Assembly (NCBI GenBank): GCA_963790095.1
Contig: CAWBNO010000012.1
Coordinates: 146,997-210,996 of the forward strand
DNA length: 64,000 nucleotides
Direction: 5' to 3'
DNA from: an uncultured delta proteobacterium
GTDB taxonomy: Bacteria; Desulfobacterota; Desulfobacteria; Desulfobacterales; UBA11574
In this document: one piece after another, positions 1-64,000 of the stretch
Layout of the letters: every line of letters starts with the position of its first letter
Numbering within the stretch: position 1 is the first letter of the stretch
Translations under genes and position numbers: made by a program
Notes under the pieces: model-generated
Database searches by the model: none
The model's input: only the letters and a program-made list of their open reading frames with translations
What the model was told of the DNA's origin: nothing

Positions 1-736
1 GGATATTGTTTTCCAAAAGACGCAGGATCTGCATGCCGGCTTCTTTGGCCAGACGGATGCGGGCCGACATGACCGCCGGAATGGTGCCGTTGCCCGGAAG
101 GCCCATGCCCACGGCTTCCGTAAGGCAGTTCATGGAGTTGGCCGTAAACATGCCGGCGCAGGATCCGCAGGTGGGGCAGGCGGCGTCTTCCACCTGGGAA
201 AGCTGTTTTTCGGTCATCTCCCCGGAAAGGACCGCCCCCACGGATTCAAAGACCGTGATCAAGTCGATGGGGTCGGCTTTTTCAGGATGTTTTCCTGCCA
301 GCATGGGGCCGCCGCTGACCACGATGGCCGGCAGGTCGAGACGTGCGGCGGCCATGAGCATTCCCGGGACGATCTTGTCGCAGTTGGGCACCAGAACCAG
401 GGCATCGAATGCATGGGCCGTGGCCATGACCTCGATGGAGTCGGCGATGAGCTCCCGGCTGGCCAGGGAATATTTCATCCCTTCATGGTTCATGGCAATG
501 CCGTCGCAAACCCCGATGACGCCGAATTCGATGGGGGTTCCGCCCCCCATGTAGACCCCGGCTTTCACCGCGTCAACGATTTTGTCCAGATGAATGTGGC
601 CCGGGATCACCGCATTGACGGAATTGGCAATGCCGATGAGCGGCCGTTGGATTTCTGTATCGGTGTATCCCATTGCTTTGAACAGGGACCGGTGGGGTGC
701 TCGTTCTACGCCTTTTTTTACCACATCGCTTTTCAT
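1..736 (-). CDS. ilvD: dihydroxy-acid dehydratase, N-terminal ~245 codons (gene continues past the left window edge)
   Basis: Absent from the supplied ORF track (no stop inside the window). Minus-strand translation from ATG at 736 reads [50 protein letters not shown]...[31 protein letters not shown]...[19 protein letters not shown], the IlvD/Edd family pattern. GAGGAG SD at 746-751. Confidence 0.9.
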
Positions 737-750
737 TGGCTCGGTCTCCT

Positions 751-800
751 CAAAAAAAAACCGTTATCGGCCTTTGGGGCTGATAACGGTTTTTTTTTTG
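751..800 (-). terminator. intrinsic terminator hairpin (attenuator) immediately 5' of ilvD
   Basis: Minus-strand RNA reads A10-ACCGUUAUC-A-GCC-CCAAA-GGC-C-GAUAACGGU-U9. The U-tract abuts the ilvD SD. The flanking A-run and T-run make it formally bidirectional. Confidence 0.65.
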
Positions 801-825
801 GCTTGGTCAGAAAATTAGGCCATTA

Positions 826-915
826 TCAACCCTGTGCCTCGCAGTAGATAAGTACATCTACGACGAGGACGATAATAAGGCTAATAAGGTTGTTAATGGC
901 GAATAAATTTTTCAT
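826..915 (-). CDS. candidate ilv leader peptide, 29 aa (MKNLFAINNLISLIIVLVVDVLIYCEAQG)
   Basis: 14 of 29 residues are Leu/Ile/Val, including a run of 7. The stop codon lies inside an antiterminator segment (see finding). No convincing SD, hence moderate confidence. Confidence 0.45.
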   Translation of the reverse strand: MKNLFAINNLISLIIVLVVDVLIYCEAQG

Positions 916-1165
916 AATTGTCTACATCTTTGATTTAGAATACTCTACCTATTTGTTATGATTTAAATTGTCAAGCTTTTTTCTTGTTTTTTCTTGCAGT
1001 TTGCCCAACAGTGTCGAAATTTCCCACAAACTCCCGTTGCCGGCGAGCAAAGAAAAGAGCTTGGAAGGAAAGGACCCGGCGTTGGGGTCACCCCTGGAAG
1101 GGGATTGTTTTTCAATAGGTCAAGTGCCGAACATGGTGTGTTTATAATGAAAACGTGTTGCTCTT

Positions 1166-1217
1166 GGGTCGGACGAGCTAATATGCTTAAAATAAAGGTT
1201 TAAATTTAATTTTCGGG
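1166..1217 (+). repeat. unit-boundary direct repeat, copy A
   Basis: GGGTCGGACGAGCTAATATGCTTAAAATAAAGGTTTAAATTTAATTTTCGGG. Near-identical core to the copies at 1675, 2410 and 3624. Confidence 0.85.
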
Positions 1218-1645
1218 TTTTTTTCCAGAATTCCAACGAGCGTATACCATCGGAGTTTGAAATTTGCTGTCTGTATAAACTCCAGATGATGAATCATTGC
1301 CATCTACGTGAATATCGGTTATGGTTTGATATTGGTCGGTTATCGGATAGGGTATCTATAACTGTACATTTTTGCCATGGTCATGGGCTGACAGATCGAA
1401 CTCCATTATAATTTTTCCTGAAGCTGTCTTTGCCCATACATTAGAAGATAAAATCAGAAAGGTAATGGCAGTAATGTAAGTTAAGATATTTGCCCAAGGC
1501 TGGGCCCTCTGGCCCCGGATATTTACTTGAATGAAATATAATAATGATCTTGATATGAAAAGGTCAAATATTTAATATCCATAAGAAAGTCCAACAAATA
1601 GAATATTTCTATAAAGATAAAAAGGCACAACAAATCATTGAAGAA

Positions 1646-1738
1646 GGACCGACCCTAAAGCTTTGTATGCTTTAGGGTCGGACCAAGCTAATATGCTTAA
1701 AATAAGGATTAAAAATTAATTTTGGGGGAACATTTAAG
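1646..1738 (+). repeat. unit-boundary direct repeat, copy B, with an extra upstream inverted arm
   Basis: GGGTCGGACCAAGCTAATATGCTTAAAATAAGGATTAAAAATTAATTTTGGGGGAACATTTAAG from 1675. Bases 1646-1661 (GGACCGACCCTAAAGC) pair 15/16 with 1669-1684 across a 7-nt loop. Confidence 0.85.
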
Positions 1739-1844
1739 ACGTAGAATGACATTTTCCATAAATTGGGAATTAGACACCGCTATTCACCATTCAAGATGGG
1801 GTAGCATTCGCCAAAAAATGGTAGATCAAAAATAGGAGAATCTC

Positions 1845-2396
1845 ATGTTTAAAAAAATTCTATTATTTTCCATATTGTTAATTTTGTTTGGTTGCCAACA
1901 AGAAAAAACCGAATGGAATCCTATCTTCGAGGAAACGGGCTTTGATTATATTAACGTTGGCTTAGAGCGGTCGTTATCATTGATAGATGACGCATATTTA
2001 GAAGCAACCGAAAACGAGCAACCCTCTATTCAAGAAAAGCTATCCCAAGCTAAACATAGGCTGCTTGAAATAAAAGACTACTATGTTCCACTTACCACCG
2101 TGAGGCAAAAAATATACGATGCCGAACGATATTACAAATTGGAGGATATTAAAAAATCGAAAAAATTGCTCGAAGACTCAAAATCGATAATAACATCATT
2201 AGATTTGACAACAAAAAGCGAGAGTTTTGACAAGGTAATTTTAGACTTAAACTCAATGATCGATGAAGTAATTTCAACCTTTGACGAAAATTCAAAACCG
2301 AATACCAATAATAAAATGAAAATTTTAGGCGAGCATATAAACTTAATGCTTTTCAGAGGTGATCTTGTGCTTTCAGGGACTGAATTTGAGAAATAA
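1845..2396 (+). CDS. hypothetical lipoprotein
   Basis: 183-aa ORF with signal peptide and lipobox (LILFGC). GGAGAA SD ahead of the ATG. No recognisable family. Confidence 0.6.
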   Translation: MFKKILLFSILLILFGCQQEKTEWNPIFEETGFDYINVGLERSLSLIDDAYLEATENEQPSIQEKLSQAKHRLLEIKDYYVPLTTVRQKIYDAERYYKLEDIKKSKKLLEDSKSIITSLDLTTKSESFDKVILDLNSMIDEVISTFDENSKPNTNNKMKILGEHINLMLFRGDLVLSGTEFEK

Positions 2397-2409
2397 CTGC
2401 TGCGCTCTG

Positions 2410-2660
2410 GGGTTGGACCGAGCTAATATGATTATAAGCCATTTCAAAACCTTCCATTCGTTGGCTTGAGCCTTTTGTAAAGCGCTAAGCTCGCTGTGCT
2501 AAATTTGTAGAACTCGGGCTAACACCCTTAGACAGCTACAAATTTTACGCGCCGCATCGCTAAGCGCTTTTCGACAAAAGACTCAAAAATCACTCACCGG
2601 AAGGTTTTGAAATGGCTTCTAAAATAAAGATTAAAATTTAACTTTGAGGTGCCATTTAAG
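2410..2660 (+). repeat. unit-boundary direct repeat, copy C, split by a 185-bp insertion
   Basis: Left part 2410-2434 is GGGTTGGACCGAGCTAATATGATTA. Right part 2620-2660 is TAAAATAAAGATTAAAATTTAACTTTGAGGTGCCATTTAAG. Joining them restores the consensus. Confidence 0.8.
2435..2619. mobile_element. MITE-like non-autonomous element (about 185 bp, long imperfect palindrome)
   Basis: Perfect 20-bp terminal inverted repeats AAGCCATTTCAAAACCTTCC (2436-2455) and GGAAGGTTTTGAAATGGCTT (2599-2618). The interior is also self-complementary. TA on both flanks (2433-2434, 2620-2621). No ORF. Confidence 0.55.
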
Positions 2661-2727
2661 GCTTGGCGTGACGATTTTGATAATTTAAAGGCGCTTTTAA
2701 AGGGGATCGGAAGAAAGGTTGAATTTT

Positions 2728-3648
2728 ATGGAAGAGAACCCTAGAACTTGGGCGGCACAGCGGGGTGCGATCAAACGGGCAGAGCATCAGCTCCTGGATC
2801 ATCCCAAGGTCTTGAATGATGCCCTCGCACTTCGCATCATCGGCAAAGATAGTGATTCGATAATGGAAGCTGAAATACTTCAATCCAAGGCCTCGCCCCT
2901 GTCGCCGTGCCTGCGAGCTACCACCGTCGTACGAAGTCGGTTTGTGGAGGACAAACTCGACCTCGGCGTTCGACGTGGGGTATGCCAGTATGTCATTTTA
3001 GGTGCAGGTCTCGACACCTTCGCCTACCGAAATCCGTATCCCGAAGGCATACTGCAGGTGTTCGAAGTCGACCACCCCATGACCCAGACGTGGAAGCGAG
3101 ATCGCCTGGAGGAAGCCGGGATTACACCCCCAAATGATCTAACGTTCGCACCGGTCGACTTTGAAACCCAGACCCTCATGGAGGGGTTGGGGGATGCCGG
3201 CTACGATCCAGGCAGACCCACTTTTTTTTCGATGCTCGGTGTGACGCCATATTTGACCATGGAGGCGGTGATGGCGACCCTGGGTTCCATCGCCATGGCC
3301 CCGGAAGGAAGCGAAATCGTCTTCGATTACATGATTCGGCCGTCTTTGCTAAATTCTGATCAGCAATCGTTCTTCCAAGCGTTTTCCCAAAAGGTCGCAT
3401 CGGTTGGAGAGTCGTGGCAAACATTCTTCGATCCTGAGGTGTTGAAACAGGATCTTCGGGCCATGGGGTATGGATATGTCGAGGACAGTAGGCCGGAAGA
3501 GATCGATGCTCTCTACTTCAAAAACCGAAAAGACGGGCTTCGGGTCTGGAAATTGACGCATTTGATGAACGCCAGGGTTGGAGATGTCAAGGATGCTGCT
3601 GAACATGCCCCTTTGGGGTCCTGTGGTCGGACCGAGCTAATATGCTAA
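2728..3648 (+). CDS. class I SAM-dependent methyltransferase (leucine-carboxyl/O-methyltransferase-like family)
   Basis: Motif VILGAGLDTFAYR plus EVDHP are typical of this family. The last 8 codons and the stop lie inside repeat copy D. Confidence 0.8.
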   Translation: MEENPRTWAAQRGAIKRAEHQLLDHPKVLNDALALRIIGKDSDSIMEAEILQSKASPLSPCLRATTVVRSRFVEDKLDLGVRRGVCQYVILGAGLDTFAYRNPYPEGILQVFEVDHPMTQTWKRDRLEEAGITPPNDLTFAPVDFETQTLMEGLGDAGYDPGRPTFFSMLGVTPYLTMEAVMATLGSIAMAPEGSEIVFDYMIRPSLLNSDQQSFFQAFSQKVASVGESWQTFFDPEVLKQDLRAMGYGYVEDSRPEEIDALYFKNRKDGLRVWKLTHLMNARVGDVKDAAEHAPLGSCGRTELIC

Positions 3649-3662
3649 AAATAAATACTAAA
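3624..3662 (+). repeat. unit-boundary direct repeat, copy D (5' part only, then diverges)
   Basis: TGGTCGGACCGAGCTAATATGCTAAAAATAAATACTAAA. Confidence 0.75.
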
Positions 3663-3811
3663 TAGCGTGCTTTCCCCCCGCCGTTTTCCCGGGAGCGGTA
3701 TACCTAAGCCGACGGTGCCGGCACCCAAAAAAATATCCGGTAGACAGGTGCGTAATATCTTGCGAAACATAACGGCGTGTTGGTTTTAAACAAATTATAG
3801 GAGACTTGATA

Positions 3812-4660
3812 ATGGTAGATCAGAAATGGTTAACAACTTCTGCCGGCGTTAAAATGCCACGAATTATTTACGGCACGGCCTGGAAAAAAGACCGCACGGC
3901 AGACCTGGTGGTGAAGGCCGTCCAAGCAGGATTTAGGGGGATCGATACCGCCTGCCAACCGAAACACTATAACGAGACACTGGTGGGAGAAGCCCTTGTG
4001 AGGCTGAAAAATCACGGCATCGAACGTGAGGCCCTTTTCCTACAAACCAAATTCACGCCCCTTTCTGGTCAGGATCCAAGACAAGTGCCATACGACAAGA
4101 ATTCCCCGGTTGAGTTGCAGATCGCCCAATCCTTTGAGACATCGAAAAAAAACCTGCAAACAGAATATGCGGATTCTCTAATACTTCATTCACCCCTGGC
4201 ACCCCACACGCTTTTGATGAAGGTGTGGAAGGCCATGGAAAAAATTCAAAAGGCGGGTGGAGCGCGTCAGTTGGGAATCAGCAACTGTTACGATATTAAA
4301 GTGATACAGTCACTCTATGCCGATGCCGACGTGAAGCCCGCGGTTGTACAAAATCGTTTTTATCCGGAAACGGGGTATGATGCGGATTTGCGTCGCTGGT
4401 GCTCTCATCATGGCCTTATTTACCAGAGTTTTTGGACCCTTACTGCAAATCCCCATATTCTGGCCAGCCCTACCGTTCGAACCGTTGCTCACAAGTATAA
4501 CAAAACCGAAGCGCAAATATTTTTTCGATATCTCAGTCAATCCGGTATTGTGCCGCTGACCGGAACGTCTTCCGAGCTGCACATGGAAGAAGACCTTAGC
4601 ATCTTTGATTTTGAGCTTTCTTCCGAGGATTTAAAGAATGTGAGTCTCCTGCTAAATTAG
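3812..4660 (+). CDS. aldo/keto reductase family oxidoreductase
   Basis: AGGAGA SD at 3799-3804. Translation MPRIIYGTAW...GFRGIDTA...LHSP...LGISN has the AKR fold pattern. Confidence 0.85.
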   Translation: MVDQKWLTTSAGVKMPRIIYGTAWKKDRTADLVVKAVQAGFRGIDTACQPKHYNETLVGEALVRLKNHGIEREALFLQTKFTPLSGQDPRQVPYDKNSPVELQIAQSFETSKKNLQTEYADSLILHSPLAPHTLLMKVWKAMEKIQKAGGARQLGISNCYDIKVIQSLYADADVKPAVVQNRFYPETGYDADLRRWCSHHGLIYQSFWTLTANPHILASPTVRTVAHKYNKTEAQIFFRYLSQSGIVPLTGTSSELHMEEDLSIFDFELSSEDLKNVSLLLN

Positions 4661-4933
4661 GTGAAACCCGACGATGGACCTCGACGTGGGAATCGCCGAT
4701 GCTCTTCCGCGGGACACATCTCTCAATTCGGCCACAGTTTGCCACTCTATTATGAAGCAAATCAAAACCATCGCAAGCATGAAAGGGTAACACTCAACTA
4801 TCTCAAGGTGATTTTTCTTGTGCAAATCGCCGAACCGCTATATGACGGTTCACTTGACGCCGGGAGCTTATAGGACCCCAAGAGCGAGTTTAGCGGCGAG
4901 GCGGGTGACTTTGACGAGATGGATAGGAACACT

Positions 4934-5602
4934 ATGAAAAAACGAACATTATTATCGTGGAGTAGTGGAAAAGATAGTGCCTGGGCGCTCCATGTTCTGC
5001 GCCGGCAGTCTGATATAGACGTTGTCGGGCTTTTCTCCACGGTCAACCAGGAATTTGAGCGGGTGGCTATGCACGCAGTAAGAAACGAACTGCTGCAACA
5101 ACAGGCGGAAAATGTGGGGCTTCCCATTCAGGTTATACCCATACCCGACCCGTGTAGTCATGCTGAATATGAAAACATCATGGGTGAATTTATAGCCCAG
5201 GTAAAAGAACAGCGGATTGGCTGTATTGCCTTTGGCGATCTATATCTTGAAGATATACGCAAATATAGAGAGGAGAAATTGGACGGTACCGGGATCACAC
5301 CGATCTTTCCTCTGTGGGGCAAAGATACCGAGGCGTTATCCAAGGAAATGGTGGAATGTGGCCTTCGGGCAATCATTACCTGTATTGATCCCCGAAGCAT
5401 GCCGCCGGCCTTTGCCGGAAAAGAATATAACGCATCATTTCTCGAACAAATTCCCGCCGGCGTAGACCCCTGCGGAGAAAACGGCGAGTTCCACAGCTTT
5501 GCCTTTGACGGTCCCATGTTCAAAAGAACAGTTAATATACGGGTAGGAGAAACGGTATCTCGTGACGGTTTCATATTTGCGGATTTATTCGCCTTCGCCT
5601 GA
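4934..5602 (+). CDS. PP-loop ATP pyrophosphatase (MJ0570/Dph6-related, DUF71-type)
   Basis: N-terminal LLSWSSGKDSAWAL PP-loop motif. An alternative start at 4919 is possible. The last 6 codons lie inside the 67-bp repeat at 5585. Confidence 0.75.
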   Translation: MKKRTLLSWSSGKDSAWALHVLRRQSDIDVVGLFSTVNQEFERVAMHAVRNELLQQQAENVGLPIQVIPIPDPCSHAEYENIMGEFIAQVKEQRIGCIAFGDLYLEDIRKYREEKLDGTGITPIFPLWGKDTEALSKEMVECGLRAIITCIDPRSMPPAFAGKEYNASFLEQIPAGVDPCGENGEFHSFAFDGPMFKRTVNIRVGETVSRDGFIFADLFAFA

Positions 5603-5651
5603 ATACCCTGCAGCTTGTTGGAGTGAAACGGAAATCCCGCCCATCGGGGCT
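5585..5651 (-). repeat. 67-bp repeat, inverted copy 1
   Basis: Its reverse complement AGCCCCGATGGGCGGGATTTCCGTTTCACTCCAACAAGCTGCAGGGTATTCAGGCGAAGGCGAATAA matches 9278-9345 at all but 3 positions. Confidence 0.9.
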
Positions 5652-5855
5652 CTATGGGGATTCCAACCTTTTTCAAATCCGAATTATCTGTGCAAAAAGT
5701 CGGTAGATCGGCATAGACGTTGTGGAAGTTGCCCCAAATTATGATTTTTCAGAGAGCACTCAAAATTTGGCGGCATTTCTTCTGGATAGATTTTTCCTCC
5801 TGTATAAGGACTTTTGACATGTCGGTGCGACCATGAGAAAAAGAGAATAAGAAAG

Positions 5856-7037
5856 ATGTCTTCGATGACCATTAGAAGAAAAAAACGGAAAGCGGCAGTA
5901 TATCAATATCAGAAGGATGGCCGTTATTTTGCCCAGATCGCCGACAGCATAAAACAAGCTGGTGCAGAGGAACTGGCCGAACTCGGCGCCGAAGTTGTCC
6001 GGCCGGAATTCAGCGGAATTCATTTCAGAGCGGACAAATCAACCCTGTATCGAATTAATTATCTGACCCGACTTCTTTCTCGCTGCCTTGCGCCGTTGAT
6101 ATCATTTTCTTGTTCGGATACCGATACGCTGTATGGTATGGCCAAAAAAATCGCGTGGGAAGATTTTTTTGCCAGAGGCAAAACTTTTGCCGTATCGGGG
6201 TCTGTTTCCGACAGCGCGATTTCCCATTCAAACTATGCTGCTCTCCGCCTTAAAGATGCAATTGCCGACCATTTCAAAGAAAAAACCGGTCAACGTCCGG
6301 ATGTGTCGGTACGAAATCCGGATATCCTGCTGAACCTTCATATCAGAAAAGACAAGGCCGTCATAAGCCTCGACACCTCCGGTGGCGCGCTTCACCGGAG
6401 AGGATACAGAGAGGAGACTGTTTCGGCGCCGATGCAGGAAACCGTCGCTGCCGCCATGATCCGATTCAGCGGATGGGACGGTTCCGTTCCTTTATACGAT
6501 CCTTTGTGCGGTTCGGGAACCCTTTTGTGTGAAGCGCTCATGGGGTATAGCCGTATTCCTGCGGGTGTTTTCAGGAATCGATTCGGTTTTGAAGGCCTGC
6601 CCGACTTTGACGGCGCTGTTTGGAAGCAGGTGAAAAAAGAGCTTGACGGACGCATCCGGGAACTGCCCAAAGGGCTTATTGCAGGCAGTGATGTGTCCCC
6701 GGAGGCGGTCAGTGCGGCGCGGACCAACCTCATGGGGCTCCATTACGGAAATAGGGTTAGCGTTGAAAGGGCGGACTTTAGAGAGCTGCCCCTCCTTGAA
6801 GCCCACGTGATCGTAACCAATCCGCCGTATGGCATTCGGATGGGGGGAGACGAAAACCTTAAAATGTTTTATAAGAATTTCGGGGATTTTCTGAAGCAGA
6901 AATGCAAAGGCTCGACCGCTTTTGTTTATTTCGGAGAACGGAAGTACATCAAAAACATCGGGCTGAAAACATCATGGAAAAAACCGATCAAGACCGGGGG
7001 CCTTGACGGCAGGCTGGTTAAATACGAGATTTACTGA
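5856..7037 (+). CDS. THUMP-domain N6/N2-type RNA methyltransferase (RlmL/RlmK N-terminal-like, COG0116 type)
   Basis: CGSGTLLCEA SAM-binding motif and VTNPPYGIRMG catalytic motif. Start uncertain (5814, 5856 or 5865). Confidence 0.8.
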   Translation: MSSMTIRRKKRKAAVYQYQKDGRYFAQIADSIKQAGAEELAELGAEVVRPEFSGIHFRADKSTLYRINYLTRLLSRCLAPLISFSCSDTDTLYGMAKKIAWEDFFARGKTFAVSGSVSDSAISHSNYAALRLKDAIADHFKEKTGQRPDVSVRNPDILLNLHIRKDKAVISLDTSGGALHRRGYREETVSAPMQETVAAAMIRFSGWDGSVPLYDPLCGSGTLLCEALMGYSRIPAGVFRNRFGFEGLPDFDGAVWKQVKKELDGRIRELPKGLIAGSDVSPEAVSAARTNLMGLHYGNRVSVERADFRELPLLEAHVIVTNPPYGIRMGGDENLKMFYKNFGDFLKQKCKGSTAFVYFGERKYIKNIGLKTSWKKPIKTGGLDGRLVKYEIY

Positions 7038-7254
7038 GAACGCCAAGGGGCCTATGCGCGTTTCTATGACTCAGGGCATGACGCTGCCGATGTCATTGAC
7101 GACGTCAACTGGCCGGCGTACTGGTGCGGCATCGGCAAAATGGACAAAAATGAATATATTGACTGCGTCAACGCCTATTGACGGCCAAGAATAAAGGCCC
7201 GCGATGTCCTGTTAGGCGCACCAGTATCTGCAAATAAACAAAGGAGGAAGAATA

Positions 7255-7534
7255 ATGAAAAGAGCAATCTATTCGTTGATCGGACTGATTGTGCTGGTGT
7301 CTTTCAGTGCCGCCACCGAGGGCTCGGCCGTCAGCGGTGACCTTGCCCAGCAGAAATTGATTGATGGGAATAAGCGATCCCTTGGACAATGCCGTTAGAG
7401 CTAATGTCACTATGGTTGTTCAGCAGGTGAAGTCCTCGGAACCGATCTTGGAAGGACGGGTCAAGAAAGGCGACTTGACCGTTGTCGGTGCACGTTATGA
7501 TCTGAATGATGGCGTGGTGGCAATTCTCCCATAG
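7255..7534 (+). pseudogene. beta-carbonic-anhydrase remnant with a large internal deletion and a frame change
   Basis: AAGGAGGA SD, signal peptide and QQKLIDGNKR (CA N-terminus) run to a stop at 7396-7398. A second frame from 7385 gives VRANV...EPILEGRVKKGDLTVVGARYDLNDGVVAIL (CA C-terminus). The catalytic core between them is missing. Confidence 0.6.
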
Positions 7535-7828
7535 TTGTCAATGAACGGGAGACGGGGCACAGCAACATAAATAACCTGGCAAAATGAGTTTAAAGACTAT
7601 AATGATCAGCATTTCCAGACTGTTTCTCTGCTCGGATGGAATTGACCCCAAGTGACATCATGAAAATAGTGAAAACAGCCATGTTATTTGCCCAATGGGA
7701 AAGCCGAGAATGCCGTATCTCGAGCGTTGCCATAGGTTCGCAGTAAATTTACTGATGCAGTAAAGAATGGCGATGGTTTATCGTGCTGATTTTTTTCCAA
7801 TTACGTCTTACCAACAAACTGAATACAT

Positions 7829-8242
7829 ATGTTGCGAATATCGAATCAAGTCACGATCCCTGCCGGTGATATCAAGATAAGCACGATCCGCGCTCAAGGG
7901 GCCGGCGGTCAGAATGTCAATAAGGTTTCTACGGCCGTGCACTTGCGGTTTGACATTAACGCTTCATCCATCCCCGATTATTATAAAAAGCGACTTTTGA
8001 AGCTGGCCGACCAGCGTATTACCAAGGAGGGTGTCATCGTTATCAAGGCCCAGGAGCACCGAAGCCAGGAAAAGAACAGGGAGACGGCATTAAGACGGCT
8101 CCGGGAGCTCATTAAAAGCGTGGCGGTGTCGCCCAAAAAACGCCGGCCAACCAAACCGACCCGGGGCTCTCAAAAAAAACGACTTGACCGAAAAAGCAAA
8201 AGAGGGCAGCTTAAAGTTTTGAGAGGAAAGATTGCCGATTGA
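7829..8242 (+). CDS. arfB: alternative ribosome-rescue factor ArfB (peptidyl-tRNA hydrolase, YaeJ type)
   Basis: 137 aa with a GGQ motif (AQGAGGQNVNKVSTAVHLRFD) and a basic C-terminal tail. Confidence 0.85.
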   Translation: MLRISNQVTIPAGDIKISTIRAQGAGGQNVNKVSTAVHLRFDINASSIPDYYKKRLLKLADQRITKEGVIVIKAQEHRSQEKNRETALRRLRELIKSVAVSPKKRRPTKPTRGSQKKRLDRKSKRGQLKVLRGKIAD

Positions 8243-8306
8243 AGATCAACGGCATGGACCGGCCGGACCCCAAATGGTTCGGCATCTTGGAAGCGAGGAA
8301 CGTTCA

Positions 8307-9254
8307 ATGAACCCTATCCCTTTCCCGGAATTTCTTGAGGAAAATCCATTCATCCTCGGCGAGGGGGCTGTCATCGAGCGCCTGCGCCGAAACAGCGATT
8401 TGGAACTCGATCCGAATATCGTCAACTCAGCATTTATCTATGACCCATCGAAGCGTGTTGCCCTGGAGTCTATCTATCGGGGGTACCTGGACATCGGCTT
8501 TCAGTATGATTTGCCCCTCCTCCTATCCACTCCAACCTGGCGGGCCAGTCGGGAACGGATCGAAGCTGCAGGTTATGGGGGGAAGGACGTGAACGGCGAC
8601 AATTTCCGATTTCTTGAAACATTGCGGAACAACTACGGTCCGTATGCACGGAAGGTCGTTGTCTGCGGCTTGCTGAGCTGCCGTGGAGATGCCTATAATC
8701 CAGCTGAAGCACTTACGGCCGCCGATGCCCATGAGTTCCACACATGGCAGGCCATGATGTTGGCGGAAGCCGGCGTCGATTTCCTCCTTGCCGCCACGTT
8801 GCCGGCCCTCAGCGAGGCCACCGGACTGGCATCGGCCCTGGGCGCCACCGGCAAGCCGTACATGGTCAGTTTTGTGGTTCGTCCTGAAGGCACACTTCTT
8901 AACGGTACGCCCCTGAAGGAGGCCATTGCTGCCATCGATGCCGCAGTCAGCCCAAGACCGATGGCCTATCTGGTCAATTGCACCCACGCCTCTATATTCA
9001 GAGCCGCCCTTCTGCATAAAGTCAATTCATCTTCACGCGTTAGGGATCGCGTCGTCGGACTCCTGGCCAATACGGCGGCGCTCAATCCTGAAGAATTGGA
9101 CCACAGCGTCCATCTCGTGGCGGAAGCGCCTGAAACTTTCGGCCAATCCCTGGCTGGCCTGCACGGGGAACTCGGCATGAAGATTCTGGGGGGCTGTTGC
9201 GGAACGGACGACCGGCATATCCGCTATCTCGCATCGCGTCTTGCCTCGGTGTGA
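8307..9254 (+). CDS. homocysteine S-methyltransferase family protein
   Basis: C-terminal GGCCGTDDRHIRYL zinc/Hcy-binding motif and an internal NCTH motif. GCGAGGAA SD ahead of ATG 8307. Confidence 0.8.
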   Translation: MNPIPFPEFLEENPFILGEGAVIERLRRNSDLELDPNIVNSAFIYDPSKRVALESIYRGYLDIGFQYDLPLLLSTPTWRASRERIEAAGYGGKDVNGDNFRFLETLRNNYGPYARKVVVCGLLSCRGDAYNPAEALTAADAHEFHTWQAMMLAEAGVDFLLAATLPALSEATGLASALGATGKPYMVSFVVRPEGTLLNGTPLKEAIAAIDAAVSPRPMAYLVNCTHASIFRAALLHKVNSSSRVRDRVVGLLANTAALNPEELDHSVHLVAEAPETFGQSLAGLHGELGMKILGGCCGTDDRHIRYLASRLASV

Positions 9255-9277
9255 AGGAACGAAATGAAGCTCCCCGC

Positions 9278-9345
9278 AGCCCCGCAGGGCGGGATTTCCG
9301 TTTCACTCCAACAAGCTGCAAGGTATTCAGGCGAAGGCGAATAAA
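9278..9345 (+). repeat. 67-bp repeat, copy 2
   Basis: AGCCCCGCAGGGCGGGATTTCCGTTTCACTCCAACAAGCTGCAAGGTATTCAGGCGAAGGCGAATAAA. Inverted partner of 5585-5651. Confidence 0.9.
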
Positions 9346-9426
9346 CCAGTCACTTTTCGCGGGCTCCGAAACTTTTTTCGATAAATCCATGGCCCGCATC
9401 AGGCGATTTTAAATAGAGGACTCAAT

Positions 9427-9663
9427 ATGCAAAGTGATGTTATTATAGTCGGCGGAGTTCTTGCGGGGATCATGGCGGCATTTTCTGCCCAGGAAGACGG
9501 TGCCGAAGTATTATTGATTGGCCCTTCAATTTCATTTGCCTATACTACACTGGACACCGGAACCGGTGCGCTCATATTGTTTGCTTCGGTACAAATTACG
9601 ATGATATCGTTGTATATCATTTCGGGGAATCGATTGCACATCACCGAACGGAATCGTTCATGA
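9427..9663 (+). pseudogene. N-terminal fragment of an FAD-dependent oxidoreductase
   Basis: DVIIVGGVLAGIMAA...GAEVLLI is a Rossmann dinucleotide-binding start. The ORF then degenerates and stops after 78 codons. Confidence 0.35.
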
Positions 9664-9748
9664 CCATGTGCCGTGGAATATCCATTGCCCCAACTCCAAA
9701 TAAATTCAGGACAAAATCGTCAACAGACGTAAGGACTATTGGTGAAAA

Positions 9749-10207
9749 ATGACCGAAGACATCTATTCATATGAGGTAAAATGCCGTACATGCCGCACCA
9801 AGTTCAAGGTGCAGCTTTTCGAGAGCCACGAGAAGAATCTGTTTCTGGTGGATAAAAAAGATTGGTATTGCGAAAAATGCAAAAAAGAATATTTTGGCAA
9901 GCAGACGGAAAAACTTGTCAAGGCACATCAGGCCATCGGATTTTCCGAACTGAAAGGCACCCGGAAAATGGTGTCGTGGGCGGAGAAGATCCGGGGAGAT
10001 CTGATCAACAAGGTCGATTATCTGAAAAAAAGCCTCAAGTTTGATGACGAGGATCAACGGGAACTGTCTGAAAAGGCTTTTGACCTGTTTTTCAAGGAAT
10101 GGCAGGAAAAAACCCAGGCCAAATGGTGGATAGACCACCGGAGAATGACGGTCCGGGATATCTCAAAAAGGATTGAGGAAATATCTAAAACCATGCCGGC
10201 AAGATAG
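9749..10207 (+). CDS. hypothetical zinc-ribbon protein
   Basis: 152 aa with CRTCRT...CEKCKK (two CxxC pairs). No family recognised. Confidence 0.55.
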   Translation: MTEDIYSYEVKCRTCRTKFKVQLFESHEKNLFLVDKKDWYCEKCKKEYFGKQTEKLVKAHQAIGFSELKGTRKMVSWAEKIRGDLINKVDYLKKSLKFDDEDQRELSEKAFDLFFKEWQEKTQAKWWIDHRRMTVRDISKRIEEISKTMPAR

Positions 10208-10466
10208 CGTTAAGGTTTGGTTTGCATGAAGACTGCCCAAAGTTATCCGAAGACCGAGGGCCCAAGACCGTCAGAATCCGGCCAAGCGAACCACGGATTT
10301 ACTCAAGCGTGTATTCGGCGCAAAATAAACCTTTTGGGATTATCTCCCACTGCGTTGCAGTTAACCGGGGTTAAATAAGTGGGGCATTTCTAATTGAGTT
10401 GGTGTGATCTCTGAGGGTTCAAGGGGGCTTCCCCAACTAAATTGGAGAAGAATCCATATAAATGCC

Positions 10467-10808
10467 ATGAAAAAAATCGAAAGAGAAAAACTCGAACATC
10501 ATATTCGGGACAAGATCGATATTTTAAAAGAAGATATTGTTTCTTTAAAAAAGCGGACCGCGCCGATTCCACCGGACAATGCCATCGGCAGGCTGACCCG
10601 CATGGAAGCCATCGGCAGCAAGAGCATCAATGAAGCGGCATTGCGAAAAACCCAATATACCTTGTCAAAGCTGGAACGTGCTTTGAGAATGATCGATGCC
10701 CCGGATTTTGGCTTGTGCCGGGAGTGTGAAGAACCCATTCCATTCCCACGATTGATGATTCTGCCTGAAACGGATCTGTGCGTTGAATGTGCAGAGAAAA
10801 TGGATTGA
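10467..10808 (+). CDS. DksA/TraR-family C4 zinc-finger protein
   Basis: C-terminal CRECEEPIPFPRLMILPETDLCVECAEK preceded by a coiled coil. Confidence 0.75.
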   Translation: MKKIEREKLEHHIRDKIDILKEDIVSLKKRTAPIPPDNAIGRLTRMEAIGSKSINEAALRKTQYTLSKLERALRMIDAPDFGLCRECEEPIPFPRLMILPETDLCVECAEKMD

Positions 10809-10888
10809 TCTTACCGTTGCCGCGATCATCCTTGCCCTTTATGGGAATCTTTTTGTAACAGCACGGCGTCAAACATCGAGAAGAGATT

Positions 10889-11713
10889 ATGGAAAAACGG
10901 AATACGGATTTAAAGTTGTTGAAAAAAATACAGATTAACGCGCCATTTTTGGATCTCAAAAATAGATACCTTCCCATGTTTCTGGAATACGGAATGAACC
11001 CTGAAATCGGCATAGATGCCGAAGCTCTGGACACGACCTCTGCCAGGGAGTTCGAGACGGTGGCCGAGATTCTCAAAGCAAATAACCGTAAAATAACCGT
11101 GCACGGTCCTTTTATGGATCTGGTTCCCGGCGGGATCGATCCGATGCTGTTGGCGGCAACACGAAAAAGATTGGTCCGTTTTTTTGAGATAATTCCTATT
11201 TTTGAGCCGGTGAATGTGGTCTGCCATACCGGCTACGATCCGGTTCATTATCGGGAGCTTTGGACAGACTGGCTGTCATCGAGTGTTGCCACATGGGAAC
11301 CTCATGTGGCCCAAGCAGAACGTTTCGGATTTAAACTGTTGCTGGAAAATGTTTACGAGAAAAGTCCCCAGGTGCATTCCGCCCTTTTCGAGGCGATTCC
11401 ATCGGATTCTTTCGGGTTTTGTTTGGATGTGGGTCACCACAATGTTTTCGCCAATGGGCCCCTCGACAAATGGATCGATACATTCAATGGGAAAATAATG
11501 GAAGTTCACCTCCACGACAATGACGGAGAAGCAGACACCCATTGGGCAATCGGGGCGGGGAACGTCGATTTTGGGGGTCTTTTTCAACGGATGCGTCAGA
11601 AGGGGTTGACCCCCACCCTCACATTGGAGCCCCATGAGGAAGCAACACTGTGGCAAAGCCTGTCGTCCGGGGACTTTAGAGACCATCTCAACACCACCCA
11701 TCAAAAGGTTTGA
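10889..11713 (+). CDS. sugar-phosphate isomerase/epimerase (xylose-isomerase-like TIM barrel / AP endonuclease 2 superfamily)
   Basis: LENVYE, CLDVGHHN and EVHLHDNDGEADTHWAIG metal-ligand pattern. Confidence 0.75.
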   Translation: MEKRNTDLKLLKKIQINAPFLDLKNRYLPMFLEYGMNPEIGIDAEALDTTSAREFETVAEILKANNRKITVHGPFMDLVPGGIDPMLLAATRKRLVRFFEIIPIFEPVNVVCHTGYDPVHYRELWTDWLSSSVATWEPHVAQAERFGFKLLLENVYEKSPQVHSALFEAIPSDSFGFCLDVGHHNVFANGPLDKWIDTFNGKIMEVHLHDNDGEADTHWAIGAGNVDFGGLFQRMRQKGLTPTLTLEPHEEATLWQSLSSGDFRDHLNTTHQKV

Positions 11714-11801
11714 ACCTTCTATGAAGGTTTTGAAACGGTCGCCAAAGACCCGATCAGACATTCCTTTAAACCGAAAGCCTGCAATTGCCGATGGGGTCGC
11801 G

Positions 11802-14081
11802 TCAGCCTGTGTTTAACTTAAATCCGCATTCCTTGGTGTTACATGCCAGAAAGTCCCCCTGTTTTTTGGTGGATTTTTCCACCAAAAACCGGGCGCCGCA
11901 ATCGGGGCACTGTTTATCTACGGGTTTGTCCCAGATGGCAAAGGTGCAGTCTGGAAAACGGCTGCAACCGTAAAAAATTTTACCCCGCTTGGATGTTCGT
12001 TGAACAAGGTCTCCGCCGCAATCCGTTTCCGGGCAGTCGACCCCGGTTTTTTCTCCCCCGTTGTTTGAATTTGCGGACAGGGTGTTTTTGCACGCCGGAT
12101 ACTCGCTACAAGCGTAGAATGTGCCGTATTTTCCATGTTTTATAAGCATCGGTTTGCCGCATTTTTCACAAATTTTGTCCGAAGGTTCATCGGGCGGCAG
12201 TTCGGCGGGATGAATAACCCCTTTTTCATCCCGGGTGTAGTTGCTGGAATGGGTACATTCCGGATAGCCGGAGCAGCTCAAAAAATGTCCGGTCTTACCA
12301 ACCCGGATATGAAGCCGGGCACTGCATTTGGGGCAGGTGAGGTCCGTGGGGAAGCCCACACCTTTGACACTGAGCATGCCGGTTGAAGCTGCGTCGAGTT
12401 CCTTTTTAAACGCATCGTAGAAGCGGGTTAAAATTTCCAAAGCGTCCGCCTCTGTGAGTTCTATGCGGTCGAGGTCGTCTTCCATTTTGGCGGTAAACTC
12501 CACATCGAATACATCGGGAAAGCTCTCCACCAACAGATCGTTGACGATAAAACCCAGTTCGTTGGGTTTGAAATATCGTTTGATCAGATCCACATACCCT
12601 TTTTCCCGGATGGTCGACAGAATGGCGGCATAGGTGCTGGGACGCCCGATGCCGTTTTCTTCGAGTTCCTTGACCAAAGACGCCTCTGAAAATCTCGGCG
12701 GAGGCACGGTAAAATGCTGTTTGGGTTCCAATCGATTGAGTTTCAAAATCATCCCTTCACTCAGTTCGGGAAGATCGTCTTTTTTCTTTTGGCTTTCACT
12801 TTCGATCTGTTCGTCCACGGACATGTAGAGCCGCATAAAGCCGGGAAACGCAACCGATGAACCGCTTGCGGTAAAGAGATATGAACCGGCACGGATCGAT
12901 ATGGAAATCTGATGGATGAGGGCCTGTTTCATCTGAGATGAAACGAAGCGCTTCCAGATTAGCTCGTACAACGCCAGCTGATCTTGGGACAGGAAAGGTT
13001 TTATTTTCTCCGGGGTGTTAAAGACCGATGTGGGCCGTATGGCTTCATGGGCATCTTGAGCCTTTTTACGATTTTTGAAAAACCTCGGCTTCGGATTGGC
13101 ATATTCTTGGCCGAATTTTTCCCGCACGAATTGAAGGGCTTCTATGGCCGCTTCGTTTGAAATGCGCGTGGAATCTGTGCGCATGTAAGTAATAAGCCCT
13201 TCGGGTTCCCCGGGGCCAAGATCGATACCTTCATAGAGCTGCTGTGCCACGGTCATTGTTTTTTTTGCGGAAAATCTAAGCTTCTGAATGGCTTCCTGCT
13301 GCAGCTTACTGGTGATAAACGGGGGCGAGGGATTTCTTCTCGTAATTTTTTTCTGAACTTTTTCAACACGGAATTCCTCCCCGGACAATTCCCTTATAAT
13401 ACTGTCGGATGTCTTTTCATCGGGAATCTTAATTTTTTCCCCCTTCTTTTTTACCAGTTTTGCCTGGAAGGGCGGGGGGTCGTTGTTCTCGAGATGCGCG
13501 GTGATCGACCAGTATTCTTCGGGCTCAAAGGCCTGGATCGCCCGCTCTCGTTCACAAATTATTCTCACGGCAACCGACTGTACACGTCCTGCGCTGAGCC
13601 CGCCTTTGACCTTGCGCCATAACAGAGGGGATATCTGGTATCCCACGAGTCTGTCGAGCATTCTGCGTGCCTGCTGGGCTTCATACTTGTTCTGGTTGAG
13701 ATCTTCAGGCGCTGCAATGGCTTCGTTGACGGCTTTTTTTGTCAATTCATGAAACAAAACTCTGTGAAATTTCCGGCCCTTTTTTTTCAGAATTTCCGCA
13801 GTGTGCCAAGCAATGGCTTCGCCCTCCCGGTCCGGGTCGGGTGCCAGGTAAATATCTTTTGAATCCCCTGCAGCCGTTCTTAATGATTTGATAACCTTTT
13901 GCTTTCCGGGGATGTTCGTGTATTTGGGTTTAAATCCTTTTTCGATATCGATACCGATCTCTTTTGCCGGAAGGTCCTTTATATGGCCAACGGTGGCCGC
14001 GACATTGTATCGGTCGCCGAGATATTTTTTAATGGTTCTAACTTTTGTCGGTGATTCCACGACAACAAGGGGTTTTGTCAC
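11802..14081 (-). CDS. topA: DNA topoisomerase I
   Basis: 759 aa with TOPRIM start (VVVESPTKVRTIKKYLG), active-site region YMRTDSTRIS and C-terminal Cys4 zinc ribbons. Confidence 0.95.
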   Translation of the reverse strand: MTKPLVVVESPTKVRTIKKYLGDRYNVAATVGHIKDLPAKEIGIDIEKGFKPKYTNIPGKQKVIKSLRTAAGDSKDIYLAPDPDREGEAIAWHTAEILKKKGRKFHRVLFHELTKKAVNEAIAAPEDLNQNKYEAQQARRMLDRLVGYQISPLLWRKVKGGLSAGRVQSVAVRIICERERAIQAFEPEEYWSITAHLENNDPPPFQAKLVKKKGEKIKIPDEKTSDSIIRELSGEEFRVEKVQKKITRRNPSPPFITSKLQQEAIQKLRFSAKKTMTVAQQLYEGIDLGPGEPEGLITYMRTDSTRISNEAAIEALQFVREKFGQEYANPKPRFFKNRKKAQDAHEAIRPTSVFNTPEKIKPFLSQDQLALYELIWKRFVSSQMKQALIHQISISIRAGSYLFTASGSSVAFPGFMRLYMSVDEQIESESQKKKDDLPELSEGMILKLNRLEPKQHFTVPPPRFSEASLVKELEENGIGRPSTYAAILSTIREKGYVDLIKRYFKPNELGFIVNDLLVESFPDVFDVEFTAKMEDDLDRIELTEADALEILTRFYDAFKKELDAASTGMLSVKGVGFPTDLTCPKCSARLHIRVGKTGHFLSCSGYPECTHSSNYTRDEKGVIHPAELPPDEPSDKICEKCGKPMLIKHGKYGTFYACSEYPACKNTLSANSNNGGEKTGVDCPETDCGGDLVQRTSKRGKIFYGCSRFPDCTFAIWDKPVDKQCPDCGARFLVEKSTKKQGDFLACNTKECGFKLNTG

Positions 14082-14201
14082 TGTATTTCCTCGTTTTAAA
14101 TATTAAGAAGTCTCAAAAATACATCCAGCGTCCAATGCCCGGGTTCCATGGCGATGGGCGCAATCCCCTATTTTTGAGACAGATTGACGTTAAATTTTAC
14201 T

Positions 14202-15311
14202 TCACGCCCTTTCCCCAATGGAAAAGAACTTCCCTGGAGATTGCTGTACAATATTTTTAAGTTCCAGTTGCAGCAGAACACTCGAAAGTCTGCCGGATTC
14301 CATGGACAGCTTCCGTGCCAGATCGTCGATGTGAACCGGATACGGACCCAGCGCTTCAAACACCTTGGATTCCGCCGGGGACAACCCCGATATTTTCTCC
14401 GGGATTTCATCTATGGTAGTATCTGTTTCAACCGGAGTTTCCATAATAAATGAAAACTCTTCCATGATGTCTTGGGCATGTTCCACCAGTTTGGCTCCCT
14501 GTTTTATGAGGGTGTGCGTTCCGGTGCTTTTAAATGAGTGAATGCTGCCCGGAACCGCAAATACCTCCCTGTTCTGTTCTGCTGCAAGACGTGCCGTGAT
14601 CAGAGACCCGCTTTGTCGGGTTGCTTCCACGACCACGGTTCCAAGGGACATCCCGCTGATGATTCTGTTTCGTCTCGGGAAATTGTGGGCATTGGGCTCG
14701 GTGGCCAGAGAAAATTCCGAAACAACGGCACCGGTGTCGGCAATTTGGTAAAAAAGCTTACGGTTTTCCGCCGGGTAAATGTTCTCAAGGCCGCTGCCAA
14801 GTACGGCGATGGTAGCGCCTTTGCCCATGAGTGCGCCTTCGTGGGCTGCCGAATCGATTCCCAAAGCCATGCCGCTGACAACGGTTATCTTGAGCCGGGC
14901 CAAATCCCTGCACAGCCGCCGGGTCGTGGAGCGTCCGTAACTTGTGGCGTTTCTGGAGCCGACCACTGCGATATTTTTTGTGGAACCGTCGATACGGCCG
15001 AAAACGTACAAAAACGGCGGCGGATCCGGTATTTGAAGCAAAAGGGGCGGATAATCGGAATCTGCCATGGTGACAATTTTATAACCCTTTTCCAGGACAA
15101 GATCGAAATCTTTTCTGACCGAATCGGGAATTTTGCGCTGCTTTATAGCGGCAGCGAGGCGAGGGGTGATGCCTTCAACCGCAAGAAGTTCGTCTCGGGT
15201 GGCTCCAAAAATAAACTCCGGGGAATTGAAACGATCGATCAACCGCTTGAAAAGGAGGTTTCCGATTCCGGGAACACTTTTCAGAATAAACCATGGCAGA
15301 CTATGATCCAC
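14202..15311 (-). CDS. dprA: DNA-processing protein DprA
   Basis: 369 aa with VVGSRNATSYG Rossmann core. dprA-topA synteny. Confidence 0.9.
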   Translation of the reverse strand: MDHSLPWFILKSVPGIGNLLFKRLIDRFNSPEFIFGATRDELLAVEGITPRLAAAIKQRKIPDSVRKDFDLVLEKGYKIVTMADSDYPPLLLQIPDPPPFLYVFGRIDGSTKNIAVVGSRNATSYGRSTTRRLCRDLARLKITVVSGMALGIDSAAHEGALMGKGATIAVLGSGLENIYPAENRKLFYQIADTGAVVSEFSLATEPNAHNFPRRNRIISGMSLGTVVVEATRQSGSLITARLAAEQNREVFAVPGSIHSFKSTGTHTLIKQGAKLVEHAQDIMEEFSFIMETPVETDTTIDEIPEKISGLSPAESKVFEALGPYPVHIDDLARKLSMESGRLSSVLLQLELKNIVQQSPGKFFSIGERA

Positions 15312-15314
15312 AAG

Positions 15315-16355
15315 TTATTTTTTCCCACGAACCTTCCATGCCAGGAGAATGGGGCTTGCCACGTAAATGGAAGAGTAGGTCCCGACAATGATACCGACCA
15401 TCATTGCAAATGCGAAATCATGGATAATCCCGCCCCCCAAGACAAACAGGGCGATCACCACGACAAGGGTTGTCCCAGAGGTCAGTATGGTTCGGCTGAG
15501 AGTTTCATTGATGCTTCTGTTAATGACAACTTCCAAGGGATTTTTATGATACTTCCTTAAATTTTCTCGAATTCTGTCGAACACAATGATGGTATCATTG
15601 AGTGAGTATCCGATGATGGTGAGAAGGGCCGCGATGATGGGAAGTGTAAACTCCTTGCCGAACAGAGAGAATATCCCCACCGTAATGGTAACATCGTGGA
15701 CGAGTGCCACGATGGCCCCCATGGCATATTTCAGTTCGAGAAACCAGAAGAGAAAAAGGGTCACCACCAATGCCGCCGCAATCAGAAAAGGGACGCTCAC
15801 ATGGAAAATGGAAAGCAGATAAACAGCACCCATGAGCACGCCGGCCATAACGCCGCTCAACATCCACTTGAGTTCAAACCGCCCGGATATATATATGGCA
15901 ATAAAGAGCAGGGCGTAAAACATGGCGAACAGTGCTTTTTCCCGTAAATCTTTGCCCACCTGGGGCCCAACCATCTCGACCCGTCGGATGTCCACCCCCT
16001 GTCCGGTTGACGACGCCAGGGCCTTTTGTACTTCGAGGGAAAACCCCTGTTCGGTCATGACAGACCCGTCGGTGCGTATCAGATACTCATGTTCGGTCTG
16101 TTCACCGAATCCTTGAACCGATGATTTGCCCAGGTTTACGGTGGCGAGCCCTGATTTGATATCCGCCAGTTTTACGGGGGCATCGAATTTGACCTGTATC
16201 AAGGTGCCACCGGCAAAATCGATACCGTATTTGGGCCCTTTGTGGACCACGAGAGACGCGATGCTGATAAGGATCATCGCCAGTGACAGCGCAAAAGCGA
16301 TCTTTCTTTTACCGACAAAATTGAGGTTGATATCAGGCTTTATAAATTGCATCAA
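15315..16355 (-). CDS. secF: protein translocase subunit SecF
   Basis: 346-aa polytopic protein, adjacent to secD. Confidence 0.9.
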   Translation of the reverse strand: MMQFIKPDINLNFVGKRKIAFALSLAMILISIASLVVHKGPKYGIDFAGGTLIQVKFDAPVKLADIKSGLATVNLGKSSVQGFGEQTEHEYLIRTDGSVMTEQGFSLEVQKALASSTGQGVDIRRVEMVGPQVGKDLREKALFAMFYALLFIAIYISGRFELKWMLSGVMAGVLMGAVYLLSIFHVSVPFLIAAALVVTLFLFWFLELKYAMGAIVALVHDVTITVGIFSLFGKEFTLPIIAALLTIIGYSLNDTIIVFDRIRENLRKYHKNPLEVVINRSINETLSRTILTSGTTLVVVIALFVLGGGIIHDFAFAMMVGIIVGTYSSIYVASPILLAWKVRGKK

Positions 16356-16368
16356 TAAAATCCTATAA

Positions 16369-17946
16369 CTAAATGCTTAGAGTTTTAATCTTTCGTTTTA
16401 GTAAATAGTAATCGAATATCATACGGGTGAGGATCAGCGCGGTAAAAAGACTGGCGATAACTCCCAGACTTAGGGTTACGGCAAATCCTTTTACCGGACC
16501 GGTACCGAACTGGAAAAGGACCAGAGCGGCGATGAGCGTGGTGACATTGGCATCGAGAATCGTGAGGGTCGCCCGGTCGTACCCTGCCTCCACGGCTGCT
16601 CGGGGCGTTTTGCCGATGTGCATTTCCTCTCTGATACGTTCGAATATGAGAACATTGGCATCCACCGCCATTCCGATGGTGAGAATGATGCCTGCGATAC
16701 CGGGGAGGGTCAACGTGGCCTGAAAACCGGCCAGCCCTCCGGCAATCAAAAGAACGTTAAGAATCAGCGCAAAGTCTGCAATGAGCCCCGAACCCCGGTA
16801 ATAGACGATCATGAAGAAAATCACCAGGAGGCCGCCGACACACATGGATATGAGCCCTTTTCTGATGGAATCTGTTCCCAGTGAGGGGCCTACGGTCCTT
16901 TCCTCGAGAATCAGTACCGGGGCCGGGAGGGCGCCTGCACGCAGAGCGATGGCGAGATCCCGTGCTTCTTCTGTGGTAAAATTTCCGGTGACACGGGCTT
17001 TGCCGCCGGAGATTTTTTCCTGGATCACCGGTGCTGAATAGACCTTGTCGTCGAGGACGATTGCGAGACGTTTTTTTACATTCGCTTCGGTGATTCGGGC
17101 AAAATCCCTGCCCCCTTTTTTATCAAAATCGATGGAGACATAAGGTTCGTTGTACTGGGAATCTATCTGAACCTTTGCATCGGTAAGATGGGCTCCCGTC
17201 AAAAGGGTTCTTTTTTTGATCAGATACGGAGTTTTTATAATGCGCCGTGTGGCGGGATCTTCTTTGGTTCCGTAAAGAACTTCGCTTCCAGGAGGAATAT
17301 CTCCTTTCAGGGCGGCATTCAGATCATGGGTTTCATCGAGCAGTTTGAATTCCAACAGTGCGGTCCTGCCGATGAGGTCTTTGGCCCTTTTGGTATCCTT
17401 TATCCCCGGAAGCTGAACCAGTATCCGTTTTTCACCCTGGTTGCGAATATCGGGCTCGCTGACCCCGAACTGGTCGATCCGGTTTCGAATGGTTTCAAGG
17501 GCCTGATCGGTGGCCATTTTTTTGATTTGATCGGCGTCCTTGTCCGGAAGATTCAGGGTGAGGGTGAGGACATCGCCGTCGGTTAATCTCGAAAGTATGC
17601 GCAGGCCTGGGAAATCCTTGTCGAGAAGTTTTTCAAATCCGTCGATGTTGTTTTGTCCTTGCAGTTTGATGGAGATACGGTTCCCCTCCACCCGATTCAA
17701 GGCGATATATCGAACATGCTCTGTTCTGCAAAAATCCCGGATTTCCTGGCTTATACGTTCTATGGTCCCTTCCAGAGCTTTATCCGTGTCCACTTCCAAA
17801 ACCAGATGCATGCCGCCTTGAAGATCGAGGCCCAGGTTGATCTTTTTATGGGGCCACAAGGTTGGTTTTATGGTGGGAAGCACGTATATAATGGCAATAA
17901 TAATGACCGAAAAAACTGCCAGAGCTCGCCATGAGAGATTCTTCAA
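16369..17946 (-). CDS. secD: protein translocase subunit SecD
   Basis: 525 aa with a large periplasmic domain and C-terminal TM bundle (GIAGIILTIGMAVDANVLIFERIREE). Confidence 0.9.
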   Translation of the reverse strand: MKNLSWRALAVFSVIIIAIIYVLPTIKPTLWPHKKINLGLDLQGGMHLVLEVDTDKALEGTIERISQEIRDFCRTEHVRYIALNRVEGNRISIKLQGQNNIDGFEKLLDKDFPGLRILSRLTDGDVLTLTLNLPDKDADQIKKMATDQALETIRNRIDQFGVSEPDIRNQGEKRILVQLPGIKDTKRAKDLIGRTALLEFKLLDETHDLNAALKGDIPPGSEVLYGTKEDPATRRIIKTPYLIKKRTLLTGAHLTDAKVQIDSQYNEPYVSIDFDKKGGRDFARITEANVKKRLAIVLDDKVYSAPVIQEKISGGKARVTGNFTTEEARDLAIALRAGALPAPVLILEERTVGPSLGTDSIRKGLISMCVGGLLVIFFMIVYYRGSGLIADFALILNVLLIAGGLAGFQATLTLPGIAGIILTIGMAVDANVLIFERIREEMHIGKTPRAAVEAGYDRATLTILDANVTTLIAALVLFQFGTGPVKGFAVTLSLGVIASLFTALILTRMIFDYYLLKRKIKTLSI

Positions 17947-18150
17947 TGATCCTATCCTTTCAATAAATCAAAAATGGTATTGCCAAAATGAGATTCATAC
18001 TCCGCAGCAGTGGGTTCAGGGGTTCTGTTTTTGAAGTGCTTCCCTGTTCGCCAAAGATGCCAAAACCTTCGTGCTGCCTTTCCTGGGATTGTTTTAATCC
18101 GCTACGGAGTAAAAGGGCAAGGTAGCGTATTCATTTATTGTGAATCAGCC

Positions 18151-18495
18151 TTACTTCTTTTTTGTTGTTTGAGGCTGTGATGAAGACTGGATTACCTGCG
18201 ACACACTTCCTCGGGAAATTTTTACACGAACTTTGTCGGCGATTTCCACGGTCATGGTTTGTTCACCCGTGGCGGTAACTCGACCATGGAGACCGCCGCT
18301 GGTTACGATGCGGTCGCCTTTTTTAAGATGGCTGATCATTTCACGATGTTCTTTGGACTTTTTTTGCTGGGGCCGGATGAGCAGAAAATAAAATATTACA
18401 AACATCAGGATGATGGGAATAAGGGATGCAAATCCTCCGGCTCCCTGTCCTCCGGCTGCTCCGCCCGTGCCCATTGCATACGCAGTACTTATCAA
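18151..18495 (-). CDS. yajC: preprotein translocase subunit YajC
   Basis: 114 aa with a single TM followed by LIRPQQKKSKEHREMISHLKKGDRIVTSGGLHG. Confidence 0.85.
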   Translation of the reverse strand: MISTAYAMGTGGAAGGQGAGGFASLIPIILMFVIFYFLLIRPQQKKSKEHREMISHLKKGDRIVTSGGLHGRVTATGEQTMTVEIADKVRVKISRGSVSQVIQSSSQPQTTKKK

Positions 18496-18682
18496 GATAA
18501 AACCCCCTTTAAATGATTCGTCAGTATGTTACGTTTTTTTATCCCGCCAGCGGCGGAATACGATATGTTGTGTAAAAGATCTTTTGCACGTGTATCACCA
18601 TCGGCACGAGACCTTTTATCCGTAAACTCCCTCTAAAATGGCGTTGATATACAGTATATTATTTTTTAGGTCAAACACTTCT

Positions 18683-19444
18683 TTACTTTGCAGATATCCA
18701 GAGTGTTTCGCCGTCGAACTGAATATTGTTAACATGTTCGTAATCGATGAGATCCAGAAGTGCAAAAATCTGATCCATATTATATACAACCAGTTTGGTC
18801 AAGGGAAAGATCAGGTTGAGGTCGACATCCAGCTTGTGTTCTTTCAAATTGTAAATGTTCACCGTGTTTTCAGAAAATTTAAGAAGCTTGGCCACACCGG
18901 AACTGCGTCCCCTCTCAACCGGTTCATCGGCGAGGGACGAAAGGAGTACGCCTTTATGGGCAAAATAATCTTTCATGAAATTAAAATGAATATTCCAGAT
19001 ATTGTCTCCGGGCTGAACAATGTAAATTCCGAAGGATTCTGGTTTATTCTTTTCGTCGGTGCCCTTTGACTGGAGGTCTTTTTCAAGGATATCGCCACTT
19101 TTAAGCCGAATTTCGTCTAAGATTTCCTTCATGGACACCGTGATATCGCCGATTTTAAATGATTCATTGGATTCCGTGATGATATCGACCCCTTTATCAA
19201 CGCCGTATCGAGCCTTGCGCTGTTCCATCAGCGCTTTGAGATCCTGATCTTCTTGGAGGGTATTGACGTCGATGACCGTCTCCGTTTGGGTTTGGATCTG
19301 AACCTTTTCCGGAGGGATTTTTTTGTCCGAATCAGATTTTTGTTTCAGCAACACCATCAACCCTGCGGCAACGATAAAAATCACCCCGCACAGGACGATA
19401 ATCCCTCCAAGTCTATGGGGGCGTTTGTCAGATTTTTTTGGCAT
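18683..19444 (-). CDS. membrane-anchored LysM-like domain protein
   Basis: N-terminal TM. The YIVQPGDNIWNI segment resembles a LysM core. Confidence 0.55.
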   Translation of the reverse strand: MPKKSDKRPHRLGGIIVLCGVIFIVAAGLMVLLKQKSDSDKKIPPEKVQIQTQTETVIDVNTLQEDQDLKALMEQRKARYGVDKGVDIITESNESFKIGDITVSMKEILDEIRLKSGDILEKDLQSKGTDEKNKPESFGIYIVQPGDNIWNIHFNFMKDYFAHKGVLLSSLADEPVERGRSSGVAKLLKFSENTVNIYNLKEHKLDVDLNLIFPLTKLVVYNMDQIFALLDLIDYEHVNNIQFDGETLWISAK

Positions 19445-19475
19445 AGTTTATCCAGTATACGGAACGCCGGGCGCT

Positions 19476-20939
19476 TCATTTTTCCCGCTCCACCTTGCTC
19501 ATGCCCGGGATAATCGTGTCATCCCCTTCGATGGTAATGGATAGGTCCCGCCGTACTTCCAGGTCCAGGATCTCCTTTCGCTTTTTATTCAAAAGATAGT
19601 CTGCGACACCCGAGGGAACGACACCTTTGACACTGGAAATTTTATTTTTTAGCGTTTCGAGACGAAGTTGGCGGAGAAAGTCCAGGGCCAACATTTCAAT
19701 GGACGGAACCATCCCTTTCCCCTTGCAATGACCGCAGGGTTGAAAACTGCTGGATTCAATGGACGGTCTGAGCCGCTGTCTCGACATTTCCATAAGGCCG
19801 AACTGTGAAATTTTACTGATTTTTGTTTTGGCCTTGTCGGATTTCAAATTGCGTTTGACAGCCCTTTCAATTTCAGTTTTGTGCTTGGAATCTCTCATGT
19901 CGATAAAATCGATCACCACAAGGCCGCCCAGGTCTCTCAGTCGCAATTGGCGGGCAATTTCTTCGGCGGCTTCAATGTTGGTCTGGAGGGCGGTCTGTTC
20001 AATGGATTTTTTTTGGGTCGCTTTCCCTGAATTTACATCGATGGAGACCAGTGCTTCGGTCTGGGCGATGACAATAGAACCGCCGGATTTAAGTTTGACC
20101 CGGCTTCTATAGATCGATGAAATCTGATCTTCCAGCTGATATTTGGTGAATATGGGCCGGTCTCCTTTGTAGTGTTTAACGATTTTGGTGTGTTTGGGCG
20201 ATATGATTTTAACAAAATCTTTAACTTCACGGTGTACCGCGGCATCGTTGATGAGGACTTCTGTGACATCGAGTGTGAAATAGTCACGTATGGACCTTAA
20301 AACAAGGTTCTGTTCTTTGTACAGGAGGGCCGGCGCCGGCACTTTCATTATATTGTTTTTGATGTTTTTCCACAACCTAAGAAGATAGCGTAAATCTTTG
20401 GAAAGGTGTGTTTTGTTACAGTTTATTCCCGCAGTGCGGACAATGAGGCCGAACCCTTCGGGAATCTTAAGTTTGCCGACAATACCTTTAAGACGCTTGC
20501 GCTCCTCTTCATCTTCAATTTTGCGCGAGATCCCACGCTTATCGATGCCGGGCATCAACACAATGTGCCGTCCCGGAAGCGATATATACGTGGTGAGCAT
20601 GGCGCCTTTTTTCATGTGGGGGTCTTTGGTAACCTGTACCAGAAGTTCTTGACCCCGCTTGATCATTTTTAGTATGGATCGATCCTTTGAAAGATTGTCC
20701 TGGAAATAATCGCTATGGATTTCGTGCTTCTGCAAAAAACCGTGGCGTTCCCCTCCATAGTCCACAAATGCGGCCTGAAGGCTGGGTTCGATGTGGGCGA
20801 TGACTGCTTTATAAATATTTCCATGGATACTTTCTCTTCCCGAGCTTTCGATATGGAATTCTTCAAGCTTGGTATCGATGACTTTTGCAATCCTGCAATC
20901 CTCGGGATCTATGGCATCGATTAAAATTTTACTGCTCAT
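19476..20939 (-). CDS. rng: ribonuclease G (Rne/Rng family)
   Basis: 487 aa with an N-terminal S1 domain (GNIYKAVIAHIEPSLQAAFVDYGGERHGFL). Catalytic-domain length matches RNase G. Confidence 0.85.
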   Translation of the reverse strand: MSSKILIDAIDPEDCRIAKVIDTKLEEFHIESSGRESIHGNIYKAVIAHIEPSLQAAFVDYGGERHGFLQKHEIHSDYFQDNLSKDRSILKMIKRGQELLVQVTKDPHMKKGAMLTTYISLPGRHIVLMPGIDKRGISRKIEDEEERKRLKGIVGKLKIPEGFGLIVRTAGINCNKTHLSKDLRYLLRLWKNIKNNIMKVPAPALLYKEQNLVLRSIRDYFTLDVTEVLINDAAVHREVKDFVKIISPKHTKIVKHYKGDRPIFTKYQLEDQISSIYRSRVKLKSGGSIVIAQTEALVSIDVNSGKATQKKSIEQTALQTNIEAAEEIARQLRLRDLGGLVVIDFIDMRDSKHKTEIERAVKRNLKSDKAKTKISKISQFGLMEMSRQRLRPSIESSSFQPCGHCKGKGMVPSIEMLALDFLRQLRLETLKNKISSVKGVVPSGVADYLLNKKRKEILDLEVRRDLSITIEGDDTIIPGMSKVEREK

Positions 20940-21668
20940 AAACTATTTGCTTTCATTGTGTTTGTATTAAATTGGAATTGAATTTTATGGTTCGAGATTA
21001 AAGGATTGCTCTTCAAGGGAAACAAGTTTTAATCTCAGGGACTTACTTTTTAAAATGAATATGAAATTGTACTTTACAAGTCAAATGATTTCTTATCTGA
21101 ATCGTGTCTGGAATATTCAGGCAGGGCCACCGCATTTGGATCCCAATAAAGAGAGAACGCTGCATATCTCTTCCCAACCGACAGGAACGCGTGCTAAAGC
21201 CCTTCAAACAACCCGCCGGTTTCCAAGAGAAATACGCCGTTGCTTCGCTCTACCGAAAATGCGTTCACCCTGAAGATTCAGGTCTTATCACTTGCTATTT
21301 GCTCAATGTTGTGGCATGAGAAGTTATTGTTTGAACCTGCGATAATGACATGTGAAATTAGCGTGTTGCAGGCATGTAGGTTTATAGAGACCCCCTGCGG
21401 TGGCATCGTGGATGATATGAAACAAGTTAGTTTGCTTCGCCCCGCCTGCCATTGCAAGGCACGAGCGGGCAGGTCACAACTGGAATGATGGAATAATGAG
21501 TTTCTGTAGGAATTAAAATGATATTGTTTCTTCAGCCCAACGTTCTGCTATTCCAAGATTCCAGTATCCCATGGAAATGGCATAAACCAGGAGCTAAAGA
21601 TTTTTAATTTCAAATAATTGAAGAAATTCCGAGACGTAAAATAATTGAATTGAGGCAACCTATTTAAA

Positions 21669-24257
21669 ATGGATGAAAGATACGAACCAAGGGCATTGGA
21701 AGCCAAGTGGCAAAAATTCTGGGAAGAGACAAAAATTTTCAAGGTCGAAGAAAACCCTGACAAAGAAAAATATTATCTTCTCGAGATGTTTCCCTATCCG
21801 TCCGGAAACATCCACATGGGACATGTGAGAAACTATACCATCGGAGATGTTGTGGCACGGTATAAACGAATGCAGGGATTGAACGTCCTGCATCCCATGG
21901 GGTGGGATGCATTTGGCATGCCGGCGGAAAACGCAGCAATTGCCAATAACACCCATCCGGCCAAGTGGACCTATGAAAATATCGGTGCCATGCGGTCTCA
22001 GTTGAAATCTCTCGGTTTTTCCTATGACTGGGACCGGGAAATCGCAACGTGCCGTCCCGAGTATTATCACTGGGAGCAGTGGCTTTTTTTAAAAATGTAT
22101 GAAAAAGGGATGGCCTATCGCAAGGAGTCTTTTGTAAACTGGTGTGAAGACTGTCAGACCGTTCTGGCCAACGAACAGGTTGAAGCTGGCCTGTGTTGGC
22201 GGTGCGGCGAACAGGTCCGTCAGAAAAAGCTCTGGCAATGGTTTTTCCGTATTACCGATTATGCCGAGGATCTTTTGTCATACTGCGAAAAACTTCCCGG
22301 ATGGCCGGATAAAGTTATCACCATGCAGAAAAACTGGATCGGGAAGAGTATCGGCGCGGAAATCCGGTTTCCCATAGAAAATACCGACGAACACATACCC
22401 GTCTTTACCACCCGACAGGATACGGTCTACGGCGCGACGTTCATGTGTCTTGCGCCGGAGCATCCCCTGGTGATGGAACTGTCCAAAGGGACCCGTCAGG
22501 AGAAAGACGTCTCCGAGTTCATCGACCGGATATCCAGCCAGGACCGTTCCACCAGAGCGGTGGACAGCTATGAAAAAGAGGGGGTTTTTACCGGTGCATA
22601 TTGTATCAATCCATTGAGCGGTGTTAGCATGCCCATCTACACGGCCAATTTTGCCCTCATGGAATATGGTACCGGTGCGGTTATGTCGGTTCCGGCACAC
22701 GATCAGCGGGATTTTGAATTTGCCCGTAAATACGACCTGGACATCGTCGTGGTGGTAAAACCCTATGATGAGGATCTCGATCCCGTCTCCATGGCCGAGG
22801 CCTATGCCGGAGAAGGTACCATGGTGAACTCCGGCCCGTTCAACGGCATGGATAATATCCAGGCCTTAGATGAGATCGCTTCTTATCTCGAAAAAAAAGA
22901 CCTGGGTAAGAAAACGGTGAGTTTCAGGCTGAGGGACTGGGGGATATCGAGACAGCGGTACTGGGGGGCGCCGATTCCGATAATTCATTGCAAAACATGT
23001 AACATCGTTCCTGTTCCCGAAGAAGATCTTCCCATTCTGCTTCCAGAGAATGTCGGTCTTCTGGAAGGGGGGAAATCGCCCCTTGCGACCCTCGAATCTT
23101 TTGTAAACACGACCTGTCCAATTTGCGGCAGCAAGGATGCCAGGCGGGAAACCGACACCATGGATACCTTTGTTGAATCTTCATGGTACTATGAAAGATA
23201 TTGCAGCCCGAATTACGACAGCGGAATGTTTGACACCCAATCCGTGGATTACTGGATGCCGGTGGATCAGTATATCGGCGGTGTGGAGCATGCCATTTTA
23301 CATCTCCTTTATTCCCGATATTATACCCGTGTGCTCAAAGACTTCGGGCTGGTCCAATATAAGGAGCCCTTCACACGGCTGTTGACCCAGGGGATGGTCT
23401 GTAAAGAGACGGTTTCCTGCCCGGAACACGGGTTTCTTCTCCCCGATGAGGTGGACGGAACCGGTGAAGACCGTTTTTGTAAAAAATGCGGTCAGACGAC
23501 CACAGTGGGCCGGGTTGAAAAGATGTCCAAGTCGAAAAAGAACGTCATCGATCCGAACATTCTTTTGGAAAAATACGGTGCGGATACCACGAGACTTTTC
23601 TGCCTGTTTGCGGCCCCGCCGGAAAGGGACCTGGAATGGAGTGAACAGGGTGTCGAAGGCGGTTATCGCTTCTTGAACCGGGTTTGGCGCCTAGCCCAGA
23701 GGTGGATGGATTCAATCCGCGAGGCCGAACCTTTTGACGGGGGGCCGGATCAGGTGGTGGACGACGCTCGGGATGTGGTCAAAAAAACCCATGAAACCAT
23801 TAAAAAAGTTACCAAAGATATTGAAGACAGATTCCATTTCAATACCGCCATCAGTGCGATTATGGAGCTTGTGAACACCCTGAACACGGTGGATCTGGAC
23901 AAAAGCCCTCAAAAAATTGCGGTCATGCGGTTCGCCATGGAATCCGTGACGCTTCTCTTGTCACCCATTGTGCCCCATTTTGCCGAAGAACTGTGGAACA
24001 CCCTGGGATTTGAAACCAGCATTTTGCTTGCATCGTGGCCGTCATACCGGGAAGATGCCTTGGCCAAGGATGAACTCTTGATCGTTGTGCAGGTGAACGG
24101 CAAGCTCAGAAGCAGATTCAATGTGGATGTAGATACAGACGGCGATACCATCAGAAATATGGCCCTTTCAGATGAACGGGTCCGAAAATTTATCGATGGT
24201 AAACCTGTCAAGAAAGTGGTTGTTGTTAAGGAAAAGCTTGTGAACATTGTGGTTTAA
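21669..24257 (+). CDS. leuS: leucine--tRNA ligase
   Basis: 862 aa with HMGH (HIGH-type) and KMSKSKKN motifs. Confidence 0.95.
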
Positions 24258-24284
24258 TCGACACACTTAAAAAATGGAATAGCC

Positions 24285-24800
24285 GTGTTTTATTGTAGAA
24301 AATATATTTGGCCGGTTCTTTTTATGGGGGTGTTTTTTTCAGCGTGCGGCTACCGGTTCTCCGGGAGTGGAAATCTCCCCTCCGGGGCACAGACCGTCTT
24401 CATCGAGGTCCTCAAAAACCGTACGGTGGAAACCGGTTATGAAAATACCGTTACCAACGATCTGATATACGAATTCACCAGAAACGGACGGGTCGTAGAG
24501 AAAAGCCGGGACAATACGGACGCGTTCCTTACCGGTGTGATTGAATCTGAGCATGTTCGGACAATATCCCGTCAAGGGCAGCTGGCCCCCCTTGAAAGAC
24601 GGGTCCAGATTGCCATAAGTCTCAAATTGACGGATCGAGACCATCGGGTGATATGGTCCAGGTCAGGTATTTCTGACAGCGAAGCCTATGATGTGGGGGC
24701 CAACAATCAGATCACCGAACAAAACAAGCGCCATGCCCTGGAAATTCTGTCTAAACGACTTGCAGAAACCGCATACAATCGTTTAACAGACAATTTTTAA
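24285..24800 (+). CDS. lptE: LPS-assembly lipoprotein LptE
   Basis: Lipobox FFSACGYRFSG and position directly after leuS (conserved synteny). Confidence 0.65.
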   Translation: MFYCRKYIWPVLFMGVFFSACGYRFSGSGNLPSGAQTVFIEVLKNRTVETGYENTVTNDLIYEFTRNGRVVEKSRDNTDAFLTGVIESEHVRTISRQGQLAPLERRVQIAISLKLTDRDHRVIWSRSGISDSEAYDVGANNQITEQNKRHALEILSKRLAETAYNRLTDNF

Positions 24801-24901
24801 TAACCTGTTGCTCGCGGTTGACCCCACCGATCCACGAGGAAAACACGCAACAATCGTATTGCACGCCATATGAGCATTTCAAAAAATTACGGGTTTTCCG
24901 G

Positions 24902-25168
24902 TTATGCAGAGATGGTGTTTACAGTTTTGGCGAGGCGGGAAATTTTCCTTGACGCGGTTTTTTTGTGAATCACACCTTTTTTTGCTGCTTTATCAATGAT
25001 AGATTTTGCGGTATCGAGTTTCATCAACGCTGATTCTTTCGAATTTTCGCTTGCATCAAGTCGCACATCTTTGACGATATTTTTTATCCGGGTCTTTGTC
25101 GACTTATTGCGCATCCGCCGTTCTTCGTTCTGGCGTGCACGCTTTAGTGCAGATTTATGATTGGCCAA
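24902..25168 (-). CDS. rpsT: 30S ribosomal protein S20
   Basis: 88 aa starting MANHKSALKRARQNEERR. Confidence 0.9.
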   Translation of the reverse strand: MANHKSALKRARQNEERRMRNKSTKTRIKNIVKDVRLDASENSKESALMKLDTAKSIIDKAAKKGVIHKKTASRKISRLAKTVNTISA

Positions 25169-25259
25169 TTTTCAATTAACTCCTTTTTGATAGATATTAT
25201 ATTTAAAAGAAGTTAATCTATGAATAAATTAAAGGGTTGTCAAGAAATTTTTACTTCAT

Positions 25260-26852
25260 ATGAATCCAACGAAAAATAGACCGGTTTCCGAAAACGACCG
25301 GGTAACAAAGGCCACCGGTGTTGTGGGATCGGCAACGCTGTTGAGTCGTATTTTCGGTTTTATACGGGATGTTGTCATTGCCGGTTTTTTCGGTGCCGGG
25401 CTCAGTTCAGATGCATTTTTTGTGGCCTTCAGAATTCCGAATCTCTTGAGGAGACTTTTTGCCGAAGGATCGTTAAGTGTTGCGTTTATTCCTGTTTTTA
25501 CCGAATATCTGACACACCGGGGAAAAGATGATGCCTTTGAAATGGCAAGATCCGCCGTAAGGCTGCTTTCGGTGCTGCTGGTTGTCGTCGCTGTTGCAGG
25601 GGTCGTATTCTCTCCGTTGATCATACGGATCATCGCCCCCGGGTTTGCCGACTCACCTGAAAAATTTTCCCTCACGATTTTTTTGACCCGGGTCATGTTT
25701 CCGTATATTTTCTTCATCGGGATGGTGGCCCTTTCAATGGGAATCCTAAATGTTCTCGGTCACTTCGCCGCACCGGCCCTTGCGCCGGTTTTCTTGAACA
25801 TCTCCATAATCTGTTCGGTTTTTTTAATCTCACCCCACTTGACGGAGCCTGTAACCGGTCTGGCCATCGGCGTGGTCATCGGCGGTGTGTTGCAACTGGC
25901 ACTTCAAGTGCCGTTTCTGATGAAAAAAGGATTCTATTTCTGGCAGGAAGCAAAATTTTTCAATCCCGGACTCAAGAAAATCGGCCGGCTGATGCTTCCC
26001 ACCATATTCGGCGCTGCGGTCTATCAAATCAATATTCTGGTGGGGACCCTTCTTGCGTCGTTGCTGCCCCAAGGGAGTGTTTCGTATCTGTATTATGCAG
26101 ACCGTCTGGTGCAGTTTCCCCTGGGAATATTTGCAGTGGCCACCGCAACAGCGGTTCTGCCGAGCCTGTCCAGACAGGCAGCGAAAAAGGACTTGCAGGG
26201 AGTTCGGGAGACCTTCTCATATGCTATGAAACTGATTTTTTTTATTACGATTCCTTCAATGGTCGGCCTGATCGTTTTGCGGGAGCCGATTGTGGCGTTG
26301 TTATTTAGACGGGGCGCTTTCGATGCAACGACAACCCATTTGACTGCATACGCTCTTTTATACTATAGTATCGGGTTGTGGGCTTTTTCCGCTGTACGGA
26401 TTGTGGTTTCGACATTTTATGCATTGCAGGATACCCGGACACCAGTCATCACCGGAGCCGTGTCCGTCGGTGCCAATATCGTACTGGGAATCATTCTTAT
26501 GGGGCCCATGGGACACGGAGGACTTGCACTTTCCACGTCCCTGGCTTCGATGCTGAACTTGGGGCTTCTGGTCTGGGCCCTGAGAGCAAAGCTCGGTGCG
26601 TTGGGGTTGAAAAGTATTACGGAGTCCGCCTGTAAAACCATAATCTGTTCCGGAATTATGGGGACGGTGGTTTGGGCGACGGCCCTCATCATGATACCCC
26701 CTGAAGGCGGAACGGCTTTCGGCCTTTTTTTCGGGGTATTGGGAAGCATCATCATCGGACTGGTGCTATACGGTTCTTTTTCCGTGTTGTTTAAGAGCCG
26801 GGAACTGAAAAAGGTAATGGCGATTGCCAAGACAGGGACGGGTAGAACGTGA
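25260..26852 (+). CDS. murJ: lipid II flippase MurJ
   Basis: 530-aa polytopic protein with an MviN/MurJ N-terminus (SRIFGFIRDVVIAGFFGAG..DAFFVAFRIPNLLRRLFAEG). Confidence 0.9.
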   Translation: MNPTKNRPVSENDRVTKATGVVGSATLLSRIFGFIRDVVIAGFFGAGLSSDAFFVAFRIPNLLRRLFAEGSLSVAFIPVFTEYLTHRGKDDAFEMARSAVRLLSVLLVVVAVAGVVFSPLIIRIIAPGFADSPEKFSLTIFLTRVMFPYIFFIGMVALSMGILNVLGHFAAPALAPVFLNISIICSVFLISPHLTEPVTGLAIGVVIGGVLQLALQVPFLMKKGFYFWQEAKFFNPGLKKIGRLMLPTIFGAAVYQINILVGTLLASLLPQGSVSYLYYADRLVQFPLGIFAVATATAVLPSLSRQAAKKDLQGVRETFSYAMKLIFFITIPSMVGLIVLREPIVALLFRRGAFDATTTHLTAYALLYYSIGLWAFSAVRIVVSTFYALQDTRTPVITGAVSVGANIVLGIILMGPMGHGGLALSTSLASMLNLGLLVWALRAKLGALGLKSITESACKTIICSGIMGTVVWATALIMIPPEGGTAFGLFFGVLGSIIIGLVLYGSFSVLFKSRELKKVMAIAKTGTGRT

Positions 26853-27151
26853 GTTTAAAAAATAGCATTATGCTGACATTGACCGTGGTGTCGATGTTTT
26901 TATTGTTGTTTTTCATTATTTTCGGCGAAAATGGTTTGGTGGATCTAAATCGGCTGAAAACGGAAAGGGATGGACTGTTGCAAAAGAATGCGGAGCTTAA
27001 ACAGGAGAATCTCTCTTTATACCGAGAGATCGGACGATTAAAGAACGATCCCAAATATGTCGAAAATGTGGCCAGACAGGAACTGGGTGTTATCGGTAAG
27101 GATGAAGTGATCATTAAAGTAAAAAAACCAAAAAAGGCCGACAAAAATTGA
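26849..27151 (+). CDS. ftsB: septum formation initiator (FtsB/DivIC family)
   Basis: 100 aa with an N-terminal TM and leucine-zipper coiled coil, followed by YVENVARQELG. Confidence 0.7.
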   Translation: MSLKNSIMLTLTVVSMFLLLFFIIFGENGLVDLNRLKTERDGLLQKNAELKQENLSLYREIGRLKNDPKYVENVARQELGVIGKDEVIIKVKKPKKADKN

Positions 27152-27456
27152 ACGCAGATGACGTCTTTTATACCCGGACAATGGCAAAGGTCCTTGGGGA
27201 CCAGGGGAATTTGAGGAAAGCGGCTGAAATCTATCGTTACCTTTTGGAACGTGAGCCCGGAGCCCCGGATCTTGTGGATGCCCTTTCTGAAATTGAGACC
27301 CGACGCATGGAAAAAGGTTCGGACGATCTGGTCAGGTTGTTCACCAGATGGATCGATCTTTTGCTTGGGCACAACAACCTGGAACAATTAAAGAAACTAA
27401 AAAAGAATATGGCATCGAGAAGCCATGAAACATACGGAAAGATGACAAACCGATGA
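27148..27456 (+). CDS. hypothetical small TPR-like protein
   Basis: Overlaps the stop/start codons of both neighbours (translational coupling). No family recognised. Confidence 0.45.
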   Translation: MNADDVFYTRTMAKVLGDQGNLRKAAEIYRYLLEREPGAPDLVDALSEIETRRMEKGSDDLVRLFTRWIDLLLGHNNLEQLKKLKKNMASRSHETYGKMTNR

Positions 27457-28649
27457 AAACCGTAATCCAGAAAAAAAATATCATACTGGGGGTGTCCGGC
27501 GGAATTGCGGCCTACAAAAGTGTCGAACTTTTAAGGCTTCTGGTCAAACAGGGGGCCAGCGTCCGGGTGATGATGACAAAGAATGCCCAGTGGTTCGTGG
27601 GGCCTTTAACCTTTGAAGCCTTGTCCGATCAACCGGTGTGTACCGATCTTTTTGAGAAAAATGACGATGCATCCATACGGCACATCCAGTGGGCCGAAGT
27701 GGCTGACGCCGTGGTGATTGCTCCGGCAACCGCCAATATTATCGGCAAGTTGTCCGGCGGGATCGCCGACGATGCGCTGAGTACTTTTCTGCTGGCAGTA
27801 ACCTGTCCCGTGATCGTCTGCCCTTCCATGAACACACATATGTTTGAAAGCCCCGCGGTACAGCGCAATCTCGAGACACTCAGGGCTGACGGACATTTTA
27901 TCATAGCCCCGGAATCCGGAACACTGGCATGTGGAACCACCGGACCCGGCCGCCTTCCCGAGCCTGAGGACATCGTGGACAGGATTGCATATTACTTGTC
28001 CCCCAAAGACCTGAAAGATAAAAAAATACTGGTTACCTCGGGTCCTACCCGGGAACCTGTGGATCCGGTCAGATTTATCAGCAATCCTTCTTCCGGAAAA
28101 ATGGGCCTTGCAGTTGCCAGGGCAGCGGAATATCGGGGAGGGGAGGTTACCCTGATTACCGGTCCGACACATCTTCCGGATCCAAACAATGTTAAGGTCA
28201 TCCGGATCCAGACCGCCCGGGAGATGGCCCAGGCGGTGTTCGACAATGTGGCGCATTCCGACATCATTATAAAAACAGCAGCGGTTTCCGATTATCGACC
28301 CAAAGACCCGGCCACCCAAAAAATCAAAAAGGAAAAAGGAAAGCGGGTGTTGTATCTGGAAAGAACCCAGGATATTCTCAAAGAAATCGGCCGTAGAAAA
28401 AAGGACCAGATCCTCGTGGGGTTTGCCGCGGAAACAGAAAACCTTGAACAGCATGCGGAAACAAAGCGGGTTGAAAAAAACCTGGATATTATCGTGGGGA
28501 ATATCGTTGGCGAACCTTCTTCTGGTTTCGGCGCCGATACCAACAAGGTGACCCTGTTCTACAAAGACGGGACCCAAGAGCCCCTGCCTGTGATGGAAAA
28601 GGATGCGGTGGCCCACATCCTGTTGGATCGCATATTAAAACGGCCATAA
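27453..28649 (+). CDS. coaBC: bifunctional phosphopantothenoylcysteine decarboxylase / synthetase
   Basis: 398 aa with GVSGGIAAYKS flavoprotein start and a C-terminal CoaB domain. Confidence 0.9.
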   Translation: MKTVIQKKNIILGVSGGIAAYKSVELLRLLVKQGASVRVMMTKNAQWFVGPLTFEALSDQPVCTDLFEKNDDASIRHIQWAEVADAVVIAPATANIIGKLSGGIADDALSTFLLAVTCPVIVCPSMNTHMFESPAVQRNLETLRADGHFIIAPESGTLACGTTGPGRLPEPEDIVDRIAYYLSPKDLKDKKILVTSGPTREPVDPVRFISNPSSGKMGLAVARAAEYRGGEVTLITGPTHLPDPNNVKVIRIQTAREMAQAVFDNVAHSDIIIKTAAVSDYRPKDPATQKIKKEKGKRVLYLERTQDILKEIGRRKKDQILVGFAAETENLEQHAETKRVEKNLDIIVGNIVGEPSSGFGADTNKVTLFYKDGTQEPLPVMEKDAVAHILLDRILKRP

Positions 28650-28764
28650 TATATAAGGGTCATCTGCCGATTCGTTGTCGTCGATACAGGCTAAATAAGA
28701 GGGGCGTCTCCAATTGAGCAGATGTGATCTTCGAGGGGTCCAGGATTCAAGGACTCGAGTGAAA

Positions 28765-29463
28765 ATGCCAAAAAGTTACAAAGGGTTGAAAGAAGCCCTC
28801 GACGGTATGGACAGCTATCTCAGGTTTCTGGCTGAAAGGGGATGCCGGGGCTTTGACTGCTCACCGGAGAGTCTTCAAAAAATCGAGGCGTGGGGGCACC
28901 CAAGCAGTCCGTGTTCTGAAACCCTTGAGGACGTCCGGATGGACCTGGGGGAGTGCCGCCGTTGCAAGCTCTCGGAAGGCCGAAAGAATATCGTATTTGG
29001 TGCCGGCAATCCCAATGCCAGACTGGTATTTGTGGGGGAAGGTCCGGGTTATGAAGAGGATCAGAGGGGCGAGCCCTTTGTGGGCGCTGCAGGACAGCTG
29101 CTGACCAAGATCATAGAAGCCATGAACCATACCCGGGAAGCGGTATACATCTGTAACATCATAAAATGCCGGCCCCCGGGGAACAGAAATCCGATGCCCG
29201 ATGAGATAGCGGCCTGTTCACCGTTTTTAAGGCGCCAGATTTCGTCGATAAAACCCGATTTCATTTGCGCTTTAGGGACCTTTGCCGCCCAGACACTCCT
29301 TGAAACCAGCGTGCCGATTTCAAAGCTCAAAGGGCGTTTTCACGACTATATGGGGATCCAGGTGCTGCCCACATACCATCCGGCCTATTTACTTCGAAAT
29401 CCAGGCAAAAAACGGGATGTCTGGGAAGATATGCAGAAGCTGATGAAGGCATTGGACAATTGA
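28765..29463 (+). CDS. uracil-DNA glycosylase, family 4
   Basis: GEGPGYEEDQRGEPFVGAAGQLL and HPAYLLR motifs, plus CRRC Fe-S cysteines. Confidence 0.85.
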   Translation: MPKSYKGLKEALDGMDSYLRFLAERGCRGFDCSPESLQKIEAWGHPSSPCSETLEDVRMDLGECRRCKLSEGRKNIVFGAGNPNARLVFVGEGPGYEEDQRGEPFVGAAGQLLTKIIEAMNHTREAVYICNIIKCRPPGNRNPMPDEIAACSPFLRRQISSIKPDFICALGTFAAQTLLETSVPISKLKGRFHDYMGIQVLPTYHPAYLLRNPGKKRDVWEDMQKLMKALDN

Positions 29464-29528
29464 ACTGCAACAGCCAGAGCATATTTGAATGGATAAATTT
29501 TCTATCTCACTTATAGAGGCGTTATGAA

Positions 29529-30887
29529 ATGCATCCAAATCTACCCAAAATCATCATCCATCAAACACATAAAATATCTTTCCCTTTTTGTTTGGGAACA
29601 AATGGGGTGAAATTTATTCGGTGGGTTATCCCCGCCCTGTTGTTGTCCGTATTCTGCTTTTTCGGAAACGTTTCAGCGGCTGAAAGCGAAATCTATATCC
29701 TGAAAATGTCGGGTTCCATTAATCCGGCTGTGGCTGATTTCGTGAAAAAGGGAATTGACAAGGCCTCTGGGGACGGCGTTGCATGCCTCATTTTGCAAAT
29801 CGATACCCCCGGTGGCCTTGCCGAGTCCATGCGTGAAATCGTCATGGCAATTTTTGCCAGCAAAGTTCCGGTGATATCGTATGTGGCCCCCAGCGGTGCC
29901 AGGGCTGCTTCGGCCGGCGTCATGATTACCATCGCAGCAGACATTGCTGCAATGGCACCGGGAACCAATATTGGCGCTGCACATCCGGTGGGGGCCGGCG
30001 GTAAGGAAATCGGCGGGACCATGTCCGAAAAAGTGGTCAATGACATGGTCGCCCATGTAAAGAGTATTGCAGAAAAAAGGAAGAAGAATGTTGAGTGGGT
30101 GGAAAAGGCCGTCCGGAAAAGCATTTCCGTGACCGAATCCGAAGCCCTCAAGGAGAATGTCATCGATATCGTGGCAAAAGATATGGACGATCTAATCCGT
30201 CAGATCAACGGCCGAAAGATCGAAGACAAAGGGGTATTGAAACTCGACAAGGTTAAAAAGACGGTCCTTGAAGAGACACTAAGAACCAAGATTTTAAAGA
30301 CCATCAGCGATCCAAATGTCGCGTATATCCTTATGATGATCGGTCTTGCCGGTCTCTATTTCGAACTGTCACATCCCGGTGCTGTTCTCCCGGGAGTGAT
30401 CGGCGGCATCGCGATTATTTTGGCATTTTTCGCATTTCAGACCATACCGGTCAACTATGCCGGATTTCTCCTGATCCTTCTGGCGATTATTTTTTTCATC
30501 ATGGAGATGAAGATCGCAAGTTACGGACTTTTGAGTGTTGCCGGCATTGCCGCCCTTTTGCTGGGTTCCCTGATGTTATTTGAAAGCGATGGTTCGGATA
30601 TGGGCTTGTCTTGGAAGGTTCTCATTCCCACGCTGGGTTTAATTTCCGGTTTTTTTGTGGTTGTTTCAGGGCTGGTTTTCAAGTCCCACCTGACAAAGCC
30701 CCGGACAGGTGCAGTGGGCCTCGTGGGAGAAATCGGGACGGTAAAAGCGGCGATTATGCCTGAAGGAAAGGTGTTCGTTCACGGCGAGCTGTGGAAAGCG
30801 ACTTCAAAAGATCCCATCGAAACCGGTGTCCGTGTTCGAGTTCTAAGGGTTGTCGACCTTGTATTGGAAGTGGAACCGGTGGAATAA
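29529..30887 (+). CDS. NfeD-family membrane-bound serine protease (ClpP-like domain plus C-terminal OB fold)
   Basis: ClpP-class domain (IDTPGGL...SGARAASAG), TM block and OB tail. Pairs with the downstream SPFH gene. The true start may be an internal GTG. Confidence 0.8.
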   Translation: MHPNLPKIIIHQTHKISFPFCLGTNGVKFIRWVIPALLLSVFCFFGNVSAAESEIYILKMSGSINPAVADFVKKGIDKASGDGVACLILQIDTPGGLAESMREIVMAIFASKVPVISYVAPSGARAASAGVMITIAADIAAMAPGTNIGAAHPVGAGGKEIGGTMSEKVVNDMVAHVKSIAEKRKKNVEWVEKAVRKSISVTESEALKENVIDIVAKDMDDLIRQINGRKIEDKGVLKLDKVKKTVLEETLRTKILKTISDPNVAYILMMIGLAGLYFELSHPGAVLPGVIGGIAIILAFFAFQTIPVNYAGFLLILLAIIFFIMEMKIASYGLLSVAGIAALLLGSLMLFESDGSDMGLSWKVLIPTLGLISGFFVVVSGLVFKSHLTKPRTGAVGLVGEIGTVKAAIMPEGKVFVHGELWKATSKDPIETGVRVRVLRVVDLVLEVEPVE

Positions 30888-30935
30888 ATCCTAACACTGG
30901 GCCCCAAATTAACACAAATAAAATGGGAGAATAAA

Positions 30936-31703
30936 ATGTATACGCTAATAACAGTACTGGTGGTGACGATCTTTTTTCTGTCCGCAGCCATACGAATCCT
31001 CAACGAGTATGAACGGGGCGTTATTTTCAGACTGGGCCGGGTGATACAGGCAAAAGGGCCGGGACTGATCATACTGATTCCGGTGGTGGACAAAATGATA
31101 AAAGTCAGTATGCGTCTTGTGGCCGTGGACATAGACCCCCAGGACGTCATCAGCAGGGACAATGTCTCTGTAAAGGTGAATGCTGTCATTTATTTTAGGG
31201 TCATCGATCCCATAAAGGCCATCGTGGAAGTTGAGGACTACAGTTATGCCATGTCCCAACTTGCCCAGACGACCTTAAGGAGTGTCTGCGGTCAGGCAGA
31301 ACTCGATGAGCTGCTGTCTGCAAGGGATAAAATCAATTCCCAGCTTCAGGAAATTCTCGATTTGCATACGGATCCGTGGGGGATTAAGGTCGCGACGGTG
31401 GAGCTTAAGCATATTGACTTGCCCCAGGAGATGCAGCGTTCCATGGCCAAGCAGGCCGAGGCGGAGAGAGAACGGCGGGCCAAGATAATAAACGCTGACG
31501 GTGAGTTCCAGGCGGCAACCAAGCTGGCGGAAGCGGCAGAGATTATTCGCGAGCACCCCATGGCATTACAGCTAAGATATCTCCAGACCATGCGCGAGAT
31601 GTCCGCCGAGCAGAATACCACCACCATTTTTCCGTTCCCCATCGATCTTTTCCAACCGTTTATAAAAGCTGTGGAGAGGGGAAAAAAGGAAGGAGACAAA
31701 TAA
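30936..31703 (+). CDS. SPFH/band-7 (stomatin-like) protein
   Basis: 255 aa with [12 protein letters not shown] and [13 protein letters not shown]. Confidence 0.85.
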
Positions 31704-31767
31704 CTGCCATCTATGTGTTGACATCATTGAAAAAAATTGTTTAATTAAATTCTTTTTATACAATATC

Positions 31768-31795
31768 TTGAAAATTTTAGAAAATGCACTAGAAT
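31768..31795 (+). promoter_or_regulatory. candidate sigma70-type promoter for the 31898 gene
   Basis: TTGAAA (31768-31773), 16-nt spacer, TAGAAT (31790-31795). Pattern match only. Confidence 0.3.
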
Positions 31796-31897
31796 TCTAT
31801 CTTAAAACAGGTTCAACAACACACAAATTGCCGATCAGCGGGGGTCCTGAAGCCTCCGCTTGTGCTTTTTAAAGTTAAAAAAGGAGACTTTCAGCGA

Positions 31898-32224
31898 ATG
31901 AGCGTTAAGAAAAAACAAGACAAAGAAAAACCACTCGAAAAAATGACGGCCAAAGAATTGCGGGAGGTCGGAAAGCAAATTCCCGAAATTACAGGAGTTT
32001 TTGGCATGAACAAGCCGGAGCTCATCAGTGCCATAAAAAAGGCCAGGGGGATTGAAGATGACACCAAGAAAGGGTCGTCTTCCTCTGTCCGGGAAATCAA
32101 GAAAAAGATTAAGGACATCAGGGTTAAACGCATGGCTGCCCTGGAGAGCGACGATAATAAAATGGCTGAAATTTTAAAACGCCGCATTACACGGCTTAAG
32201 AAAAAAACACGCAAACCAGCCTAA
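31898..32224 (+). CDS. small basic protein with a Rho-N/SAP-like helix-hairpin motif
   Basis: AAGGAG SD at 31881-31886. MTAKELREVGKQIPEITGVFGMNKPELISAIKKARG followed by a Lys/Arg-rich tail. Confidence 0.55.
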   Translation: MSVKKKQDKEKPLEKMTAKELREVGKQIPEITGVFGMNKPELISAIKKARGIEDDTKKGSSSSVREIKKKIKDIRVKRMAALESDDNKMAEILKRRITRLKKKTRKPA

Positions 32225-32286
32225 GCGGCGGTCGGTAACCGGCGAGAAACGGTGACAAAAGCCAAGGAAGGACAACCCATAAAATT

Positions 32287-32856
32287 ATGATCGATCCGTC
32301 GTCATTGGCATTTGATATTGATGGTGTTTTTGCAGATACCATGACGTTGTTCCTGGATATAGCACGGGAAGAATATAACATAGACCGTGTCAAATACGAA
32401 GATATTACCTCTTATACTCTGGAAGAATGTATCGATATGGAGCCGGCGCTTATCGGCGCTATTATCGGAAAGATAATGGATGGAAGTCATAAAGCCCCAT
32501 TAAAACCCATAGCGGGCGCCGCCGACGTCTTAACCCGGTTGGGCCGGCTTTACAGGCCGATTCTGTTTGTTACTGCCCGGACGTACGCGGCTCCCATCTA
32601 TGACTGGATACAGAGTGTACTGCCTTTCGATCCGAGTTCCATAGAAGTTGTTGCCACCGGTTCGTTTGAAGCCAAGGCAGATGTCCTTTTAAACAAAGAT
32701 ATCGCTTATTTTGTGGAAGACAGACTTGAAACCTGTTTTCCCCTTCAGGCGGCGGGGGTAACACCCGTTCTTTTCAAGCAGCCCTGGAACAGAAAGCGTC
32801 ATCCCTTCATGGAAGTCGGCACTTGGGAAGAACTCGAATCGCTGATTGAATTTTGA
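32287..32856 (+). CDS. HAD-superfamily phosphatase (5'-nucleotidase-like)
   Basis: FDIDGVFADT motif I. Confidence 0.6.
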   Translation: MIDPSSLAFDIDGVFADTMTLFLDIAREEYNIDRVKYEDITSYTLEECIDMEPALIGAIIGKIMDGSHKAPLKPIAGAADVLTRLGRLYRPILFVTARTYAAPIYDWIQSVLPFDPSSIEVVATGSFEAKADVLLNKDIAYFVEDRLETCFPLQAAGVTPVLFKQPWNRKRHPFMEVGTWEELESLIEF

Positions 32857-33791
32857 TGATTTCATCTTCTTTGAAAAATCAAATCCGCGCCTTTATCGAT
32901 GCCCTTTCCGCTGAAAAGGGGTATTCAGCAAATACTTGTCGCGCGTACTCGCACGACCTTAATGAGTTTGCATCTTTTATTTGTGAAAATCGCTTTTCAA
33001 AAAAGAAGGATTCAAAGGACGCCGATACCTTCAGGGCCCATCAGGTCGACAGCCTGATGATAAGAGAGTATCTGGGATTTTTACACAAGAAGAATAAAAA
33101 GGTTACCCTGGCCAGAAAGCTCTCGGCGTTACGTTCGTTTTTCAGATATCTTGTCAAGCATGGGGTTATACAGGATAGTCCTCTGGACCTGATTTTGACG
33201 CCGAAACAGAAAAAAACGATTCCAGTGTACCTTCCTGTGGACGATATTTTCAGGCTGCTCGATTCAATCAAGACCGATACACTGGGGGGCACCCGGAACC
33301 TTGCCATTTTCGAAACACTCTACTCCACCGGGATACGCATTTCCGAACTGACCGGCCTGAATGTCTATGATGTGGATTTCGAACAGTGTTTAATCCGTGT
33401 GCTCGGAAAAGGTGACCAAGAGCGAATCGTGCCTGTGGGAAAGAAGGCGGTAACGGCTATCCAGGATTATAGAAAGCGATTACACCAGAAAAAGGGCATC
33501 GGGACTGAAGAAAATTCGCCCCTATTTTTAAACAAGAACAACGGGCGTCTCACCACCCGATCCATCGCCCGCATTCTTGATCACATATCGAAAGAATGCG
33601 GCCTGTTGATTCCGGTTTCGCCCCATGCCCTGCGTCATACGTTTGCCACCCATATGCTCGATGCCGGGGCGGATTTGAGAGTGGTTCAGGAGCTTTTGGG
33701 TCACAAAAGCCTTTCCACCACACAAAAATATACACACGTGAGTATCGACAGGTTGATGGAGACATATGACAAGGCCCATCCAAGACGATAA
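32853..33791 (+). CDS. xerC: tyrosine recombinase XerC
   Basis: HALRHTFATHMLDAGADLRVVQELLGHKSLSTTQKYTHV. xerC-hslVU synteny. Confidence 0.85.
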   Translation: MMISSSLKNQIRAFIDALSAEKGYSANTCRAYSHDLNEFASFICENRFSKKKDSKDADTFRAHQVDSLMIREYLGFLHKKNKKVTLARKLSALRSFFRYLVKHGVIQDSPLDLILTPKQKKTIPVYLPVDDIFRLLDSIKTDTLGGTRNLAIFETLYSTGIRISELTGLNVYDVDFEQCLIRVLGKGDQERIVPVGKKAVTAIQDYRKRLHQKKGIGTEENSPLFLNKNNGRLTTRSIARILDHISKECGLLIPVSPHALRHTFATHMLDAGADLRVVQELLGHKSLSTTQKYTHVSIDRLMETYDKAHPRR

Positions 33792-33966
33792 ACAAAGACC
33801 TAAATCGAGGGTTTCAAATTACGTCAGTGTATTATAAATATAATATCCTAACAACGGCTGCATGCCCCATGCCCCCGAAAAAGGATTTCGGGATTTCGCT
33901 GCGCTCAACCTGCTTATATTCGGCAAATTCAACAATCGCTCAACTTAGGAAGGACAATAGAAAACG

Positions 33967-34497
33967 ATGAAATTCCATGGTACAACAATTCTTGCCGTGA
34001 GACACAAGGGCAACGTCGTCGTGGCCGGTGACGGTCAGGTAACATTGAATAATATCATCATAAAGCATACCGCTAAAAAAGTCAGGAGAATTTACAACGA
34101 CAAGATCATCGTCGGATTTGCCGGTGCCACGGCCGACGCTATGAACCTATCGGAACGCCTGGAGAAGAAACTCGAGCGTTACAATGGCAATCTGACACGC
34201 AGTGCCGTTGAACTGGCCCGGGACTGGCGTACCGACAAGTATTTGAGACGTCTGGAAGCCATCATGATTGCCGTGGATGAAAAAAACATTTTTGTTATCT
34301 CGGGAAACGGGGATGTGATCGAACCTGACGGGGGTGTCATGGGCATCGGATCCGGAGGCGCCAGCGCCCAGGCTGCGGCAACAGCCCTGATAGAACATGC
34401 CGATATGGATGCCGCGGACATTGTGAGAGAAGCAATGAAAATCGCCGGATCCCTATGCGTATTCACCAATGATGCCGTCACCATTGAAGAATTATAA
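33967..34497 (+). CDS. hslV: ATP-dependent protease subunit HslV
   Basis: GTTILAVRHKGNVVVAGDGQVT. Confidence 0.95.
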   Translation: MKFHGTTILAVRHKGNVVVAGDGQVTLNNIIIKHTAKKVRRIYNDKIIVGFAGATADAMNLSERLEKKLERYNGNLTRSAVELARDWRTDKYLRRLEAIMIAVDEKNIFVISGNGDVIEPDGGVMGIGSGGASAQAAATALIEHADMDAADIVREAMKIAGSLCVFTNDAVTIEEL

Positions 34498-34577
34498 CCC
34501 GAATCTTGGAGGTGACAGCTCCGGTTCGCTCAAAACTCAGGTGAAAACACTCACCGACAAACAAAGATAAATAAAAA

Positions 34578-35951
34578 ATGAACAGTCTAAAACCAATCGA
34601 AATTGTTAAAGAACTTGATAAATATATTATCGGGCAGCACAAAGCAAAGCGATCTGTTGCCATTGCCTTAAGAAACCGGTGGCGCAGACAGCAGGTTGAA
34701 GCAGAACTCCGTGATGAGATCGCACCCAAAAATATCATCCTCATCGGTCCCACGGGGGTGGGAAAAACCGAGATTGCCAGAAGACTTTCGAATCTTACGG
34801 ATTCGCCGTTCAACAAGGTGGAGGCCTCCAAGTTTACCGAGGTCGGTTACGTGGGGCGGGACGTTGAATCTATGGTAAGGGATTTACTCGAGTTGACGGT
34901 AAATATGCTCAAATCCCGGGAGCAGGAGGTCGTCAAGGAAAAAGCGGGGCAAATCGCCGAAGAGAGAATGCTCGACCTTCTTCTACCAAAATCCGGAACG
35001 CAAACGGATCGGAGTGCCGGAGATGAAAAAGGGGTACCACCTGAACGGTTGACACACACCGGCGACACATCTTCTTCCACACGGGAGAAACTTCGAAAAT
35101 TGCTCCGTGACGGGAAGCTCGATAGCCGGTATGTCGACCTTGACGTTTCAGAGCGGAGCATGCCGGTGGTGGAAATTTTTTCAAACGTCGGTATGGAAGA
35201 GATGGGCTTTAACTTCAAAGACATGATGGGGAGTCTTTTGCCCAAAAATACCAAACGGCGGAAAGTAAAAGTCGATGAAGCCCTGGAAATGCTGGCTGCC
35301 GAAGAAGCTCAGAACCTCGTGGATATGGACAAAGTGGTAAAAGAAGCCATTATAAAAGTCGAAGAGTCCGGGATCATATTTCTCGACGAGATCGACAAGA
35401 TTGCCGGTAAAAATGGCACCCAAGGCCCTGACGTGTCCAGAGAGGGCGTTCAGAGAGATCTCCTTCCCATCGTTGAAGGGAGTACGGTTACGACAAAATA
35501 CGGTCCGTTGAAGACGGACAATATTCTTTTTATTGCCGCCGGTGCTTTTCACACCATCAAACCCTCGGATTTGATTCCGGAACTGCAAGGCCGCTTCCCC
35601 ATTCGAGTTGAACTGGATGCACTCGGCCGGAAAGAGTTTGTAAGAATACTGACCGAACCGAAAAATGCGCTTCTTCTTCAATATATGGCATTGTTGAGGA
35701 CCGAAGGTGTTGATGTGGTTTTCGAGGACGAAGCTGTCGAAGAAATCGCCATGATTGCTGAAGAGGTCAACAACCTCACCGAAAACATCGGGGCGAGACG
35801 GCTCCATACGATTATGGAGTATCTGCTGGAGGACATCCTCTTCGATGCGCCGGACATGACGGAAACGCGCGTCGTTGTCGACAAAAAATATGTGGAAGAC
35901 AAATTGAAGGATATCAAAGAAGACGAGGATTTAAGTCGGTATATCTTGTAA
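34578..35951 (+). CDS. hslU: ATP-dependent protease ATPase subunit HslU
   Basis: [15 protein letters not shown] and [14 protein letters not shown] Walker A. Confidence 0.95.
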
Positions 35952-36040
35952 CTTATGTGTTGCACCCTTTAAAAACCGGATCGTTCAATGGGATCGGGGT
36001 GGATTTTTCAGTCAATCAGATCAAAATTTAAGGTGTTAGA

Positions 36041-37222
36041 ATGAAAGAAAATATCATGACTCGGGCAGATGAGGTTATCGCCAAAACCTACAAAAGATTT
36101 CCAATCGTAATCACCCAGGGCAAAGGGTGCCATCTCTGGGATGCCACCGGGAAACAATACACGGATTTTGTTTCCGGAATTGCGGTGTGCAACCTGGGCC
36201 ATTCACATCCGAGAGTTTCCAAGGCCCTTGCAAAGCAGGCGGATACCCTGTTGCATGTGTCCAACCTTTACTATACGGAGCCCCAGGTACATCTGGCATC
36301 ATGGCTGACAGAAAACAGTTTTGCCGACCGGGTTTTTTTCTGTAACAGCGGGGCTGAAGCCAATGAGGCGGCCATTAAACTTGCCCGGAAGTATTTCAAA
36401 GAAAAGGGTGAAAAGGACCGCTACAGGATCATCTCCATGGAACAGTCCTTTCATGGGCGGACCATGGCAACCCTCTCTGCAACCGGTCAGGATAAGATAA
36501 AAAAAGGATTCGAACCGGTTCTTGAGGGATTCGACCATGTACCGTTCAATGACATGGATGCCTTGCACGACAAAATCGGCCCGCAGACGTGCGCTGTTTT
36601 GATCGAGCCGATCCAGGGTGAAGGCGGGGTGCGCTGCCCCGATGACGGGTATCTCGAGGCTGTCAGGCGGGTCTGCGACAAAACCGGGATGCTTTTAATT
36701 TTTGATGAAATACAGACCGGAATGGGACGCACCGGCAAGCTTTTCGCCTATGAACATTTCGGGATTGAGCCGGATATCATGACATTGGCCAAGGCCCTTG
36801 CCAATGGATTGCCCATCGGCGCCATGCTTGCCAAAGAAGCCGTGGCCGATGCATTCGGACCCGGTGCCCATGCGTCTACATTCGGCGGCACGCCCATTGT
36901 CACCACAGCTTCACTGGAAGTGGTTAAAGTACTTTCAGAAGAAAATATCATCGCCCATTGCTCGAACATCGGCGTCTATTTTAAAGAACGGCTTTTATGG
37001 CTGAAAAACAGGCATGAATCGATTGTGGATGTTCGTGGCAAGGGCCTGCTTGTGGGGATGAAGCTCGAAATAGAAGGGGGGCCCATTGTCGATGCATGTC
37101 TGGAGAAAGGGTTCCTGATAAACTGTATTCAAGAGAATATCTTGCGCTTTATTCCGCCGCTTATTATTGAAAAGAACCATATAGACGCCCTCGTGGCATG
37201 CCTGGATGAGATTTTGGAATGA
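36041..37222 (+). CDS. argD: acetylornithine aminotransferase
   Basis: Class III PLP aminotransferase (FCNSGAEANEAAIKLAR, DEIQTGMGRTG). Confidence 0.9.
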   Translation: MKENIMTRADEVIAKTYKRFPIVITQGKGCHLWDATGKQYTDFVSGIAVCNLGHSHPRVSKALAKQADTLLHVSNLYYTEPQVHLASWLTENSFADRVFFCNSGAEANEAAIKLARKYFKEKGEKDRYRIISMEQSFHGRTMATLSATGQDKIKKGFEPVLEGFDHVPFNDMDALHDKIGPQTCAVLIEPIQGEGGVRCPDDGYLEAVRRVCDKTGMLLIFDEIQTGMGRTGKLFAYEHFGIEPDIMTLAKALANGLPIGAMLAKEAVADAFGPGAHASTFGGTPIVTTASLEVVKVLSEENIIAHCSNIGVYFKERLLWLKNRHESIVDVRGKGLLVGMKLEIEGGPIVDACLEKGFLINCIQENILRFIPPLIIEKNHIDALVACLDEILE

Positions 37223-37491
37223 ACCCTGATTGAGCGAAAGTTTAGGATGTCCCAGATCCAAGGCATCAAGGACGAAGCCCCGCAGACAAAGCGGGATCGT
37301 CTACTGCGAGTCCTTGATACCCCTCTATTTGCGGAACAAGCTCCGGAGATGGGGTATCCTAAGCTTTCCCGAAGGGTAAACAAAATGGGATTGTATTAAA
37401 AATAAATATTTCATCGTTAGAAGCATTATGAAAATACGTTTGTATCTACAAAATATATAAAAAATCTCTGTGTATCGTAAAAGAGGTGCCT

Positions 37492-38883
37492 ATGTCCGAA
37501 AAACTCTGGACCGGGAGATTCACTGAAAAAACAGATAGACTTGTTGAAGAATTTACGTCTTCCATCGATATCGATAAACGTCTTTATTCTTATGATATTG
37601 AAGGGAGCATCGCCCACTGCCGTATGCTTGCAAAGGTGTCTATTATTTCCGAAGAGGACGCCGCAACGTTGATCGAAGGGTTGGTCCTGATAAAAAGGGA
37701 GATCCACCGGGGAGAGTTCCAGTTTGACAACAGCCTGGAGGATATCCACATGCATATTGAGACCCGGCTCATGGAAAAAATCGGGAAAATCGCCCAGAAG
37801 CTCCATACCGCAAGGAGTCGAAACGATCAGGTGGCTCTGGATGTGAGGATGTATCTGAGGGATGAGACTTCAGATACCGTAAACCGACTGCTGATGCTCC
37901 AAAAGGTTTTGGTTGACCTTGCCAAAACCTACCTCCACGTGGTCCTGCCCGGCTACACGCACTTGCAGCGGGCCCAGCCGGTTCTTTTATCCCATTATTT
38001 GATGGCGTATTATGAAATGTTCTCAAGGGATGTCGAAAGGTTCGATGACTGCTTAAAACGGATCAACGTGATGCCCCTGGGGAGTGCAGCCCTTGCCGGG
38101 ACCACCTATCCCATAGACCGGGCCTATACGGCGAGCCTTCTCAATTTTCCAAAAATATCGGCCAACAGTATCGATGCCGTGTCAGATAGAGATTTTATCA
38201 TTGAATTTATATCGGCGGCGAGCATCTGTATGGTTCATTTAAGTCGAATGTCGGAAGAGCTTATTTTATGGTCTTCATCGGAGTTCGGTTTCATTGAACT
38301 TCCGGATTCCTTTGCCACCGGCAGCAGCATCATGCCCCAGAAGAAGAATCCCGATGTGCCGGAACTGGTTAGGGGAAGAACCGGACGTGTTTTTGGAGAT
38401 CTGGTTTCCCTGTTGACGATTATGAAATCCTTGCCCTTGTCGTATAACCGGGACATGCAGGAAGATAAACCCGTTTTGTTCGGAACCGTGGATATTTTAA
38501 AGCAATGTATCGAGATTTATATAAAAATGCTTCCGAAATTGAAGATCAACACGGAAGCAATGAACACGGCGGCGACCCGGGGATTTTTGAATGCAACAGA
38601 TATGGCGGATTATCTCGTAAGCACCGGTATCCCCTTTCGCCAGGCCCATGGCTGTGTCGGTGAGGCGGTTGCCTATGCCTCGAATAAAAAAAAGGAACTT
38701 CATGAACTGACCCTTGAAGAATTGCAATCCTTCTCCTCCCATATTGAAGAAGACATATTCAAAATATTAACCTTGGATCAGATGATAAACCGAAGAAGAT
38801 CCCAGGGAGGCACGGCGTTAGAAAATGTAAGGGCTGCCATAAAGGCGGCGGAAGAGGAACTTGATTCAAAAATTAAAAGATGA
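37492..38883 (+). CDS. argH: argininosuccinate lyase
   Basis: [10 protein letters not shown] and [12 protein letters not shown] signature. AAGAGG SD. Confidence 0.95.
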
Positions 38884-38905
38884 TGGTTTCTATGGAGTTG
38901 TTTGA

Positions 38906-39103
38906 GTGATGATGACCAAAATGTTTAAAAAAAGTCTGGTGTTAATCTGTTCTGTTGTTGTTCCGCTGGCACTTTTTCTTTCGGGGTGCGGCAAGAAGGG
39001 GCCGCCCAGACCGCCTGTAAAAGAAACTGTGGATCAAACTATCAAAGGGGATAGTTCCGTGAAAAGTAAAAAGTTAAACGTGAAAAGCCTATATGTTGTG
39101 TAA
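38906..39103 (+). CDS. small lipoprotein, LptM/YifL-like
   Basis: Lipobox LSGCGKKGPPRPP. It sits immediately upstream of lysA-dapF, as yifL does in enterobacteria. Confidence 0.5.
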   Translation: MMMTKMFKKSLVLICSVVVPLALFLSGCGKKGPPRPPVKETVDQTIKGDSSVKSKKLNVKSLYVV

Positions 39104-39195
39104 TATTGCCTCTTAATGTGTTAACTATAATAGTTTTACATTTCACCTTTCACTTTTTACGAGTTTGTCAATGTTAATGAACAAAAAGGGGTTTT

Positions 39196-40458
39196 ATGCA
39201 TCATTTTAATTATCGCGAAAACGAGTTGTATTGCGAAGATGTTCCAATCCGGACCATTGCCGAAGACGTCGGGACGCCGTTCTATTTGTACAGCCATGCG
39301 ACGTTAAAGCGCCATTTTTTAATTTTTAATGAAGCCTTTGACGGTGTGGATAGACTTGTTTGCTATTCAGCCAAGGCCAACACCAACCAGGCGGTTTTGA
39401 AGCTGTTTGAAAGCCTTGGCAGCGGACTCGATATTGTTTCCGGCGGCGAACTGTATCGCGGATTAAAAGCCGGTTTTTCTTCAGACAGAATCGTCTATTC
39501 CGGTGTTGGAAAACGTATGGATGAGATAGACTATGCCCTTGAAGCGGGGATCCTGATGTTCAATGTAGAATCCCTTGAAGAGCTCCATCTCATCAATGAA
39601 AGAGCGGGCCTCTTAGACCTAAAAGCACCGGTGGCCATTCGAGTGAACCCCGACGTCGATCCCAAAACCCATCCGTATATTTCCACCGGACTGGAAAAAA
39701 ACAAGTTCGGTATCGATAGGGAGACCGCCATTGAAGGGTATAAGGTTGCAAGCAGACTCGACCATATCGATGTGGTGGGTATCGACTGCCACATCGGGTC
39801 GCAGATAACAGAAGCAAAACCTTTTATTGAAGCACTGGAAAGCATAAAGCGTTTGATCGAAGAACTGCGCGGAATAGGAATCGAAATCAAATATCTGGAT
39901 ATGGGGGGCGGTCTCGGAATAACCTATGACGATGAATCGCCGCCCCATCCCCGTGAATATGCCCGTGCCATCGTCGAATCCCTTATAGGTACCCATCTAA
40001 AACTCATTTTAGAACCCGGTAGGGTTATCGTCGGAAATGCCGGAATACTGGTGACCCAGGTTCTTTTCAGGAAATCGGGTCGAGTCAAAGAGTTTGTGGT
40101 GGCCGATGCCGGAATGAACGATCTGATGCGCCCCACATTGTACAAGGCTTTTCACGCCATAGAACCGGTGGTGCGCGCTGAAGACGACGATCCCATTACG
40201 GCGGATGTGGTGGGTCCCATTTGCGAGAGCGGGGATTTTCTGGCCCAAGACCGCAAGATCCAAAACGTAAAAAAAGGCGATCTTCTTGCGGTGATGAGTG
40301 CAGGGGCCTATGGCTTTACAATGAGTTCCAATTACTGCTCCAGGCCCAGGGTAGCCGAAGTCATGGTAAAGGATGACAGTTATCATGTGGTTCGGAATCG
40401 CGAGAGTTACCAGGATCTGGTGGTCTGCGAATCGATACCGCCATTTTTAGGTGATTGA
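39196..40458 (+). CDS. lysA: diaminopimelate decarboxylase
   Basis: 420 aa with the Orn/DAP/Arg decarboxylase fold (YSAKAN, GGGLGI, CESGD). Confidence 0.9.
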   Translation: MHHFNYRENELYCEDVPIRTIAEDVGTPFYLYSHATLKRHFLIFNEAFDGVDRLVCYSAKANTNQAVLKLFESLGSGLDIVSGGELYRGLKAGFSSDRIVYSGVGKRMDEIDYALEAGILMFNVESLEELHLINERAGLLDLKAPVAIRVNPDVDPKTHPYISTGLEKNKFGIDRETAIEGYKVASRLDHIDVVGIDCHIGSQITEAKPFIEALESIKRLIEELRGIGIEIKYLDMGGGLGITYDDESPPHPREYARAIVESLIGTHLKLILEPGRVIVGNAGILVTQVLFRKSGRVKEFVVADAGMNDLMRPTLYKAFHAIEPVVRAEDDDPITADVVGPICESGDFLAQDRKIQNVKKGDLLAVMSAGAYGFTMSSNYCSRPRVAEVMVKDDSYHVVRNRESYQDLVVCESIPPFLGD

Positions 40459-40463
40459 AGGTT

Positions 40464-41300
40464 ATGGAAAAAATAGAATTTTATAAAATGAGCGGCAGCG
40501 GCAACGACTTTATCATCGTCGACAACCGCGATAAAATTGTTGATGAAACCGATTTGTTAAATTTTATTGTCAAGGTGTGTCGTAGAAAAATGTCCGTCGG
40601 GGCCGATGGACTTATCCTTGTGGAGAACACAAAGGGTGCGGACTTCAAATGGCGGTTTTTTAACTCCGACGGCAGTGCGGCGGAGATGTGCGGAAACGGT
40701 GCACGGTGCGTTGCGCGGTTCGCATATTTAAACGGCATTGCCGGACCAAAGATGTCCTTCGAGACCGGGGCCGGAATCGTTGAAGCTCAGGTTGCCGGCG
40801 AGAGCGTTAAAATAAAAATGACAGATCCGTTAGATCTCAAAACGGATTATACCCTCGAACTCAAAGACCGTTCGATTTCCGTCTCCAGCATCAACACAGG
40901 GGTGCCCCATGTGGTGATAGTCATCACCGACACCCTGGACGATGTCGAGGTCGTTAAAATAGGACGGGAGATTCGCTTCCACCCTATGTTCGCTCCGGCC
41001 GGCACCAATGTTAATTTCATCTGCCCCATAACAGATGATACCATTGGAATTCGAACTTACGAGCGTGGTGTTGAGGACGAAACTTTGGCCTGTGGGACCG
41101 GGTCCGTTGCAGGTGCCCTCATTATGGCTCGCAAGATGAAGGTCGATGCTCCCATCAATGTTTTGACCCGAAGCGGTGGACATCTCAAGATCTATTACAC
41201 AGAAAGAGATGCCACATTTCAGGACATTTATCTGGAAGGGGATGCCCGGATCATTTACCGGGCAAAACTCTTTGAAGATGCATGGAAAGACAATCTCTGA
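40464..41300 (+). CDS. dapF: diaminopimelate epimerase
   Basis: MSGSGNDFIIVDN, and catalytic Cys motifs MCGNGARC and ACGTGS. Confidence 0.9.
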   Translation: MEKIEFYKMSGSGNDFIIVDNRDKIVDETDLLNFIVKVCRRKMSVGADGLILVENTKGADFKWRFFNSDGSAAEMCGNGARCVARFAYLNGIAGPKMSFETGAGIVEAQVAGESVKIKMTDPLDLKTDYTLELKDRSISVSSINTGVPHVVIVITDTLDDVEVVKIGREIRFHPMFAPAGTNVNFICPITDDTIGIRTYERGVEDETLACGTGSVAGALIMARKMKVDAPINVLTRSGGHLKIYYTERDATFQDIYLEGDARIIYRAKLFEDAWKDNL

Positions 41301-41353
41301 TTTCCAAGGGGCGGACTATAAAGCATCGCAAAGCGATTGTAAAAATTAGAACA

Positions 41354-41860
41354 ATGGACATTCATACAGCATACATTGGGGCCGGTTCCAACATGGGAGA
41401 CAAACTCTTGAATTGCAAGAACGGAATCTCTGCCCTCACAACCACCCGAAATGTCTTGGAAAAGGTATGGTCGCGATTCTACAAAACCGAACCGGTGGAC
41501 TACAAAAACCAGGATTGGTTTGTAAATGTCGTGGTAAAGGTTGAAACCACCCTTGCCCCGGTTGAGCTGTTAAAGAGACTTAAAGCCATTGAACGAGAAG
41601 CCGGACGTGTGGACGGTGCCATTAGATTCGGCCCCAGGGTCCTCGATTTGGACATCATTTTGTACGATGATTTGGTGATGAATTCATGGGAATTGGTCGT
41701 TCCTCATCCCAGAATGCACAAAAGACGTTTTGTATTAAGACCAATCTGTGATATAGATCCAACGATTGTTCATCCGGTTTTTAAAAAAGAGATGCAAGCG
41801 CTGCTGGATGTCCTCGATGAAAATGATCAAAGGATTGTTGAATATCGATGCGATTATTAA
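41354..41860 (+). CDS. folK: 2-amino-4-hydroxy-6-hydroxymethyldihydropteridine pyrophosphokinase
   Basis: AYIGAGSNMGD, GPRVLDLDIILYD and VPHPRMHKRRFVL. Confidence 0.85.
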   Translation: MDIHTAYIGAGSNMGDKLLNCKNGISALTTTRNVLEKVWSRFYKTEPVDYKNQDWFVNVVVKVETTLAPVELLKRLKAIEREAGRVDGAIRFGPRVLDLDIILYDDLVMNSWELVVPHPRMHKRRFVLRPICDIDPTIVHPVFKKEMQALLDVLDENDQRIVEYRCDY

Positions 41861-42108
41861 TCCTGATGGGTATTGTGTACCTTTGTTACAGGTTCCTGAA
41901 ATCCTGGATCCTTAAAGAAAAATTGCCGCACCAAACCGTATCGGATAAAAAATCGGGCGAGATCGATAACGTCATGGATAAAGATCCCTATTGTGGTGTA
42001 TATTTCGCAAGAAAAGACGGCGTAAATTTAAAAATCGACGGGCAGGATTTATATTTTTGCAGCCAAGAATGCAGGGATAAATTTTTAGAAAACCATAAAA
42101 AAAAATAG
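41848..42108 (+). CDS. small membrane protein with a YHS/TRASH-type metal-binding domain
   Basis: N-terminal TM followed by DPYCGVYF...YFCSQECRDKF. Overlaps the folK stop by 13 nt. Confidence 0.6.
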   Translation: MRLLILMGIVYLCYRFLKSWILKEKLPHQTVSDKKSGEIDNVMDKDPYCGVYFARKDGVNLKIDGQDLYFCSQECRDKFLENHKKK

Positions 42109-42216
42109 TTCTCAACCCGCTATCATCGAGGTTCGCCGGATCCTAAAGCGTATTTTGCGGCAACTTCAACAGGATGAATAATTAAGGAATCAATATATCG
42201 CACAGGAGGTTTTTTG

Positions 42217-42861
42217 ATGAAATTTTTTATAGACACAGCAAACATCGACGAAATTAAGGAAGCAAACAGCATGGGGATGGTTGACGGCGTTACAACCAAT
42301 CCCAGTCTGATAGCCAAAGAAGGCCGGGATTTTGAAGAGATTATCAAAGAGATCTGCGAAATCGTGGACGGCCCCATCAGCGCCGAGGTTATCAGCATCG
42401 ATGCCGAAGGTATGGTTAAAGAGGCCCGTGAACTCTCAAAAATCCATGATAATATCGTGGTAAAGATCCCCATGCTGGTGGACGGTTTAAAGGCGACCCG
42501 AATACTTGCCGAAGAAGGGATCAAGACAAACGTAACGCTGGTTTTTTCGCCGTTGCAGGCGCTGATGGCGGCCAAAGCCGGGGCCACGTATGTTAGCCCC
42601 TTCATCGGTCGTCTGGATGACATATCCCAGGAAGGCCTTCTGCTGGTGGAGCAGATCGTTGAAATTTACAGTAACTACGCATACGATACTGAAATCATTG
42701 TGGCAAGCATTCGCAACCCGTTGCATGTGCTGGAATCGGCGTTAATGGGTGCCGACATCGCCACCATTCCCTTTAGTGTCCTCAGTAAATTGGCGGCCCA
42801 TCCCTTGACCGACAAAGGGCTCAAGGCATTTCTGGACGACTGGAACAAGGCCAAAAAATAG
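42217..42861 (+). CDS. tal: transaldolase (short, type 3B / fructose-6-phosphate aldolase family)
   Basis: [16 protein letters not shown]...GVTTNPSL...VKIP...[21 protein letters not shown]. Confidence 0.9.
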
Positions 42862-42878
42862 TTAAAAAAAGTGATATC

Positions 42879-43445
42879 ATGTTTCAGCGGGGACAAATCA
42901 AAAATATACTGAGCCATCCCAACAGCTTGACCCTGTTTCGAGTTGCTGCAGTGCCGATCATTGTGATTCTGCTTTTGTTCCCCAACAGACTCTGTTCATT
43001 TATTTCCGCACTGGTTTTCAGTGCAGCGGCCATCACCGATTTTCTGGACGGCTTTTTTGCACGGAAGCGGGGACTGGTATCCAACTTTGGCAAGGTCATG
43101 GATCCCATTGCCGACAAGGTTTTGATGTCGACATCTTTTATCATGCTGGCCTCTCTCCAATGGATCCCGGCCTGGATTGTTTGTATTATTATCGGACGGG
43201 AAATTGCCGTAACCGGTTTGAGAAATATTATCGCTCAAAAGGGTAAAGATGTGTCCGCATCGAGCCTCGGAAAATATAAAACCGGATTTCAGATTGCGTC
43301 GATTATTCCACTGATGATACACTATCCGTACCTTGCCGTGGATTTTAATGCCATCGGGACCATATTTTTATGGATAGCCTTGGCATTGACGGTCTGGTCG
43401 GGTGCAGATTATTTTATTAAGTTCAGAGGCCTTCTCAAACTGTAA
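42879..43445 (+). CDS. pgsA: CDP-diacylglycerol--glycerol-3-phosphate 3-phosphatidyltransferase
   Basis: DGFFARKRGLVSNFGKVMDPIADKV CDP-alcohol phosphatidyltransferase motif. Confidence 0.9.
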   Translation: MFQRGQIKNILSHPNSLTLFRVAAVPIIVILLLFPNRLCSFISALVFSAAAITDFLDGFFARKRGLVSNFGKVMDPIADKVLMSTSFIMLASLQWIPAWIVCIIIGREIAVTGLRNIIAQKGKDVSASSLGKYKTGFQIASIIPLMIHYPYLAVDFNAIGTIFLWIALALTVWSGADYFIKFRGLLKL

Positions 43446-43498
43446 ATTTTTCTATTGACAAAATCGAATAGTTTTATTTATGAAAACAAGACTATTGA

Positions 43499-43573
43499 GC
43501 GGGAATAACTCAGTGGTAGAGTGCGACCTTGCCAAGGTCGAAGTCGCGGGTTCAAATCCCGTTTCCCGCTCCA
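43499..43573 (+). tRNA. tRNA-Gly (anticodon GCC)
   Basis: Folded by hand as a cloverleaf: acceptor GCGGGAA/TTCCCGC, anticodon arm CGACC-TTGCCAA-GGTCG, T arm GCGGG-TTCAAAT-CCCGT, encoded CCA. Confidence 0.9.
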
Positions 43574-43623
43574 TTTTTTTTTGGGGGAAGGTACGGGTAA
43601 ACAGACCATTATCCGGGTGTAAG

Positions 43624-43698
43624 GGCGGCATAGCCAAGTGGTAAGGCAGCGGTCTGCAAAACCGCTATTCACCAGTTCGAATCTGGTTGCCGCCTCCA
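43624..43698 (+). tRNA. tRNA-Cys (anticodon GCA)
   Basis: Acceptor GGCGGCA/TGCCGCC, anticodon arm GCGGT-CTGCAAA-ACCGC, T arm ACCAG-TTCGAAT-CTGGT, encoded CCA. Confidence 0.9.
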
Positions 43699-43708
43699 AA
43701 ATATTATT

Positions 43709-43752
43709 AAGGGTTTATAGGTATATTCAATTGCTTATAAACCCTTTTTTTA
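43709..43752 (+). terminator. intrinsic terminator after the tRNA pair
   Basis: AAGGGTTTATA (43709-43719) pairs perfectly with TATAAACCCTT (43736-43746), followed by a T-run. Confidence 0.75.
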
Positions 43753-43969
43753 TTAGTTACTTTAAGCCTCAAACGACCCCTCCCCAACCGTTTGGAAATC
43801 TTCCTCAGTCACAAATTGAAATCAATGGAAACCTGGGGCACGCCCTCTGGATAAATTGCAATGGCATCATTAATATGGTATGCACAAATAAATAGGCCCT
43901 TACACGGGAATCGGTTCAAAAGGCGCGTTTTGCCAGGGTCGCTTACATATACTGCGGGGTATCGATATT

Positions 43970-44077
43970 ATGGAAAACATATTGGGTGAGTTATGGATTT
44001 TCAAACTTATGAGTATCGCCGGGGCGGTATATCTAATCTATTTTTTCATCAAAGACCGTCGGAGAAAAAAGGATTAA
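43970..44077 (+). CDS. possible 35-aa membrane peptide (MENILGELWIFKLMSIAGAVYLIYFFIKDRRRKKD)
   Basis: One hydrophobic helix plus a basic tail. Weak SD. Below the ORF-track size cutoff. Confidence 0.25.
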   Translation: MENILGELWIFKLMSIAGAVYLIYFFIKDRRRKKD

Positions 44078-44444
44078 ACGTTATTTCCTTTGTCCTTGGG
44101 CCCGAAGCGGTAAAAAATCTATATATCCATCGGTCACCGTTAAAATCAACCCCATAAAAACCGGCGGTGTTGCACCGGGTTAAAGATATGAAACAGCCGT
44201 TGCCAACCGTGCTGTTCATTGGTTGGAATCCGGGTATCGGCTATAGATAAACATAAAAGGCTTGCAAATAAAAACAAAATGTTGCAGGCTTTTTTAAATT
44301 AATCGCTTTAAGTTGTTAAAGTCCAAAATCAAATGCGTTAACCCTGAGGAAAAAATTCATTCAGGTTGACGGTTAAAAAGGTTTAAGATATTAAATCCGC
44401 TGGTTATGGAAAATAATAAAAGTATTTCAATGAAAGGTTAAATC

Positions 44445-45683
44445 ATGATCCGAATCAATGAAAATTATTTGAAACTTCAATCTTCTTATCTCTTTGTAGA
44501 GATTGCCAATCGGGTCTCGGCATATCAAAAAGAAAACCCGGATGTCGAGATCATACGACTGGGAATCGGTGACGTCACCCTTCCGCTGCCGCCGGCTTGC
44601 ATCCAAGCATTCAAGGCGGGTGTCGAGGAAATGGCATCGGATGCCACTTTCCGTGGATACGGGCCGGAACAGGGATATGCCTTTTTAAGGGAAACCATCG
44701 CTTTCAACGATTATCAGACCCGGGGTGCTGACATCCATCCGGATGAGATCTTTGTCAGCGACGGTGCCAAATGCGATACCGGAAACATCCAGGAGCTCTT
44801 TGCCGGGGACATCCGACTGGCGATTCCGGATCCGGTCTATCCGGTGTACCTGGACACCAACGTCATGGCCGGTCGAACCGGGGATTTCGACCAGGGAAGA
44901 TACGGCGACATTCTATATTTGGAAAGCCTTCCTGAAAACGGATTTGTTCCACCCCTCCCTGAAGCGCCGGTGGATCTGATTTACCTCTGTTTCCCAAACA
45001 ACCCAACCGGTGCCACCATATCCAAAGACACTTTGAAAAAATGGGTCGATTTTGCCCGTGAAAACAAGGCGCTGATTCTATATGATGCGGCCTACGAGGC
45101 ATTTGTCCGGGACCCAAACCTTCCCCGTTCGATCTTCGAGATAGAAGGGGCCCGAGACGTGGCCATCGAATTCAGGAGTTTTTCAAAAACCGCCGGTTTC
45201 ACCGGTACCCGGTGTGCCTATACCGTGGTTCCCAAACGCTGCATGGCGTATGACAGCAGCGGTCAAAAGCATTCTTTGCATTCCTTGTGGAATCGGCGAC
45301 AATCGACCAAATTCAACGGTGTCTCCTATCCGGTTCAGAAAGCTGCCGAAGCGACGTATAGTGAACAAGGAAAAGCACAGATCATCGAAATGACAGACTA
45401 TTATTTGAGAAATGCAGCCCTGATCCGAAAGGAGATGGCAGCACTGGGTTTTGAATTTGTCGGCGGTGAAAACTCGCCGTATATCTGGATAAACTGTAAC
45501 AGGGATGCCTGGGCGTTTTTCGATCTTCTCCTTAAAACCGCCGGCGTCGTGACAACTCCGGGGCCTGGATTCGGCAAATGCGGCGAGGGCTTTATCCGTA
45601 TCAGCGCCTTTAACAGTTATGATAACGTTGAAAAAGCCATGGAACGGATCAAGGACGCTCTGAGCGGGTCCCGTGCTGAATAA
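44445..45683 (+). CDS. dapL: LL-diaminopimelate aminotransferase
   Basis: 412 aa. [24 protein letters not shown]...IRLGIGDVT start is typical of DapL, with an [15 protein letters not shown]-lysine region. Confidence 0.9.
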
Positions 45684-47143
45684 TGAAAATTAAAAACACC
45701 ATACTCCTTGCGGGTTTTGTAATTCTAATGGCGGTCGGCTGCGGAAGATACGCCGCCGAAACAGAAGTGCAGACCAGCTACATGATACCGCTGTTAAAGA
45801 AGATACAGCCGGCTATTGTGACCATAGTGGCCTACGATGTCAACCGGAACGTGACCAACCAGGGGAGCGGTTTTTTTGTGGATAAAAAAGGTCATCTGAT
45901 CACCAATTACCATGTTCTCGACGGTGCGTATGCTGCCGATGTAAAAACCTTTGACGGCGTGAAGCATCCCATCGAGGTGGTTGTGGCTGAAAATAAATTT
46001 TCAGATCTCATCAAGGTCCGGGTAAAAATTCCGGAAGGGGCCGTTCACTGGGTCTTGGTCAGTGAAACCGAGCCGTCTATCGGTGAGCGGGTTGTGGTGG
46101 TGGGGACCCCAATGGGACTTGACCAGACGGTGAGCGAAGGTATTGTATCAGCGGTTCGGGAGCTGCCGGTTGTGGGAAAGGTTTTCCAATTGTCGGCGCC
46201 GATTTCTCCGGGTTCCAGCGGGAGTCCTGTGGTAAATATGAACGGTAACGTGATTGGGGTGGTTTCATTTCAAGCGGTGAAAGGGCAGAATCTCAATTTT
46301 GCCGTCTCAGGGAAGGGGATACTCGATTTAAAACAGAACGAGACGTTAAAAACCCTGTCGGAATGGACCTACGATATCAATAAAAGAACCCCCGGACTGG
46401 CCGAAGAACTGTGCAAAAAAGGATTTAATTTCTCCATCAGAGGGGAATTTAAAGACGCGCTCGATTACTATAAAGAAGCCACGGAGAAGAGTCCGGACGA
46501 TACCATTGCCTGGTATGGGCTGGGAAGCTGCTATGATGGGCTGGATAAGCCGGAAGAGGCCATCGCGGCGTATAAACAGGCCGTTGGAATCGATCCGGGA
46601 AATGCCGACGCGCATTATCACCTGGGACGCTACTATCGCAAACTGGGTCGCTACGAGGACGCCATCGAAGCCTATGATCAGGCCATCGAAGCCGATCCGG
46701 ATCATGCAGCCTCCTACTTTGACCTGGGAATGTTATACGGCAAGCTGGAAGAATTTGAAAATGGGGAGCGGTCGTTTAACCAGGTTCTGCGAATCAATCC
46801 CGATCATGCACCCACGCTCCATTATATGGGCTTGATCTACAATGGGATGGGGCGTTACGATGATGCGGCCGAATCCTGTAAAAAAGCATTGAAGATCAAT
46901 CCGGATTCAGCGCCGACGCTTTACAACCTGGGGATTGCATATGGCGGACTGGGTAAAAGCAGAGAAGAAATGGAAGCATTTAAACAGGCGATCCGGGTGG
47001 ATCCGGATTTTGCCCCGGCCCATTATAATATGGGGATTATCTACCTCATCCAAGGCGATAAGGCAGCGGCCCTGGAAGAATATAAAATTTTAAAAGTGCT
47101 CGATCAGAATATGGCTGAAATGCTGTTTGATCGGATTTACTAA
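45683..47143 (+). CDS. lipoprotein: trypsin-like (S1C) serine protease domain fused to TPR repeats
   Basis: Lipobox MAVGC, with GSGFFVDKKGHLITNYHV and GSSGSPVVNMNGNVIGV. The C-terminal half has repeated AxxxYxxAlxixP TPR units. Confidence 0.75.
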   Translation: MKIKNTILLAGFVILMAVGCGRYAAETEVQTSYMIPLLKKIQPAIVTIVAYDVNRNVTNQGSGFFVDKKGHLITNYHVLDGAYAADVKTFDGVKHPIEVVVAENKFSDLIKVRVKIPEGAVHWVLVSETEPSIGERVVVVGTPMGLDQTVSEGIVSAVRELPVVGKVFQLSAPISPGSSGSPVVNMNGNVIGVVSFQAVKGQNLNFAVSGKGILDLKQNETLKTLSEWTYDINKRTPGLAEELCKKGFNFSIRGEFKDALDYYKEATEKSPDDTIAWYGLGSCYDGLDKPEEAIAAYKQAVGIDPGNADAHYHLGRYYRKLGRYEDAIEAYDQAIEADPDHAASYFDLGMLYGKLEEFENGERSFNQVLRINPDHAPTLHYMGLIYNGMGRYDDAAESCKKALKINPDSAPTLYNLGIAYGGLGKSREEMEAFKQAIRVDPDFAPAHYNMGIIYLIQGDKAAALEEYKILKVLDQNMAEMLFDRIY

Positions 47144-47157
47144 CAGTATTTTAAATT

Positions 47158-47565
47158 TTATTGAAACCAATCTTTTTTGGGTTTTGTTTTTGGTTTTTCC
47201 GCTTCTACTGATTTTTCTCCTTTTCCCTCATCTGCTTCCGCTTCTACTGTTTCTTCTGTCTCCTTATAGAGCAGCGCCTCGGCGCCTCCCATGATCTGTG
47301 TTGCATATCGCCGGTCGACCTTGACCACGGATTCAGACGCTGAAGCTTTTATAACCGAACCGCAGACAAGTTGATCACCTGAAGCTGAAGAAAAGCATAC
47401 TTGTGCGCCAACAATGAACCCGGCATTTTCGCCCCCATCAATGGCAATGTCGCCATTTAATTTATTGACTTTTATAACCTGTGCCGCCAGGGCGTTGCTT
47501 TTAACAGAAATAACCGCCAACATAACAATTGCGAACACAACCAGAAATACACTCAATTTTTTCAT
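47158..47565 (-). CDS. hypothetical secreted protein
   Basis: Signal peptide and an acidic/lysine-rich tail. No family recognised. Confidence 0.5.
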   Translation of the reverse strand: MKKLSVFLVVFAIVMLAVISVKSNALAAQVIKVNKLNGDIAIDGGENAGFIVGAQVCFSSASGDQLVCGSVIKASASESVVKVDRRYATQIMGGAEALLYKETEETVEAEADEGKGEKSVEAEKPKTKPKKDWFQ

Positions 47566-48030
47566 GAAGATCTCCTCTCTGTGTCAAGCATATTATCGTT
47601 TAATTTTGTTGAGTCGGATGTTGCCAAATTTAGATGCCACCTCATTTTGAGACAGCTTATAGAAAAAAACAGATTTTTTTAACGTTTATCCAAGATTATC
47701 CCAGCGTCACGGATTAATCAATCCTTTTTTATCCATTTAGACGACAACCAAAACACCCGAAATTCGTGCGTGTCATGGGAAGGCACACCCTCTGAAAACC
47801 TACCGGCATTCCAAGCAGCTCATTAATGCGTCGACATCGAGCAAGCTTTCTTCACTGGCGCGAACCCCGGGGCGCTTCTTAACCTTGTGCCATGATTCAA
47901 ACGGGACCTGTTTCCGGTAGTTCCGCCGACATTATGACTTGATTAAATCGGACGGATATATTAGTGATTGTAGATCATCCCAAAAAGATTTCTTGATCCC
48001 CGAACCTTTTATCCACGTAAAGAGAAAAAA

Positions 48031-49185
48031 ATGAAAAAAATTACATTAGGTCTACTATGCATGTTACTTTTGGTGTTTTTTTCGTGCAGCAAAAAAGAGG
48101 ATCAACAAAAGCAACCCCCCCCGGCCGATGTAACGGTTGTCGTTACACAAGCAAAAGACGTTCCCATCTACCAGGAATTTGTCGGCCAGATATTCGGTTT
48201 CAAAGATATTGCCATACGGGCCAGGGTGGAAGGTTTTCTGGAAGGTTTTCATTTTGAGGAAGGTTCGCGGGTCGAAAAAGGCGCTCTACTCTATACTTTG
48301 GAAAGCCAGCCGTTTGAGGCCGATGTTGCGGCAAAGATGAGCCGGGTCGCGGAAGCAAAGACAAGGCTGGCGAAAGCCAAAAGCGATTTGGACAGGATCG
48401 CGCCCCTTGCAAAGGTGAAGGCGGTCAGTGAGAGTGATTTGGATTCTGCCGTCGCCCAATATGAGGCTTCCATCGAATCGGTGAAAGCTGCCGAAGCGAA
48501 TCTCAGGGCCAGTAACATCCAACTCGGTTATACCAAGATTTATTCACCCATATTCGGAATTATCGGAAAGACAACAGCCAAAGTAGGGGATTTCGTCGGT
48601 CGAAGTCCCAATCCGGTAATTTTGAATACGGTTTCCCGTATCGACACGATTATAGTGGAGTTTTTTATTACGGAGACGCAATATCTTCAGGTGGCCCGGC
48701 ATTTATTATCGAAGGTCGAATCGACTGTTCAGAATGCCCGAAAAGAAACCCTGGAACTGATTCTGGCAGACGGATCTCTGTACGATCACAAAGGAAAAGT
48801 TAATTTTGTTGACCGAGACGTGGATCCCACCACCGGCGCCATACTGGTTCAAGCCTCGTTTCCCAACCCCCAGGAATTGTTACGTCCCGGACAATTTGCC
48901 AAGGTTAAGGCCCTGGTTACCGTCGTTAAAGACGGCATTCTGATTCCCCAAAGATGTGTTGTGGAACTGCAGGGGCTATACAGTGTCTATGTCGTTGGCG
49001 ATGGTGATAAGGTTGAGACAAGAAACGTAAAAGTAGGACCGAAGATCAAACAATTCTGGCTGATCACCGAAGGGTTAAAGCCGGGTGAACATGTCGTGTA
49101 CGAAGGTTTACAGAGAGTTAAGGGCGGGGCGGTCGTGAAACCCACAATAAAAGAAATCGAATCAATAGACCAGGAAAGCACGTAA
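48031..49185 (+). CDS. RND efflux membrane-fusion (periplasmic adaptor) lipoprotein
   Basis: Lipobox FFSC with the AcrA-like coiled-coil/lipoyl/beta-barrel pattern (LGYTKIYSPIFGIIGK). Confidence 0.85.
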   Translation: MKKITLGLLCMLLLVFFSCSKKEDQQKQPPPADVTVVVTQAKDVPIYQEFVGQIFGFKDIAIRARVEGFLEGFHFEEGSRVEKGALLYTLESQPFEADVAAKMSRVAEAKTRLAKAKSDLDRIAPLAKVKAVSESDLDSAVAQYEASIESVKAAEANLRASNIQLGYTKIYSPIFGIIGKTTAKVGDFVGRSPNPVILNTVSRIDTIIVEFFITETQYLQVARHLLSKVESTVQNARKETLELILADGSLYDHKGKVNFVDRDVDPTTGAILVQASFPNPQELLRPGQFAKVKALVTVVKDGILIPQRCVVELQGLYSVYVVGDGDKVETRNVKVGPKIKQFWLITEGLKPGEHVVYEGLQRVKGGAVVKPTIKEIESIDQEST

Positions 49186-49191
49186 TCAGAT

Positions 49192-52100
49192 ATGGATAAT
49201 TTTTTTGTAAGACGTCCAATTGTGGCCATGGTCATCGCCATTTTTATGGTAATCGTGGGGGTCGTATCGCTGAAAGGTCTTCCCACGGAGCAATATCCCA
49301 ATATCACACCACCGGTGGTGGAAGTTCGGGCCACCTATACCGGAGCAAATGCCGTCAGTGTGGAGCAGTCGGTGGCCACACCGCTGGAGCAGCAGATCAA
49401 TGGTGTGGACAATATGATCTATATGAAATCCATCAACGCAAATGACGGCACCATGACCGTTCAGGTGTCCTTTGAGATCGGCACCGATCCGGACATGAAC
49501 ACGGTTTTTACCCAAAACCGGGTTGCCGCTGCAACAGCGAAGCTCCCTGAGGAGGTCAAAAGATTAGGGGTGACCACAGAAAAATCCCTTCCGAATATAT
49601 TGATGCTGGTAACGCTAACATCAGAAGACGGCAGATATGACCAGAATTTCCTTGGAAACTATTCACTGATCAATATCAAAGATATTTTGGCCCGTATAAA
49701 AGGCATCGGTCGCGTGAACGTACTCGGAGCCAGTGATTATTCCATGCGCATATGGATAGAGCCCGACCGATTGGCCCACCTGGGTATCACGGTGCCCGAG
49801 ATCGTGAATGCCATCCGAGAGCAAAGTGTCATTGTTCCGGGCGGTAAATTCGGTGCTGAGCCCGCTCCTCCGGGGACGGAATTTACCTACACGGTCAGAT
49901 TGCCGGATCGTCTTCAATCTGAAAAAGAATTCAGTGAAATTGTCATCAGAACCACCGAGGGAGGGTCTCAGGTAAAGATCAAAGACATCGCACGTGTGGA
50001 ACTGGGCGTTGAGACTTACAACTGCATTTACTCGATTAAATGACAAAGCAGTGCGCCATGATCGCCCTGTATCAGGCGCCCGGTTCCAACGCCGTGAAAC
50101 TGGCCGAAGACATCAGAAAGACAATGGAACAGCTGTCTCAATCTTTTCCGGAGAGCATCCGATACGACATATCGCTGGATACCACGTTGGCCATCACGGC
50201 AGGCATCGATGAAATCATCGAGACACTCTTTATCGCCCTGGCGTTGGTTATTCTGGTGGTTTTCATCTTTATCCAGGACTGGCGGGCGGCCTTAATTCCC
50301 ACCATCGCCATCCCCGTTTCTCTGGTCGGTGCGTTTATTGTATTTCCATTGATCGGTTTCACCGTCAATGTCCTCTCGCTTCTGGGGCTGGTCCTGGCCA
50401 TCGGTATTGTTGTTGACGATGCCATTGTGGTGGTGGAGGCCGTCCAGGTTAATATTGAAAATGGTATGAATCCACAAGAGGCCACCATCCATGCCATGAA
50501 TGAAGTCACCGCGCCGGTCATTGCAACCACACTGGTTTTGGTGGCGGTGTTTATCCCGGTGGCCGTCATGGGAGGAATAACGGGAAGATTGTATCAACAG
50601 TTTGCCATTACGGTTGCCGTTTCGGTGGTTTTCTCATCTATTAATGCTTTAACCTTAAGTCCCGCCCTGTGCTCTCTGCTGCTTCGAAAGCAGAAACCGT
50701 ACGGCGGTCCTTTGGGTATGTTCTTTCGTCTTTTTAACAAAGCCTTTGACAGATCCACCAAGACATATATGGGGTTTACCCGTATTGTAACCGGCAAAAT
50801 AGTTAGGGGATTGATATTTATCCTTGTCGTGACCATTGGCATGGGTTTTATAGGGAAAAAAGTTCCCGGCGGATTTATGCCCGAAGAAGACATGGGGTAT
50901 CTTATGGTAAACATTCAATTGCCGGATGCCGCATCCCTGCAACGATCCGACACGGTTGCCAAAAAAGTCGAAAAAATTATAAAAAAATACGATGAAGTGG
51001 AATACATTACCACAGTCACCGGATACAGTCTGCTCTCAGGGAGCATGTCATCCAATGCCGGTTTTATTTTTGTTTCCCTTAAGGATTGGGGTGAACGGGA
51101 GAAAACCGCAAAGGACATCGTTAGACTATTAAATGTAAATTTTCATTTGGCCATTAATGAAGCGCAGGTGTTTGCCTTTGGCCCACCGGCAATCCCCGGA
51201 TTGGGGAGTGGTTCCGGATTTACGATGATGATTCAGGACAAAGGGGGAAATACACCGGATTATCTGGCCAAACACACGGTTAACTTTGTTCAGGCTGCCA
51301 TGAAACGGCCTGAAATCGGTGGTATATTTACAACGTTTCGAGCAACCGTTCCCCAGCGATACATGGAAATCGACAGGGATAAAGTCCTGAAAGCGGGGAT
51401 TTCCCTAAATGATATTTATACCACCGTCGGCGCCTTTCTGGGCGGTTCCTATGTAAATGATTTCAACAGATTCGGAAGGCTTTACAAAGCCTATATTCAG
51501 GCAGAACCCAAGTATAGGCAAAATGAAAAACAGATAAACCTTTTTTTTGTTAAAAATAAAGAGAACAAAAGCGTTCCTTTAGCGGCATTTGTCGATATCA
51601 AAGAAATCGTCGGGCCGGATTATACCAATCGATTTAATTTGTACAGAGCCATAGAGCTCAGTGGGGGGCCGGCGCCGGATATACTTCGGTCCAGGCCCTT
51701 GATGCCCTTGAAGAATTGGCTGCAGAAGTTCTTCCGGGGGATATGGGCTTTGCGTGGAGCAATATGTCGTACCAGGAAAAGAAGGCTTCCGGAACGGGTG
51801 CCATTGTTTTCGCGTTTTCATTGTTGTTCGTATTTCTTATTCTCGCCGCCCAATATGAAAGCTGGTCCTTGCCCTTTAGTATCCTGCTGGGGACACCCTT
51901 TGCAATCTTTGGTGCATTCATCGCATTGTTTGTTTCCCGACAGTTCAGCCAAAGCTATGAACTCAATGTTTTTGCCCAGATCGCACTGGTGATGCTCATC
52001 GCCATGGCGGCCAAAAATGCCATTCTGATCGTCGAGTTTGCCAAGCTGGAATTTGACAAAGGCCTTTCTTTGTTCGATGCGGCCATCAAAGCTGCACAGC

Positions 52101-52330
52101 TGCGATTCAGACCCATATTGATGACGGCGTTTTCTTTTATACTCGGTGTTCTACCGCTGGTGGTCGCTTCCGGTGCCGGGTCCGAAGCGAGAGTGGTTAT
52201 GGGCATGGCATTGCTGGGCGGAATGTCTATTGCGACGCTGTTAGGTGTTTTCTTTTATCCCATGCTGTTTGTTTTCATCGGCAAAATCGCCAAATATGAA
52301 GCAGAAACGAGATCTTCAATTGCAACCTGA
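49192..52330 (+). pseudogene. RND (HAE1/AcrB-type) inner-membrane permease, interrupted by three frame changes
   Basis: The protein is spread over ORFs 49192..50043, 49994..50212 (short middle piece AFTRLNDKAV), 50040..51992 and 51716..52330. Breaks lie near 50021, near 50054, and in the G6 run at 51663-51668. The parts join into a colinear AcrB-like sequence. Confidence 0.8.
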
Positions 52331-52357
52331 TACCAAAGAATCCTGATGGTTATTGAA

Positions 52358-53767
52358 ATGAAAAAATTGGCTAAATTCCTTGCGGTGATGATCGTTGTAT
52401 CCCTTACAGGTTGTGCCATGGGGCCTGATTTTAAAAAACCTGTTGTGGAAACGCCGCAAAATTTTAGATTTACCGATTCAGAATCCAAAGAAACGGTTAA
52501 CTTGAAATGGTGGGAATTGTTTGACGATCCCGTTCTATATTCATTGGTTGTCGCGACATTGACGAACAATAAAGACGCATTGATTGCTGCCAGCCGTATC
52601 GAAGAGGCCCGTGCGTCCCTTGGATTCACCCAGGCGGATCAATACCCCCGACTGGATTTAGAAGCCGGCGCAAAGACAGGGAATTTTACGGGGGTATCCC
52701 GGTCGTCAACAACAGACAAATCTGCCTATATCGCACCGGTATTGAGCTGGGAAATCGATTTCTGGGGCAAATACCGCAGATCCACCGAAGCCGCAAGATC
52801 GGAATTGATGGCGTCTGAGTATTCCCTGAGGACCGTTCAAATCAGTTTGATTTCCGAAGTCGTCAGTACATATTTCCTGTTGTTGGATTATCATCAAAGA
52901 TTGATAATCTCCGAACAGACCCTTGATTCACGGCTGGACAGTCTGGATATTATTCAAAAGCGTTTTGACAAAGGCATCATTCCCGAAATTGATTTGAACC
53001 AGGCGCAAATTCAAAAAGAAATTGCCGCAGCCGCCATACCGGTCTATGAACGAAGCATCGCCCAAACTGAAAATGCCATCAGTATTTTAATCGGACGATT
53101 TCCAGCGAAGATTGAAAAAGGCATCGATCTCCACAGTCAAACCATACCGCCGGAGATACCGGTTGGACTGACCTCCAGTCTGCTGGAGCGCAGGCCCGAT
53201 ATTGCTGAAGCCATGTACTTGCTGGAGGCGCAAACCGCAAAGATCGGTGTTGCCCAAGCACTGAGGTTTCCATCTATCAGCCTGACAGGTCTTTTCGGGG
53301 CGGTCAGCAGTGAATTATCTTCCATCTCCACGGATGGTAGCATCTGGTCGGTGGGGGGGAGCCTATTGGGTCCTATTTTTGACTTTAATAAGAGCCTCCA
53401 GCGGGTTGAAATTGAGAAAGAAAGGACCCGGCAGGCATTGTATCAATACGAAAACAGGGTGCTGTTTGCTTTTCGAGAAGTCTCGGACGCCTTGAATGAA
53501 ATTCAAACCTACAAAAAGCAGATCTCTGCGGTGAAGCGAAAATTCAAGGCAGCGAAAAATGCGTCGTTCCTGTCAAAAATGAGATATGACAAAGGCGTAA
53601 CCAGCTATCTCGAAGTGCTGGACACCGAGCGAACCTTGTTCGATGTCGGACTGGAGCTTTCCCAGTTGAAACAACAATTCTTAAATGCCTATGTGAAACT
53701 ATACAAAGCCCTTGGGGGGGGATGGCTGACAAAGGCGGAAATGGAAGGGGAAGCCAAAAAGAAATAA
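52358..53767 (+). CDS. RND efflux outer-membrane factor lipoprotein (NodT family)
   Basis: Lipobox SLTGCAMGPDF and two OEP repeats. Confidence 0.85.
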   Translation: MKKLAKFLAVMIVVSLTGCAMGPDFKKPVVETPQNFRFTDSESKETVNLKWWELFDDPVLYSLVVATLTNNKDALIAASRIEEARASLGFTQADQYPRLDLEAGAKTGNFTGVSRSSTTDKSAYIAPVLSWEIDFWGKYRRSTEAARSELMASEYSLRTVQISLISEVVSTYFLLLDYHQRLIISEQTLDSRLDSLDIIQKRFDKGIIPEIDLNQAQIQKEIAAAAIPVYERSIAQTENAISILIGRFPAKIEKGIDLHSQTIPPEIPVGLTSSLLERRPDIAEAMYLLEAQTAKIGVAQALRFPSISLTGLFGAVSSELSSISTDGSIWSVGGSLLGPIFDFNKSLQRVEIEKERTRQALYQYENRVLFAFREVSDALNEIQTYKKQISAVKRKFKAAKNASFLSKMRYDKGVTSYLEVLDTERTLFDVGLELSQLKQQFLNAYVKLYKALGGGWLTKAEMEGEAKKK

Positions 53768-53885
53768 GACCCATGGCTTTGAACCCAAGTTCTTCATTCT
53801 GTTTTCCATCATACCAATCATGATCTGCCCGCTCGTCCTTGTAATGGCAGGCAGGGCCAATCGAACGTGTTGGAGAAAGGGAAAT

Positions 53886-54695
53886 ATGCTTTTAAGAAGA
53901 CGACTGCTCGTGGTCTTTACCATTTGGTTATTCTCGGCGGCGCCCCTCCATGCCCAGCCGTATTCAGACCCCTTTGGCGCTTCAACTATCCCGGAACGTC
54001 CAATCCCTAACCTGGAGAGCGATCATCGCCACTCCCTCGATACCTTTATTGCCGGCGATGATGATCCTAACCCACCGCTAAAGCTGTTCACGGCCCAAAC
54101 GTCTCCGCCCGACGACCAACAAATTCAACAAAACCAGGGAAATATGGCCGAAATTAGAGAACGGCTCGAGGAACGGATACAGGCGTTGGAGGCGGAGTGG
54201 GCGGCCATAAAGAAAGAAGAAGAAGAGATAAACAGAATCGGCAGTGGAGGGACCTTACGGGGCAGCAAAACCAAAAAATTCATGAAAAGAACGGATGAAT
54301 TCAGCCAACGTGTGACAAAATACAATGCGGAGAAGGAGAAATTACGTAAAGATATCGAAGCGTATGAAGCTGCGGTGAAAGACGCCTCCACGGCCCCCCT
54401 GGATGCAGGTTCGGCGGATCAAGGTGCGAAAGGAGACCAAACAGGCGCGTATCTCGAAAAAAAGAGAGAAGAACTGACCCAGGAATACCGGGCCTTAAAG
54501 CAAGAAAAACAACAGATCGGCCGGACAGCGCAAACGGACGGCGCAATAGGCAATGTCCCCACGGTCAACCAGCAGATGACCCAGTGGAATGAAAAGATGA
54601 AAGAATTTTCAAAAAAGAGAGAGCTATTCAACGAAGCTGTCCATACTTTCAATGAAACATCCGGACAAAACATCCAGCCCCTGCCTGAACCGTAA
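53886..54695 (+). CDS. hypothetical secreted coiled-coil protein
   Basis: GGAGAAAGGG SD, signal peptide MLLRRRLLVVFTIWLFSAAPLHA, and a Q/E/K-rich heptad sequence. Confidence 0.5.
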   Translation: MLLRRRLLVVFTIWLFSAAPLHAQPYSDPFGASTIPERPIPNLESDHRHSLDTFIAGDDDPNPPLKLFTAQTSPPDDQQIQQNQGNMAEIRERLEERIQALEAEWAAIKKEEEEINRIGSGGTLRGSKTKKFMKRTDEFSQRVTKYNAEKEKLRKDIEAYEAAVKDASTAPLDAGSADQGAKGDQTGAYLEKKREELTQEYRALKQEKQQIGRTAQTDGAIGNVPTVNQQMTQWNEKMKEFSKKRELFNEAVHTFNETSGQNIQPLPEP

Positions 54696-54750
54696 TGATC
54701 GAAAGCCCTTAACCCCCCTGTCCCCTGTCCGTTGGTTTGAGGACGATCTC

Positions 54751-54795
54751 AACGCTCCTAACGATCAAAACGATCGTAACGCTTCCAAGGATTTA
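54751..54795. repeat. nonamer tandem tract (AACGNTCNN x5)
   Basis: aacgctcct aacgatcaa aacgatcgt aacgcttcc aaggattta. Confidence 0.6.
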
Positions 54796-54891
54796 ACCAT
54801 TTAGCCGTCCTGGATCTTTATCGGGTATTGAAAGTATTTCAATCGTGCTTAACTTTTGGAGAAAATAGCCTGTTTCTCCGGTTCTGCCGAA

Positions 54892-54968
54892 CCAGTGACC
54901 AATGACAAATGACCAATGACCGGTAACCAGTAACCAGTGACCAGTGTCCAATGACAAATGACCCATGA
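54892..54968. repeat. heptamer tandem array, 11 units, consensus CCARTGA
   Basis: ccagtga ccaatga caaatga ccaatga ccggtaa ccagtaa ccagtga ccagtgt ccaatga caaatga cccatga. The last unit contains the ATG of ORF 54965. Confidence 0.85.
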
Positions 54969-56061
54969 AACGCAGAGCTTTTATACATAAAATGTTTCTT
55001 ACTTTACAAGGGATGCTGTTGATGCATTTTGCTGACCCTCGGGTATTGTTGGGGGCTTTTGGGGAAATGGACGGTGAAACACTCCATTATCGCCCCTTGA
55101 ACGGCCGAAGCCTCAGGGACATGGCCCTGGGAAAGGAACATCACGGCTCTGGCGCCTTTAACAATCCCATCGGCGCTTCCCGAAGGGGAAGATTTTTTCA
55201 GCTTCTGAAATGGAAGCTCAGCCAAAACAGTTTTGGCCCTTTTCTCAAAGATCAGCCCACCCAACCGATCGCCATCGACTGGGAACCGATCCGGGTGCAT
55301 CAAGGGGTATCCATCACGTTTCTGAAACATGCCAGCGTCTTGATCAAGGACGTGGACAGATATCTCCTCGTGGATCCCGTGTTTTCGGATATATTCGGGT
55401 TTGTCGAGGATTTCTCACCGTTCACATTTAGCCCCCGCCAGATTCCGGAACCGGATCACGTTCTCATCACCCACGGGCATTATGATCACCTGGACAAGCC
55501 TTCGTTGGCGACTTTGGGAAAGATACCCATGTGATCAGCCCCTTAGGGTATGACAGCGTGTTCAGGGATTTGGGCATGATGAATCGGACCCGGCTGGACT
55601 GGTACGATATGTTTCGCGACGGCGATCGTTCCGTAACATTTTTGCCCAGCAATCACTGGACCATGCGAAATCCGGTGCGGGGTCCCAACCGGTCTCTCTG
55701 GGGCGGATACATCATCGAAACTTCCGTCGGCCGCACCATTTACGTCACCGGAGATTCGGGATACTTTGACGGATTCACAGAGATCGGTGGGGATTTCGAC
55801 ATCGATCTTGCCATTATCAATCTTGGCGCCTATGAGCCCCGGTGGTTCATGGCCCCCAGCCATATGAACCCCCGGGAAACCGTTCAGGCGTTTAAAGAAC
55901 TCAATGCCCGAAAATTGATGATCGTTCACTGGGGGACCTTTCGTCTGGGGGACGAGCCGGTGCATTTCCCGCCTGTGGACATTAAAAAAGAATTAAAGAA
56001 AGAAGGCCTCCTCCATCGCCTTGTGGACATCCGGCATGGCGAAACTATTTTTGTGAACTGA
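54965..56061 (+). pseudogene. MBL-fold metallo-hydrolase (NAPE-PLD/UlaG-like), single frame break
   Basis: HVLITHGHYDHLD motif in ORF 54965..55534. The continuation GKDTHVISPLGYD... is in the -1 frame (ORF 55531..56061). The break is at TTGGGAAAGAT, about 55514-55521. Confidence 0.7.
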
Positions 56062-56110
56062 GGCATATACGGCAATACGCCAATCTAAAAAAATCATACA
56101 AGGGAACATC

Positions 56111-56738
56111 ATGTCCGAACTCAAAATACTTGAAATATTTTCTGACTATATCTGACCCTGGTGCTATTTCATTACCGGGGGTATTGAAAGACTACAAAAA
56201 GAATTTAAAATCGGCATTCGATGGACGGCATTCCCCCTCCATCCGGAAACCCCGGAGGATGGGACAGACACTGGCAACGCTGTTTGCGGGTCGTAATATA
56301 GACATCGATCAAATGATGATCCATCTAAAACAGGTTGCACACGGATTGGGGTTGCCTTTCGGCCAACGGACCATGACCTACAACAGTCGTCTGGCACAGG
56401 AGTTGGGTAAATGGGCGGAATCTGAAGGTCAAGGTCATGAATTCCACAACGCCGTGTTTCGAGCGTATTTCGCAAATGGTCTAAACATCGGGAAGCCCCA
56501 CGTCCTCGTGAAGGTGGCTGAATCCGTCAACCTGAATGGAAAAGATGCCATGAACACTATTCAATCCAGGACCTGTAGAGAATCCGTTGATCTGGACTGG
56601 AGGCGATCTTACGAAAAAAGCGTGACGGCAGTTCCGACCTTTGTATTCAACGGTCAAGTTTTGGTGGGTGCCCAAAAATACGAAGCATTGGAAAAGACCC
56701 TGCTGTCGAATAACGTGGAAAGACGAAACCCAAAATAG
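56111..56738 (+). CDS. DsbA/FrnE-like thiol:disulfide oxidoreductase. In-frame TGA (56153-56155) at the first position of the CxxC motif suggests a selenoprotein. The frame is also broken near 56264.
   Basis: From ATG 56111: MSELKILEIFSDYI-TGA-PWCYFITGGIERLQKEFKIGIRWTAFPLHPETPEDG. Skipping one base gives QTLATLFAGRNIDIDQ...VTAVPTFVFNGQVLVGAQ (ORF 56130..56738 frame). The family fold is complete only if TGA is decoded and the frame is corrected. Confidence 0.6.
56156..56180 (+). promoter_or_regulatory. candidate bacterial SECIS hairpin
   Basis: It starts right after the TGA. CCCUGGU (56156-56162) pairs with ACCGGGG (56174-56180): 7 bp including one G-U. The 11-nt apical loop starts with G. 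Confidence 0.4.
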
Positions 56739-56915
56739 TTTCCATCCATAAATGGCCCTTTTTGCCCGGATCTGCGTTCTCCGCGGGTTTCCGGCTGCGG
56801 TATACAGGGAGTATGCCTCACCGAAAACCCTTGTGCGGCCTTGAGCCGGACAAAAATTGCTCATTTATGAATTGGAAACGCAACGTGCCCATTTAACAAT
56901 TATGGATGGAAACTA
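56737..56915. mobile_element. possible MITE-like element, or a structured 3' region
   Basis: Perfect 16-bp inverted termini TAGTTTCCATCCATAA (56737-56752) and TTATGGATGGAAACTA (56900-56915). No ORF. Single copy in the window. Confidence 0.3.
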
Positions 56916-56953
56916 ACTACTTAACTTAGTCCTGAAACCGGGTCCTCCCCTAC

Positions 56954-57196
56954 GTGGCGAGATCTAAAATGGGGCCCGGATTATTTTCTATGGAGAACAT
57001 GATTATGGGATCGAGAGAAATCAACGAAATCGTTGTTACAGACATCAGGATGTCGTTTTCGTCAATGGTTGTTTTTATGGTGAAATGGGCCATTGCCACG
57101 ATTCCGGCGCTGATCATCTTAACGGTGGTCGGATCGTTACTGTTGGGGATTTTAAGGATAATTTTCGGCGGGTTCCACCCGGGGATGCGGTTCTAA
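56954..57196 (+). CDS. hypothetical small membrane protein
   Basis: 80-aa ORF with two hydrophobic segments. The true start is probably an internal Met. No family recognised. Confidence 0.3.
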   Translation: MARSKMGPGLFSMENMIMGSREINEIVVTDIRMSFSSMVVFMVKWAIATIPALIILTVVGSLLLGILRIIFGGFHPGMRF

Positions 57197-57375
57197 AATA
57201 GAGAGTCCAAGGATTCCAAGGGTCCAGGATTCAAGGGTTTGTTTTCTAAAGACTTTATCAGCGCCTTGGCTCAAGCGTATTCCTTATCCCTTTCCCTTCG
57301 TCCTCTGACTTCTGATCTCTGGCTTCTGCTCTCTGCCCCATGCCCTTTGCTCTCTGCCCCCTCTTAAACGGGCGT

Positions 57376-57750
57376 TCAATGGAGTGACAGCAAATAAGAC
57401 CTGAGATTTGCCTTCTTGCCCTCCAGGCCGATTTTCCTTTGGATATTTTTTTTGTGGGTGTCGACGGTTCTTGGGGATATATTCATGATTTTTGCTATTT
57501 TTTTGCTGGTATTCCCGTGCTTTGTCATGTTCGCAATCTGAATTTCTGTGGGGGTCAGGTTTAAATATACCAGTGACAATTTTCGGGTAAACGGAGAGAT
57601 GATTTCGTAGAGCGCAAGACTCATCTCCTGTCTTGCTGAATCTTCAATATTCGAAGTGGTCAGGCTGTAGGTGCTTTGAAGCAATATGGCCGAGAATATT
57701 ACGACGATTATTCCAATAAAGAGGATCAATTTTGATTTTATACTCTTCAT
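57376..57750 (-). CDS. membrane-anchored LuxR/GerE-type HTH regulator (no receiver or ligand domain)
   Basis: N-terminal TM (LILFIGIIVVIFSAILL). C-terminal LTPTEIQIANMTKHGNTSKKIAKIMNISPRTVDTHKKNIQRKIGL. Confidence 0.7.
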   Translation of the reverse strand: MKSIKSKLILFIGIIVVIFSAILLQSTYSLTTSNIEDSARQEMSLALYEIISPFTRKLSLVYLNLTPTEIQIANMTKHGNTSKKIAKIMNISPRTVDTHKKNIQRKIGLEGKKANLRSYLLSLH

Positions 57751-58358
57751 GTTTCACCTTAAATTTAAAATTAAAATTGGTTTTTCTCCCAATTCATTGC
57801 GAGAAAGCGTTTTAGGATCACCATATCCTTTGGAGATAATTCTAACTTTAAAGAGCGGACGAACTGCAACAGCGAGCTTCGATTTTTTATGAGGACTCCG
57901 GATTAAAAATGTTTTTACGTGATGCCTCTATTTAACATCAGGGCTTTTATGAGCAGGGCCTTAAACTGTTCGAAGATATCCTTTTTGAAAAATCGGGATA
58001 AAAAAATATTACATTATTTTTTAAAAAATGATAACAAAAGTCTTCGAGTCGCTGTTAAGAAATTTGTTTTGATTCGGACCCCGTCGGATTCGGTTGCTTT
58101 TTTTCCGCAGGGTTCCGGGGATATTCGGATAGTCATTGGGTGGCGGCAACGTCTAACGCTTCAGACGATGAGGTGATTTGTCCCCTCTTTTTTTACCGCC
58201 GTTTACGTTGGAGCTTGGGCAATATTTTTTTTGGTACGATAACCAAAAAATAACAAACTGTAAAGATATTATAGCACATCATCAAAAACCTCTGTTGTGT
58301 GGCTTCACAACAGTTGAGGCCGCCGCCTGGGAAGGGGTGTGTAAAAGGAGGAAATAAA

Positions 58359-58856
58359 ATGGCCCTTATGTTTAATTCAGATGAGATTCTTGAAATGGCG
58401 ATTCGCATCGAGGCCAACGGGTCCGCCTTTTATCGAAAGGCTGCGGGCATGCAGTCCGATGCCGAAAACAAAAAGTTCCTGGAAGGTCTGGCCGCCATGG
58501 AAGATCGGCATCAGAAAACATTTGCCGAGATGCGCAAAACATTGACCGAAGCGGACAAGGGCGGGAAGGTGTTCGATCCGTATAACGAGGAGTCCCAATA
58601 CCTCGCTTCCATGGCCGACACCCTCGGGGGCGAAGGCAGTCCGACAGTGGCAGATGCGCTCACCGGCAATGAAACCCTCGAGGATATACTCAGAACCGCC
58701 TTGGGACTCGAAAAGGACGCCATCCTGTTCTACCTGGGACTCAAGGACATGGTACCGGCCAGGTACGGCCAGGAGAAGATCGATGAGATAATCAGGGAAG
58801 AGAAGCGCCACGTGGCCCAGCTTGCGGGCCTGCTCAAGAAGGTAAAGGATGCATAG
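58359..58856 (+). CDS. erythrin-like diiron four-helix-bundle protein (ferritin-like/rubrerythrin family, no rubredoxin domain)
   Basis: AAGGAGG SD. E...ExxH twice (RIEANG..MEDRH; LEKDA..EEKRH). Confidence 0.75.
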   Translation: MALMFNSDEILEMAIRIEANGSAFYRKAAGMQSDAENKKFLEGLAAMEDRHQKTFAEMRKTLTEADKGGKVFDPYNEESQYLASMADTLGGEGSPTVADALTGNETLEDILRTALGLEKDAILFYLGLKDMVPARYGQEKIDEIIREEKRHVAQLAGLLKKVKDA

Positions 58857-59175
58857 CCCTGACCCCAGGACAGAATTTTATAGGGCCATAGGGGCTAAAA
58901 ATCAGACCTGCTCGATGACATTTAACCGATCGATATTAAATGGATAAATCCCTTAATGCCGCCCGGTGCTCGCTCTTAGACACCGACATCCGGTGAGGAC
59001 GTCCCGATCTCCAATTTCGGCAGGTTCTGTGAAAAGCTAAAGGCAGAACGTAAGGGCAGGAGTCCTGCAACCGGGGATGAATTGATGCTTGAACCGAGGA
59101 AGGTTGTTATGTTTAGCTGTTCAGGAAAATTGAGGGATAGGATCAACCCCAAACAAGACGAAAGGTTCAACCGAA

Positions 59176-59625
59176 ATGCTGTCAAAAATTAACAATGAGG
59201 TTCTATCCCATGGGCCCGAAGCAGTTCTCCCACAGAATCTGAGCAAGAAATGGCTAAAGATACTACAAAAAATGGCAGAAGACTTCATAGGTTCTAATTA
59301 TGATCTTGATGAATGTAAGAAGCCGGAGGATATTGCGGATCCAATCCTATCCGTCTGTGTTTCAGAACTGTTAATATCCCAATATAAAGACAAAACCAAT
59401 ATGTCCATCGAGGAAGTGTTAGAAAAGATCACAATCTATTCCATATCGTTAATTATTGAGGCAGTGGACAGGGAGTCCAATATCGGTATAGATAAGCCCA
59501 CACTTGAAGATATTTTTAATTGGGACAGAATTGTTAGAATGAAGAAGATGAATCCCGAGTTTGTTGAAGCGCTTGAAAAAGCATGTATCATGCAGATTCC
59601 GGAACAAGCTTCTTCTAAAGAATGA
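59176..59625 (+). CDS. hypothetical protein
   Basis: 149-aa ORF with GAAAGG ahead of the ATG. No family recognised. Confidence 0.5.
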   Translation: MLSKINNEVLSHGPEAVLPQNLSKKWLKILQKMAEDFIGSNYDLDECKKPEDIADPILSVCVSELLISQYKDKTNMSIEEVLEKITIYSISLIIEAVDRESNIGIDKPTLEDIFNWDRIVRMKKMNPEFVEALEKACIMQIPEQASSKE

Positions 59626-59963
59626 AGCTCACCGTATCCTAAAAAACAGAATTCTGAATAGACCCGCCGACATCTTCGATTTTGTATAAAGGACTAAATC
59701 AGCAATAAAAAGCTCCTGGGGGAGGCGAATCCCCAAGAGCTATAGAGAAGGTATTGCATTATGTGGAACCCCACAATGCAAATTCATTCAATATCCGAAA
59801 ATGTGATATGTCAATAGGTAGAATACCTCATTTTTGTGGGGAAATATCCCAAACCTATAATGAGCAACCCAGAGAGGCTTGCCCTGGAAAATAAAAAGCC
59901 CCCAAGAACCGGCCATTGGCTCTCAGGGGCTACCATAAGGAGGCATTAAGGGAGGGGGAAACC

Positions 59964-60041
59964 TTACTCTAAGAAAAAAGCAATCAAACAGCAAGATCCC
60001 ACCCAGATTACAGTGATCCCAAAAAGAATTAAATCTGTCAT
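59964..60041 (-). CDS. possible 25-aa hydrophobic peptide (MTDLILFGITVIWVGSCCLIAFFLE)
   Basis: AAAGGTG about 7 nt upstream. A GC hairpin (AGCCCC...GGGGCT) plus T-run follows about 40 nt downstream on the minus strand. Below the ORF-track cutoff. Confidence 0.25.
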   Translation of the reverse strand: MTDLILFGITVIWVGSCCLIAFFLE

Positions 60042-60156
60042 AATATTCACCTTTGTATGAAATAATAGATGCAAAAACCATGCAAGATATTAAAGATATG
60101 AAAAATGACAGAAATTCAATAAGTTAGATAAAATGCCTGGATTGTTGAGCAAAAGA

Positions 60157-60177
60157 ATTTGACAATATTTGTCAAAT
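60157..60177. promoter_or_regulatory. perfect palindromic operator-like site ATTTGACAA-TAT-TTGTCAAAT
   Basis: 9-bp arms with a 3-bp spacer. A third TTTGACA half-site lies at 60190-60196. Confidence 0.35.
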
Positions 60178-60256
60178 ATCCGACCAAAGTTTGACAGGGT
60201 TTCCAGATTTGATGAGCATTGAAGACGAAGAAAATATTGGGTAAAGGGGAAACTTT

Positions 60257-60280
60257 TTCTCACACAGATTCTCACACAGA
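60257..60280. repeat. tandem 12-mer TTCTCACACAGA x2
   Basis: Exact duplication read directly from the sequence. Confidence 0.85.
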
Positions 60281-60613
60281 ATTTTATCTAATCATTCCAG
60301 CAACCACCACCATGATATAATAGATAATTGTTTGAATTATTTCACAGTACTATGTAAATAATGTAATAGGTTTTATGTAATTTGCCTCTCAATTACATAG
60401 TTTTTTGATGGATTACCATACCTGATTTTTACCCAAAAATTACATAACCAACTGATATTCAATATTTTTCATTATAACCACTGGAATTGCATGTTTTTTG
60501 CATCAAAAGAATGGGTGGATAAGTTTATTCAAAGTATAAAAAGAACAAATCTCAACTTATTGTATAGAACAAAACTCGATTAACTCGACACAATAATAAT
60601 TCAACGATATACT

Positions 60614-61405
60614 ATGAAATCAGCCTTAATCCTGATTGTTGCTGTGGTTCTTTGGTGGCTCCCATTGGGATGGGCTCAGGCTGCTGATTTAAAATATGTT
60701 AGAGCCGGGGAACATGGATCTTTTACAAGAGTTGTTTTTGAATTTCAAGGCATGGTTCGATCAGCGGCGCCTACCATAATAGGCAGAGGAAATTTTAACG
60801 TAATTTTTTTCGATATGACCACAGCCTTACCCCGCCAGATATTGAACAAAACAACTAAAGGGATTCAATCCGTTGAACTTATTCAGGAAGAATCTCGTTT
60901 GACAGCCAACATCACGCTATCCTTTCCCTATTTTAAGCTAAAAACCTTTTCTCTTTCAAATCCCGACCGCTTTATCATTGACGCATACAGGATGTCTTCA
61001 CCACCAAAAACAAGTGCGTTGGAAGAATCATTGCAAGCAGAACCTTTAGATGATGCACCCGATATAGAGGAACCTCTGCAGGCTAAGTCCGATACAGAGG
61101 AACCTTTGCATGCTGAGCCCGATAAAGTTGTATTGAATGAGCTTGTGGGAACAGATCAGACGATTCAGACGAAAAAATCCTCAATAGACGGGAAGTACAA
61201 TGTTCAGATATACCTATTGACCCTATTAAATATTCTCACACTTATTATCGTTGCATTGCTAAGTTTAAATCTATTGAGGAAAAGACCCAGGATTAATTCA
61301 GAGCGTCTTAGTGAGGAGTTAGAGTCTCTGGCGACAACTGATGAACGTGTTGCCACCATAGATGCTTTGATTAAAAAAAAATTGGAAAAACTTAATCAAT
61401 CTTGA
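60614..61405 (+). CDS. AMIN-domain membrane protein
   Basis: Signal peptide, then LKYVRAGEHGSFTRVVFEFQG (AMIN-type start as in AmiC/PilQ N-termini). Acidic EEPLQA/EEPLHA repeats, one TM and a short cytoplasmic tail. Confidence 0.7.
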   Translation: MKSALILIVAVVLWWLPLGWAQAADLKYVRAGEHGSFTRVVFEFQGMVRSAAPTIIGRGNFNVIFFDMTTALPRQILNKTTKGIQSVELIQEESRLTANITLSFPYFKLKTFSLSNPDRFIIDAYRMSSPPKTSALEESLQAEPLDDAPDIEEPLQAKSDTEEPLHAEPDKVVLNELVGTDQTIQTKKSSIDGKYNVQIYLLTLLNILTLIIVALLSLNLLRKRPRINSERLSEELESLATTDERVATIDALIKKKLEKLNQS

Positions 61406-61419
61406 CCGCTGGGGATAAT

Positions 61420-61731
61420 ATGAGTGAAGACATCCACACAGAAATCGTTATCGGCCTTTCAGACGAAGAAAAAGATGACCTTGAGGAAATGATAAAGACA
61501 TTTAGAGAGGAACAATCTGAAGGACCGCCTATTTCAAGTATCGAAGATGTTCAGAAACAGATTGGATCCATTAGTGAAAACCTTGCCCAGCTTGGTGACA
61601 TGTTGCTGAAATTCGATGAGAAAATGAAATCATTTTATGAAATAATTCATCTCTATTTTAAAAAAGACGAGATACTTAACCGGCGCATAGACGACATCAT
61701 AAAAATCATGAAAAGTCAAAGAAACCCTTAA
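61420..61731 (+). CDS. hypothetical acidic coiled-coil protein
   Basis: GGGGA SD ahead of ATG 61420 (the ORF track starts at TTG 61402). No family recognised. Confidence 0.5.
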   Translation: MSEDIHTEIVIGLSDEEKDDLEEMIKTFREEQSEGPPISSIEDVQKQIGSISENLAQLGDMLLKFDEKMKSFYEIIHLYFKKDEILNRRIDDIIKIMKSQRNP

Positions 61732-61745
61732 TTGGGAGGTGAATA

Positions 61746-62915
61746 ATGAACGACCGGATCGACAAACAGAACAGCATCGTCAATCGCATTGTTGATGGCT
61801 CTGTCAAGATCGATTCAGTCGCAGAGTTTGAAAGCCTACTCAAAGCTTTTCCAAATAATCCGTGGCTCCATAGAGCTTTTGCCGACCTTTTGAAACGAGA
61901 AAAATCGTTTTATGTTGCCGCCGATACATACAGGACATCCGCTGAACTTTTTATTGAAGCAGATATGACGTTGCAGTCTATTGTTTCCAAAATCCATGAA
62001 TGGCGGATTTTTAAGCCTTCCTATCAGGAAAGGGAGACCTATTATTCAGCCCTTCAAAAATCCAAATCCAAAGAAACAGGGATTCAGCGCTTTTTCATAA
62101 AGATGACGCATCCTGAAATCATCGCATTTATGAGTGAGTTGGTGCCCCGGCATTTTCCTCCGGGCAGCATAATGAAAAAATTCGGTGATGAAGAAAAGAA
62201 CCTCTATTTTGTTGTGTCCGGTGCTTTGGAAGAAACTATCTACCATCGTACAGAAAAAGGCGGAAGGGTCCAAAAAAAAACAACGAAAAATTTGGTGGAA
62301 AACGACTTTTTTGGTGAAATATATCCATTTGAGGAGGAAAACGTTTCCAGATCAACGATCGAAACAATTACTCGCGTTGAATTTGCAGAAATATCTAAAT
62401 CAAGTTTGATGACGATTTGCAGAAAATATCCTAATGTTCAGCCTCTTGTCGAAAGACTGTACAAGAGCCGTTCGGAATCCGATGAAAAAGGATTATCAAG
62501 AACAGTTCGAAAAAGAGTCAGGTATCAACTTCCGACCCAGGTGAATCTTAAAATTTTTCCAGATGAACCAGACAAAGCTCCTTTAGATGTAGACGGATTT
62601 ACAGAAGATATATCATTAGATGGGGCCCGTGTTGTTTTGAGTAAGGATTTCGAGTTCGGTCATTTGGACACCTTGGCTGGTAAAAATGTTAAAATTCGGA
62701 TATTTTTACCGGCTGCATTTGTGAGTCTTTCTATTTTGGGCACGACTGCCTGGAGCAAATCGATTTCTCTCCCAGGAAAAACAACTGCAGTGGTGGGCAT
62801 CCAATTCAAAGATATGAACAATACGGATCGCAGGTTGTTGCAGAGCTACCATTATGGAACCGAAGGTGAGCAAAATCTGATCTGGAGCTTATGGGATTCG
62901 CTCATGGAGAAATAG
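61746..62915 (+). CDS. cyclic-nucleotide-binding-domain plus PilZ-domain protein (predicted c-di-GMP receptor)
   Basis: GGGAGGTG SD. cNMP-like beta-roll (LYFVVSGALEE...FFGEI). PilZ motifs RKRVR (RxxxR) and DISLDG (DxSxxG). Confidence 0.7.
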   Translation: MNDRIDKQNSIVNRIVDGSVKIDSVAEFESLLKAFPNNPWLHRAFADLLKREKSFYVAADTYRTSAELFIEADMTLQSIVSKIHEWRIFKPSYQERETYYSALQKSKSKETGIQRFFIKMTHPEIIAFMSELVPRHFPPGSIMKKFGDEEKNLYFVVSGALEETIYHRTEKGGRVQKKTTKNLVENDFFGEIYPFEEENVSRSTIETITRVEFAEISKSSLMTICRKYPNVQPLVERLYKSRSESDEKGLSRTVRKRVRYQLPTQVNLKIFPDEPDKAPLDVDGFTEDISLDGARVVLSKDFEFGHLDTLAGKNVKIRIFLPAAFVSLSILGTTAWSKSISLPGKTTAVVGIQFKDMNNTDRRLLQSYHYGTEGEQNLIWSLWDSLMEK

Positions 62916-62945
62916 ATCTTATTTTTTATATTGACAAGGGGTCAA

Positions 62946-63875
62946 ATGAGAGAATGGCAGGACACTGAAATGGAATCAACCCCAACAATATGGGCTGTAG
63001 GCGGAGGAAAAGGTGGGGTTGGAAAGAGTGTCGTAAGTACGATCCTGGCCTTTTGGCTGGCCCGGAAGGGAAAACGGACTGTACTTATAGACGCCGATTT
63101 AGGAGGTGCCAACCTCCATACTCTTTTGGGGATCAAAAGTCCGCCTCGAACTCTAATTGATTTTATTAACAGAAAATTTGGGTCATTAGAAGAAATTTGT
63201 ATCGATACCGAGGCGAAAAACCTTCGCTTAATAAGTGGCTCCAGTGAAGTTCTTTCATTGGCGAATCCCCATTTTAGCCAAAAGGTAAAGCTCATCAATC
63301 ACTTTACCAGATTGGATGCTGACTATGTGGTGATTGATCTTGGGGCTGGGACTTCTTTTAATGTTCTGGATTTCTTTCTTTCTGCCCATGAAAAAATTAT
63401 GGTCCTTACTCCGGAGCCCACATCCATTCAGAATGCCTATATCTTTGTTCGTAATGCAGTTTACCGAAGGCTGAGCCGGCTTTCCAGTAAAAATCCATCC
63501 CTTCAAACCCTTGTAAAAATTGCCATGGATCCCAAAAATGAACTCCAAGTCCGAACAGTCAAAGAACTTTTACAGTTCATTCAGGAGTCAGGCGGAAAAG
63601 ATGTAGCAGAGCCTATTGAAAAAGAGATCGGAGCAATACGGCCGGCAGTGATTACCAATATGGTCAGGGATAACAAAGAAAAAAATGCAGGTCGTATTGT
63701 TCAGATTGTTGCTGAAAAGTATTTAATGATTCAATCCACAAATCTGGGCACCGTGTCTCATGATGGGCAGATTTTTTCAATGGTTTCCGATATGGTCTCT
63801 TTGTTAAAGCTGGACCAGTCAAGCCATGCTTTCACCAACATTAATGCAATTGTAACAAAGCTGTTGGGAGATTGA
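62946..63875 (+). CDS. MinD/ParA(FlhG)-type P-loop ATPase
   Basis: Deviant Walker A AVGGGKGGVGKS and Walker B YVVIDLGAG. AAGGGG SD ahead of ATG 62946 (the track starts at TTG 62931). Confidence 0.8.
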   Translation: MREWQDTEMESTPTIWAVGGGKGGVGKSVVSTILAFWLARKGKRTVLIDADLGGANLHTLLGIKSPPRTLIDFINRKFGSLEEICIDTEAKNLRLISGSSEVLSLANPHFSQKVKLINHFTRLDADYVVIDLGAGTSFNVLDFFLSAHEKIMVLTPEPTSIQNAYIFVRNAVYRRLSRLSSKNPSLQTLVKIAMDPKNELQVRTVKELLQFIQESGGKDVAEPIEKEIGAIRPAVITNMVRDNKEKNAGRIVQIVAEKYLMIQSTNLGTVSHDGQIFSMVSDMVSLLKLDQSSHAFTNINAIVTKLLGD

Positions 63876-64000
63876 GGGCACACACTTCTCATTCCATACT
63901 TTTTTGGGGTGATCTCGAATATAATTAATATGCATTCATGGAGCATCCTCGAGTTAAAGGACAGTAAACCGATTCCTTGATATCGCATTGAATATAACAT

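Follow-up and report, generated by a model that had tools for sequence, protein, structure and literature searches.

Transcription attenuation by a translated leader peptide is classically known from the enterobacterial ilvGMEDA (ilvL) and ilvBN (ivbL) operons, as well as from the trp, leu, his, thr and phe leaders. The ilv-leu leaders of Bacillus also switch between a terminator and an antiterminator, here by means of a T-box that senses uncharged tRNA directly and for which no ORF is needed. Leader-peptide control of branched-chain amino acid (BCAA) genes has further been described in S. aureus, where the ilvD-first operon ilvDBNC-leuABCD-ilvA is under an attenuator peptide and derepression upon limitation was shown experimentally (PMC5794164), and in the Actinobacteria, where the ilvBNC leader/ilvB-II motif was predicted by comparative genomics and subsequently subjected to mutation tests (PMC1262725, PMC10272879, PMC11857589).

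We analyzed a stretch of 64,000 nucleotides (referred to as the window) from an uncultured delta proteobacterium of the Desulfobacterales, in which a region on the minus strand directly upstream of ilvD very probably specifies a ribosome-mediated leader-peptide transcription attenuator, such that read-through into ilvD-ilvB and the genes behind them would depend on the availability of Ile, Leu and Val tRNA in charged form. As far as can be tested on sequence, the element possesses all defining features of classical leader-peptide attenuators: like ilvL and ivbL, it combines a promoter-proximal short ORF with clustered codons for the end products Ile, Leu and Val; mutually exclusive 1:2, 2:3 and 3:4 pairings, here with covariation; an intrinsic terminator before the first structural gene; and a cognate operon downstream that makes the amino acids predicted to be sensed. 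Unlike the enterobacterial leaders, to which it shows no sequence or covariance-model similarity, it belongs to the Desulfobacteria, has its stop codon inside segment 2, a strong hairpin within 1:2 and an A tract flanking the terminator, and heads operons beginning with ilvD-ilvB, ilvB or cimA. With the S. aureus leader it shares an Ile/Leu-rich peptide, followed by a terminator, directly 5' of ilvD as the first gene; that system (Firmicutes) is however unrelated in sequence, CodY acts there additionally, and its proposed antiterminator sequesters the poly-U tail, whereas the predicted antiterminator of the present element would sequester the 5' arm of the terminator. The actinobacterial ilvB leaders are comparable in their conserved BCAA-codon uORF and alternative hairpins, but represent another sequence and structure family in another lineage, and no Rfam match was found here whether or not that motif is contained in Rfam. 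A tRNA-charging-responsive switch 5' of BCAA genes, as proposed here, would also be shared with the Bacillus T-box leaders, from which the locus differs by the lack of a T-box match and by a conserved ORF instead. A search of window positions 1-3000 against Rfam 15 (Leu, Thr, His, Trp and Phe leaders, T-box and others) gave no relevant match at E-values up to 10, nine related loci gave no match at the gathering score, and four representative leaders had no match to the leader-peptide families of Pfam/NCBIfam at E-values up to 10. A T-box or riboswitch was considered as a candidate and rejected, given that no model matched and that a conserved ORF is present.

In the window, all features are on the minus strand and are described here in the direction of transcription. 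The -35 hexamer TTGACA (969-974) is followed, after a 17-nt spacer, by a candidate -10 hexamer TAGGTA (946-951), which is weak in that it agrees with TATAAT at two of six positions only; transcription would be expected to start around 936-940, some 20 nt 5' of the leader AUG. The leader ORF (826-915) consists of 29 codons and a UGA stop and reads MKNLFAINNLISLIIVLVVDVLIYCEAQG, with its AUG at 915, its stop at 826-828 and a Shine-Dalgarno sequence that is weak in the window. Fourteen of its residues are I, L or V, seven of them in succession (L13-V19), and codons 10-23 (847-888), of which 12 of 14 specify Leu, Ile or Val, form the regulatory run; the idea that this run consists of rare codons is unsupported, as the ILV codons of the leader are not rare in this genome. 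Segment 1, GCCAUUAACAACC (888-900, leader codons 6-10), adjoins the run and is the partner of segment 2, GGGUUGAUAAUGG (820-832), inside which the leader stop is located. Codons 10-13 provide a second possible partner of segment 2, CUUAUUAGCCU (878-888), and it is this alternative that is adopted when loci L001, L003, L004 and L005 are folded. Nested in the 1:2 helix is an inner hairpin, CCUCGUCGUAGAUGUA...UAUCUACUGCGAGG (834-870, -19.3 kcal/mol), which may conceivably act as an RNA polymerase pause hairpin.

Segment 3, CCGUUAUCAGCCC (777-789), serves both as 3' arm of the antiterminator and as 5' arm of the terminator. The intrinsic terminator comprises a hairpin at 761-789, with the arms CCGUUAUCAGCC (789-778) and GGCCGAUAACGG (772-761), and U9 (752-760), segment 4 and the U tract together occupying 752-772; it ends 16 nt before the ilvD ATG (734-736), with the U tract adjoining the ilvD Shine-Dalgarno sequence GAGGAG (746-751). 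Translational control by sequestration of this site was rejected, GAGGAG being outside the hairpin. A tract of ten A residues (790-799) lies immediately 5' of the terminator stem and is able to pair with the U tract, thereby lengthening the stem; an A-rich run is likewise present in the relatives. The coding sequence that follows is ilvD, encoding dihydroxy-acid dehydratase (NF002068 / TIGR00110, E = 1e-105 and 6e-98), of which the first 245 codons are contained in the window (1-751, including the Shine-Dalgarno sequence) before it runs off the window start; the profile scores are below the cut-off only because the protein is truncated at this edge.

The initial annotation of this locus had named the 29-codon ORF with its branched-chain residues, the terminator reaching to the ilvD Shine-Dalgarno sequence (752-790), both alternative pairings and the TTGACA with a weak -10, and its counts and coordinates proved correct on re-reading; the A10 tract was absent from it. 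The two pairings also stand out statistically. The 2:3 helix comprises 13 bp including two G-U pairs (-19.5 kcal/mol as a duplex, -18.0 as a hairpin), and the most stable duplex that segment 3 can form with the preceding 119 nt has -20.1 kcal/mol as compared to -8.4 +/- 1.9 in dinucleotide shuffles, none of 2000 of which reached this value. For segment 2, which forms a 12-13-bp helix with segment 1, the best duplex with the 82 nt upstream has -17.3 kcal/mol versus -9.5 +/- 2.0, a value reached by three of 2000 shuffles.

Relatives were taken as the loci of close ilvD homologs, with one genome per species and selection by ilvD protein similarity only. The best match, 91% identical, belongs to the MAG of an uncultured delta-proteobacterium, and the list consists mainly of Desulfobacterales and Desulfobacteraceae. 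Peptide, terminator and promoter are found 5' of ilvD in 15 of the 30 closest loci (Desulfobacterales-type genomes), the carriers including Desulfatitalea alkaliphila and a Desulfobacula MAG, and three more copies precede cimA-ilvD-ilvB, making 18 genome-derived copies; in the other loci, ilvD is mostly an internal gene of a larger operon and is preceded by leuD-like or cimA genes. A covariance model was built from the 15 leaders and used for alignment, since RNAalifold on a plain MAFFT alignment, in which the coding part was out of register, yielded only the terminator. The model finds a single copy in the 64-kb window and has no match in the Syntrophales, Smithellaceae, Firmicutes and other ilvD-homolog loci examined. 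A metagenome collection was scanned by the terminator hairpin only (CCGTTAYCAG, 3-16 nt, GRTAACGG), and of the 120 contigs obtained about 46 have a full-length model match on the element strand (E < ~1e-6), with some weaker matches besides. Each of the 48 metagenome matches inspected shows an ATG-started, ILV-rich ORF that finishes shortly 5' of the hairpin; whenever the gene following the element could be assigned, it proved to be ilvD, ilvB or cimA. Within the sample examined, the family looks confined to Desulfobacteria-type genomes.

The promoter is conserved along with the rest of the element. A perfect or one-mismatch TTGACA is present at a comparable distance 5' of the leader AUG in nearly all 61 members, the perfect hexamer being about 50-60 nt away in most of them, with distances in some cimA-type leaders reaching about 85 nt, and a TAnnnn usually follows at 17-18 nt. 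This conserved position places the predicted start upstream of the ORF and not downstream of position 826, where the initial annotation had considered a start to be incompatible with its reading. That the terminator might belong to an upstream gene was rejected on account of the conserved promoter and the absence of any minus-strand gene within about 1 kb upstream.

The genes 3' of the element are BCAA biosynthesis genes throughout, namely ilvD in the window and ilvD, ilvB or cimA in the family. In 14 of 14 relatives whose ilvD comes immediately after the element, this gene is followed after 20-170 nt (mostly 50-90 nt) by ilvB, encoding the large subunit of biosynthetic acetolactate synthase (TIGR00118, 825 bits versus a cut-off of 538; above cut-off in L001). 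In L018, L019 and L021 the element is found about 2 kb 5' of ilvD at the head of cimA-ilvD-ilvB, with cimA encoding citramalate synthase (TIGR00977, 751 bits versus a cut-off of 450), and the same module also heads ilvB-first operons. The predicted regulated unit is the ilvD-ilvB... operon, and the impression of a solitary ilvD results from its truncation at the window edge. The initial annotation had known of no description of the mechanism for ilvD alone or in this lineage; the former part does not hold, given the ilvB that follows, whereas the latter stands insofar as no description for the lineage was found.

The leader ORF is conserved as a reading frame across the family, suggesting that it is translated. 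Our ORF script recovered it in 56 of 61 aligned leaders, and in four of the remaining five the model match began within the ORF, which was visible in full on inspection. From the AUG to segment 2 the frame is open in all 56 leaders, as opposed to 0/56 and 17/56 for the other two frames. In nearly all of the 56 members the stop codon is located at +4 or +7 within the 13-nt segment 2, or at +15/+18, which is 2-5 nt past it; in no case does it come more than 5 nt beyond segment 2. In the window, I23 as the last regulatory codon is separated from segment 2 by 17 nt; with any codon of 10-23 in its A site (about +14 nt), a ribosome would halt short of this segment. With assumed footprint sizes, the share of ILV codons at which a stalled ribosome would keep segment 2 accessible has a median of 1.0, and a ribosome at the stop would mask segment 2, a geometry corresponding to that of the classical attenuators.

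Beyond the ILV run, the leader peptide varies widely in sequence and in length (21-41 aa), and F, M, W, A and C together contribute only 11% of the residues across the family as opposed to 49% for I, L and V (22, 17 and 11%, respectively). Both observations argue against the ORF encoding a small hydrophobic peptide with a function in the membrane, be it accessory or similar to a type I toxin, that would possess its own terminator and for which the pairings would be incidental, even though the peptide does resemble a single transmembrane helix. One member matches the transmembrane family PGPGW weakly and below threshold (E = 0.01), yet there is no Pfam or NCBIfam family match, and the constant location of the element between a promoter and a BCAA biosynthesis gene, as well as the three-way covariation of segments 2, 3 and 4 described below, would be meaningless or unexplained for a plain gene with its terminator. 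The nucleotides of segment 2 (GGNYUGRUAAUGR) are furthermore kept in two frames, reading either Gly-stop or Gly-Leu-Val/Ile-Met-Ala/Thr-stop with the C-terminus of the peptide changing accordingly, and the constraint is therefore on the RNA and not on the peptide. Leader peptides that act in trans are known, as in the case of peTrpL (PMC7298713); for the present ORF, however, we consider a function as membrane peptide very improbable.

The composition of the run also bears on the signal that the proposed attenuator would read. Ile is the commonest residue, and cimA-type leaders carry runs such as NNIIVII and IIIPIIIDII, with cimA belonging to the citramalate route to Ile, so that the same architecture could report a single amino acid, most likely Ile, or else general translation capacity. 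The ILV-rich leader of S. aureus offers a parallel, responding mainly to Leu (PMC5794164). Against such a narrowing, Leu and Val codons are likewise abundant and conserved within the run (LISLIIVLVV), and ilvD and ilvB serve all three amino acids; we regard it as unlikely, and it would in any case refine the main explanation and not compete with it.

Covariation was examined in the 61 matches aligned to the model, which represents the terminator state and does not contain the antiterminator helix 2:3. In these 61 leaders, 2:3 is paired in 92.8% of cells, as compared to 18-56% when the partner is slid by 1-3 columns, and 26 cells are changed on both sides versus 8.9 +/- 2.3 in shuffles. Examples are column 179/244 (GC 37, CG 13) and column 185/240 (AU 38, GU 12, GC 9). 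Helix 3:4 is paired in 94.2% of the 61 sequences, with seven pairs changing on both sides, among them columns 244/258 (CG 33, GC 19) and 240/262 (UA 42, UG 9, CG 8). The segment-3 columns 240 and 244 hence covary with both segment 2 and segment 4; covariation of one position with two competing partners is the pattern expected of a switch. Helix 1:2 is paired in 76.7%, with changes on both sides in 9 of 14 pairs in an alignment that leans toward the 1:2 structure, and all 13 pairs of the nested inner hairpin show changes on both sides. When proposing the attenuator, the initial annotation had named lack of conservation of the peptide and the alternative pairings in relatives as evidence that would count against it; in the 61 relatives, peptide and terminator as well as the two alternative pairings are retained, with compensatory changes, which supports the attenuator reading.

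The stem of the hairpin is unusually invariant, with CCGTTAYC carried by 18 of 18 genome-derived copies, all of which were found without use of the hairpin; for the metagenome members, invariance of CCGUUAYCAG / GRUAACGG is partly circular, since the hairpin core had served for their selection. Such invariance could point to the palindrome CCGTTATCAG...CTGATAACGG being bound by a transcription factor as a DNA operator or, at the RNA level, by a TRAP- or PyrR-like protein, with read-through being set by this factor instead of the ribosome. The G-U pairs in 3:4 and 2:3 would however be C-A mismatches on the other strand and in a DNA palindrome; frequent as they are, they make sense only as RNA on the strand of the element. 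A U tract follows in all members, and a model with a protein alone leaves both the ILV-rich ORF and the placement of its stop unexplained. Segment 1 is composed of Ile/Val codons in many members, as in the case of GUC AUU AUC AG, which pairs with CUGAUAAUGAC, and thus the sensed codons would themselves be the segment hidden by the stalled ribosome. The invariance of the core would be accounted for more simply by this interlock: Ile/Val codons (AUUAUC, GUCAUUAUCAG) build up segment 1, segment 2 has to be complementary to it and to accommodate the stop, and segments 3 and 4 in turn have to resemble segments 1 and 2, respectively. We give the protein-site explanation hardly any weight.

Folding calculations are consistent with the leader-peptide attenuator and indicate where it would depend on the order of events. 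The unconstrained fold of 745-915 contains 1:2, the nested inner hairpin and 3:4, with -62.9 kcal/mol (z = -8.0 versus shuffles), and the terminator-state fold has -59.4 kcal/mol; 1:2 together with the inner hairpin contributes -35.1 kcal/mol and the 3:4 core -18.4 kcal/mol, or -24.3 kcal/mol with the A:U extension. When the full leader is folded with a masked ribosome, the terminator wins thermodynamically wherever the ribosome is placed, and therefore the decision of the switch must be kinetic. Full-leader thermodynamics favor the terminator in classical attenuators too. Equilibrium folds of the full leader cannot show the switch, which is seen instead by folding the transcript truncated before segment 4. 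In this setting, a ribosome held up within the ILV run leads to 2:3 in the window as well as in almost every relative. With the ribosome on the stop codon, the terminator alone forms. In the window, 2:3 is already preferred in the pre-segment-4 equilibrium fold without any ribosome, and the branch leading from no translation to termination therefore depends on kinetics. The 2:3 helix is also more stable than 1:2, and termination in replete cells would therefore come about mainly through the ribosome occupying segment 2 at the stop.

We propose the following scenario for the locus. Transcription would start about 20 nt 5' of the 29-codon ORF and proceed through segments 1 and 2, the spacer, segments 3 and 4 and U9. 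With BCAAs plentiful, the ribosome would reach the UGA and cover segment 2, allowing 3:4 to pair and transcription to stop 16 nt before ilvD. When Ile, Leu or Val tRNA is scarce, the ribosome would stall in codons 10-23, covering segment 1 and freeing segment 2, which could then establish its 13 bp with segment 3 ahead of the synthesis of segment 4; no terminator would form, and ilvD and the genes behind it would be transcribed. If the leader is untranslated, 1:2 and its nested hairpin could form first and favor termination.

The novelty of the element lies in its lineage and family rather than in the gene order or the mechanism, which is textbook; an ilvD-first attenuator has already been described in S. 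aureus, and the gene order is therefore not novel. The 2004 reconstruction of delta-proteobacterial regulons does not mention ilv attenuators (PMC545781), and another source holds nothing specific on the element (PMC4833913). No description for the Desulfobacterota or for cimA was found in the literature, and an earlier in silico prediction in the delta-proteobacteria may exist. Taking the observations together, we tentatively suggest, as a possibility short of an expectation, that a single module with a nearly fixed core (segments 1 and 3 resembling NNGUUAUCAG, segments 2 and 4 resembling CUGAUAAYGG) precedes at least three heads of BCAA operons in the Desulfobacteria (ilvD-ilvB, ilvB and cimA) and has been frozen by the Ile/Val codons of segment 1 and the stop in segment 2. 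It could then constitute an uncatalogued, regulon-wide RNA family and provide the first case of leader-peptide control to be put forward for the citramalate route to isoleucine, and the invariant hairpin might have a trans-acting partner.

The understanding of attenuation itself is unchanged by these results; the element provides a clean natural example of the constraints that lock an attenuator, with regulatory codons that double as segment 1 and a stop inside segment 2. The 61 sequences, with covariation in all helices, are a ready seed alignment for a new RNA family, and the element can aid annotation by marking operon starts and small ORFs that are missed by gene callers. For the Desulfobacteria, sulfate reducers that are mostly uncultured and in which little is known about the regulation of amino acid pathways, it offers a concrete and testable mechanism of BCAA regulation. 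That one module is found on operons for ilvD, for ilvB and for citramalate synthase suggests that the shared pathway and the Ile-specific citramalate branch are controlled in a coordinated manner.

The terminator that precedes ilvD is flanked on the 5' side of its stem by an A tract (790-799, minus strand) that can pair with the U tract (752-760), as can the tracts at the equivalent positions in relatives, and this A tract is kept family-wide. Because of this potential for pairing the hairpin looks bidirectional: the terminator scan calls it on the plus strand too, and the covariance model matches the reverse strand weakly.

A possibly divergent arrangement is seen in a Desulfatiglandales MAG (L010), whose ilvD shares 82% identity with that of the window. 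The model search of this locus gave no match; approximately 50-80 nt upstream of ilvD (~2920-2990 of the locus) it retains GGGCTGATAATAATG, which resembles segment 2, with a small hairpin and a run of T after it. The region may represent a degenerate or divergent variant.

In the window, an ATG-TAG start-stop pair (922-927, minus strand) precedes the leader AUG by 6 nt. At two related loci (L001 and L116) the equivalent ATG shares the leader's reading frame and would lengthen the leader to MQVMMKN... Further upstream, beyond the leader promoter, is an AT-rich region (31-40% GC) with few ORFs, in which an element of ~60 nt is repeated, with two good and two partial copies among the four (1159-1217, 1669-1727, 2404-2437 and 2608-2649), accompanied by a 24-nt inverted repeat (2432-2455 / 2599-2622). 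One copy is overlapped by a terminator-like hairpin from the terminator scan (1649-1681, minus strand). The repeat may be a MITE-like element, may correspond to small RNA genes, or may be something else.

On some metagenome contigs the attenuator element or its hairpin is present twice, with the copies 270-1220 nt apart (L105, 4588-4767 and 5358-5537; L137, 6037-6066 and 7257-7286; L155, 4542-4563 and 4816-4837), which suggests either tandem attenuators or adjacent regulated operons.

At four loci of ilvD homologues (L007, L009, L016 and L017) ilvD is placed after a leuD-like gene, within a larger operon, and has no separate leader. The position of the attenuator tracks the head of the operon, and not ilvD as such.

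Follow-up and report, generated by a model that had tools for sequence, protein, structure and literature searches.

Why does one short segment of DNA recur four times, always on the same strand, between unrelated genes that are themselves co-oriented? The question arises in a 64-kb stretch of a Desulfobacterales-like genome (hereafter the window), in which an AT-rich, strain-variable interval between ilvD and rlmL has the look of an array of single-gene cassettes. A sequence-only reading had described it in these terms and had offered three options for the repeat, namely a recombination site, a mobile promoter/terminator module or a REP-like element. Rather than sites at which gene cassettes recombine, the repeats are probably old, transposase-less relics of the left end of a RAYT-like Y1 element, lodged in a strain-variable hotspot. 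Four such ends, each on the + strand, are present in the window; two of them (copies B and C) are complete, and the other two (copies A and D) are cut.

The number and placement of the copies are well defined. A search with nhmmer found four same-strand copies within 2.5 kb and no further match in the 64 kb, in agreement with the positions and orientation first proposed. The 22-mer GGTCGGACCGAGCTAATATGCT, allowing up to 3 mismatches, matches at 1676, 2411 and 3625, with 0 matches expected in shuffled sequences, and the 3' half of the repeat matches at 1189, 1699 and 2621. Copy A (1166) has lost 1 nt. The repeat is real, but the 50-75 nt originally assigned to it are too short, as copies B and C extend to ~125 nt each, up to ~1800 and ~2703, and end ~25-45 nt short of the next start codon; only the first 52 nt of copy A and the first 38 nt of copy D are left. 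Copy C is split by an insert of 187 nt, bounded by inverted termini of 24 nt, which fits the definition of a MITE (short, inverted termini, TA duplication) and is missing from a contig that is 99% identical (L039); unlike a MITE, the 125-nt copies themselves have no inverted right terminus. ORF 994..1203 does have its stop codon inside copy A, as does the methyltransferase gene inside copy D, and the AT-richness judged by eye is borne out by calculation (34.5% G+C at 1218-2396 vs 47% for the whole window). The supposed decayed unit (1218-1645) indeed lacks an intact ORF, with the correction that it holds a fragment of a minus-strand gene with an in-frame stop. The paralogous copies are 77-91% identical to one another and therefore give no sign of recent activity, and copies C and D are also found in relatives whose genes are 88% identical; the copies are evidently old. 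With a GC skew of +0.05 across the whole window, the strand that bears the copies is the G-rich one. The features of the array are collected in Table 1.

Table 1. Features of the repeat array, in window coordinates.
Feature	Position	Strand	Description
Copy A	1158..1217	+	Terminal repeat (1-nt deletion) and ~35 nt of leader; truncated after ~52 nt, abutting unrelated minus-strand DNA; E = 0.01 with the intact-elements-only profile
AT-rich filler	1218..1644	-	No intact ORF
Secreted-protein gene, N-terminal fragment	~1218-1480	-	Truncated where copy A begins or ends against it; TAG stop in frame (six-frame translation)
Inverted duplicate (16 nt) of the outer edge of copy B, GCTTTAGGGTCGGtCC	1645..1660	-	Head-to-head doublet with copy B; 15/16 complementary
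Copy B	1668..1800	+	Complete left end (terminal repeat, AT-rich spacer and CTTAG..TTTT block); without transposase gene; profile positions 3-154
Lipoprotein-like gene	1845..2396	+	Signal peptide plus Cys; no Pfam match
Copy C, 5' part	2403..2431	+	Terminal repeat plus GCTAATATG
MITE-like insertion in copy C	2432..2618		187 nt; inverted termini 21-24 nt; TA target duplication
Copy C, 3' part	2619..2703	+	Remainder of the leader
LCM-family SAM methyltransferase gene	2728..3648 (alternative start 2719)	+	306 residues
Copy D	3616..3662	+	Terminal repeat and only ~20 nt; E = 6.6e-5 with the intact-element profile

The earlier suggestion to search for a Y1 (IS200/IS605-type) transposase provided the key, as the repeat matches the terminal repeat and leader of a RAYT-like Y1 element. 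This insertion-sequence-like family is ~0.93 kb long and carries a single gene, which encodes a RAYT-like Y1 (HUH) tyrosine transposase. Its left end comprises an 18-20-bp terminal inverted repeat, GGGGTCGGACCAAGCTAA, an AT-rich spacer and a conserved CTTAGAaCC..TTTTTGAC-GGCAAAAA block that reaches the start codon. In contigs L016, L030 and L033-L038, intact Y1 genes lie between inverted copies of GGGGTCGGACCAAGC(TAA) at both ends; the gene of the intact relatives encodes ~268 residues, and their inverted repeats of 15-19 bp begin with GGGG. Six intact left ends are colinear in alignment with the consensus and with copy B. A profile built from six intact elements only, all from other metagenomes, matches exactly the four copies in the window, with E values from 1e-8 to 0.01 (E = 1.1e-8 and 102/114 positions covered for copy B). 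These comparisons show homology between the repeat and the left end of the intact elements.

The transposase scores 37.2 bits against Pfam Y1_Tnp (PF01797; cutoff 23), and its best NCBIfam family is REP_Tyr_transpos at 63.8 bits, which is below the equivalog cutoff of 80 for that family. The motifs HVH and Y(IDLNMVRAG) can be read from its sequence. Its 7989 homologs, many of them called RayT by JGI and many on short multi-copy contigs, indicate that TIRYT/TIRtron elements form a large family. The C-terminal 140-residue extension matches no Pfam family even at E <= 10, and no C-terminal HTH domain was detected in it. A conserved stem predicted in the intact elements, which would occlude the start codon, showed compensatory changes at 0/13 pairs.

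The repeat had been described as delimiting the 3' end of single-gene units. Instead, it corresponds to a transposon's 5' (left) end, after which relatives have the transposase start codon. In four related contigs (L018, L020, L021 and L027), the sequence next to the 125-nt repeat is ATGGCAAGGGCAAACCGATACTACATACCGGG, encoding MARANRYYIPG, with unrelated DNA beyond it; these 11 codons are the first of the transposase, whose conserved N-terminus they represent (MARANRHYIPGQ...). Such stub-type copies additionally carry a conserved AT-rich stretch of 170 nt, with TTGACA-like hexamers, ahead of the next gene. Searches of the 64-kb window with tblastn and hmmsearch, the decayed unit included, found no Y1 transposase gene, and behind the exact 125-nt leader variant only the 11-codon stubs were found, with no intact transposase gene. 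Both results were counted against a relic origin, together with a terminal motif, GGGGTCGG, that agrees with GGGGWSAS at only 7/8 positions (G for A at position 7), the undetected C-terminal HTH and a leader promoter that the consensus scan does not support.

The genes between the copies argue against their description as cassette units, since the lipoprotein-like and methyltransferase genes have the same tight boundaries elsewhere without the repeat. The lipoprotein-like gene has 109 homologs of constant length and occurs repeat-free in L042-L044; upstream DNA proper to it begins by 1816, and an exact-protein look-up of the ORF returned no record. Homologs of the methyltransferase are typically 284 residues long and cover 93% of the query, and its own upstream DNA starts from ~2704, the position at which homology to L040 begins. 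Its C-terminal 22 residues are a read-through extension ending in copy D, and the methyltransferase of L041 ends after ..NARV. To judge from these comparisons, the stop codon within copy D is incidental and follows from the loss of the native stop, which added 22 residues to the usual 284. Neither copy C nor copy D is present in L041, and L040 has D without C. Copy D is kept at the same position in every close relative of the methyltransferase gene.

What lies around the copies does differ from one close strain to another. The window diverges from L028/L032 (98.5% identical) beginning a few nucleotides before copy C, the DNA upstream of copy C differs in L039, and in L015 and L019 the point of divergence is within the repeat; the methyltransferase module has at least 4 different left contexts. 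In these alignments, the copy edges are points of difference between close strains. Because the copies coincide with junctions of strain difference, the impression of variable units was partly right. The right boundary ...TTTTAAAGGCAAT(C) is nearly identical in several independent contexts, and in related genomes the ~125-nt upstream segment precedes at least 5 non-homologous genes, almost all neighboring genes pointing in the same direction as the repeat. Across ~90 kb of related loci, only left-end copies in direct orientation were found and no right-end relics. This pattern counts against a relic origin in its simplest form, as whole elements decaying at random would leave relics of both ends and only left ends are seen; simple decay does not account for the shared right boundary either, which speaks for a discrete unit or for selection.

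In exact-pattern searches, which may miss variants, the repeat was found at a single locus, in a related MAG, among 185,579 species genomes and on 19 contigs of the metagenome collection, and it was not found in viral contigs or plasmids. A 20-mer scan of the genome collection returned one real relative and 12 chance matches. Genes neighboring the repeat in related contigs are typical accessory or defense-like genes (TIR, FRG, HTH antitoxin-like, DUF4062).

Survival of left ends but not right ends is what would be expected if the full copies were kept as a portable 5' module, in which the transposase promoter or leader drives the replacing gene, the gene starts ~20-45 nt further on and selection retains the left end. 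At least 4 unrelated downstream genes starting soon after a near-identical right boundary, the co-orientation of nearly all neighbors with the repeat and the TTGACA-like hexamers of the stub-type copies speak for such a module. Nevertheless, a simple consensus scan found no sigma-70-like promoter in any copy in the window, which also removes support from the extended -10 that had been suspected in the repeat. Furthermore, copies A and D, of 52 and 38 nt, are without the leader and have nevertheless been retained, D in every relative, and the methyltransferase and lipoprotein genes possess upstream regions of their own of 25-30 nt, with which they function elsewhere repeat-free. We consider this explanation unlikely as a separate account; it is compatible with a relic origin and does not propose a different source for the repeat. 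A second account, which we regard as improbable, retains the notion of cassettes and replaces the chemistry: a Y1 enzyme acting in trans, from a TIRYT gene elsewhere in the genome, would nick one strand at a fixed point in each left end, and the DNA between direct copies would leave as a single-stranded circle and re-enter at another copy, as an analogue of an integron. If true, this would amount to integron-like gene shuffling without a tyrosine recombinase or attC, and it would account for the one-orientation, left-end-only pattern and the recurrent sharp boundaries. HUH chemistry demands direct copies confined to one strand, and all the copies are of this kind; modules of leader, methyltransferase and 38-nt repeat recur across contexts; the points at which strains part are the edges of the repeat or positions near 33-38 within it; and the neighbors are of the accessory or defense-like kind. 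Against it, the divergence of the paralogues offers no trace of recent activity, the break points vary (left edge, ~33-38, ~52 and ~125), the repeat variants co-segregate with neither neighbor, the same genes move repeat-free, the ends of intact elements are inverted rather than direct, and the window yielded no transposase gene.

Recombination by tyrosine recombinases fares worse. Tandem site-specific integration of small elements yields direct repeats around modules, and in L025 a Phage_integrase-family gene (73.8 bits) lies ~400 nt upstream of the first repeat, so that the copies could be att sites used by an island recombinase (the L025-type integrase or an Xer-type enzyme). We find this very improbable: the array in the window has no integrase close to it, the transposon end explains the whole repeat, including the transposase start codon in relatives, and beyond the 4-1-4 GGTCGGACC there is no dyad-symmetric core-type site. 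The earlier statement that no integrase or transposase is present holds for IntI and for Y1 genes and needs correcting for one Xer-like ORF at 32853-33791, the sole tyrosine recombinase ORF in the window, 29 kb from the array. An integron cassette array minus its integrase (CALIN) with unusual attC sites would match the co-oriented genes, the conserved 40-125-nt repeat between them and the strain-variable content, but its probability is negligible. In accordance with the sequence-only reading, no copy contains an RYYYAAC / GTTRRRY pair and no IntI was found in the window; additionally, the consensus does not fold better than shuffles as single-stranded DNA on either strand (z -1.6/-1.1), and homology ties the repeat to a transposon end. 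As RNA, the repeat gave a z of -0.02. The hairpin formed by copy B with its extra arm (1645-1660) was confirmed, with a 13-pair stem at 1649-1681 that the terminator scan reports as a minus-strand terminator-like hairpin; its single-strand z falls from ~0 for copy B alone (-0.06/+0.21) to -4.1/-4.7 only with the arm. The scan found no terminators in the copies apart from this doublet. An Rfam search over 1-9000 at E <= 1 returned no family. Three further readings were weighed from the sequence and dropped (a DGR-type template/variable repeat pair, a 3' fragment of a tRNA or tmRNA, and a dif/Xer site), because the hallmarks of each are missing and the transposon end fully explains the repeat.

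Among described systems, Y1 genes with flanking terminal inverted repeats are known as TIRYT genes and TIRtrons, whose repeats occur as single, dimeric or clustered units (Di Nocera et al. 2013, PMC3733652), and TIRYT genes have been assigned to subclass 2.1 (Quentin et al. 2018, PMC6006769). Most described TIRtrons share the terminal GGGGWSAS motif, subclass 2.1 proteins have a C-terminal HTH-like domain, and no transposition mechanism for these elements is described in PMC3733652 or PMC6006769. The relic family is probably a further case of this known but obscure architecture. Its intact relatives consist of a single Y1 gene between inverted repeats starting with GGGG, and its gene-free repeats are single, in a head-to-head doublet (copy B and its arm) or clustered. 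In contrast to TIRtrons, the unit repeated here is the whole left end, leader included (up to 125 nt), in direct orientation throughout and ahead of unrelated genes, and the window is without a transposase gene; the family may also differ in its terminal motif, which matches GGGGWSAS at 7/8 positions, and in its C-terminus, where no HTH was detected.

The REP-like element was the nearest of the three original options. As in REP/REPIN systems with RAYT (TnpA-REP), the closest named protein family is REP_Tyr_transpos / RayT, the gene lies between inverted repeat copies, and solitary intergenic copies stand just past stop codons. However, REP sequences are imperfect palindromes of 20-40 nt that carry a GTAG or CGTC tag, whereas the repeat has neither such a tag nor a stable palindrome, a hairpin forming only in copy B with its arm, and REP sequences are dispersed in extragenic space and high in copy number, whereas the present repeat is low in copy number, clustered, long and inclusive of a gene leader. 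IS200/IS605 elements belong to the same superfamily (PF01797), transposase-less derivatives (PATEs) are a known outcome in that group, and the confinement of the copies to the G-rich strand, in one orientation, agrees with the strand bias known for single-strand transposition. They differ in having subterminal hairpins and no terminal inverted repeats, where inverted repeats and no significant hairpin are found here, and unlike PATEs the present derivatives retain one end only. Integron arrays and CALINs share the unrelated co-oriented genes, the conserved repeat between them and the strain-variable content, and differ in their attC cores, folded bottom strand and IntI, none of which was found here; moreover, the repeat here is a transposon leader on the 5' side of the gene that comes next, and elsewhere the genes are found repeat-free. 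Putative mobile promoters, reportedly described by Nijveen, Matus-Garcia and van Passel in 2012 as identical upstream regions before non-homologous genes, resemble the single conserved ~125-nt segment before non-homologous genes; they differ in that the present repeat has a clear transposon-end origin, its truncated copies are leaderless and the scan predicts no promoter.

If the copies are relics of a Y1 element, a plausible course of events can be outlined. Elements or left-end derivatives would have entered the intergenic DNA of the hotspot in one orientation, and this single orientation would fit strand-specific, single-strand HUH transposition, given that the G-rich strand is the one with the copies. 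Later, the part encoding the transposase would have been replaced or deleted, time and again, with the left end staying in place. The relics would now be passive, serving as portable homology and as junctions for the exchange or deletion of neighboring modules, and the two full copies may lend the leader or promoter of the transposase to the gene that replaced it.

The locus and its relatives form a natural derivative series with a common left boundary, varied right boundaries and strain differences at the copy edges. This series could guide the mapping of cleavage sites and could test whether one end can propagate alone. It also calls for caution in annotation, as a repeat between co-oriented accessory genes may mimic a cassette array and yet consist of orphan transposon ends.

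The repeat array described in the sequence-only reading is real, with several details corrected. Matches to the 5' 22-mer of the repeat (at most three mismatches) were found on the + strand at 1676, 2411 and 3625, and its 3' 29-mer was found at 1189, 1699 and 2621, with zero matches to either in dinucleotide shuffles; copy A (1166) is distinguished by a 1-nt deletion. When the entire 64 kb was searched with a profile, four same-orientation copies, A to D, were recovered and none besides. Alignment of copies from the window and related contigs gave a unit of about 125 nt, GCTCTGGGGTCGGACCGAGCTAATATGCTTAAAATAAAGATTAAATTTTGATTTTGAGGGGACATTTAAGGCTTAGCGTGACGTTTTTCATACTAAAAAGACGCTTTTAAAGGCAAT, instead of the 50–75 nt proposed, and copies A and D are truncated (see table). 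The left edge of the unit is constant in all contexts and the upstream DNA varies; downstream, the unit is followed by five or more unrelated genes across contexts. As had been noticed, ORF 994..1203 has its stop codon within copy A and the methyltransferase ORF within copy D, and the AT-richness judged by eye was borne out (34.5% G+C at 1218–2396 vs 47% window-wide). The extra hairpin arm at copy B was also recovered: positions 1645–1660 are complementary to the start of the copy (13-pair stem in the scan), and the single-stranded DNA fold reaches z = -4.1/-4.7 with the arm, compared with about 0 without it.

Each of the four copies is the orphaned left end of a TIRYT element, in which a RAYT-like Y1 (HUH) transposase gene is flanked by terminal inverted repeats. 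In four related contigs (L018, L020, L021 and L027), the 125-nt unit is followed by about 25 nt more and then by ATGGCAAGGGCAAACCGATACTACATACCGGG, reading MARANRYYIPG, before unrelated DNA begins. In two others (L016 and L030), a diverged repeat precedes an intact 268-residue gene starting MARANRHYISGQVWHITHRCH. The encoded protein matches Pfam Y1_Tnp at 37.2 bits (cutoff 23). Among NCBIfam models, REP-associated tyrosine transposase scores best, but its 63.8 bits fall short of the equivalog cutoff (80). A homolog search at E <= 1e-20 gave 7989 proteins, many of them labelled RayT by JGI and nearly all starting with MARANRH(Y/H)IPGQ. Four further intact elements were obtained through these homologs (L033, L036, L037 and L038), and in all six the Y1 gene lies between inverted copies of GGGGTCGGACCAAGC(TAA), 15–19 bp long. 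Copy B and the consensus could be aligned block by block with the left ends of all six intact elements; in order, the blocks in common are the terminal repeat, a spacer rich in A and T, the CTTAGAaCC..TTTTTGAC-GGCAAAAA block and finally the start codon. An independent profile, based solely on these six left ends and including none from the window or from contigs with the window-type repeat, gave exactly four matches in the 64 kb. The suggestion that the repeat might be REP-like and lead to a Y1 transposase proved fruitful; no Y1 gene lies within the window.

Repeat copies, intact-end profile matches and other small features of the window
Feature	Position	Strand	Description
Copy A	from 1158	+	keeps ~52 nt
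Copy B	1668 to ~1800	+	full length
Copy C	2403–2431 plus 2619 to ~2703	+	full length, split by insert
Copy D	3616–3662	+	keeps ~38 nt
Intact-end profile match	1673–1770		E = 1.1e-8; 102/114 profile positions
Intact-end profile match	3622–3665		E = 6.6e-5
Intact-end profile match	2406–2438		E = 0.0024
Intact-end profile match	1166–1214		E = 0.01
Secreted-protein gene, N-terminal fragment	1218–1480	-	..ITFLILSSNVWAKTASGK..VQL*IPYPITDQYQ..
MITE-like insert in copy C	2432–2618		187 nt; 21–24-nt inverted termini, TA target duplication
68-nt inverted repeat pair	5584–5651 and 9278–9345		95.6% identical

The names TIRYT and TIRtron, the latter for the whole unit, were given by Di Nocera et al. (2013) to RAYT-related Y1 genes with terminal inverted repeats, not REP hairpins; a GGGGWSAS motif is common to many TIRtron repeats, and some TIR repeats form families of singles, dimers or clusters (PMC3733652). 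Most TIRYTs fall among the TnpA-REP-like proteins of subclass 2.1, characterised by a C-terminal HTH-like extension (Quentin et al. 2018; PMC6006769). The present family likewise has a Y1 gene, GGGG-starting inverted termini and a long C-terminal extension. The fit is less certain in two details: GGGGTCGG agrees with GGGGWSAS at seven of eight positions, and the last 139 residues of the Y1 protein gave no Pfam match. Neither PMC3733652 nor PMC6006769 describes a transposition mechanism for the TIRYT family. The locus adds a new member to a known, little-studied class of elements, and no new kind of system is required. REP identity itself was rejected, as the repeat has neither a GTAG or CGTC tag nor a stable palindrome and its copy number is low. 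IS200/IS605 ends are hairpins, whereas the present ends are inverted repeats; therefore, they are not typical ends of that family.

One scan of species-representative genomes returned a single genuine relative, a Desulfobacterales MAG (L003) with genes 88–91% identical to those of the window, and one metagenome scan found the repeat in 19 contigs. Related contigs are mosaics of common segments, with genes of accessory or defence-like type (TIR, FRG, HTH antitoxin-like, DUF4062). Repeat edges mark junctions of strain-variable DNA. Two related loci (L028 and L032) are 98.5% identical to window 1–2400 and diverge a few nucleotides before copy C; because their continuation, ATGCATCGCCACCGGCTTCA, is also present in L043, it represents the native 3' flank of the lipoprotein gene, and hence the window carries a deletion or replacement ending at the outer edge of copy C. 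Another locus, L039, matches the window at 99% identity beginning at 2620; its copy C is intact, with different DNA in front of it. L015 and L019 have in common the gene upstream and the repeat's first ~33 nt and diverge from there, and the unit of copy C, methyltransferase and copy D has at least four different left and three different right neighbours. A 63-nt segment at 1071–1132, just upstream of copy A, is 86% identical to L040 3240–3301, directly upstream of a Diphthami_syn-like gene, a further sign of a mosaic region. In contig L024, both ends lie in one 164-residue gene, 141 nt apart (vs L014 1574–1716), which suggests an assembly break at a repeat and possibly a tandem arrangement of gene X, two genes, repeat and gene X.

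The impression of cassettes was therefore sound in that content differs between close strains at repeat edges, but the genes between the copies are independent of the repeat, which is not their delimiter. Methyltransferase homologs typically have 284 residues and the window clade 306. The L041 homolog (76% identical protein) terminates with ..NARV, and copies C and D are both missing there; in the window GGA stands in place of that stop, and the frame continues for 22 codons into copy D, which makes the stop inside the repeat incidental. L040 (93% identical DNA) has copy D without copy C, its homology beginning at 2704, 25 nt before the methyltransferase ATG. By eye, the 3' UTR of the distant homolog in L041 (~5830–5880; CCTGTGCTTGGACACAAACGATCTGAAAAATA) resembles a very decayed copy D; nhmmer detected none there, and if real, the association of D with the methyltransferase would be ancient. 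For the 183-residue lipoprotein-like gene, 109 homologs were found, constant in length and some with a weak YfdX-like Pfam tag; its neighbourhood differs in each genome examined. In L042–L044 (82–89% nucleotide identity), the neighbours all differ, the repeat is absent, and homology covers little more than the ORF, with 29 nt ahead of the ATG and 4 nt past the stop; the gene thus behaves as a single-gene module with no repeat attached. The supposed decayed unit does contain a broken frame (in-frame TAG), but this belongs to a minus-strand gene fragment, which breaks off where copy A ends and has no Pfam match.

The window copies are old. Copies B and C are 77% identical over their full length, the first 44 nt of the paralogous copies are 83–91% identical, and copies C and D were already in place before the split from relatives with 88% identical genes. 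Related loci totalling ~90 kb yielded left ends and no right-end relics; the left ends are all in direct orientation, and nearly all point the same way as the genes on both sides. Several contexts have nearly identical right boundaries of the repeat. This left-end-only, one-orientation pattern is not explained by simple decay, and in a variable island it offers a useful natural data set for TIRYT transposases. GC skew is positive on the + strand across the entire window, which would place the copies on the lagging-strand template strand. IS200/IS605-type Y1 transposases reportedly favour that template, a preference attributed to Ton-Hoang and colleagues in 2010.

We propose that elements or left-end derivatives entered the intergenic DNA of a hotspot in one orientation, and that the transposase and right end would then have been replaced by other DNA. 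The residual 40–125-nt homologies may now be passive break and join points at which neighbouring modules are deleted or exchanged, and the two full copies may lend a transposase leader to the lipoprotein and methyltransferase genes. A selected portable promoter would be compatible with this origin and is the least improbable addition, albeit an unlikely one. It is improbable that an active HUH-driven cassette system operates here: the locus has no sign of recent movement, bar the unrelated MITE in copy C. Use of the copies as att sites by an island integrase is very improbable. A phage-type integrase occurs in L025; the sole tyrosine recombinase ORF of the window, at 32853–33791 and 29 kb off, has an Xer-type domain pair (312 residues, Phage_int_SAM_1 and Phage_integrase) and is probably a housekeeping XerC/D unrelated to the repeat. 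Hardly any weight can be given to an integron or CALIN, in agreement with the earlier judgement that no integron is recognisable. The array has a cassette-like look; attC identity was rejected, since the RYYYAAC/GTTRRRY pair is not conserved and single-stranded folds on both strands are no better than shuffles (consensus z -1.6/-1.1; copy B -0.06/+0.21; RNA fold z -0.02), and no integron integrase lies in the window.

Ends are duplicated in other members of the Y1 element family too: right ends occur as two tandem copies 121 nt apart in L033 (6811–6940) and as a solitary copy in L036 (1438–1446), 2.3 kb upstream of the intact element. Where the MITE sits in the window, L039 (99% identical) has an empty site, AATATGAT-TA-AAATAAAG; no further copies of the MITE were found in the window or any fetched locus. 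In the 68-nt inverted repeat pair, one arm overlaps the 3' end of a Diphthami_syn-like ORF and the other lies just past a homocysteine methyltransferase gene. In L031 and L039, an extra copy has inserted in the gap separating rlmL from the Diphthami_syn-like gene, and the sequence thus looks like another small mobile repeat.

What the first reader, a model, noticed from the sequence alone, without database searches (positions are those of the whole stretch)
56111..56738. DsbA/FrnE-like oxidoreductase with TGA in place of the first redox cysteine (U-P-W-C) and a hairpin immediately downstream: likely selenoprotein, missed by the ORF track
From ATG 56111 the frame reads MSELKILEIFSDYI-TGA-PWCYFITGGIERLQKEFKIGIRWTAFPLHPETPEDG. 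In Cys-type members of this thioredoxin-fold family the same position reads (F/Y)-x-C-P-(F/W)-C-Y. The stop therefore sits exactly where the nucleophilic Cys belongs. This is the established hallmark of Sec/Cys pairs in thioredoxin-fold selenoproteins. Directly after the TGA, CCCUGGU/ACCGGGG forms a 7-bp stem with an 11-nt loop beginning with G, compatible with loose bacterial SECIS models. The ORF track only reports the downstream part (56130..56738, wrong start). The gene additionally needs one base skipped near 56264 (…PEDG|a|QTLATLFAGR…) to reach the helical insert and the cis-Pro loop (VTAVPTF). As read, it is either a decaying selenoprotein gene or carries a sequencing error.
Basis: partly seen in the sequence, partly recalled or inferred. 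Interest (0 to 1): 0.7.

Follow-up and report, generated by a model that had tools for sequence, protein, structure and literature searches.

The report
Frameshifted DsbA-like selenoprotein gene
This is a copy of an already described family of selenium-containing thiol-disulfide enzymes (DsbA/FrnE-like, active site Sec-Pro-Trp-Cys) that gene finders miss because its selenocysteine is written as a stop codon, and in this sequence the copy is also broken by one extra base.

Summary
ATG 56111 opens a frame that reads MSELKILEIFSDYI-TGA(56153-55)-PWCYF. One extra base at 56261-56264 shifts the frame. Removing it gives a 208-residue protein that matches the full Pfam DSBA domain.

The selenoprotein reading is strongly supported by comparison. 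Of 77 scorable species-level genomes, 75 carry TGA at this codon and 2 carry Cys. All keep the upstream LEIFSDY strand in frame.

It shows no covariation and is just as present in Cys forms. An overlapping hairpin at 56167-56189 (loop CGGGG, 20 nt after UGA) is the likely SECIS:
- its six core pairs hold in 76/76 Sec forms but only 2/7 Cys forms;
- compensatory changes arose in about 7 and 4 separate groups;
- synonymous sites are frozen exactly over it.

The extra base is absent from all nine close relatives. Three more single-base frameshifts lie within 7 kb (an acrB-like gene and an MBL-fold gene). Assembly error and recent decay cannot be separated here.

DsbA-like UxxC selenoproteins have been described since 2005. 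This is a new, damaged member of a known kind. Sec machinery could not be tested.

The parts
56100..56105 (+). Shine-Dalgarno-like AAGGGA, 5 nt before the ATG
   Evidence: Read directly. Conserved in close relatives as AAGGGA or AAGGAA.
56111..56263 (+). First part of the coding sequence (51 codons): strand beta1 LEIFSDY, the U-P-W-C motif, start of helix alpha1, strand beta2
   Evidence: Translation. Upstream frame conserved in 83 TGA-containing loci. Pfam DSBA profile positions 2-190 of 191 are covered only when this part is joined to the second part.
56153..56155 (+). In-frame TGA, the predicted selenocysteine codon, at the position of the nucleophilic Cys of CxxC
   Evidence: TGA in 75 of 77 scorable genome loci, TGC or TGT in 2. 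Aligns with the Cys of CPWC in solved FrnE 5CNW. TGA is an ordinary stop in 18 of 44 ORFs of this window, so this is not an alternative genetic code.
56162..56164 (+). TGC, the resolving Cys of the UxxC motif
   Evidence: Invariant in all loci that matched the motif search, which required a Cys here; a few database homologues read CPWS instead.
56167..56189 (+). Conserved hairpin and likely bacterial SECIS. Arms are 56167-56175 and 56181-56189, with a U.U mismatch at 56172/56184. The loop is 56176-56180 (CGGGG; family consensus CGGGC). The core pairs are 56169-71, 56173-75 with 56181-83, 56185-87.
   Evidence: RNAalifold finds it unaided. The 6 core pairs are never broken in 76 distinct Sec forms; 5 pairs carry compensatory changes, which 0 of 500 shuffles reach. 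U-A to C-G arose in about 7 groups and A-U to G-C in about 4. Synonymous sites are frozen over codons +5 to +11 only. The core is intact in 76/76 Sec forms against 2/7 Cys forms, p = 7e-7.
56156..56180 (+).
   Evidence: dG -12 kcal/mol. No covariation. Equally formed in Cys forms. It shares bases 56173-56180 with the conserved hairpin, so the two exclude each other.
56261..56264 (+). Site of the one-base insertion (GGGA; relatives read GGG-C or GGA-C) that shifts the frame by +1
   Evidence: Alignments with nine close relatives, all lacking the base. A metagenome pattern scan that allowed either allele found only the unshifted one.
56265..56738 (+). Second part of the coding sequence (157 codons plus TAG): helical insert, cis-Pro loop V-T-A-V-P (Pro codon 56634-56636), beta3-beta4, C-terminal helix
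   Evidence: Translation. 94% identical to P0027. Aligns with FrnE through the T-x-V-P loop.

Best explanation
The locus is a gene of the known DsbA-like (FrnE / COG2761-type, Pfam PF01323) selenoprotein family.

How it would work:
- Translation starts at ATG 56111.
- UGA 56153 is read as selenocysteine, giving the redox motif Sec-Pro-Trp-Cys at the N-terminal cap of helix alpha1.
- Recoding is directed by a small hairpin inside the coding sequence at 56167-56189. Its stem starts 11 nt after the UGA and carries a G-rich pentaloop 20 nt after the UGA. The Sec-specific elongation factor SelB would bind this loop while the ribosome sits on the UGA.
- The product has no signal peptide, so it would be a cytoplasmic thiol-disulfide oxidoreductase. 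The selenolate attacks a substrate disulfide, and Cys18 resolves the selenenylsulfide.

As given, this copy cannot make that protein. One extra base at 56261-56264 shifts the frame after residue 51. That base is either an assembly or sequencing error or a very recent inactivating mutation. I lean slightly to error (about 55:43).

What is shown: family membership by sequence and fold, the Sec/Cys pair, the conserved frame across the TGA, the covarying Sec-specific hairpin, and the uniqueness of the extra base.

What is inferred: actual Sec insertion, SelB binding, cytoplasmic location, and the enzymatic role.
For: Protein identity:
- The repaired protein matches the full Pfam DSBA profile at 2e-32, positions 2-190 of 191.
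- The closest solved structure is D. radiodurans FrnE at 4e-16, with CPWC aligned on UPWC and the T-x-V-P cis-Pro loop aligned.
- An AlphaFold model of the natural Cys orthologue P0021 (pLDDT 90.6) places the Cys just before helix 13-17. Its best fold match is FrnE 5CNW, TM 0.81.

Sec/Cys pair:
- TGA occurs at this codon in 75 of 77 scorable genome loci from Desulfobacterales, Syntrophales, Desulfatiglandales, Desulfobulbaceae and Nitrospiraceae. An ATG lies about 13 codons upstream, with LEIFSDY[IV] conserved in frame. Two loci have TGC or TGT.
- Public gene calls show the same pattern. Among the top 120 protein clusters, 44 read 'W' there, about 46 start after it, and about 28 have Cys. The 'W' was verified to be TGA in the DNA.
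- TGA is a normal stop in this window.

SECIS hairpin:
- Covariation and RNAalifold support it.
- Compensatory changes arose independently in several groups.
- The synonymous-site footprint reads TTC 81/81, ACC 72/78, GGG 64/69, CGT 61/63, ATT 61/66, GAA 57/63. The neighbouring P, C and Y codons vary freely.
- The core is intact in 76/76 Sec forms against 2/7 Cys forms.
- It fits the published bacterial SECIS rules for loop size, G then G/U at loop positions 2-3, and 16-37 nt spacing (PMC13188914).

The family is documented as a selenoprotein family: PMC1088965, PMC1794560, PMC1976440, PMC13188914.
Against: - No selA, selB, selD or tRNA-Sec lies in the 64-kb window (gene content read). No other selenoprotein gene was recognised in it. 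The rest of the genome is not available.
- The conserved hairpin is weak on its own: -4.2 kcal/mol here and a mean of -4.4. It is less stable than the competing hairpin in 58 of 76 sequences. It reaches the -7.5 kcal/mol consensus threshold only with a non-conserved lower stem: -8.7 here, and met in 59 of 79 sequences.
- No Rfam SECIS family matches.
- The gene as given is frameshifted, so in this organism it may not be expressed as a functional protein.
- No experimental evidence for Sec insertion in this subfamily was found in the papers read; the family is known from bioinformatics.
Confidence: 0.88

Rival explanations
1. The extra base at 56261-56264 is an assembly or sequencing error, and the organism carries an intact, functional selenoprotein gene.
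For: - This is the only lesion. The start codon, SD motif, TGA, SECIS hairpin and the whole downstream frame are intact.
- dN/dS against relatives is 0.2-0.45.
- All nine close relatives lack the base, including L001 at 96.8% identity with no other gap in 1122 nt.
- Three further single-base frameshifts hit two nearby genes that are otherwise full length. The acrB-like gene covers Pfam profile positions 2-272, 277-828 and 841-1020. The MBL-fold gene lacks one A that both L002 and L089 have. That is the pattern consensus indel errors give.
Against: - The four frameshifts cluster within 7.1 kb. The long housekeeping ORFs of the other ~57 kb look intact: 862, 759, 530 and 525 aa among others. Evenly spread errors would rarely do that, at roughly p = 0.005 by my own estimate.
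- The sites are not long homopolymers.
Confidence: 0.55
2. The frameshift is real. The selenoprotein gene has just been inactivated as part of local decay of an accessory region, so it is a pseudogene at an early stage.
For: - Four frameshifts cluster in three accessory genes within 49.2-56.3 kb, two of them in the same gene.
- Immediately downstream, 57376-57750(-) is a 124-aa fusion remnant where relative L002 has an intact histidine kinase and response regulator. That is a deletion of about 2.8 kb.
- Other relatives (L003-L007) have lost most of the MBL gene. The locus is therefore demonstrably unstable.
Against: - There is no second lesion in the gene. The constrained SECIS and TGA are untouched.
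- dN/dS gives no sign of relaxed constraint.
- The allele with the extra base was not found in the metagenome collection, although the scan accepted it.
Confidence: 0.43
3. The TGA is a true stop, or the first reader's hairpin is the recoding signal. Either the real protein starts downstream of the TGA, as NCBI and JGI gene calls assume, or Sec insertion depends on hairpin 56156-56180.
For: - Public annotations-190-aa N-truncated proteins.
- Hairpin 56156-56180 is the minimum-free-energy fold at -12 kcal/mol.
Against: - A truncated product would lack strand beta1 and the whole redox motif.
- The 13 codons before the TGA, the ATG and the SD motif are conserved in frame across phyla.
- In the closest relatives no start codon exists between the TGA and residue 68.
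- The hairpin shows no covariation, has wrong spacing and loop for the consensus, and is equally present in Cys forms.
Confidence: 0.03
4. Double recoding: the extra base is bypassed by programmed +1 ribosomal frameshifting, so the gene is functional as written.
For: Only that both halves are otherwise intact.
Against: - None of nine close relatives has the extra base, so no conserved frameshift site exists.
- I recognise no known +1 slippery or stall motif at GAU-GGG-A-CAG (my own knowledge).
- Three ordinary frameshifts sit in neighbouring genes.
Confidence: 0.01

Closest known systems
DsbA-like selenoprotein family ('DsbA-like protein form 1', PF01323 / COG2761, UxxC), from Zhang, Fomenko & Gladyshev 2005 (PMC1088965). 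Later reported in Anaeromyxobacter, Desulfovibrio, Desulfotomaculum (PMC1794560) and the Olavius delta-1 symbiont (PMC1976440), and listed in the 2026 review PMC13188914.
   Same: - Same Pfam domain.
- Same UxxC motif with Sec in the first position.
- Cys-containing homologues exist at the same site.
- A stem-loop with G in a small apical loop lies downstream of the UGA.
- Found in anaerobic Deltaproteobacteria-type organisms.
   Different: - I could not compare sequences with the published representatives (NIP15863.1, AACY01178397). Whether this U-P-W-C clade is the same subfamily or a sister clade is untested.
- The copy here is frameshifted.
- The covariation-supported hairpin and its Sec-specific maintenance were worked out here. 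They were not taken from those papers.
FrnE of Deinococcus radiodurans (PDB 5CNW, 5CO3, 5COH, 5XWH, 5CP1), a cytoplasmic DsbA-like disulfide oxidoreductase
   Same: - It is the best sequence match among solved structures at 4e-16 over residues 6-194. SDIACPWCY aligns with SDYIUPWCY, and the T-G-V-P loop with T-A-V-P.
- It is the best fold match for the Cys orthologue model, TM 0.81.
- Neither protein has a signal peptide.
   Different: - FrnE uses Cys, not Sec.
- Sequence identity is only about 22%.
- FrnE has a longer C-terminal tail with an extra Cys pair (my own knowledge; entry 5CP1 is a C239S mutant). The window protein ends ...NNVERRNPK without Cys.
Escherichia coli fdhF SECIS (a minimal 17-nt upper stem-loop 11 nt after the UGA, GGUC loop, bulged U17; my own knowledge of Liu et al. 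1998 and Huttenhofer et al. 1996) and the bacterial SECIS consensus model (PMC13188914, Fig. 2A)
   Same: - The hairpin lies inside the coding sequence.
- The stem begins 11 nt after the UGA (56167).
- There is an unpaired U.U in the middle of the stem.
- The apical loop is small, with G then G/U at positions 2-3.
- Spacing of 20 nt from the UGA to the loop falls within 16-37.
   Different: - The loop is a pentaloop CGGG(C/G/A) rather than GGUC.
- The stem is A-U rich and weak, at -4 kcal/mol alone.
- A competing, stronger hairpin overlaps it.
- There is no Rfam match.

Membership tests
DsbA-like selenoprotein (PF01323, UxxC) | Full DSBA-like thioredoxin domain | tested here: met
   PF01323 at E = 2e-32, 113 bits against a 25.6 cut-off, profile positions 2-190 of 191. 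This holds only for the repaired reading, with U replaced by C and one base removed.
DsbA-like selenoprotein (PF01323, UxxC) | In-frame TGA at the position of a redox Cys, with Cys-containing homologues at the same position (Sec/Cys pair) | tested here: met
   TGA in 75 genome loci and Cys in 2. About 28 Cys-form protein clusters. Aligned on the CPWC of FrnE.
DsbA-like selenoprotein (PF01323, UxxC) | Coding sequence conserved on both sides of the TGA in one frame | tested here: met
   ATG plus about 13 codons including LEIFSDY[IV] are conserved upstream, and PWCYF...RWTAFPLHP downstream.
DsbA-like selenoprotein (PF01323, UxxC) | Uninterrupted reading frame | tested here: not met
   One extra base at 56261-56264 shifts the frame. 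It is unique to the window among ten close sequences.
Bacterial SECIS (consensus model, PMC13188914 Fig. 2A) | Apical loop of 3-9 nt on an upper stem of 4-16 bp | tested here: met
Hairpin 56167-56189 has a 5-nt loop and 3 + 3 to 5 pairs around a U.U mismatch.
Bacterial SECIS (consensus model, PMC13188914 Fig. 2A) | G in the first two loop positions, usually followed by G or U | tested here: met
Loops are CGGGC in 47 sequences, CGUGC in 10, CGGGA in 8 and CGGGG in 4 (including the window) out of 76.
Bacterial SECIS (consensus model, PMC13188914 Fig. 2A) | 16-37 nt between the UGA and the apical loop | tested here: met
20 nt (56156-56175) lie between the UGA and the loop at 56176.
Bacterial SECIS (consensus model, PMC13188914 Fig. 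2A) | Minimum free energy of -7.5 kcal/mol or lower | tested here: inconclusive
   The hairpin alone is -4.2 kcal/mol (mean -4.4). The best structure that contains it is -8.7 in the window, and reaches -7.5 or lower in 59 of 79 sequences, using a lower stem that is not conserved.
Bacterial SECIS (functional RNA element) | Structure maintained by compensatory change, and specifically in UGA-containing genes | tested here: met
   5 pairs with changes on both sides, reached by 0 of 500 shuffles. About 7 and 4 independent groups. The core is intact in 76/76 Sec forms against 2/7 Cys forms, p = 7e-7.
Selenocysteine-decoding trait | selA, selB, selC (tRNA-Sec) and selD in the same genome | not testable with these tools
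   None lies in the 64-kb window: tRNA scan, Rfam, and ORF content read by eye. The window's genome was not among the genome loci returned (best 85%), and whole genomes cannot be searched here.
Selenocysteine-decoding trait | Selenium actually incorporated at the UGA | not testable with these tools
   This needs 75Se labelling or mass spectrometry.
FrnE / COG2761 cytoplasmic DsbA-like oxidoreductases | Thioredoxin fold with helical insert, CxxC at the N-cap of alpha1, cis-Pro loop, no signal peptide | tested here: met
   Sequence alignment to 5CNW. Model of orthologue P0021 (beta1 2-8, Cys12, helix 13-28, helical insert 51-165, Pro172 before beta3), with FrnE as the top fold hit. The N-terminus starts directly with beta1.
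FrnE / COG2761 cytoplasmic DsbA-like oxidoreductases | C-terminal tail with a second Cys pair, as in D. radiodurans FrnE (my own knowledge) | tested here: not met
   The window protein ends ...LLSNNVERRNPK with no Cys after residue 155. Some Cys-form relatives end in ...LLLAC.
Periplasmic DsbA (E. coli type) | Signal peptide; CPHC-type motif; DsbB partner | tested here: not met
   There is no hydrophobic leader, since the motif begins at residue 15. Periplasmic DsbA structures match only distantly, with TM 0.5-0.6.

The most novel reading that the evidence does not exclude
The functional recoding signal of this widespread clade is the minimal, weak hairpin at 56167-56189: two 3-bp helices around a U.U mismatch under a CGGG(C) pentaloop, about -4 kcal/mol on its own. 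It competes with a stronger coding-imposed hairpin that only the translating ribosome can remove. If so, this would be a class of bacterial SECIS that energy-filtered predictors tend to miss. It would also explain why this clade is mis-called, either truncated or as 'Trp', in public gene calls.

A still more exotic reading is Sec recoding plus programmed +1 frameshifting in this allele. It is not strictly excluded, but I put it at about 1%.
Probability: 0.5. Interest if true: 0.35.

Novelty: new member of a known kind. Interest (0 to 1): 0.3.

Why it matters
Practically, this is an annotation matter. The clade is found in Desulfobacterales, Syntrophales, Desulfatiglandales, Desulfobulbaceae and Nitrospiraceae genomes. 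In public gene calls it is almost always recorded either as an N-truncated 'DsbA family protein' without its active site, or with Trp in place of Sec. NCBIfam gave no hit above its cut-off for this protein.

The comparative set assembled here gives this clade a SECIS supported by covariation, and a clean Sec-versus-Cys control. That could seed a model for correct annotation.

Biologically, it adds one more thiol-disulfide oxidoreductase to the selenoproteome of sulfate-reducer-type bacteria, which is already known to be large. It does not change any concept.

Tried and rejected
- Rfam, whole window at gathering threshold and the locus at E up to 10: only two tRNAs and chance hits, no SECIS or tRNA-Sec family.
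- Alternative genetic code (TGA = Trp), suggested by the 'W' in 44 public protein calls: rejected. TGA ends 18 of 44 ORFs in this window, and the 'W' of P0005 is a TGA in a gene that does not translate under table 11.
- Search for the allele with the extra base in metagenome contigs, using a pattern that accepted both alleles: only two hits, both without it.
- Scan of the window for other TGA-interrupted ORFs as independent evidence of Sec use: nothing convincing.
- Conserved gene neighbourhood across 82 loci as a clue to function: none. The commonest neighbour family occurs in 11 loci.
- Codon-usage frame plot to map all frameshifts in the window: too noisy to use.
- Programmed +1 frameshift: considered and set aside, because no relative shares the site.
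Full report
**1. What is in the sequence**

An AAGGGA motif at 56100-56105 lies 5 nt upstream of ATG 56111. From that ATG the frame reads MSELKILEIFSDYI, then TGA (56153-56155), then PWCYFITGGIERLQKEFKIGIRWTAFPLHPETPEDG. After that it degenerates and stops at 56291-56293.

The +1 frame carries the rest of a DSBA domain from about 56265 to the TAG at 56736-56738. The mechanical ORF list reports only 56130..56738, with a TTG start. Its first 45 or so residues are out-of-frame junk.

I joined the two parts by dropping one base and wrote Cys for the TGA. The result is a 208-residue protein that matches Pfam PF01323 (DSBA) end to end, at 2e-32 over profile positions 2-190 of 191. NCBIfam has no specific model for it; the only hits are weak and below cut-off.

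**2. The TGA is a conserved Sec codon**

A protein search returned thousands of homologues. The best 120 clusters fall into three classes:
- 44 full-length calls read 'W' at the critical position.
- About 46 calls begin downstream of it, at 140-190 aa.
- About 28 have Cys (CPWC).

For one 'W' protein I fetched the DNA. The codon is TGA, and the gene does not translate under table 11.

A scan of one genome per species returned 80 loci. They come from Desulfobacterales, Desulfobulbaceae, Syntrophales, Desulfatiglandales, Nitrospiraceae, Dissulfurispiraceae and an Olavius symbiont. Of these, 75 have TGA, two have TGC or TGT, and three did not match my motif search. All 75 have an ATG about 13 codons upstream and LEIFSDY[IV] in frame before the TGA.

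In this window TGA terminates 18 of 44 ordinary ORFs, so the organism uses the standard code.

The closest solved structure is FrnE of Deinococcus radiodurans at 4e-16. Its CPWC lies exactly on U-P-W-C, and its T-G-V-P cis-Pro loop on T-A-V-P. An AlphaFold model of a natural Cys orthologue (P0021, pLDDT 90.6) shows the classic DsbA architecture, with the Cys immediately before helix alpha1. FrnE is again the best fold match, at TM 0.81.

**3. The recoding hairpin is not the one proposed**

It is unremarkable against shuffles, with z = -1.56.

I aligned 76 distinct TGA-containing sequences without gaps (A4). On that alignment:
One pair has a change on both sides, and 477 of 500 shuffles do as well. 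Its outer pair forms in 5 of 76 sequences, and its third pair is broken in 21 of 76.
- RNAalifold instead predicts, unaided, a hairpin whose core is columns 26-28, 30-32 paired with 38-40, 42-44. In window coordinates that is 56169-71, 56173-75 with 56181-83, 56185-87.
- For the 9-pair version of this hairpin (56167-75 with 56181-89), five pairs carry compensatory changes in 20 cells, which 0 of 500 shuffles reach. The six core pairs are never broken in any of the 76 sequences.

On a neighbour-joining tree built from the rest of the protein, U-A to C-G at 56173/56183 appears in about seven separate groups. A-U to G-C at 56171/56185 appears in about four. Several of these changes couple a synonymous change on one arm with an amino-acid change on the other, for example ATT to ATC together with ATT to GTT.

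Synonymous variation is almost abolished over codons +5 to +11 after the TGA: TTC 81/81, ACC 72/78, GGG 64/69, CGT 61/63, ATT 61/66, GAA 57/63.

As a control I fetched DNA for Cys forms, seven in all. The conserved hairpin's six core pairs are all present in only 2 of 7 Cys forms, against 76 of 76 Sec forms (Fisher p = 7e-7). The first hairpin is therefore a by-product of coding P-W-C...T-G. The second is maintained only when the codon is UGA.

**4. Comparison with the published bacterial SECIS model**

The model (PMC13188914, Fig. 2A) sets four rules:

| Rule | Hairpin 56167-56189 |
|---|---|
| Apical loop 3-9 nt | Met: 5 nt, CGGGG here and CGGGC in 47 of 76 |
| G in the first two loop positions, then G or U | Met: G at position 2, followed by G (U in 11 of the 76 loops; 5 of 76 loops differ) |
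| 16-37 nt from the UGA to the loop | Met: 20 nt |
| MFE of -7.5 kcal/mol or lower | Borderline: -4.2 alone; -8.7 with a short non-conserved lower stem, met in 59 of 79 sequences |

The stem starts 11 nt after the UGA and has an unpaired U.U in the middle. To my knowledge this is the geometry of the E. coli fdhF minimal SECIS. A hairpin that begins right at the UGA cannot exist while the ribosome is decoding that codon, whereas one starting 11 nt downstream sits at the mRNA entrance. This last point is inference from established ribosome footprints.

Rfam has no matching family.

**5. The frameshift**

Nine close relatives were compared: six contigs at 90-97% identity, one MAG contig, and two more from a metagenome pattern scan that would have accepted either allele. 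All read GATGGG-CAR or GATGGA-CAA where the window reads GATGGGACAG. L001 is 96.8% identical over 1122 nt, and this is its only gap.

The gene has no other lesion. dN/dS against relatives is 0.2-0.45.

The frameshift is not alone:
- The upstream MBL-fold gene (54965-56061) is split at about 55518 by loss of one A. Both L002 and L089 have that A, and both carry intact 365-367-aa ORFs.
- The acrB-like gene (49192-52330) is split into three ORFs covering Pfam profile positions 2-272, 277-828 and 841-1020. That means two more one-base shifts, near 50038-50041 and 51676-51682.

That makes four single-base frameshifts within 7.1 kb. The long housekeeping ORFs elsewhere in the window appear intact.

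Just downstream, 57376-57750(-) is a 124-aa fusion of a kinase N-terminus with a GerE HTH. L002 has two full genes at that position.

Single-base lesions in otherwise perfect genes look like consensus errors. Their clustering in accessory genes next to a real deletion looks like local decay. An accessory region covered thinly in a mixed population would produce clustered errors too. I cannot decide between these, and put it at about 55% error, 43% real and 1% programmed.

**6. Sec machinery and context**

The window contains tRNA-Gly and tRNA-Cys only. I recognised no selA, selB or selD among its ORFs. Read by eye, these include topA, dprA, secDF, leuS, murJ, coaBC, hslUV, argDH, lysA and dapF. 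No other convincing TGA-interrupted gene is present.

The argument for Sec decoding therefore rests on the comparative evidence in sections 2 and 3.

Gene neighbourhood is not conserved across 82 loci. The promoter and terminator scans give nothing above background.

**7. What is known**

'DsbA-like protein' (COG2761 / PF01323, UxxC) was reported as a new selenoprotein family from the Sargasso Sea in 2005, with nine sequences and a predicted SECIS with G in the apical loop (PMC1088965). It was then found in Anaeromyxobacter dehalogenans, Desulfovibrio desulfuricans and Desulfotomaculum reducens (PMC1794560), and in the Olavius delta-1 symbiont (PMC1976440). It is listed as 'DsbA-like protein form 1' in reviews from 2022 and 2026. 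The 2026 review notes that functions of these families remain largely uncharacterised.

This locus is thus a further, unannotated and damaged, member of a known kind. The parts that are new here, to my knowledge, are:
- identification of the covarying, Sec-specific mini-hairpin for this clade;
- the demonstration that the obvious strong hairpin is a coding artefact;
- the extent of mis-annotation.

**8. Verdict**

- Observation: confirmed.
- Interpretation: right on the main point (a selenoprotein gene missed by ORF calling and needing one base skipped), and wrong on which hairpin matters.
- Interest: modest, 0.3.

Noticed in passing
window 49192-52330 (+): An acrB/RND-type transporter gene is split into three ORFs (283, 650 and 204 aa) covering Pfam ACR_tran profile positions 2-272, 277-828 and 841-1020. 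That implies two one-base frameshifts, near 50038-50041 (A run) and 51676-51682 (ccgg). It sits in an HlyD - AcrB - OEP efflux operon spanning 48031-53767.
   Followed up: partly
window 54965-56061 (+): The MBL-fold (Lactamase_B_2) gene directly upstream is split into 189 and 176 aa by loss of a single A at about 55518 (TTGG-GAAAG against CTGGAGAAAG). Relatives L002 and L089 have intact 365- and 367-aa genes.
   Followed up: yes
window 57376-57750 (-), compared with L002 2470-5624: The 124-aa ORF joins a short membrane N-terminus to a GerE/LuxR HTH. In relative L002 the same ends belong to two full genes, a 637-aa PAS histidine kinase and a 414-aa response regulator. The window therefore carries a deletion of about 2.8 kb that fuses them.
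   Followed up: partly
L003-L007 (about 2019-2400 in L003) against window 54720-55710: In another group of close relatives most of the MBL gene is missing and only a 70-aa remnant ORF precedes the selenoprotein gene. The selenoprotein gene is retained while its neighbours vary.
   Followed up: no
public protein clusters P0001-P0120 (homologues of window 56111-56738): There is systematic mis-annotation. 44 of the top 120 clusters, mostly from ENA and Logan assemblies with some JGI and NCBI calls, translate the TGA as Trp (WPWC). About 46, from NCBI, JGI and ENA among others, start after the TGA and lack the active site. NCBI names them 'DsbA family protein'.
   Followed up: partly
Cys-form homologues P0021, P0025, P0029-31, P0034, P0036, P0037, P0042 (loci L013, L021, L094): Many Cys forms carry an extra Cys eight residues after the first Cys (CPWCYFITGCIE), where Sec forms have Arg, Ser or Gly. 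Some have lost the second motif Cys (CPWS). Several also have a C-terminal extension ending in Cys (...LLLAC). This may be a rearranged resolving-Cys arrangement that accompanies loss of Sec.
   Followed up: no
window 56954-57196 (+): A small ORF (80 aa, hydrophobic) downstream of the selenoprotein gene is conserved at 88-95% DNA identity in L002, L003-L007, L088 and L089, where it is called as 63-65 aa. Its function is unknown.
   Followed up: no
window 43499-43698 (+): tRNA-Gly(GCC) and tRNA-Cys(GCA) lie in tandem. These are the only RNA genes detected in the window.
   Followed up: yes

Follow-up and report, generated by a model that had tools for sequence, protein, structure and literature searches.

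A four-gene operon, conserved in uncultured relatives of sulfate reducers (Desulfobacterales), encodes an AMIN-type envelope protein (g1), a small acidic protein (g2), a protein with cNMP-binding-like and PilZ domains (g3) and a MinD/FlhG-type ATPase (g4). What was observed directly is how the genes are built, which domains they encode, which motifs are conserved, how consistently the genes occur together and which neighbours they have; from this we propose with a probability of about 0.5 that this cluster is a c-di-GMP-gated MinD/FlhG-type switch that is tethered to the envelope, the tether being suggested because of the AMIN fold and the topology of g1.

The cluster occupies positions 60614-63875 of the window, by which we mean the whole 64,000-nt stretch of DNA analysed, and consists of four intact ORFs on the + strand: g1 (60614-61405, 263 aa), g2 (61420-61731, 103 aa), g3 (61746-62915, 389 aa) and g4 (62946-63875, 309 aa). 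The preferred ATG starts of g2 (61420) and g4 (62946) have possible TTG alternatives at 61402 and 62931, respectively. With ATG starts the intergenic gaps are 14 nt (g1-g2), 14 nt (g2-g3) and 30 nt (g3-g4), matching the coordinates of the original prediction, and g1-g2-g3-g4 is one operon. An impression that these genes are AT-richer than housekeeping DNA was borne out by measurement, as GC is 0.409 in the cluster and 0.477 in the remainder of the window, and GC3 is 0.36-0.41 in the cluster genes versus 0.52-0.58 in 14 other window ORFs. Upstream of g1 lies an AT-rich non-coding leader of ~1 kb (59626..60613, unstranded, GC 0.346), in which blastn similarity to related loci begins only at 60545. 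Within this leader, promoter-like and terminator-like matches did not exceed the shuffled expectation, no convincing sigma-54 site was found, and comparison with Rfam returned a single chance-level match (E 0.45).

Linkage was counted in metagenome loci anchored on g4, for each gene in those whose upstream DNA was long enough to hold it. We found g3 directly 5' of g4 in all such loci (56/56), while g2 and g1 were present in 39/45 and 33/37 of the loci with room for them, which agrees with the earlier suggestion that the four belong to one module. Dozens of independent contigs keep the gene order, over a range in which identity reaches down to 40% for g1 and is never below 72% for g4. The four genes are a co-conserved unit, beyond chance, in which g3 and g4 are always paired and g1, a membrane protein with a putative cell-wall anchor, is usually added. 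Literature searches found no described system of this four-gene composition, in line with the original prediction, which could name none. The complete genome CP070789 (L124) has lost g4 and retains only a truncated g3, and the module is therefore dispensable.

To describe the neighbourhoods, we clustered ~100 related loci by gene family and scanned recurrent and selected families against Pfam, distinguishing the window's own class (18 informative loci) from a distant class in which g4 is 70-82% identical. In the window, L040 and L046 the cluster is lower in GC than the DNA around it; flanks are variable within the window's class, MITE-like repeats occur beside and inside the cluster, and a solo g3 copy in L003 adjoins an integrase and a transposase. 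These features would fit a mobile, accessory gene cassette with a ParA-like ATPase that acts in partitioning or maintaining DNA and not in organising the envelope. However, in the distant class the cluster keeps a stable position among housekeeping genes, the flanks showed no conspicuous ParB-like, relaxase or phage gene, g4 scored 28.1 bits against a cut-off of 180 with the ParA partition model, and its sequence places it on the MinD/FlhG branch and not on the Soj/ParA branch. We consider such a cassette very improbable.

The ATPase itself matches the ParA, CbiA and AAA_31 families of Pfam and carries a deviant Walker A motif (GGGKGGVGKS, residues 19-28, 63000-63029), a Walker A' motif (DADLGGANLH, 63090-63119) and a Walker B motif (DLGAG, 63336-63350), with K22, K27, D49, D51 and D131 invariant in 16 homologs. 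Its closest solved relatives are FleN (5j1j, E 3e-28) and FlhG (4rz2, E 6e-21), followed by MinD (~1e-12), and like FlhG/FleN it combines the signature lysine of the deviant Walker A with a Walker A' of the form DxDLGxAN. This kinship, together with the name "flagellar biosynthesis protein FlhG" that JGI gives to many homologs, invites the reading that the cluster is a divergent system for flagellar number or placement, in which g4 would be FlhG/FleN and g3 would respond to c-di-GMP as a brake or regulator of the YcgR type. FleN works with FleQ, a c-di-GMP-binding regulator. Flagella are also commonly controlled by PilZ proteins (PMC8203827), and the short acidic EIDAL motif of FliM that is bound by FlhG (bioRxiv 10.1101/2022.04.21.489128) is partially resembled by acidic motifs in g2 and in the g1 tail. 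Yet neither flhF, fliA nor any other flagellar family was recognised among the ~100 clustered neighbourhoods, within the recurrent and selected families scanned. Relative to FleN, g4 has an insertion of ~50 residues (about 170-220); the alignment is good over the first 160 residues only and poor over the C-terminal half. The genes that accompany g4 also differ, as they encode a PilZ protein, an AMIN membrane protein and the novel g2 of 103 aa, and we know of no FlhF/FlhG system with a peptidoglycan-anchored AMIN partner. A flagellar role is thus quite unlikely in our judgement.

In g3, a helical N-domain (residue 1 to ~120) is followed by a cNMP-binding-like beta-roll (residues 135-228, 62148..62429) and a PilZ domain (residues 255-368, 62508..62849), and the family is highly conserved (mean column identity 78%), with a low-confidence structure prediction (pLDDT 37). 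The PilZ domain was detected by Pfam PF07238 (E 3e-8, 34.5 bits, cut-off 22.5) and carries both c-di-GMP motifs, RxxxR as RKRVR (residues 255-259, 62508-62522) and (D/N)xSxxG as DISLDG (residues 288-293, 62607-62624). All 24 homologs compared share R255, R259, S290 and G293, and g3 is likely a c-di-GMP sensor by these signatures. The beta-roll exceeds the Pfam cut-off for cNMP_binding (PF00027, E 2e-11, 44.1 bits versus 27.5) and aligns with CRP residues 8-132, the region of the cAMP pocket. Within its phosphate-binding cassette, G190-E191 is conserved among orthologs and R202-S203 is present in the window protein. Taken by themselves, these matches would suit a module switched by cyclic mononucleotides (cAMP/cGMP), to which g3 would mainly respond while its PilZ domain is secondary or degenerate. 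But most orthologs have Q or H in place of R202, the PilZ motifs do not vary, and the enzymes in neighbouring genes are those of c-di-GMP and not adenylate or guanylate cyclases, leaving a cNMP-driven switch improbable. Given this substitution of R202, cyclic-mononucleotide binding by g3 is doubtful; of the domain originally predicted, the fold stands and the nucleotide binding does not follow, and "cNMP-binding" is here a fold call from sequence. We also found 24 free-standing g3 paralogs without g1, g2 or g4, which form one clade nested within the linked copies, so that g3 is able to function with no g4 beside it.

Genes for c-di-GMP signalling are plentiful around related loci, and include a Rec-Rec-HD-GYP regulator, PAS-GGDEF-EAL proteins (L020, L040), a VpsT-like regulator (L056), a PP2C-PilZ protein (L124) and small PilZ genes, the latter lying 3' of g4 (L018, L048, L053, L054, L080, L107) or 5' of g3 (L023, L060). 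A zinc-ribbon-like candidate PilZ protein follows a 43-44%-identical g4 homolog in three further loci (L120, L122, L123); its HMM score is 18.7 bits against a cut-off of 22.5, and RxxxR and NxSxxG are visible in it. These neighbours in related loci strengthen the second-messenger link of the cluster.

The envelope protein g1 (60614..61405) is bitopic, as judged from its ORF, an AlphaFold model and an architecture conserved in 23 homologs. A predicted signal peptide (residues 1-23, AQA|A) is followed by a periplasmic AMIN fold, an acidic Pro/Glu linker (pI 4.2), one TM helix and a cytoplasmic helix. The AMIN-fold beta-sandwich (residues 24-127, 60683..60994) was modelled at pLDDT 82-94 (~90 for the domain), and its top PDB match in Foldseek is E. 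coli AmiC (4bin; E 3.8e-4, rmsd 2.1 A, ~109 residues of the modelled domain), followed by the AMIN/B2 domains of PilQ (4av2, 4aqz, 3jc8). The g1 sequence scored 19.7 bits against a cut-off of 20.5 with AMIN model PF11741 and 20.1 against 27 with PF24837, and 17 of 23 homologs gave an AMIN-like HMM match at E<=0.01 (best 9.6e-7). On these homolog matches and the modelled fold, the AMIN assignment holds, as do the domain calls made by Pfam for g3 and g4. The acidic repeats EESLQA/EEPLQA/EEPLHA (residues 137-170, 61022..61123) are predicted to be periplasmic and disordered (pLDDT <50) and vary in length among homologs; they were read directly in the sequence, as were the other motifs named in the original prediction (RKRVR, DISLDG and GGGKGGVGKS). 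RKRPR directly after the TM helix (residues 195-221, 61196..61276; modelled helix 197-222) satisfies the positive-inside rule. The conserved cytoplasmic tail (residues 222-263, 61277..61402; modelled helix 229-262) has the consensus SLxTxDESIAAIDAxIKxELKK, including an IDAL-like stretch, and L239, T241, D243, E244, D250, I253 and K259 are near-invariant in the 23 homologs. This tail is a candidate docking site for g2, g3 or g4.

The AMIN domain of AmiC targets it to the septum, and the match of g1 to this fold, with the MinD-family similarity of g4, raises the possibility of a Min-like division or septal cell-wall module, in which g1 would go to septal peptidoglycan and g4, under c-di-GMP control, would regulate division-site choice or septal remodelling. 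As in MinCDE, an ATPase of this family is paired with a small partner (~90-100 aa), and the cluster is adjoined in 24/37 distant-class loci by genes for Maf and YggS, which are frequent neighbours of division genes. Several observations run counter to this idea. The Maf-YggS-QueH-M48 block was found in none of the 18 loci of the window's class. Neither minC- nor minE-like genes were seen in the window or stood out among the recurrent neighbour families of ~100 related loci, and g2 is unrelated to MinE in sequence searches. The MinD equivalog model TIGR01968 gave 69.9 bits with g4 against a cut-off of 212.9, aligning only residues 22-169. Unlike MinD, g4 has no evident C-terminal membrane-targeting helix, as its C-terminus is weakly amphipathic (hydrophobic moment 0.37-0.47 in the last 11-residue windows, one basic residue) and lacks the basic residues of the MinD helix. 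Finally, the loss in L124 and the foreign-looking composition in higher-GC genomes both fit an accessory role better than a core one. We therefore hold a division module to be unlikely.

The small protein g2 is acidic (pI 4.6) and helical; the motif GLSDEEKDDLE is conserved at its N-terminal end, and its C-terminal region is helical. Searches of Pfam, NCBIfam and the PDB gave no significant relative and no ParB-like or DNA-binding family match, and g2 is rare, as a set of 1.84 billion proteins contained no more than 76 cluster representatives of it.

Returning to the switch tethered to the envelope, a close parallel in logic and parts list is BcsE-BcsR-BcsQ, where an ATPase of the MinD superfamily is joined by a partner of 7 kDa and a sensor of c-di-GMP; in this complex BcsR stabilises BcsQ, BcsE binds BcsQ and the whole acts on the envelope-spanning cellulose secretion machine of the E. 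coli type (PMC7439463). In contrast to Bcs, the relationship of g4 to BcsQ is only at superfamily level (19.6 bits, model cut-off 157.85), the sensor is PilZ-based whereas BcsE is GIL/GGDEF*, the AMIN anchor g1 is without a Bcs counterpart, and bcsA, bcsB and bcsZ are not nearby, with no bcs gene seen in any locus. TadZ/CpaE are MinD-family ATPases that place a pilus or secretion machine driven by a T2SSE-family ATPase, and an ATPase of that family is the commonest neighbour of the cluster in the distant class. Unlike them, g4 lacks an N-terminal receiver-like domain, having few residues before its P-loop (GGGKGGVGKS begins at residue 19), it scored 40.6 bits against 154.45 with the CpaE-like model, and no tad, cpa, pilin or platform genes were seen adjacent to the cluster. 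HubP/FimV resemble g1 in being bitopic, with a periplasmic peptidoglycan-binding domain and acidic repeats, and their cytoplasmic part recruits ParA/MinD-type ATPases such as FlhG. Where HubP/FimV have LysM, however, g1 has AMIN. It is far smaller and showed no sequence similarity to them, the acidic repeats of g1 are predicted to lie in the periplasm, and one helix of ~40 residues makes up its cytoplasmic part.

In the mechanism we propose, for which all protein-protein contacts, ligand binding and cargo are what we infer, the operon would be a self-contained signalling and positioning module with g4 and g3 as its invariant core. A role in positioning or assembly, put forward originally, would be expected from family membership. 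ATP-dependent dimerisation through the signature lysine would make g4 a nucleotide-dependent switch, and g3 would be its dedicated sensor, with c-di-GMP on the PilZ domain altering how g3 engages g4. The cNMP-like beta-roll is probably a regulatory or dimerisation domain and not a cAMP or cGMP site. As a small acidic partner, g2 may be an adaptor, stabiliser or ATPase activator (compare MinE, BcsR and the FliM N-terminus). The module would be anchored by g1, whose periplasmic AMIN domain may bind peptidoglycan while its 40-residue cytoplasmic helix would offer docking. Several observations count against this mechanism, namely the free-standing g3 copies, the loss in L124, the weak amphipathicity and missing basic residues at the C-terminus of g4, the partial nature of the EIDAL resemblance, and two points on the ATPase described next: its absence from the window's class and the c-di-GMP motif not found in one of its representatives.

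The cargo would be encoded outside the operon. In the lineage where the cluster looks compositionally native, the likeliest client would be a GAF-MshEN-T2SSE ATPase (type II secretion / type IV pilus-type) and the machine that it powers. The gene for this secretion/pilus-type ATPase lies within 10 kb in 31/37 distant-class loci, where its placement relative to the cluster takes three different forms, and it was found neither in the window nor in the other loci of its class (0/18). One representative MshE-like ATPase showed no canonical 24-residue c-di-GMP motif. A complete pilus, secretion, flagellar or cellulose system was not consistently attached to the cluster, and none was attached in the window's class (0/18); the window is correctly described as holding none of the usual partners (minCE, flhF/flagellar, bcs or pil/msh genes). 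The claim that no system can be assigned was upheld to the extent that none is complete or consistent nearby, but must be tempered by the distant-class ATPase, by secretion genes in one close relative and by a second MinD-like paralog. In that relative (L039), the cluster sits between gspA/gspB-like and gspL/M/C-like genes of type II secretion. In the lineage of the window, we suggest, the cluster was relocated to other contexts and gained a second MinD-like paralog; in the closest relatives this paralog starts ~40 nt past the position at which the window ends.

The cluster consists of four plus-strand open reading frames (ORFs) arranged head to tail: g1 (60614-61405; 263 aa), an AMIN-fold membrane protein; g2 (61420-61731; 103 aa from its ATG, or six residues more from an alternative TTG at 61402), an acidic helical protein; g3 (61746-62915; 389 aa), a cNMP-binding-like and PilZ protein; and g4 (62946-63875; 309 aa from its ATG, or five residues more from an alternative TTG at 62931), a MinD/FlhG/FleN-type ATPase. 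Counted from the ATG starts, the g1-g2, g2-g3 and g3-g4 gaps are 14, 14 and 30 nt. By composition count, cluster GC was 0.409 versus 0.477 in the remaining window, and GC3 was 0.36-0.41 versus 0.52-0.58 in 14 other window ORFs; the original prediction, which had described four AT-richer ORFs on one strand with gaps of these lengths, was thus accurate. Approximately 1 kb of non-coding DNA with a GC of 0.346 directly precedes the cluster. A sigma-54 promoter was rejected: the search returned 33 matches versus 28 expected, and the site at 60487 lacks the GG. Scans for sigma-70 promoters and terminators gave no excess over shuffled expectation, and an Rfam scan of window positions 56000-64000 gave no meaningful match. 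A strong terminator-like hairpin (59897-59931, minus strand; 14 pairs, 8 of them G-C, then a T-run) sits in the non-coding DNA ahead of g1, where no gene of the minus strand obviously ends.

Upstream of the cluster, the window carries an RND efflux operon and genes for an MBL-fold hydrolase, a DsbA-like protein, a small LuxR-type protein, a rubrerythrin-like protein and an unknown 149-aa protein. None of the recurring neighbours of related loci (handles L001-L124, mostly metagenome contigs) was found within the window. The two closest relatives, L005 and L007, match the window at 92-93% DNA identity right up to position 64000, and in both a second MinD-like gene begins ~40 nt past the equivalent of that position (3852-3992 in L005 and 12295-12408 in L007), suggesting that the operon of the window genome may hold five genes. 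This paralog shares 35% identity with g4 in an alignment of 285 residues that takes in the region of the g4 extra segment, and it also lies after g4 in L047 (2452-3381), L049 and L051, and further downstream in L056. The AcrB-type RND pump at 49192-52330 is split into three ORFs (positions 2-272, 277-828 and 841-1020 of Pfam ACR_tran), which implies two frame disruptions and could reflect a pseudogene or assembly indels. The MBL-fold hydrolase at 54965-56061 is represented by two ORFs with a 4-nt overlap (Lactamase_B_2 1-52 and 84-200), a second apparent frameshift within the same 10 kb; the four cluster genes are intact.

Co-conservation was followed from both ends of the g3-g4 pair. A g3-anchored scan with one genome per species recovered 32 loci, all from uncultured Desulfobacterales-type MAGs, a g4-anchored metagenome scan added 80 further loci, and every ORF of both sets was clustered. 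The module is found in Desulfobacterales, including MAGs labelled Eth-SRB2, a partner of ethane-oxidising archaea. Among g4-anchored loci with sufficient upstream DNA, g3 lay immediately upstream of g4 in every case (56/56), g2 was upstream in 39 of 45 and g1 in 33 of 37. The g1-g2-g3-g4 order was kept down to identities of 40% for g1, 56% for g2 and 58% for g3, with g4 at least 72%, and one sublineage (L023, L041-43 and L058-60) kept g3-g4 with g1 and g2 absent. Seen from the g4 side, the g3-g4 pair is inseparable. The converse linkage does not hold: we found 24 solo g3 copies, which a distance tree groups into a single clade that lies within the linked copies and has the window's subclade as its sister, and three MAGs carry a linked and a solo copy together. 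In L124, a complete 3.4-Mb Desulfobacterales genome (CP070789.1), the cluster (9926-11803) has decayed, with g1 and g2 kept, g4 absent and g3 truncated at residue 187; genes for a T2SSE ATPase of 560 aa and a PP2C-PilZ protein follow 3-8 kb downstream of it.

Solo g3 genes have surroundings of their own. A conserved 77-aa Cys-containing ORF (…FATCLACKMMKDL…NCRSPQQEDSWCSLLHLVF…) precedes the solo paralogs in L001 (9670-9906), L012, L014-L017, L019 and L022; we ruled it out as a diverged g2, to which it is unrelated. In L003 (7364-9410), genes for a phage-type integrase and an IS91/Y2 transposase immediately precede a solo g3 copy, whose protein sequence recurs unchanged on a second contig from that sample.

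Cluster GC was 0.40-0.43 in every genome compared (the window, L034, L075, L040 and L046), with flanks ranging from 0.415 to 0.484. With cluster GC nearly constant and flank GC variable, the cluster looks compositionally foreign in the window, L040 and L046 but native where genome GC is lower. This pattern is consistent with, though short of proof of, lateral spread of the cluster into the window's lineage.

We next consider the proteins, beginning with the pair. The motifs of g4 are invariant, comprising a deviant Walker A (signature K22 and K27), Walker A' (D49 and D51) and Walker B (D131), and an insertion of ~50 residues follows the switch region. Among solved structures it is nearest to FleN (E 3e-28) and FlhG (E 6e-21), with MinD behind at ~1e-12. 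It falls below every curated equivalog threshold (MinD, BcsQ, CpaE-like and ParA), and the cluster failed membership tests for MinD, FlhG-in-context, BcsQ, TadZ and ParA. A mobile partition cassette is an improbable description of these genes, given a g4 placed in the MinD/FlhG branch and no ParB-like gene recognised among the flanking genes. In g3, a helical N-terminal region of ~120 residues precedes two domains that match Pfam above cut-off, cNMP_binding (E 2e-11) and PilZ (E 3e-8). The PilZ residues R255, R259, S290 and G293 are invariant in 24 homologs; the cNMP cassette arginine (R202 in the window) is Q or H in most of them, and this variability argues against cAMP or cGMP as the main signal. 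An AlphaFold model of g3 from the 24-sequence alignment was unusable (pLDDT 37), and an exact-match look-up gave no database entry for the g3 sequence.

g1 comprises, in order, a signal peptide (AQA|A), a conserved domain at residues 24-127, an acidic Pro/Glu-rich linker, one transmembrane (TM) helix, an RKRPR motif and a C-terminal helix. Comparison of homologs indicated a very variable linker length and a conserved C-terminal helix of ~40 residues. AMIN HMM scores of the window's g1 are slightly below cut-offs, but 17 of 23 g1 homologs match at E<=0.01. The conserved domain was modelled by AlphaFold at pLDDT 82-94, and in the PDB this model was matched best by AmiC, whose structure 4bin includes an AMIN domain (E 3.8e-4, rmsd 2.1 A), and next by PilQ AMIN/B2 domains. 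The signal peptide and single TM helix give a predicted topology in which the AMIN domain and acidic repeats would be periplasmic and only the last 40 residues cytoplasmic. g2 is acidic (pI 4.6); conserved in it are a GLSDEEKDDLE motif at the N-terminal end and a C-terminal half that is long and helical. It has no Pfam, NCBIfam or PDB relative, and its profile gave chance-level matches only against PDB and Pfam. Searched exhaustively with phmmer, 1.84 billion representatives yielded just 76 relatives. g2, the sole cluster member outside known superfamilies, is a family without any annotation that is brought to notice here. Longer g2 homologs (170-360 aa) were ruled out as g1-g2 fusions, the extra part being cytoplasmic acidic 'ALEEL' repeats ahead of the shared g2 domain, and a 108-aa ORF upstream of g3 in L041 was ruled out as a diverged g2.

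The surroundings of related loci differ between two classes defined by g4 identity to the window's g4. Loci of the 70-82% class have stable flanks, in which a Maf-YggS-QueH-M48/TPR block and a convergent GAF-MshEN-T2SSE ATPase accompany the cluster, the three units occurring in three different relative orders, and a Rec-Rec-HD-GYP regulator usually follows the ATPase. Counting only loci with sufficient flanking DNA, this class had an MshE-like ATPase in 31, Maf in 24 and HD-GYP in 15 of 37 informative loci, versus 0, 0 and 4 of 18 in the window's own class (at least 84%). Contexts in the latter include a small PilZ gene, a VpsT-like regulator, PAS-GGDEF-EAL and ComEC, and in one of its loci (L039) gspA/gspB-like genes lie upstream of the cluster and gspL/M/C-like genes downstream. 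The neighbourhoods are rich in c-di-GMP turnover and effector genes; the canonical MshEN c-di-GMP motif was absent by regex from one representative neighbouring ATPase. A flagellar FlhG/FleN role would agree with the sequence affinity of g4, but no flagellar neighbour was recognised at the loci examined, and the "FlhG" label routinely given to such proteins in metagenome annotation is probably wrong. Similarly, the AMIN domain and the Maf/YggS neighbours agree with a Min-like or septal role, but neither MinC nor MinE was recognised in the window or among the recurrent neighbour families, and such a role poorly fits a dispensable, compositionally foreign module. A distant g4 homolog (43-44% identity; L120, L122 and L123) is followed by a gene for another protein, zinc-ribbon-like, in which RxxxR and NxSxxG motifs can be seen but whose PilZ HMM score is below cut-off (18.7 versus 22.5 bits), a possible further ATPase-PilZ pairing.

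MinD/ParA-type ATPases are the general bacterial means of placing large assemblies correctly, and c-di-GMP is the general signal by which cells change between motile and attached life. To our knowledge, the two have so far been linked only indirectly (FleN-FleQ) or via other sensor types (BcsE), and our literature searches found no description of a PilZ and MinD/ParA combination like g1-g4. The comparisons presented here support well a module of MinD/ParA-type switch, dedicated PilZ sensor and AMIN tether, whose function we infer. g4 would work as a MinD/FlhG-like switch through ATP-dependent dimerisation, g3 would sense c-di-GMP and thereby modulate it, g2 could be an adaptor, stabiliser or activator, and the AMIN domain of g1 would anchor the assembly to peptidoglycan, its conserved cytoplasmic helix being offered for docking. 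The best candidate for cargo in the ancestral context is a T2SS/T4P-type ATPase, which is without linkage in the window's lineage. We tentatively propose, at odds of roughly three in ten, that g3-g4 is the first PilZ receptor directly gating a MinD/ParA-family ATPase and that, with g2 as adaptor and g1 as peptidoglycan-anchored AMIN landmark, it forms a hitherto unrecognised class of spatial organisers that are controlled by c-di-GMP and serve envelope machines, the machine here being probably a T2SS/T4P-type ATPase. If true, the fixed pairing of a PilZ protein with a MinD/FlhG-type ATPase, seen at all 56 loci, would offer a direct, experimentally tractable route from second messenger to spatial organisation, and four small soluble or bitopic proteins are suited to in vitro and heterologous-host work despite their uncultured source organisms. 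The nearest functional precedent is the BcsE-BcsR-BcsQ complex (PMC7439463), in which a MinD-superfamily ATPase is joined by a 7-kDa partner and by a sensor of c-di-GMP. FliM recruits FlhG through an acidic peptide, EIDAL (bioRxiv 10.1101/2022.04.21.489128); that the g2 motif LSDEEKDDL and, in the g1 tail, A-I-D-A-L/M-I are partly like this peptide is a lead, not evidence.

Lastly, a ~190-nt repeat with terminal inverted repeats (GTTTCCATCCATAA...TTATGGATGGAAAC) lies at 56728-56919 in the window. On folding it gives a long hairpin (-77.5 kcal/mol, z -5.9); it has no Rfam match and looks like a MITE/REP-type element. Intergenic copies with 75-95% identity occur beside the cluster in many relatives (L044 1763-1944, L087 10764-10905, L095 7268-7408 and L018 6325-6389) and between g3 and g4 in L077 and L090 (9780-9970). 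A second short conserved piece, at 57200-57267, is common to L078, L016, L112 and L039 over 42-68 nt at 80-96% identity.
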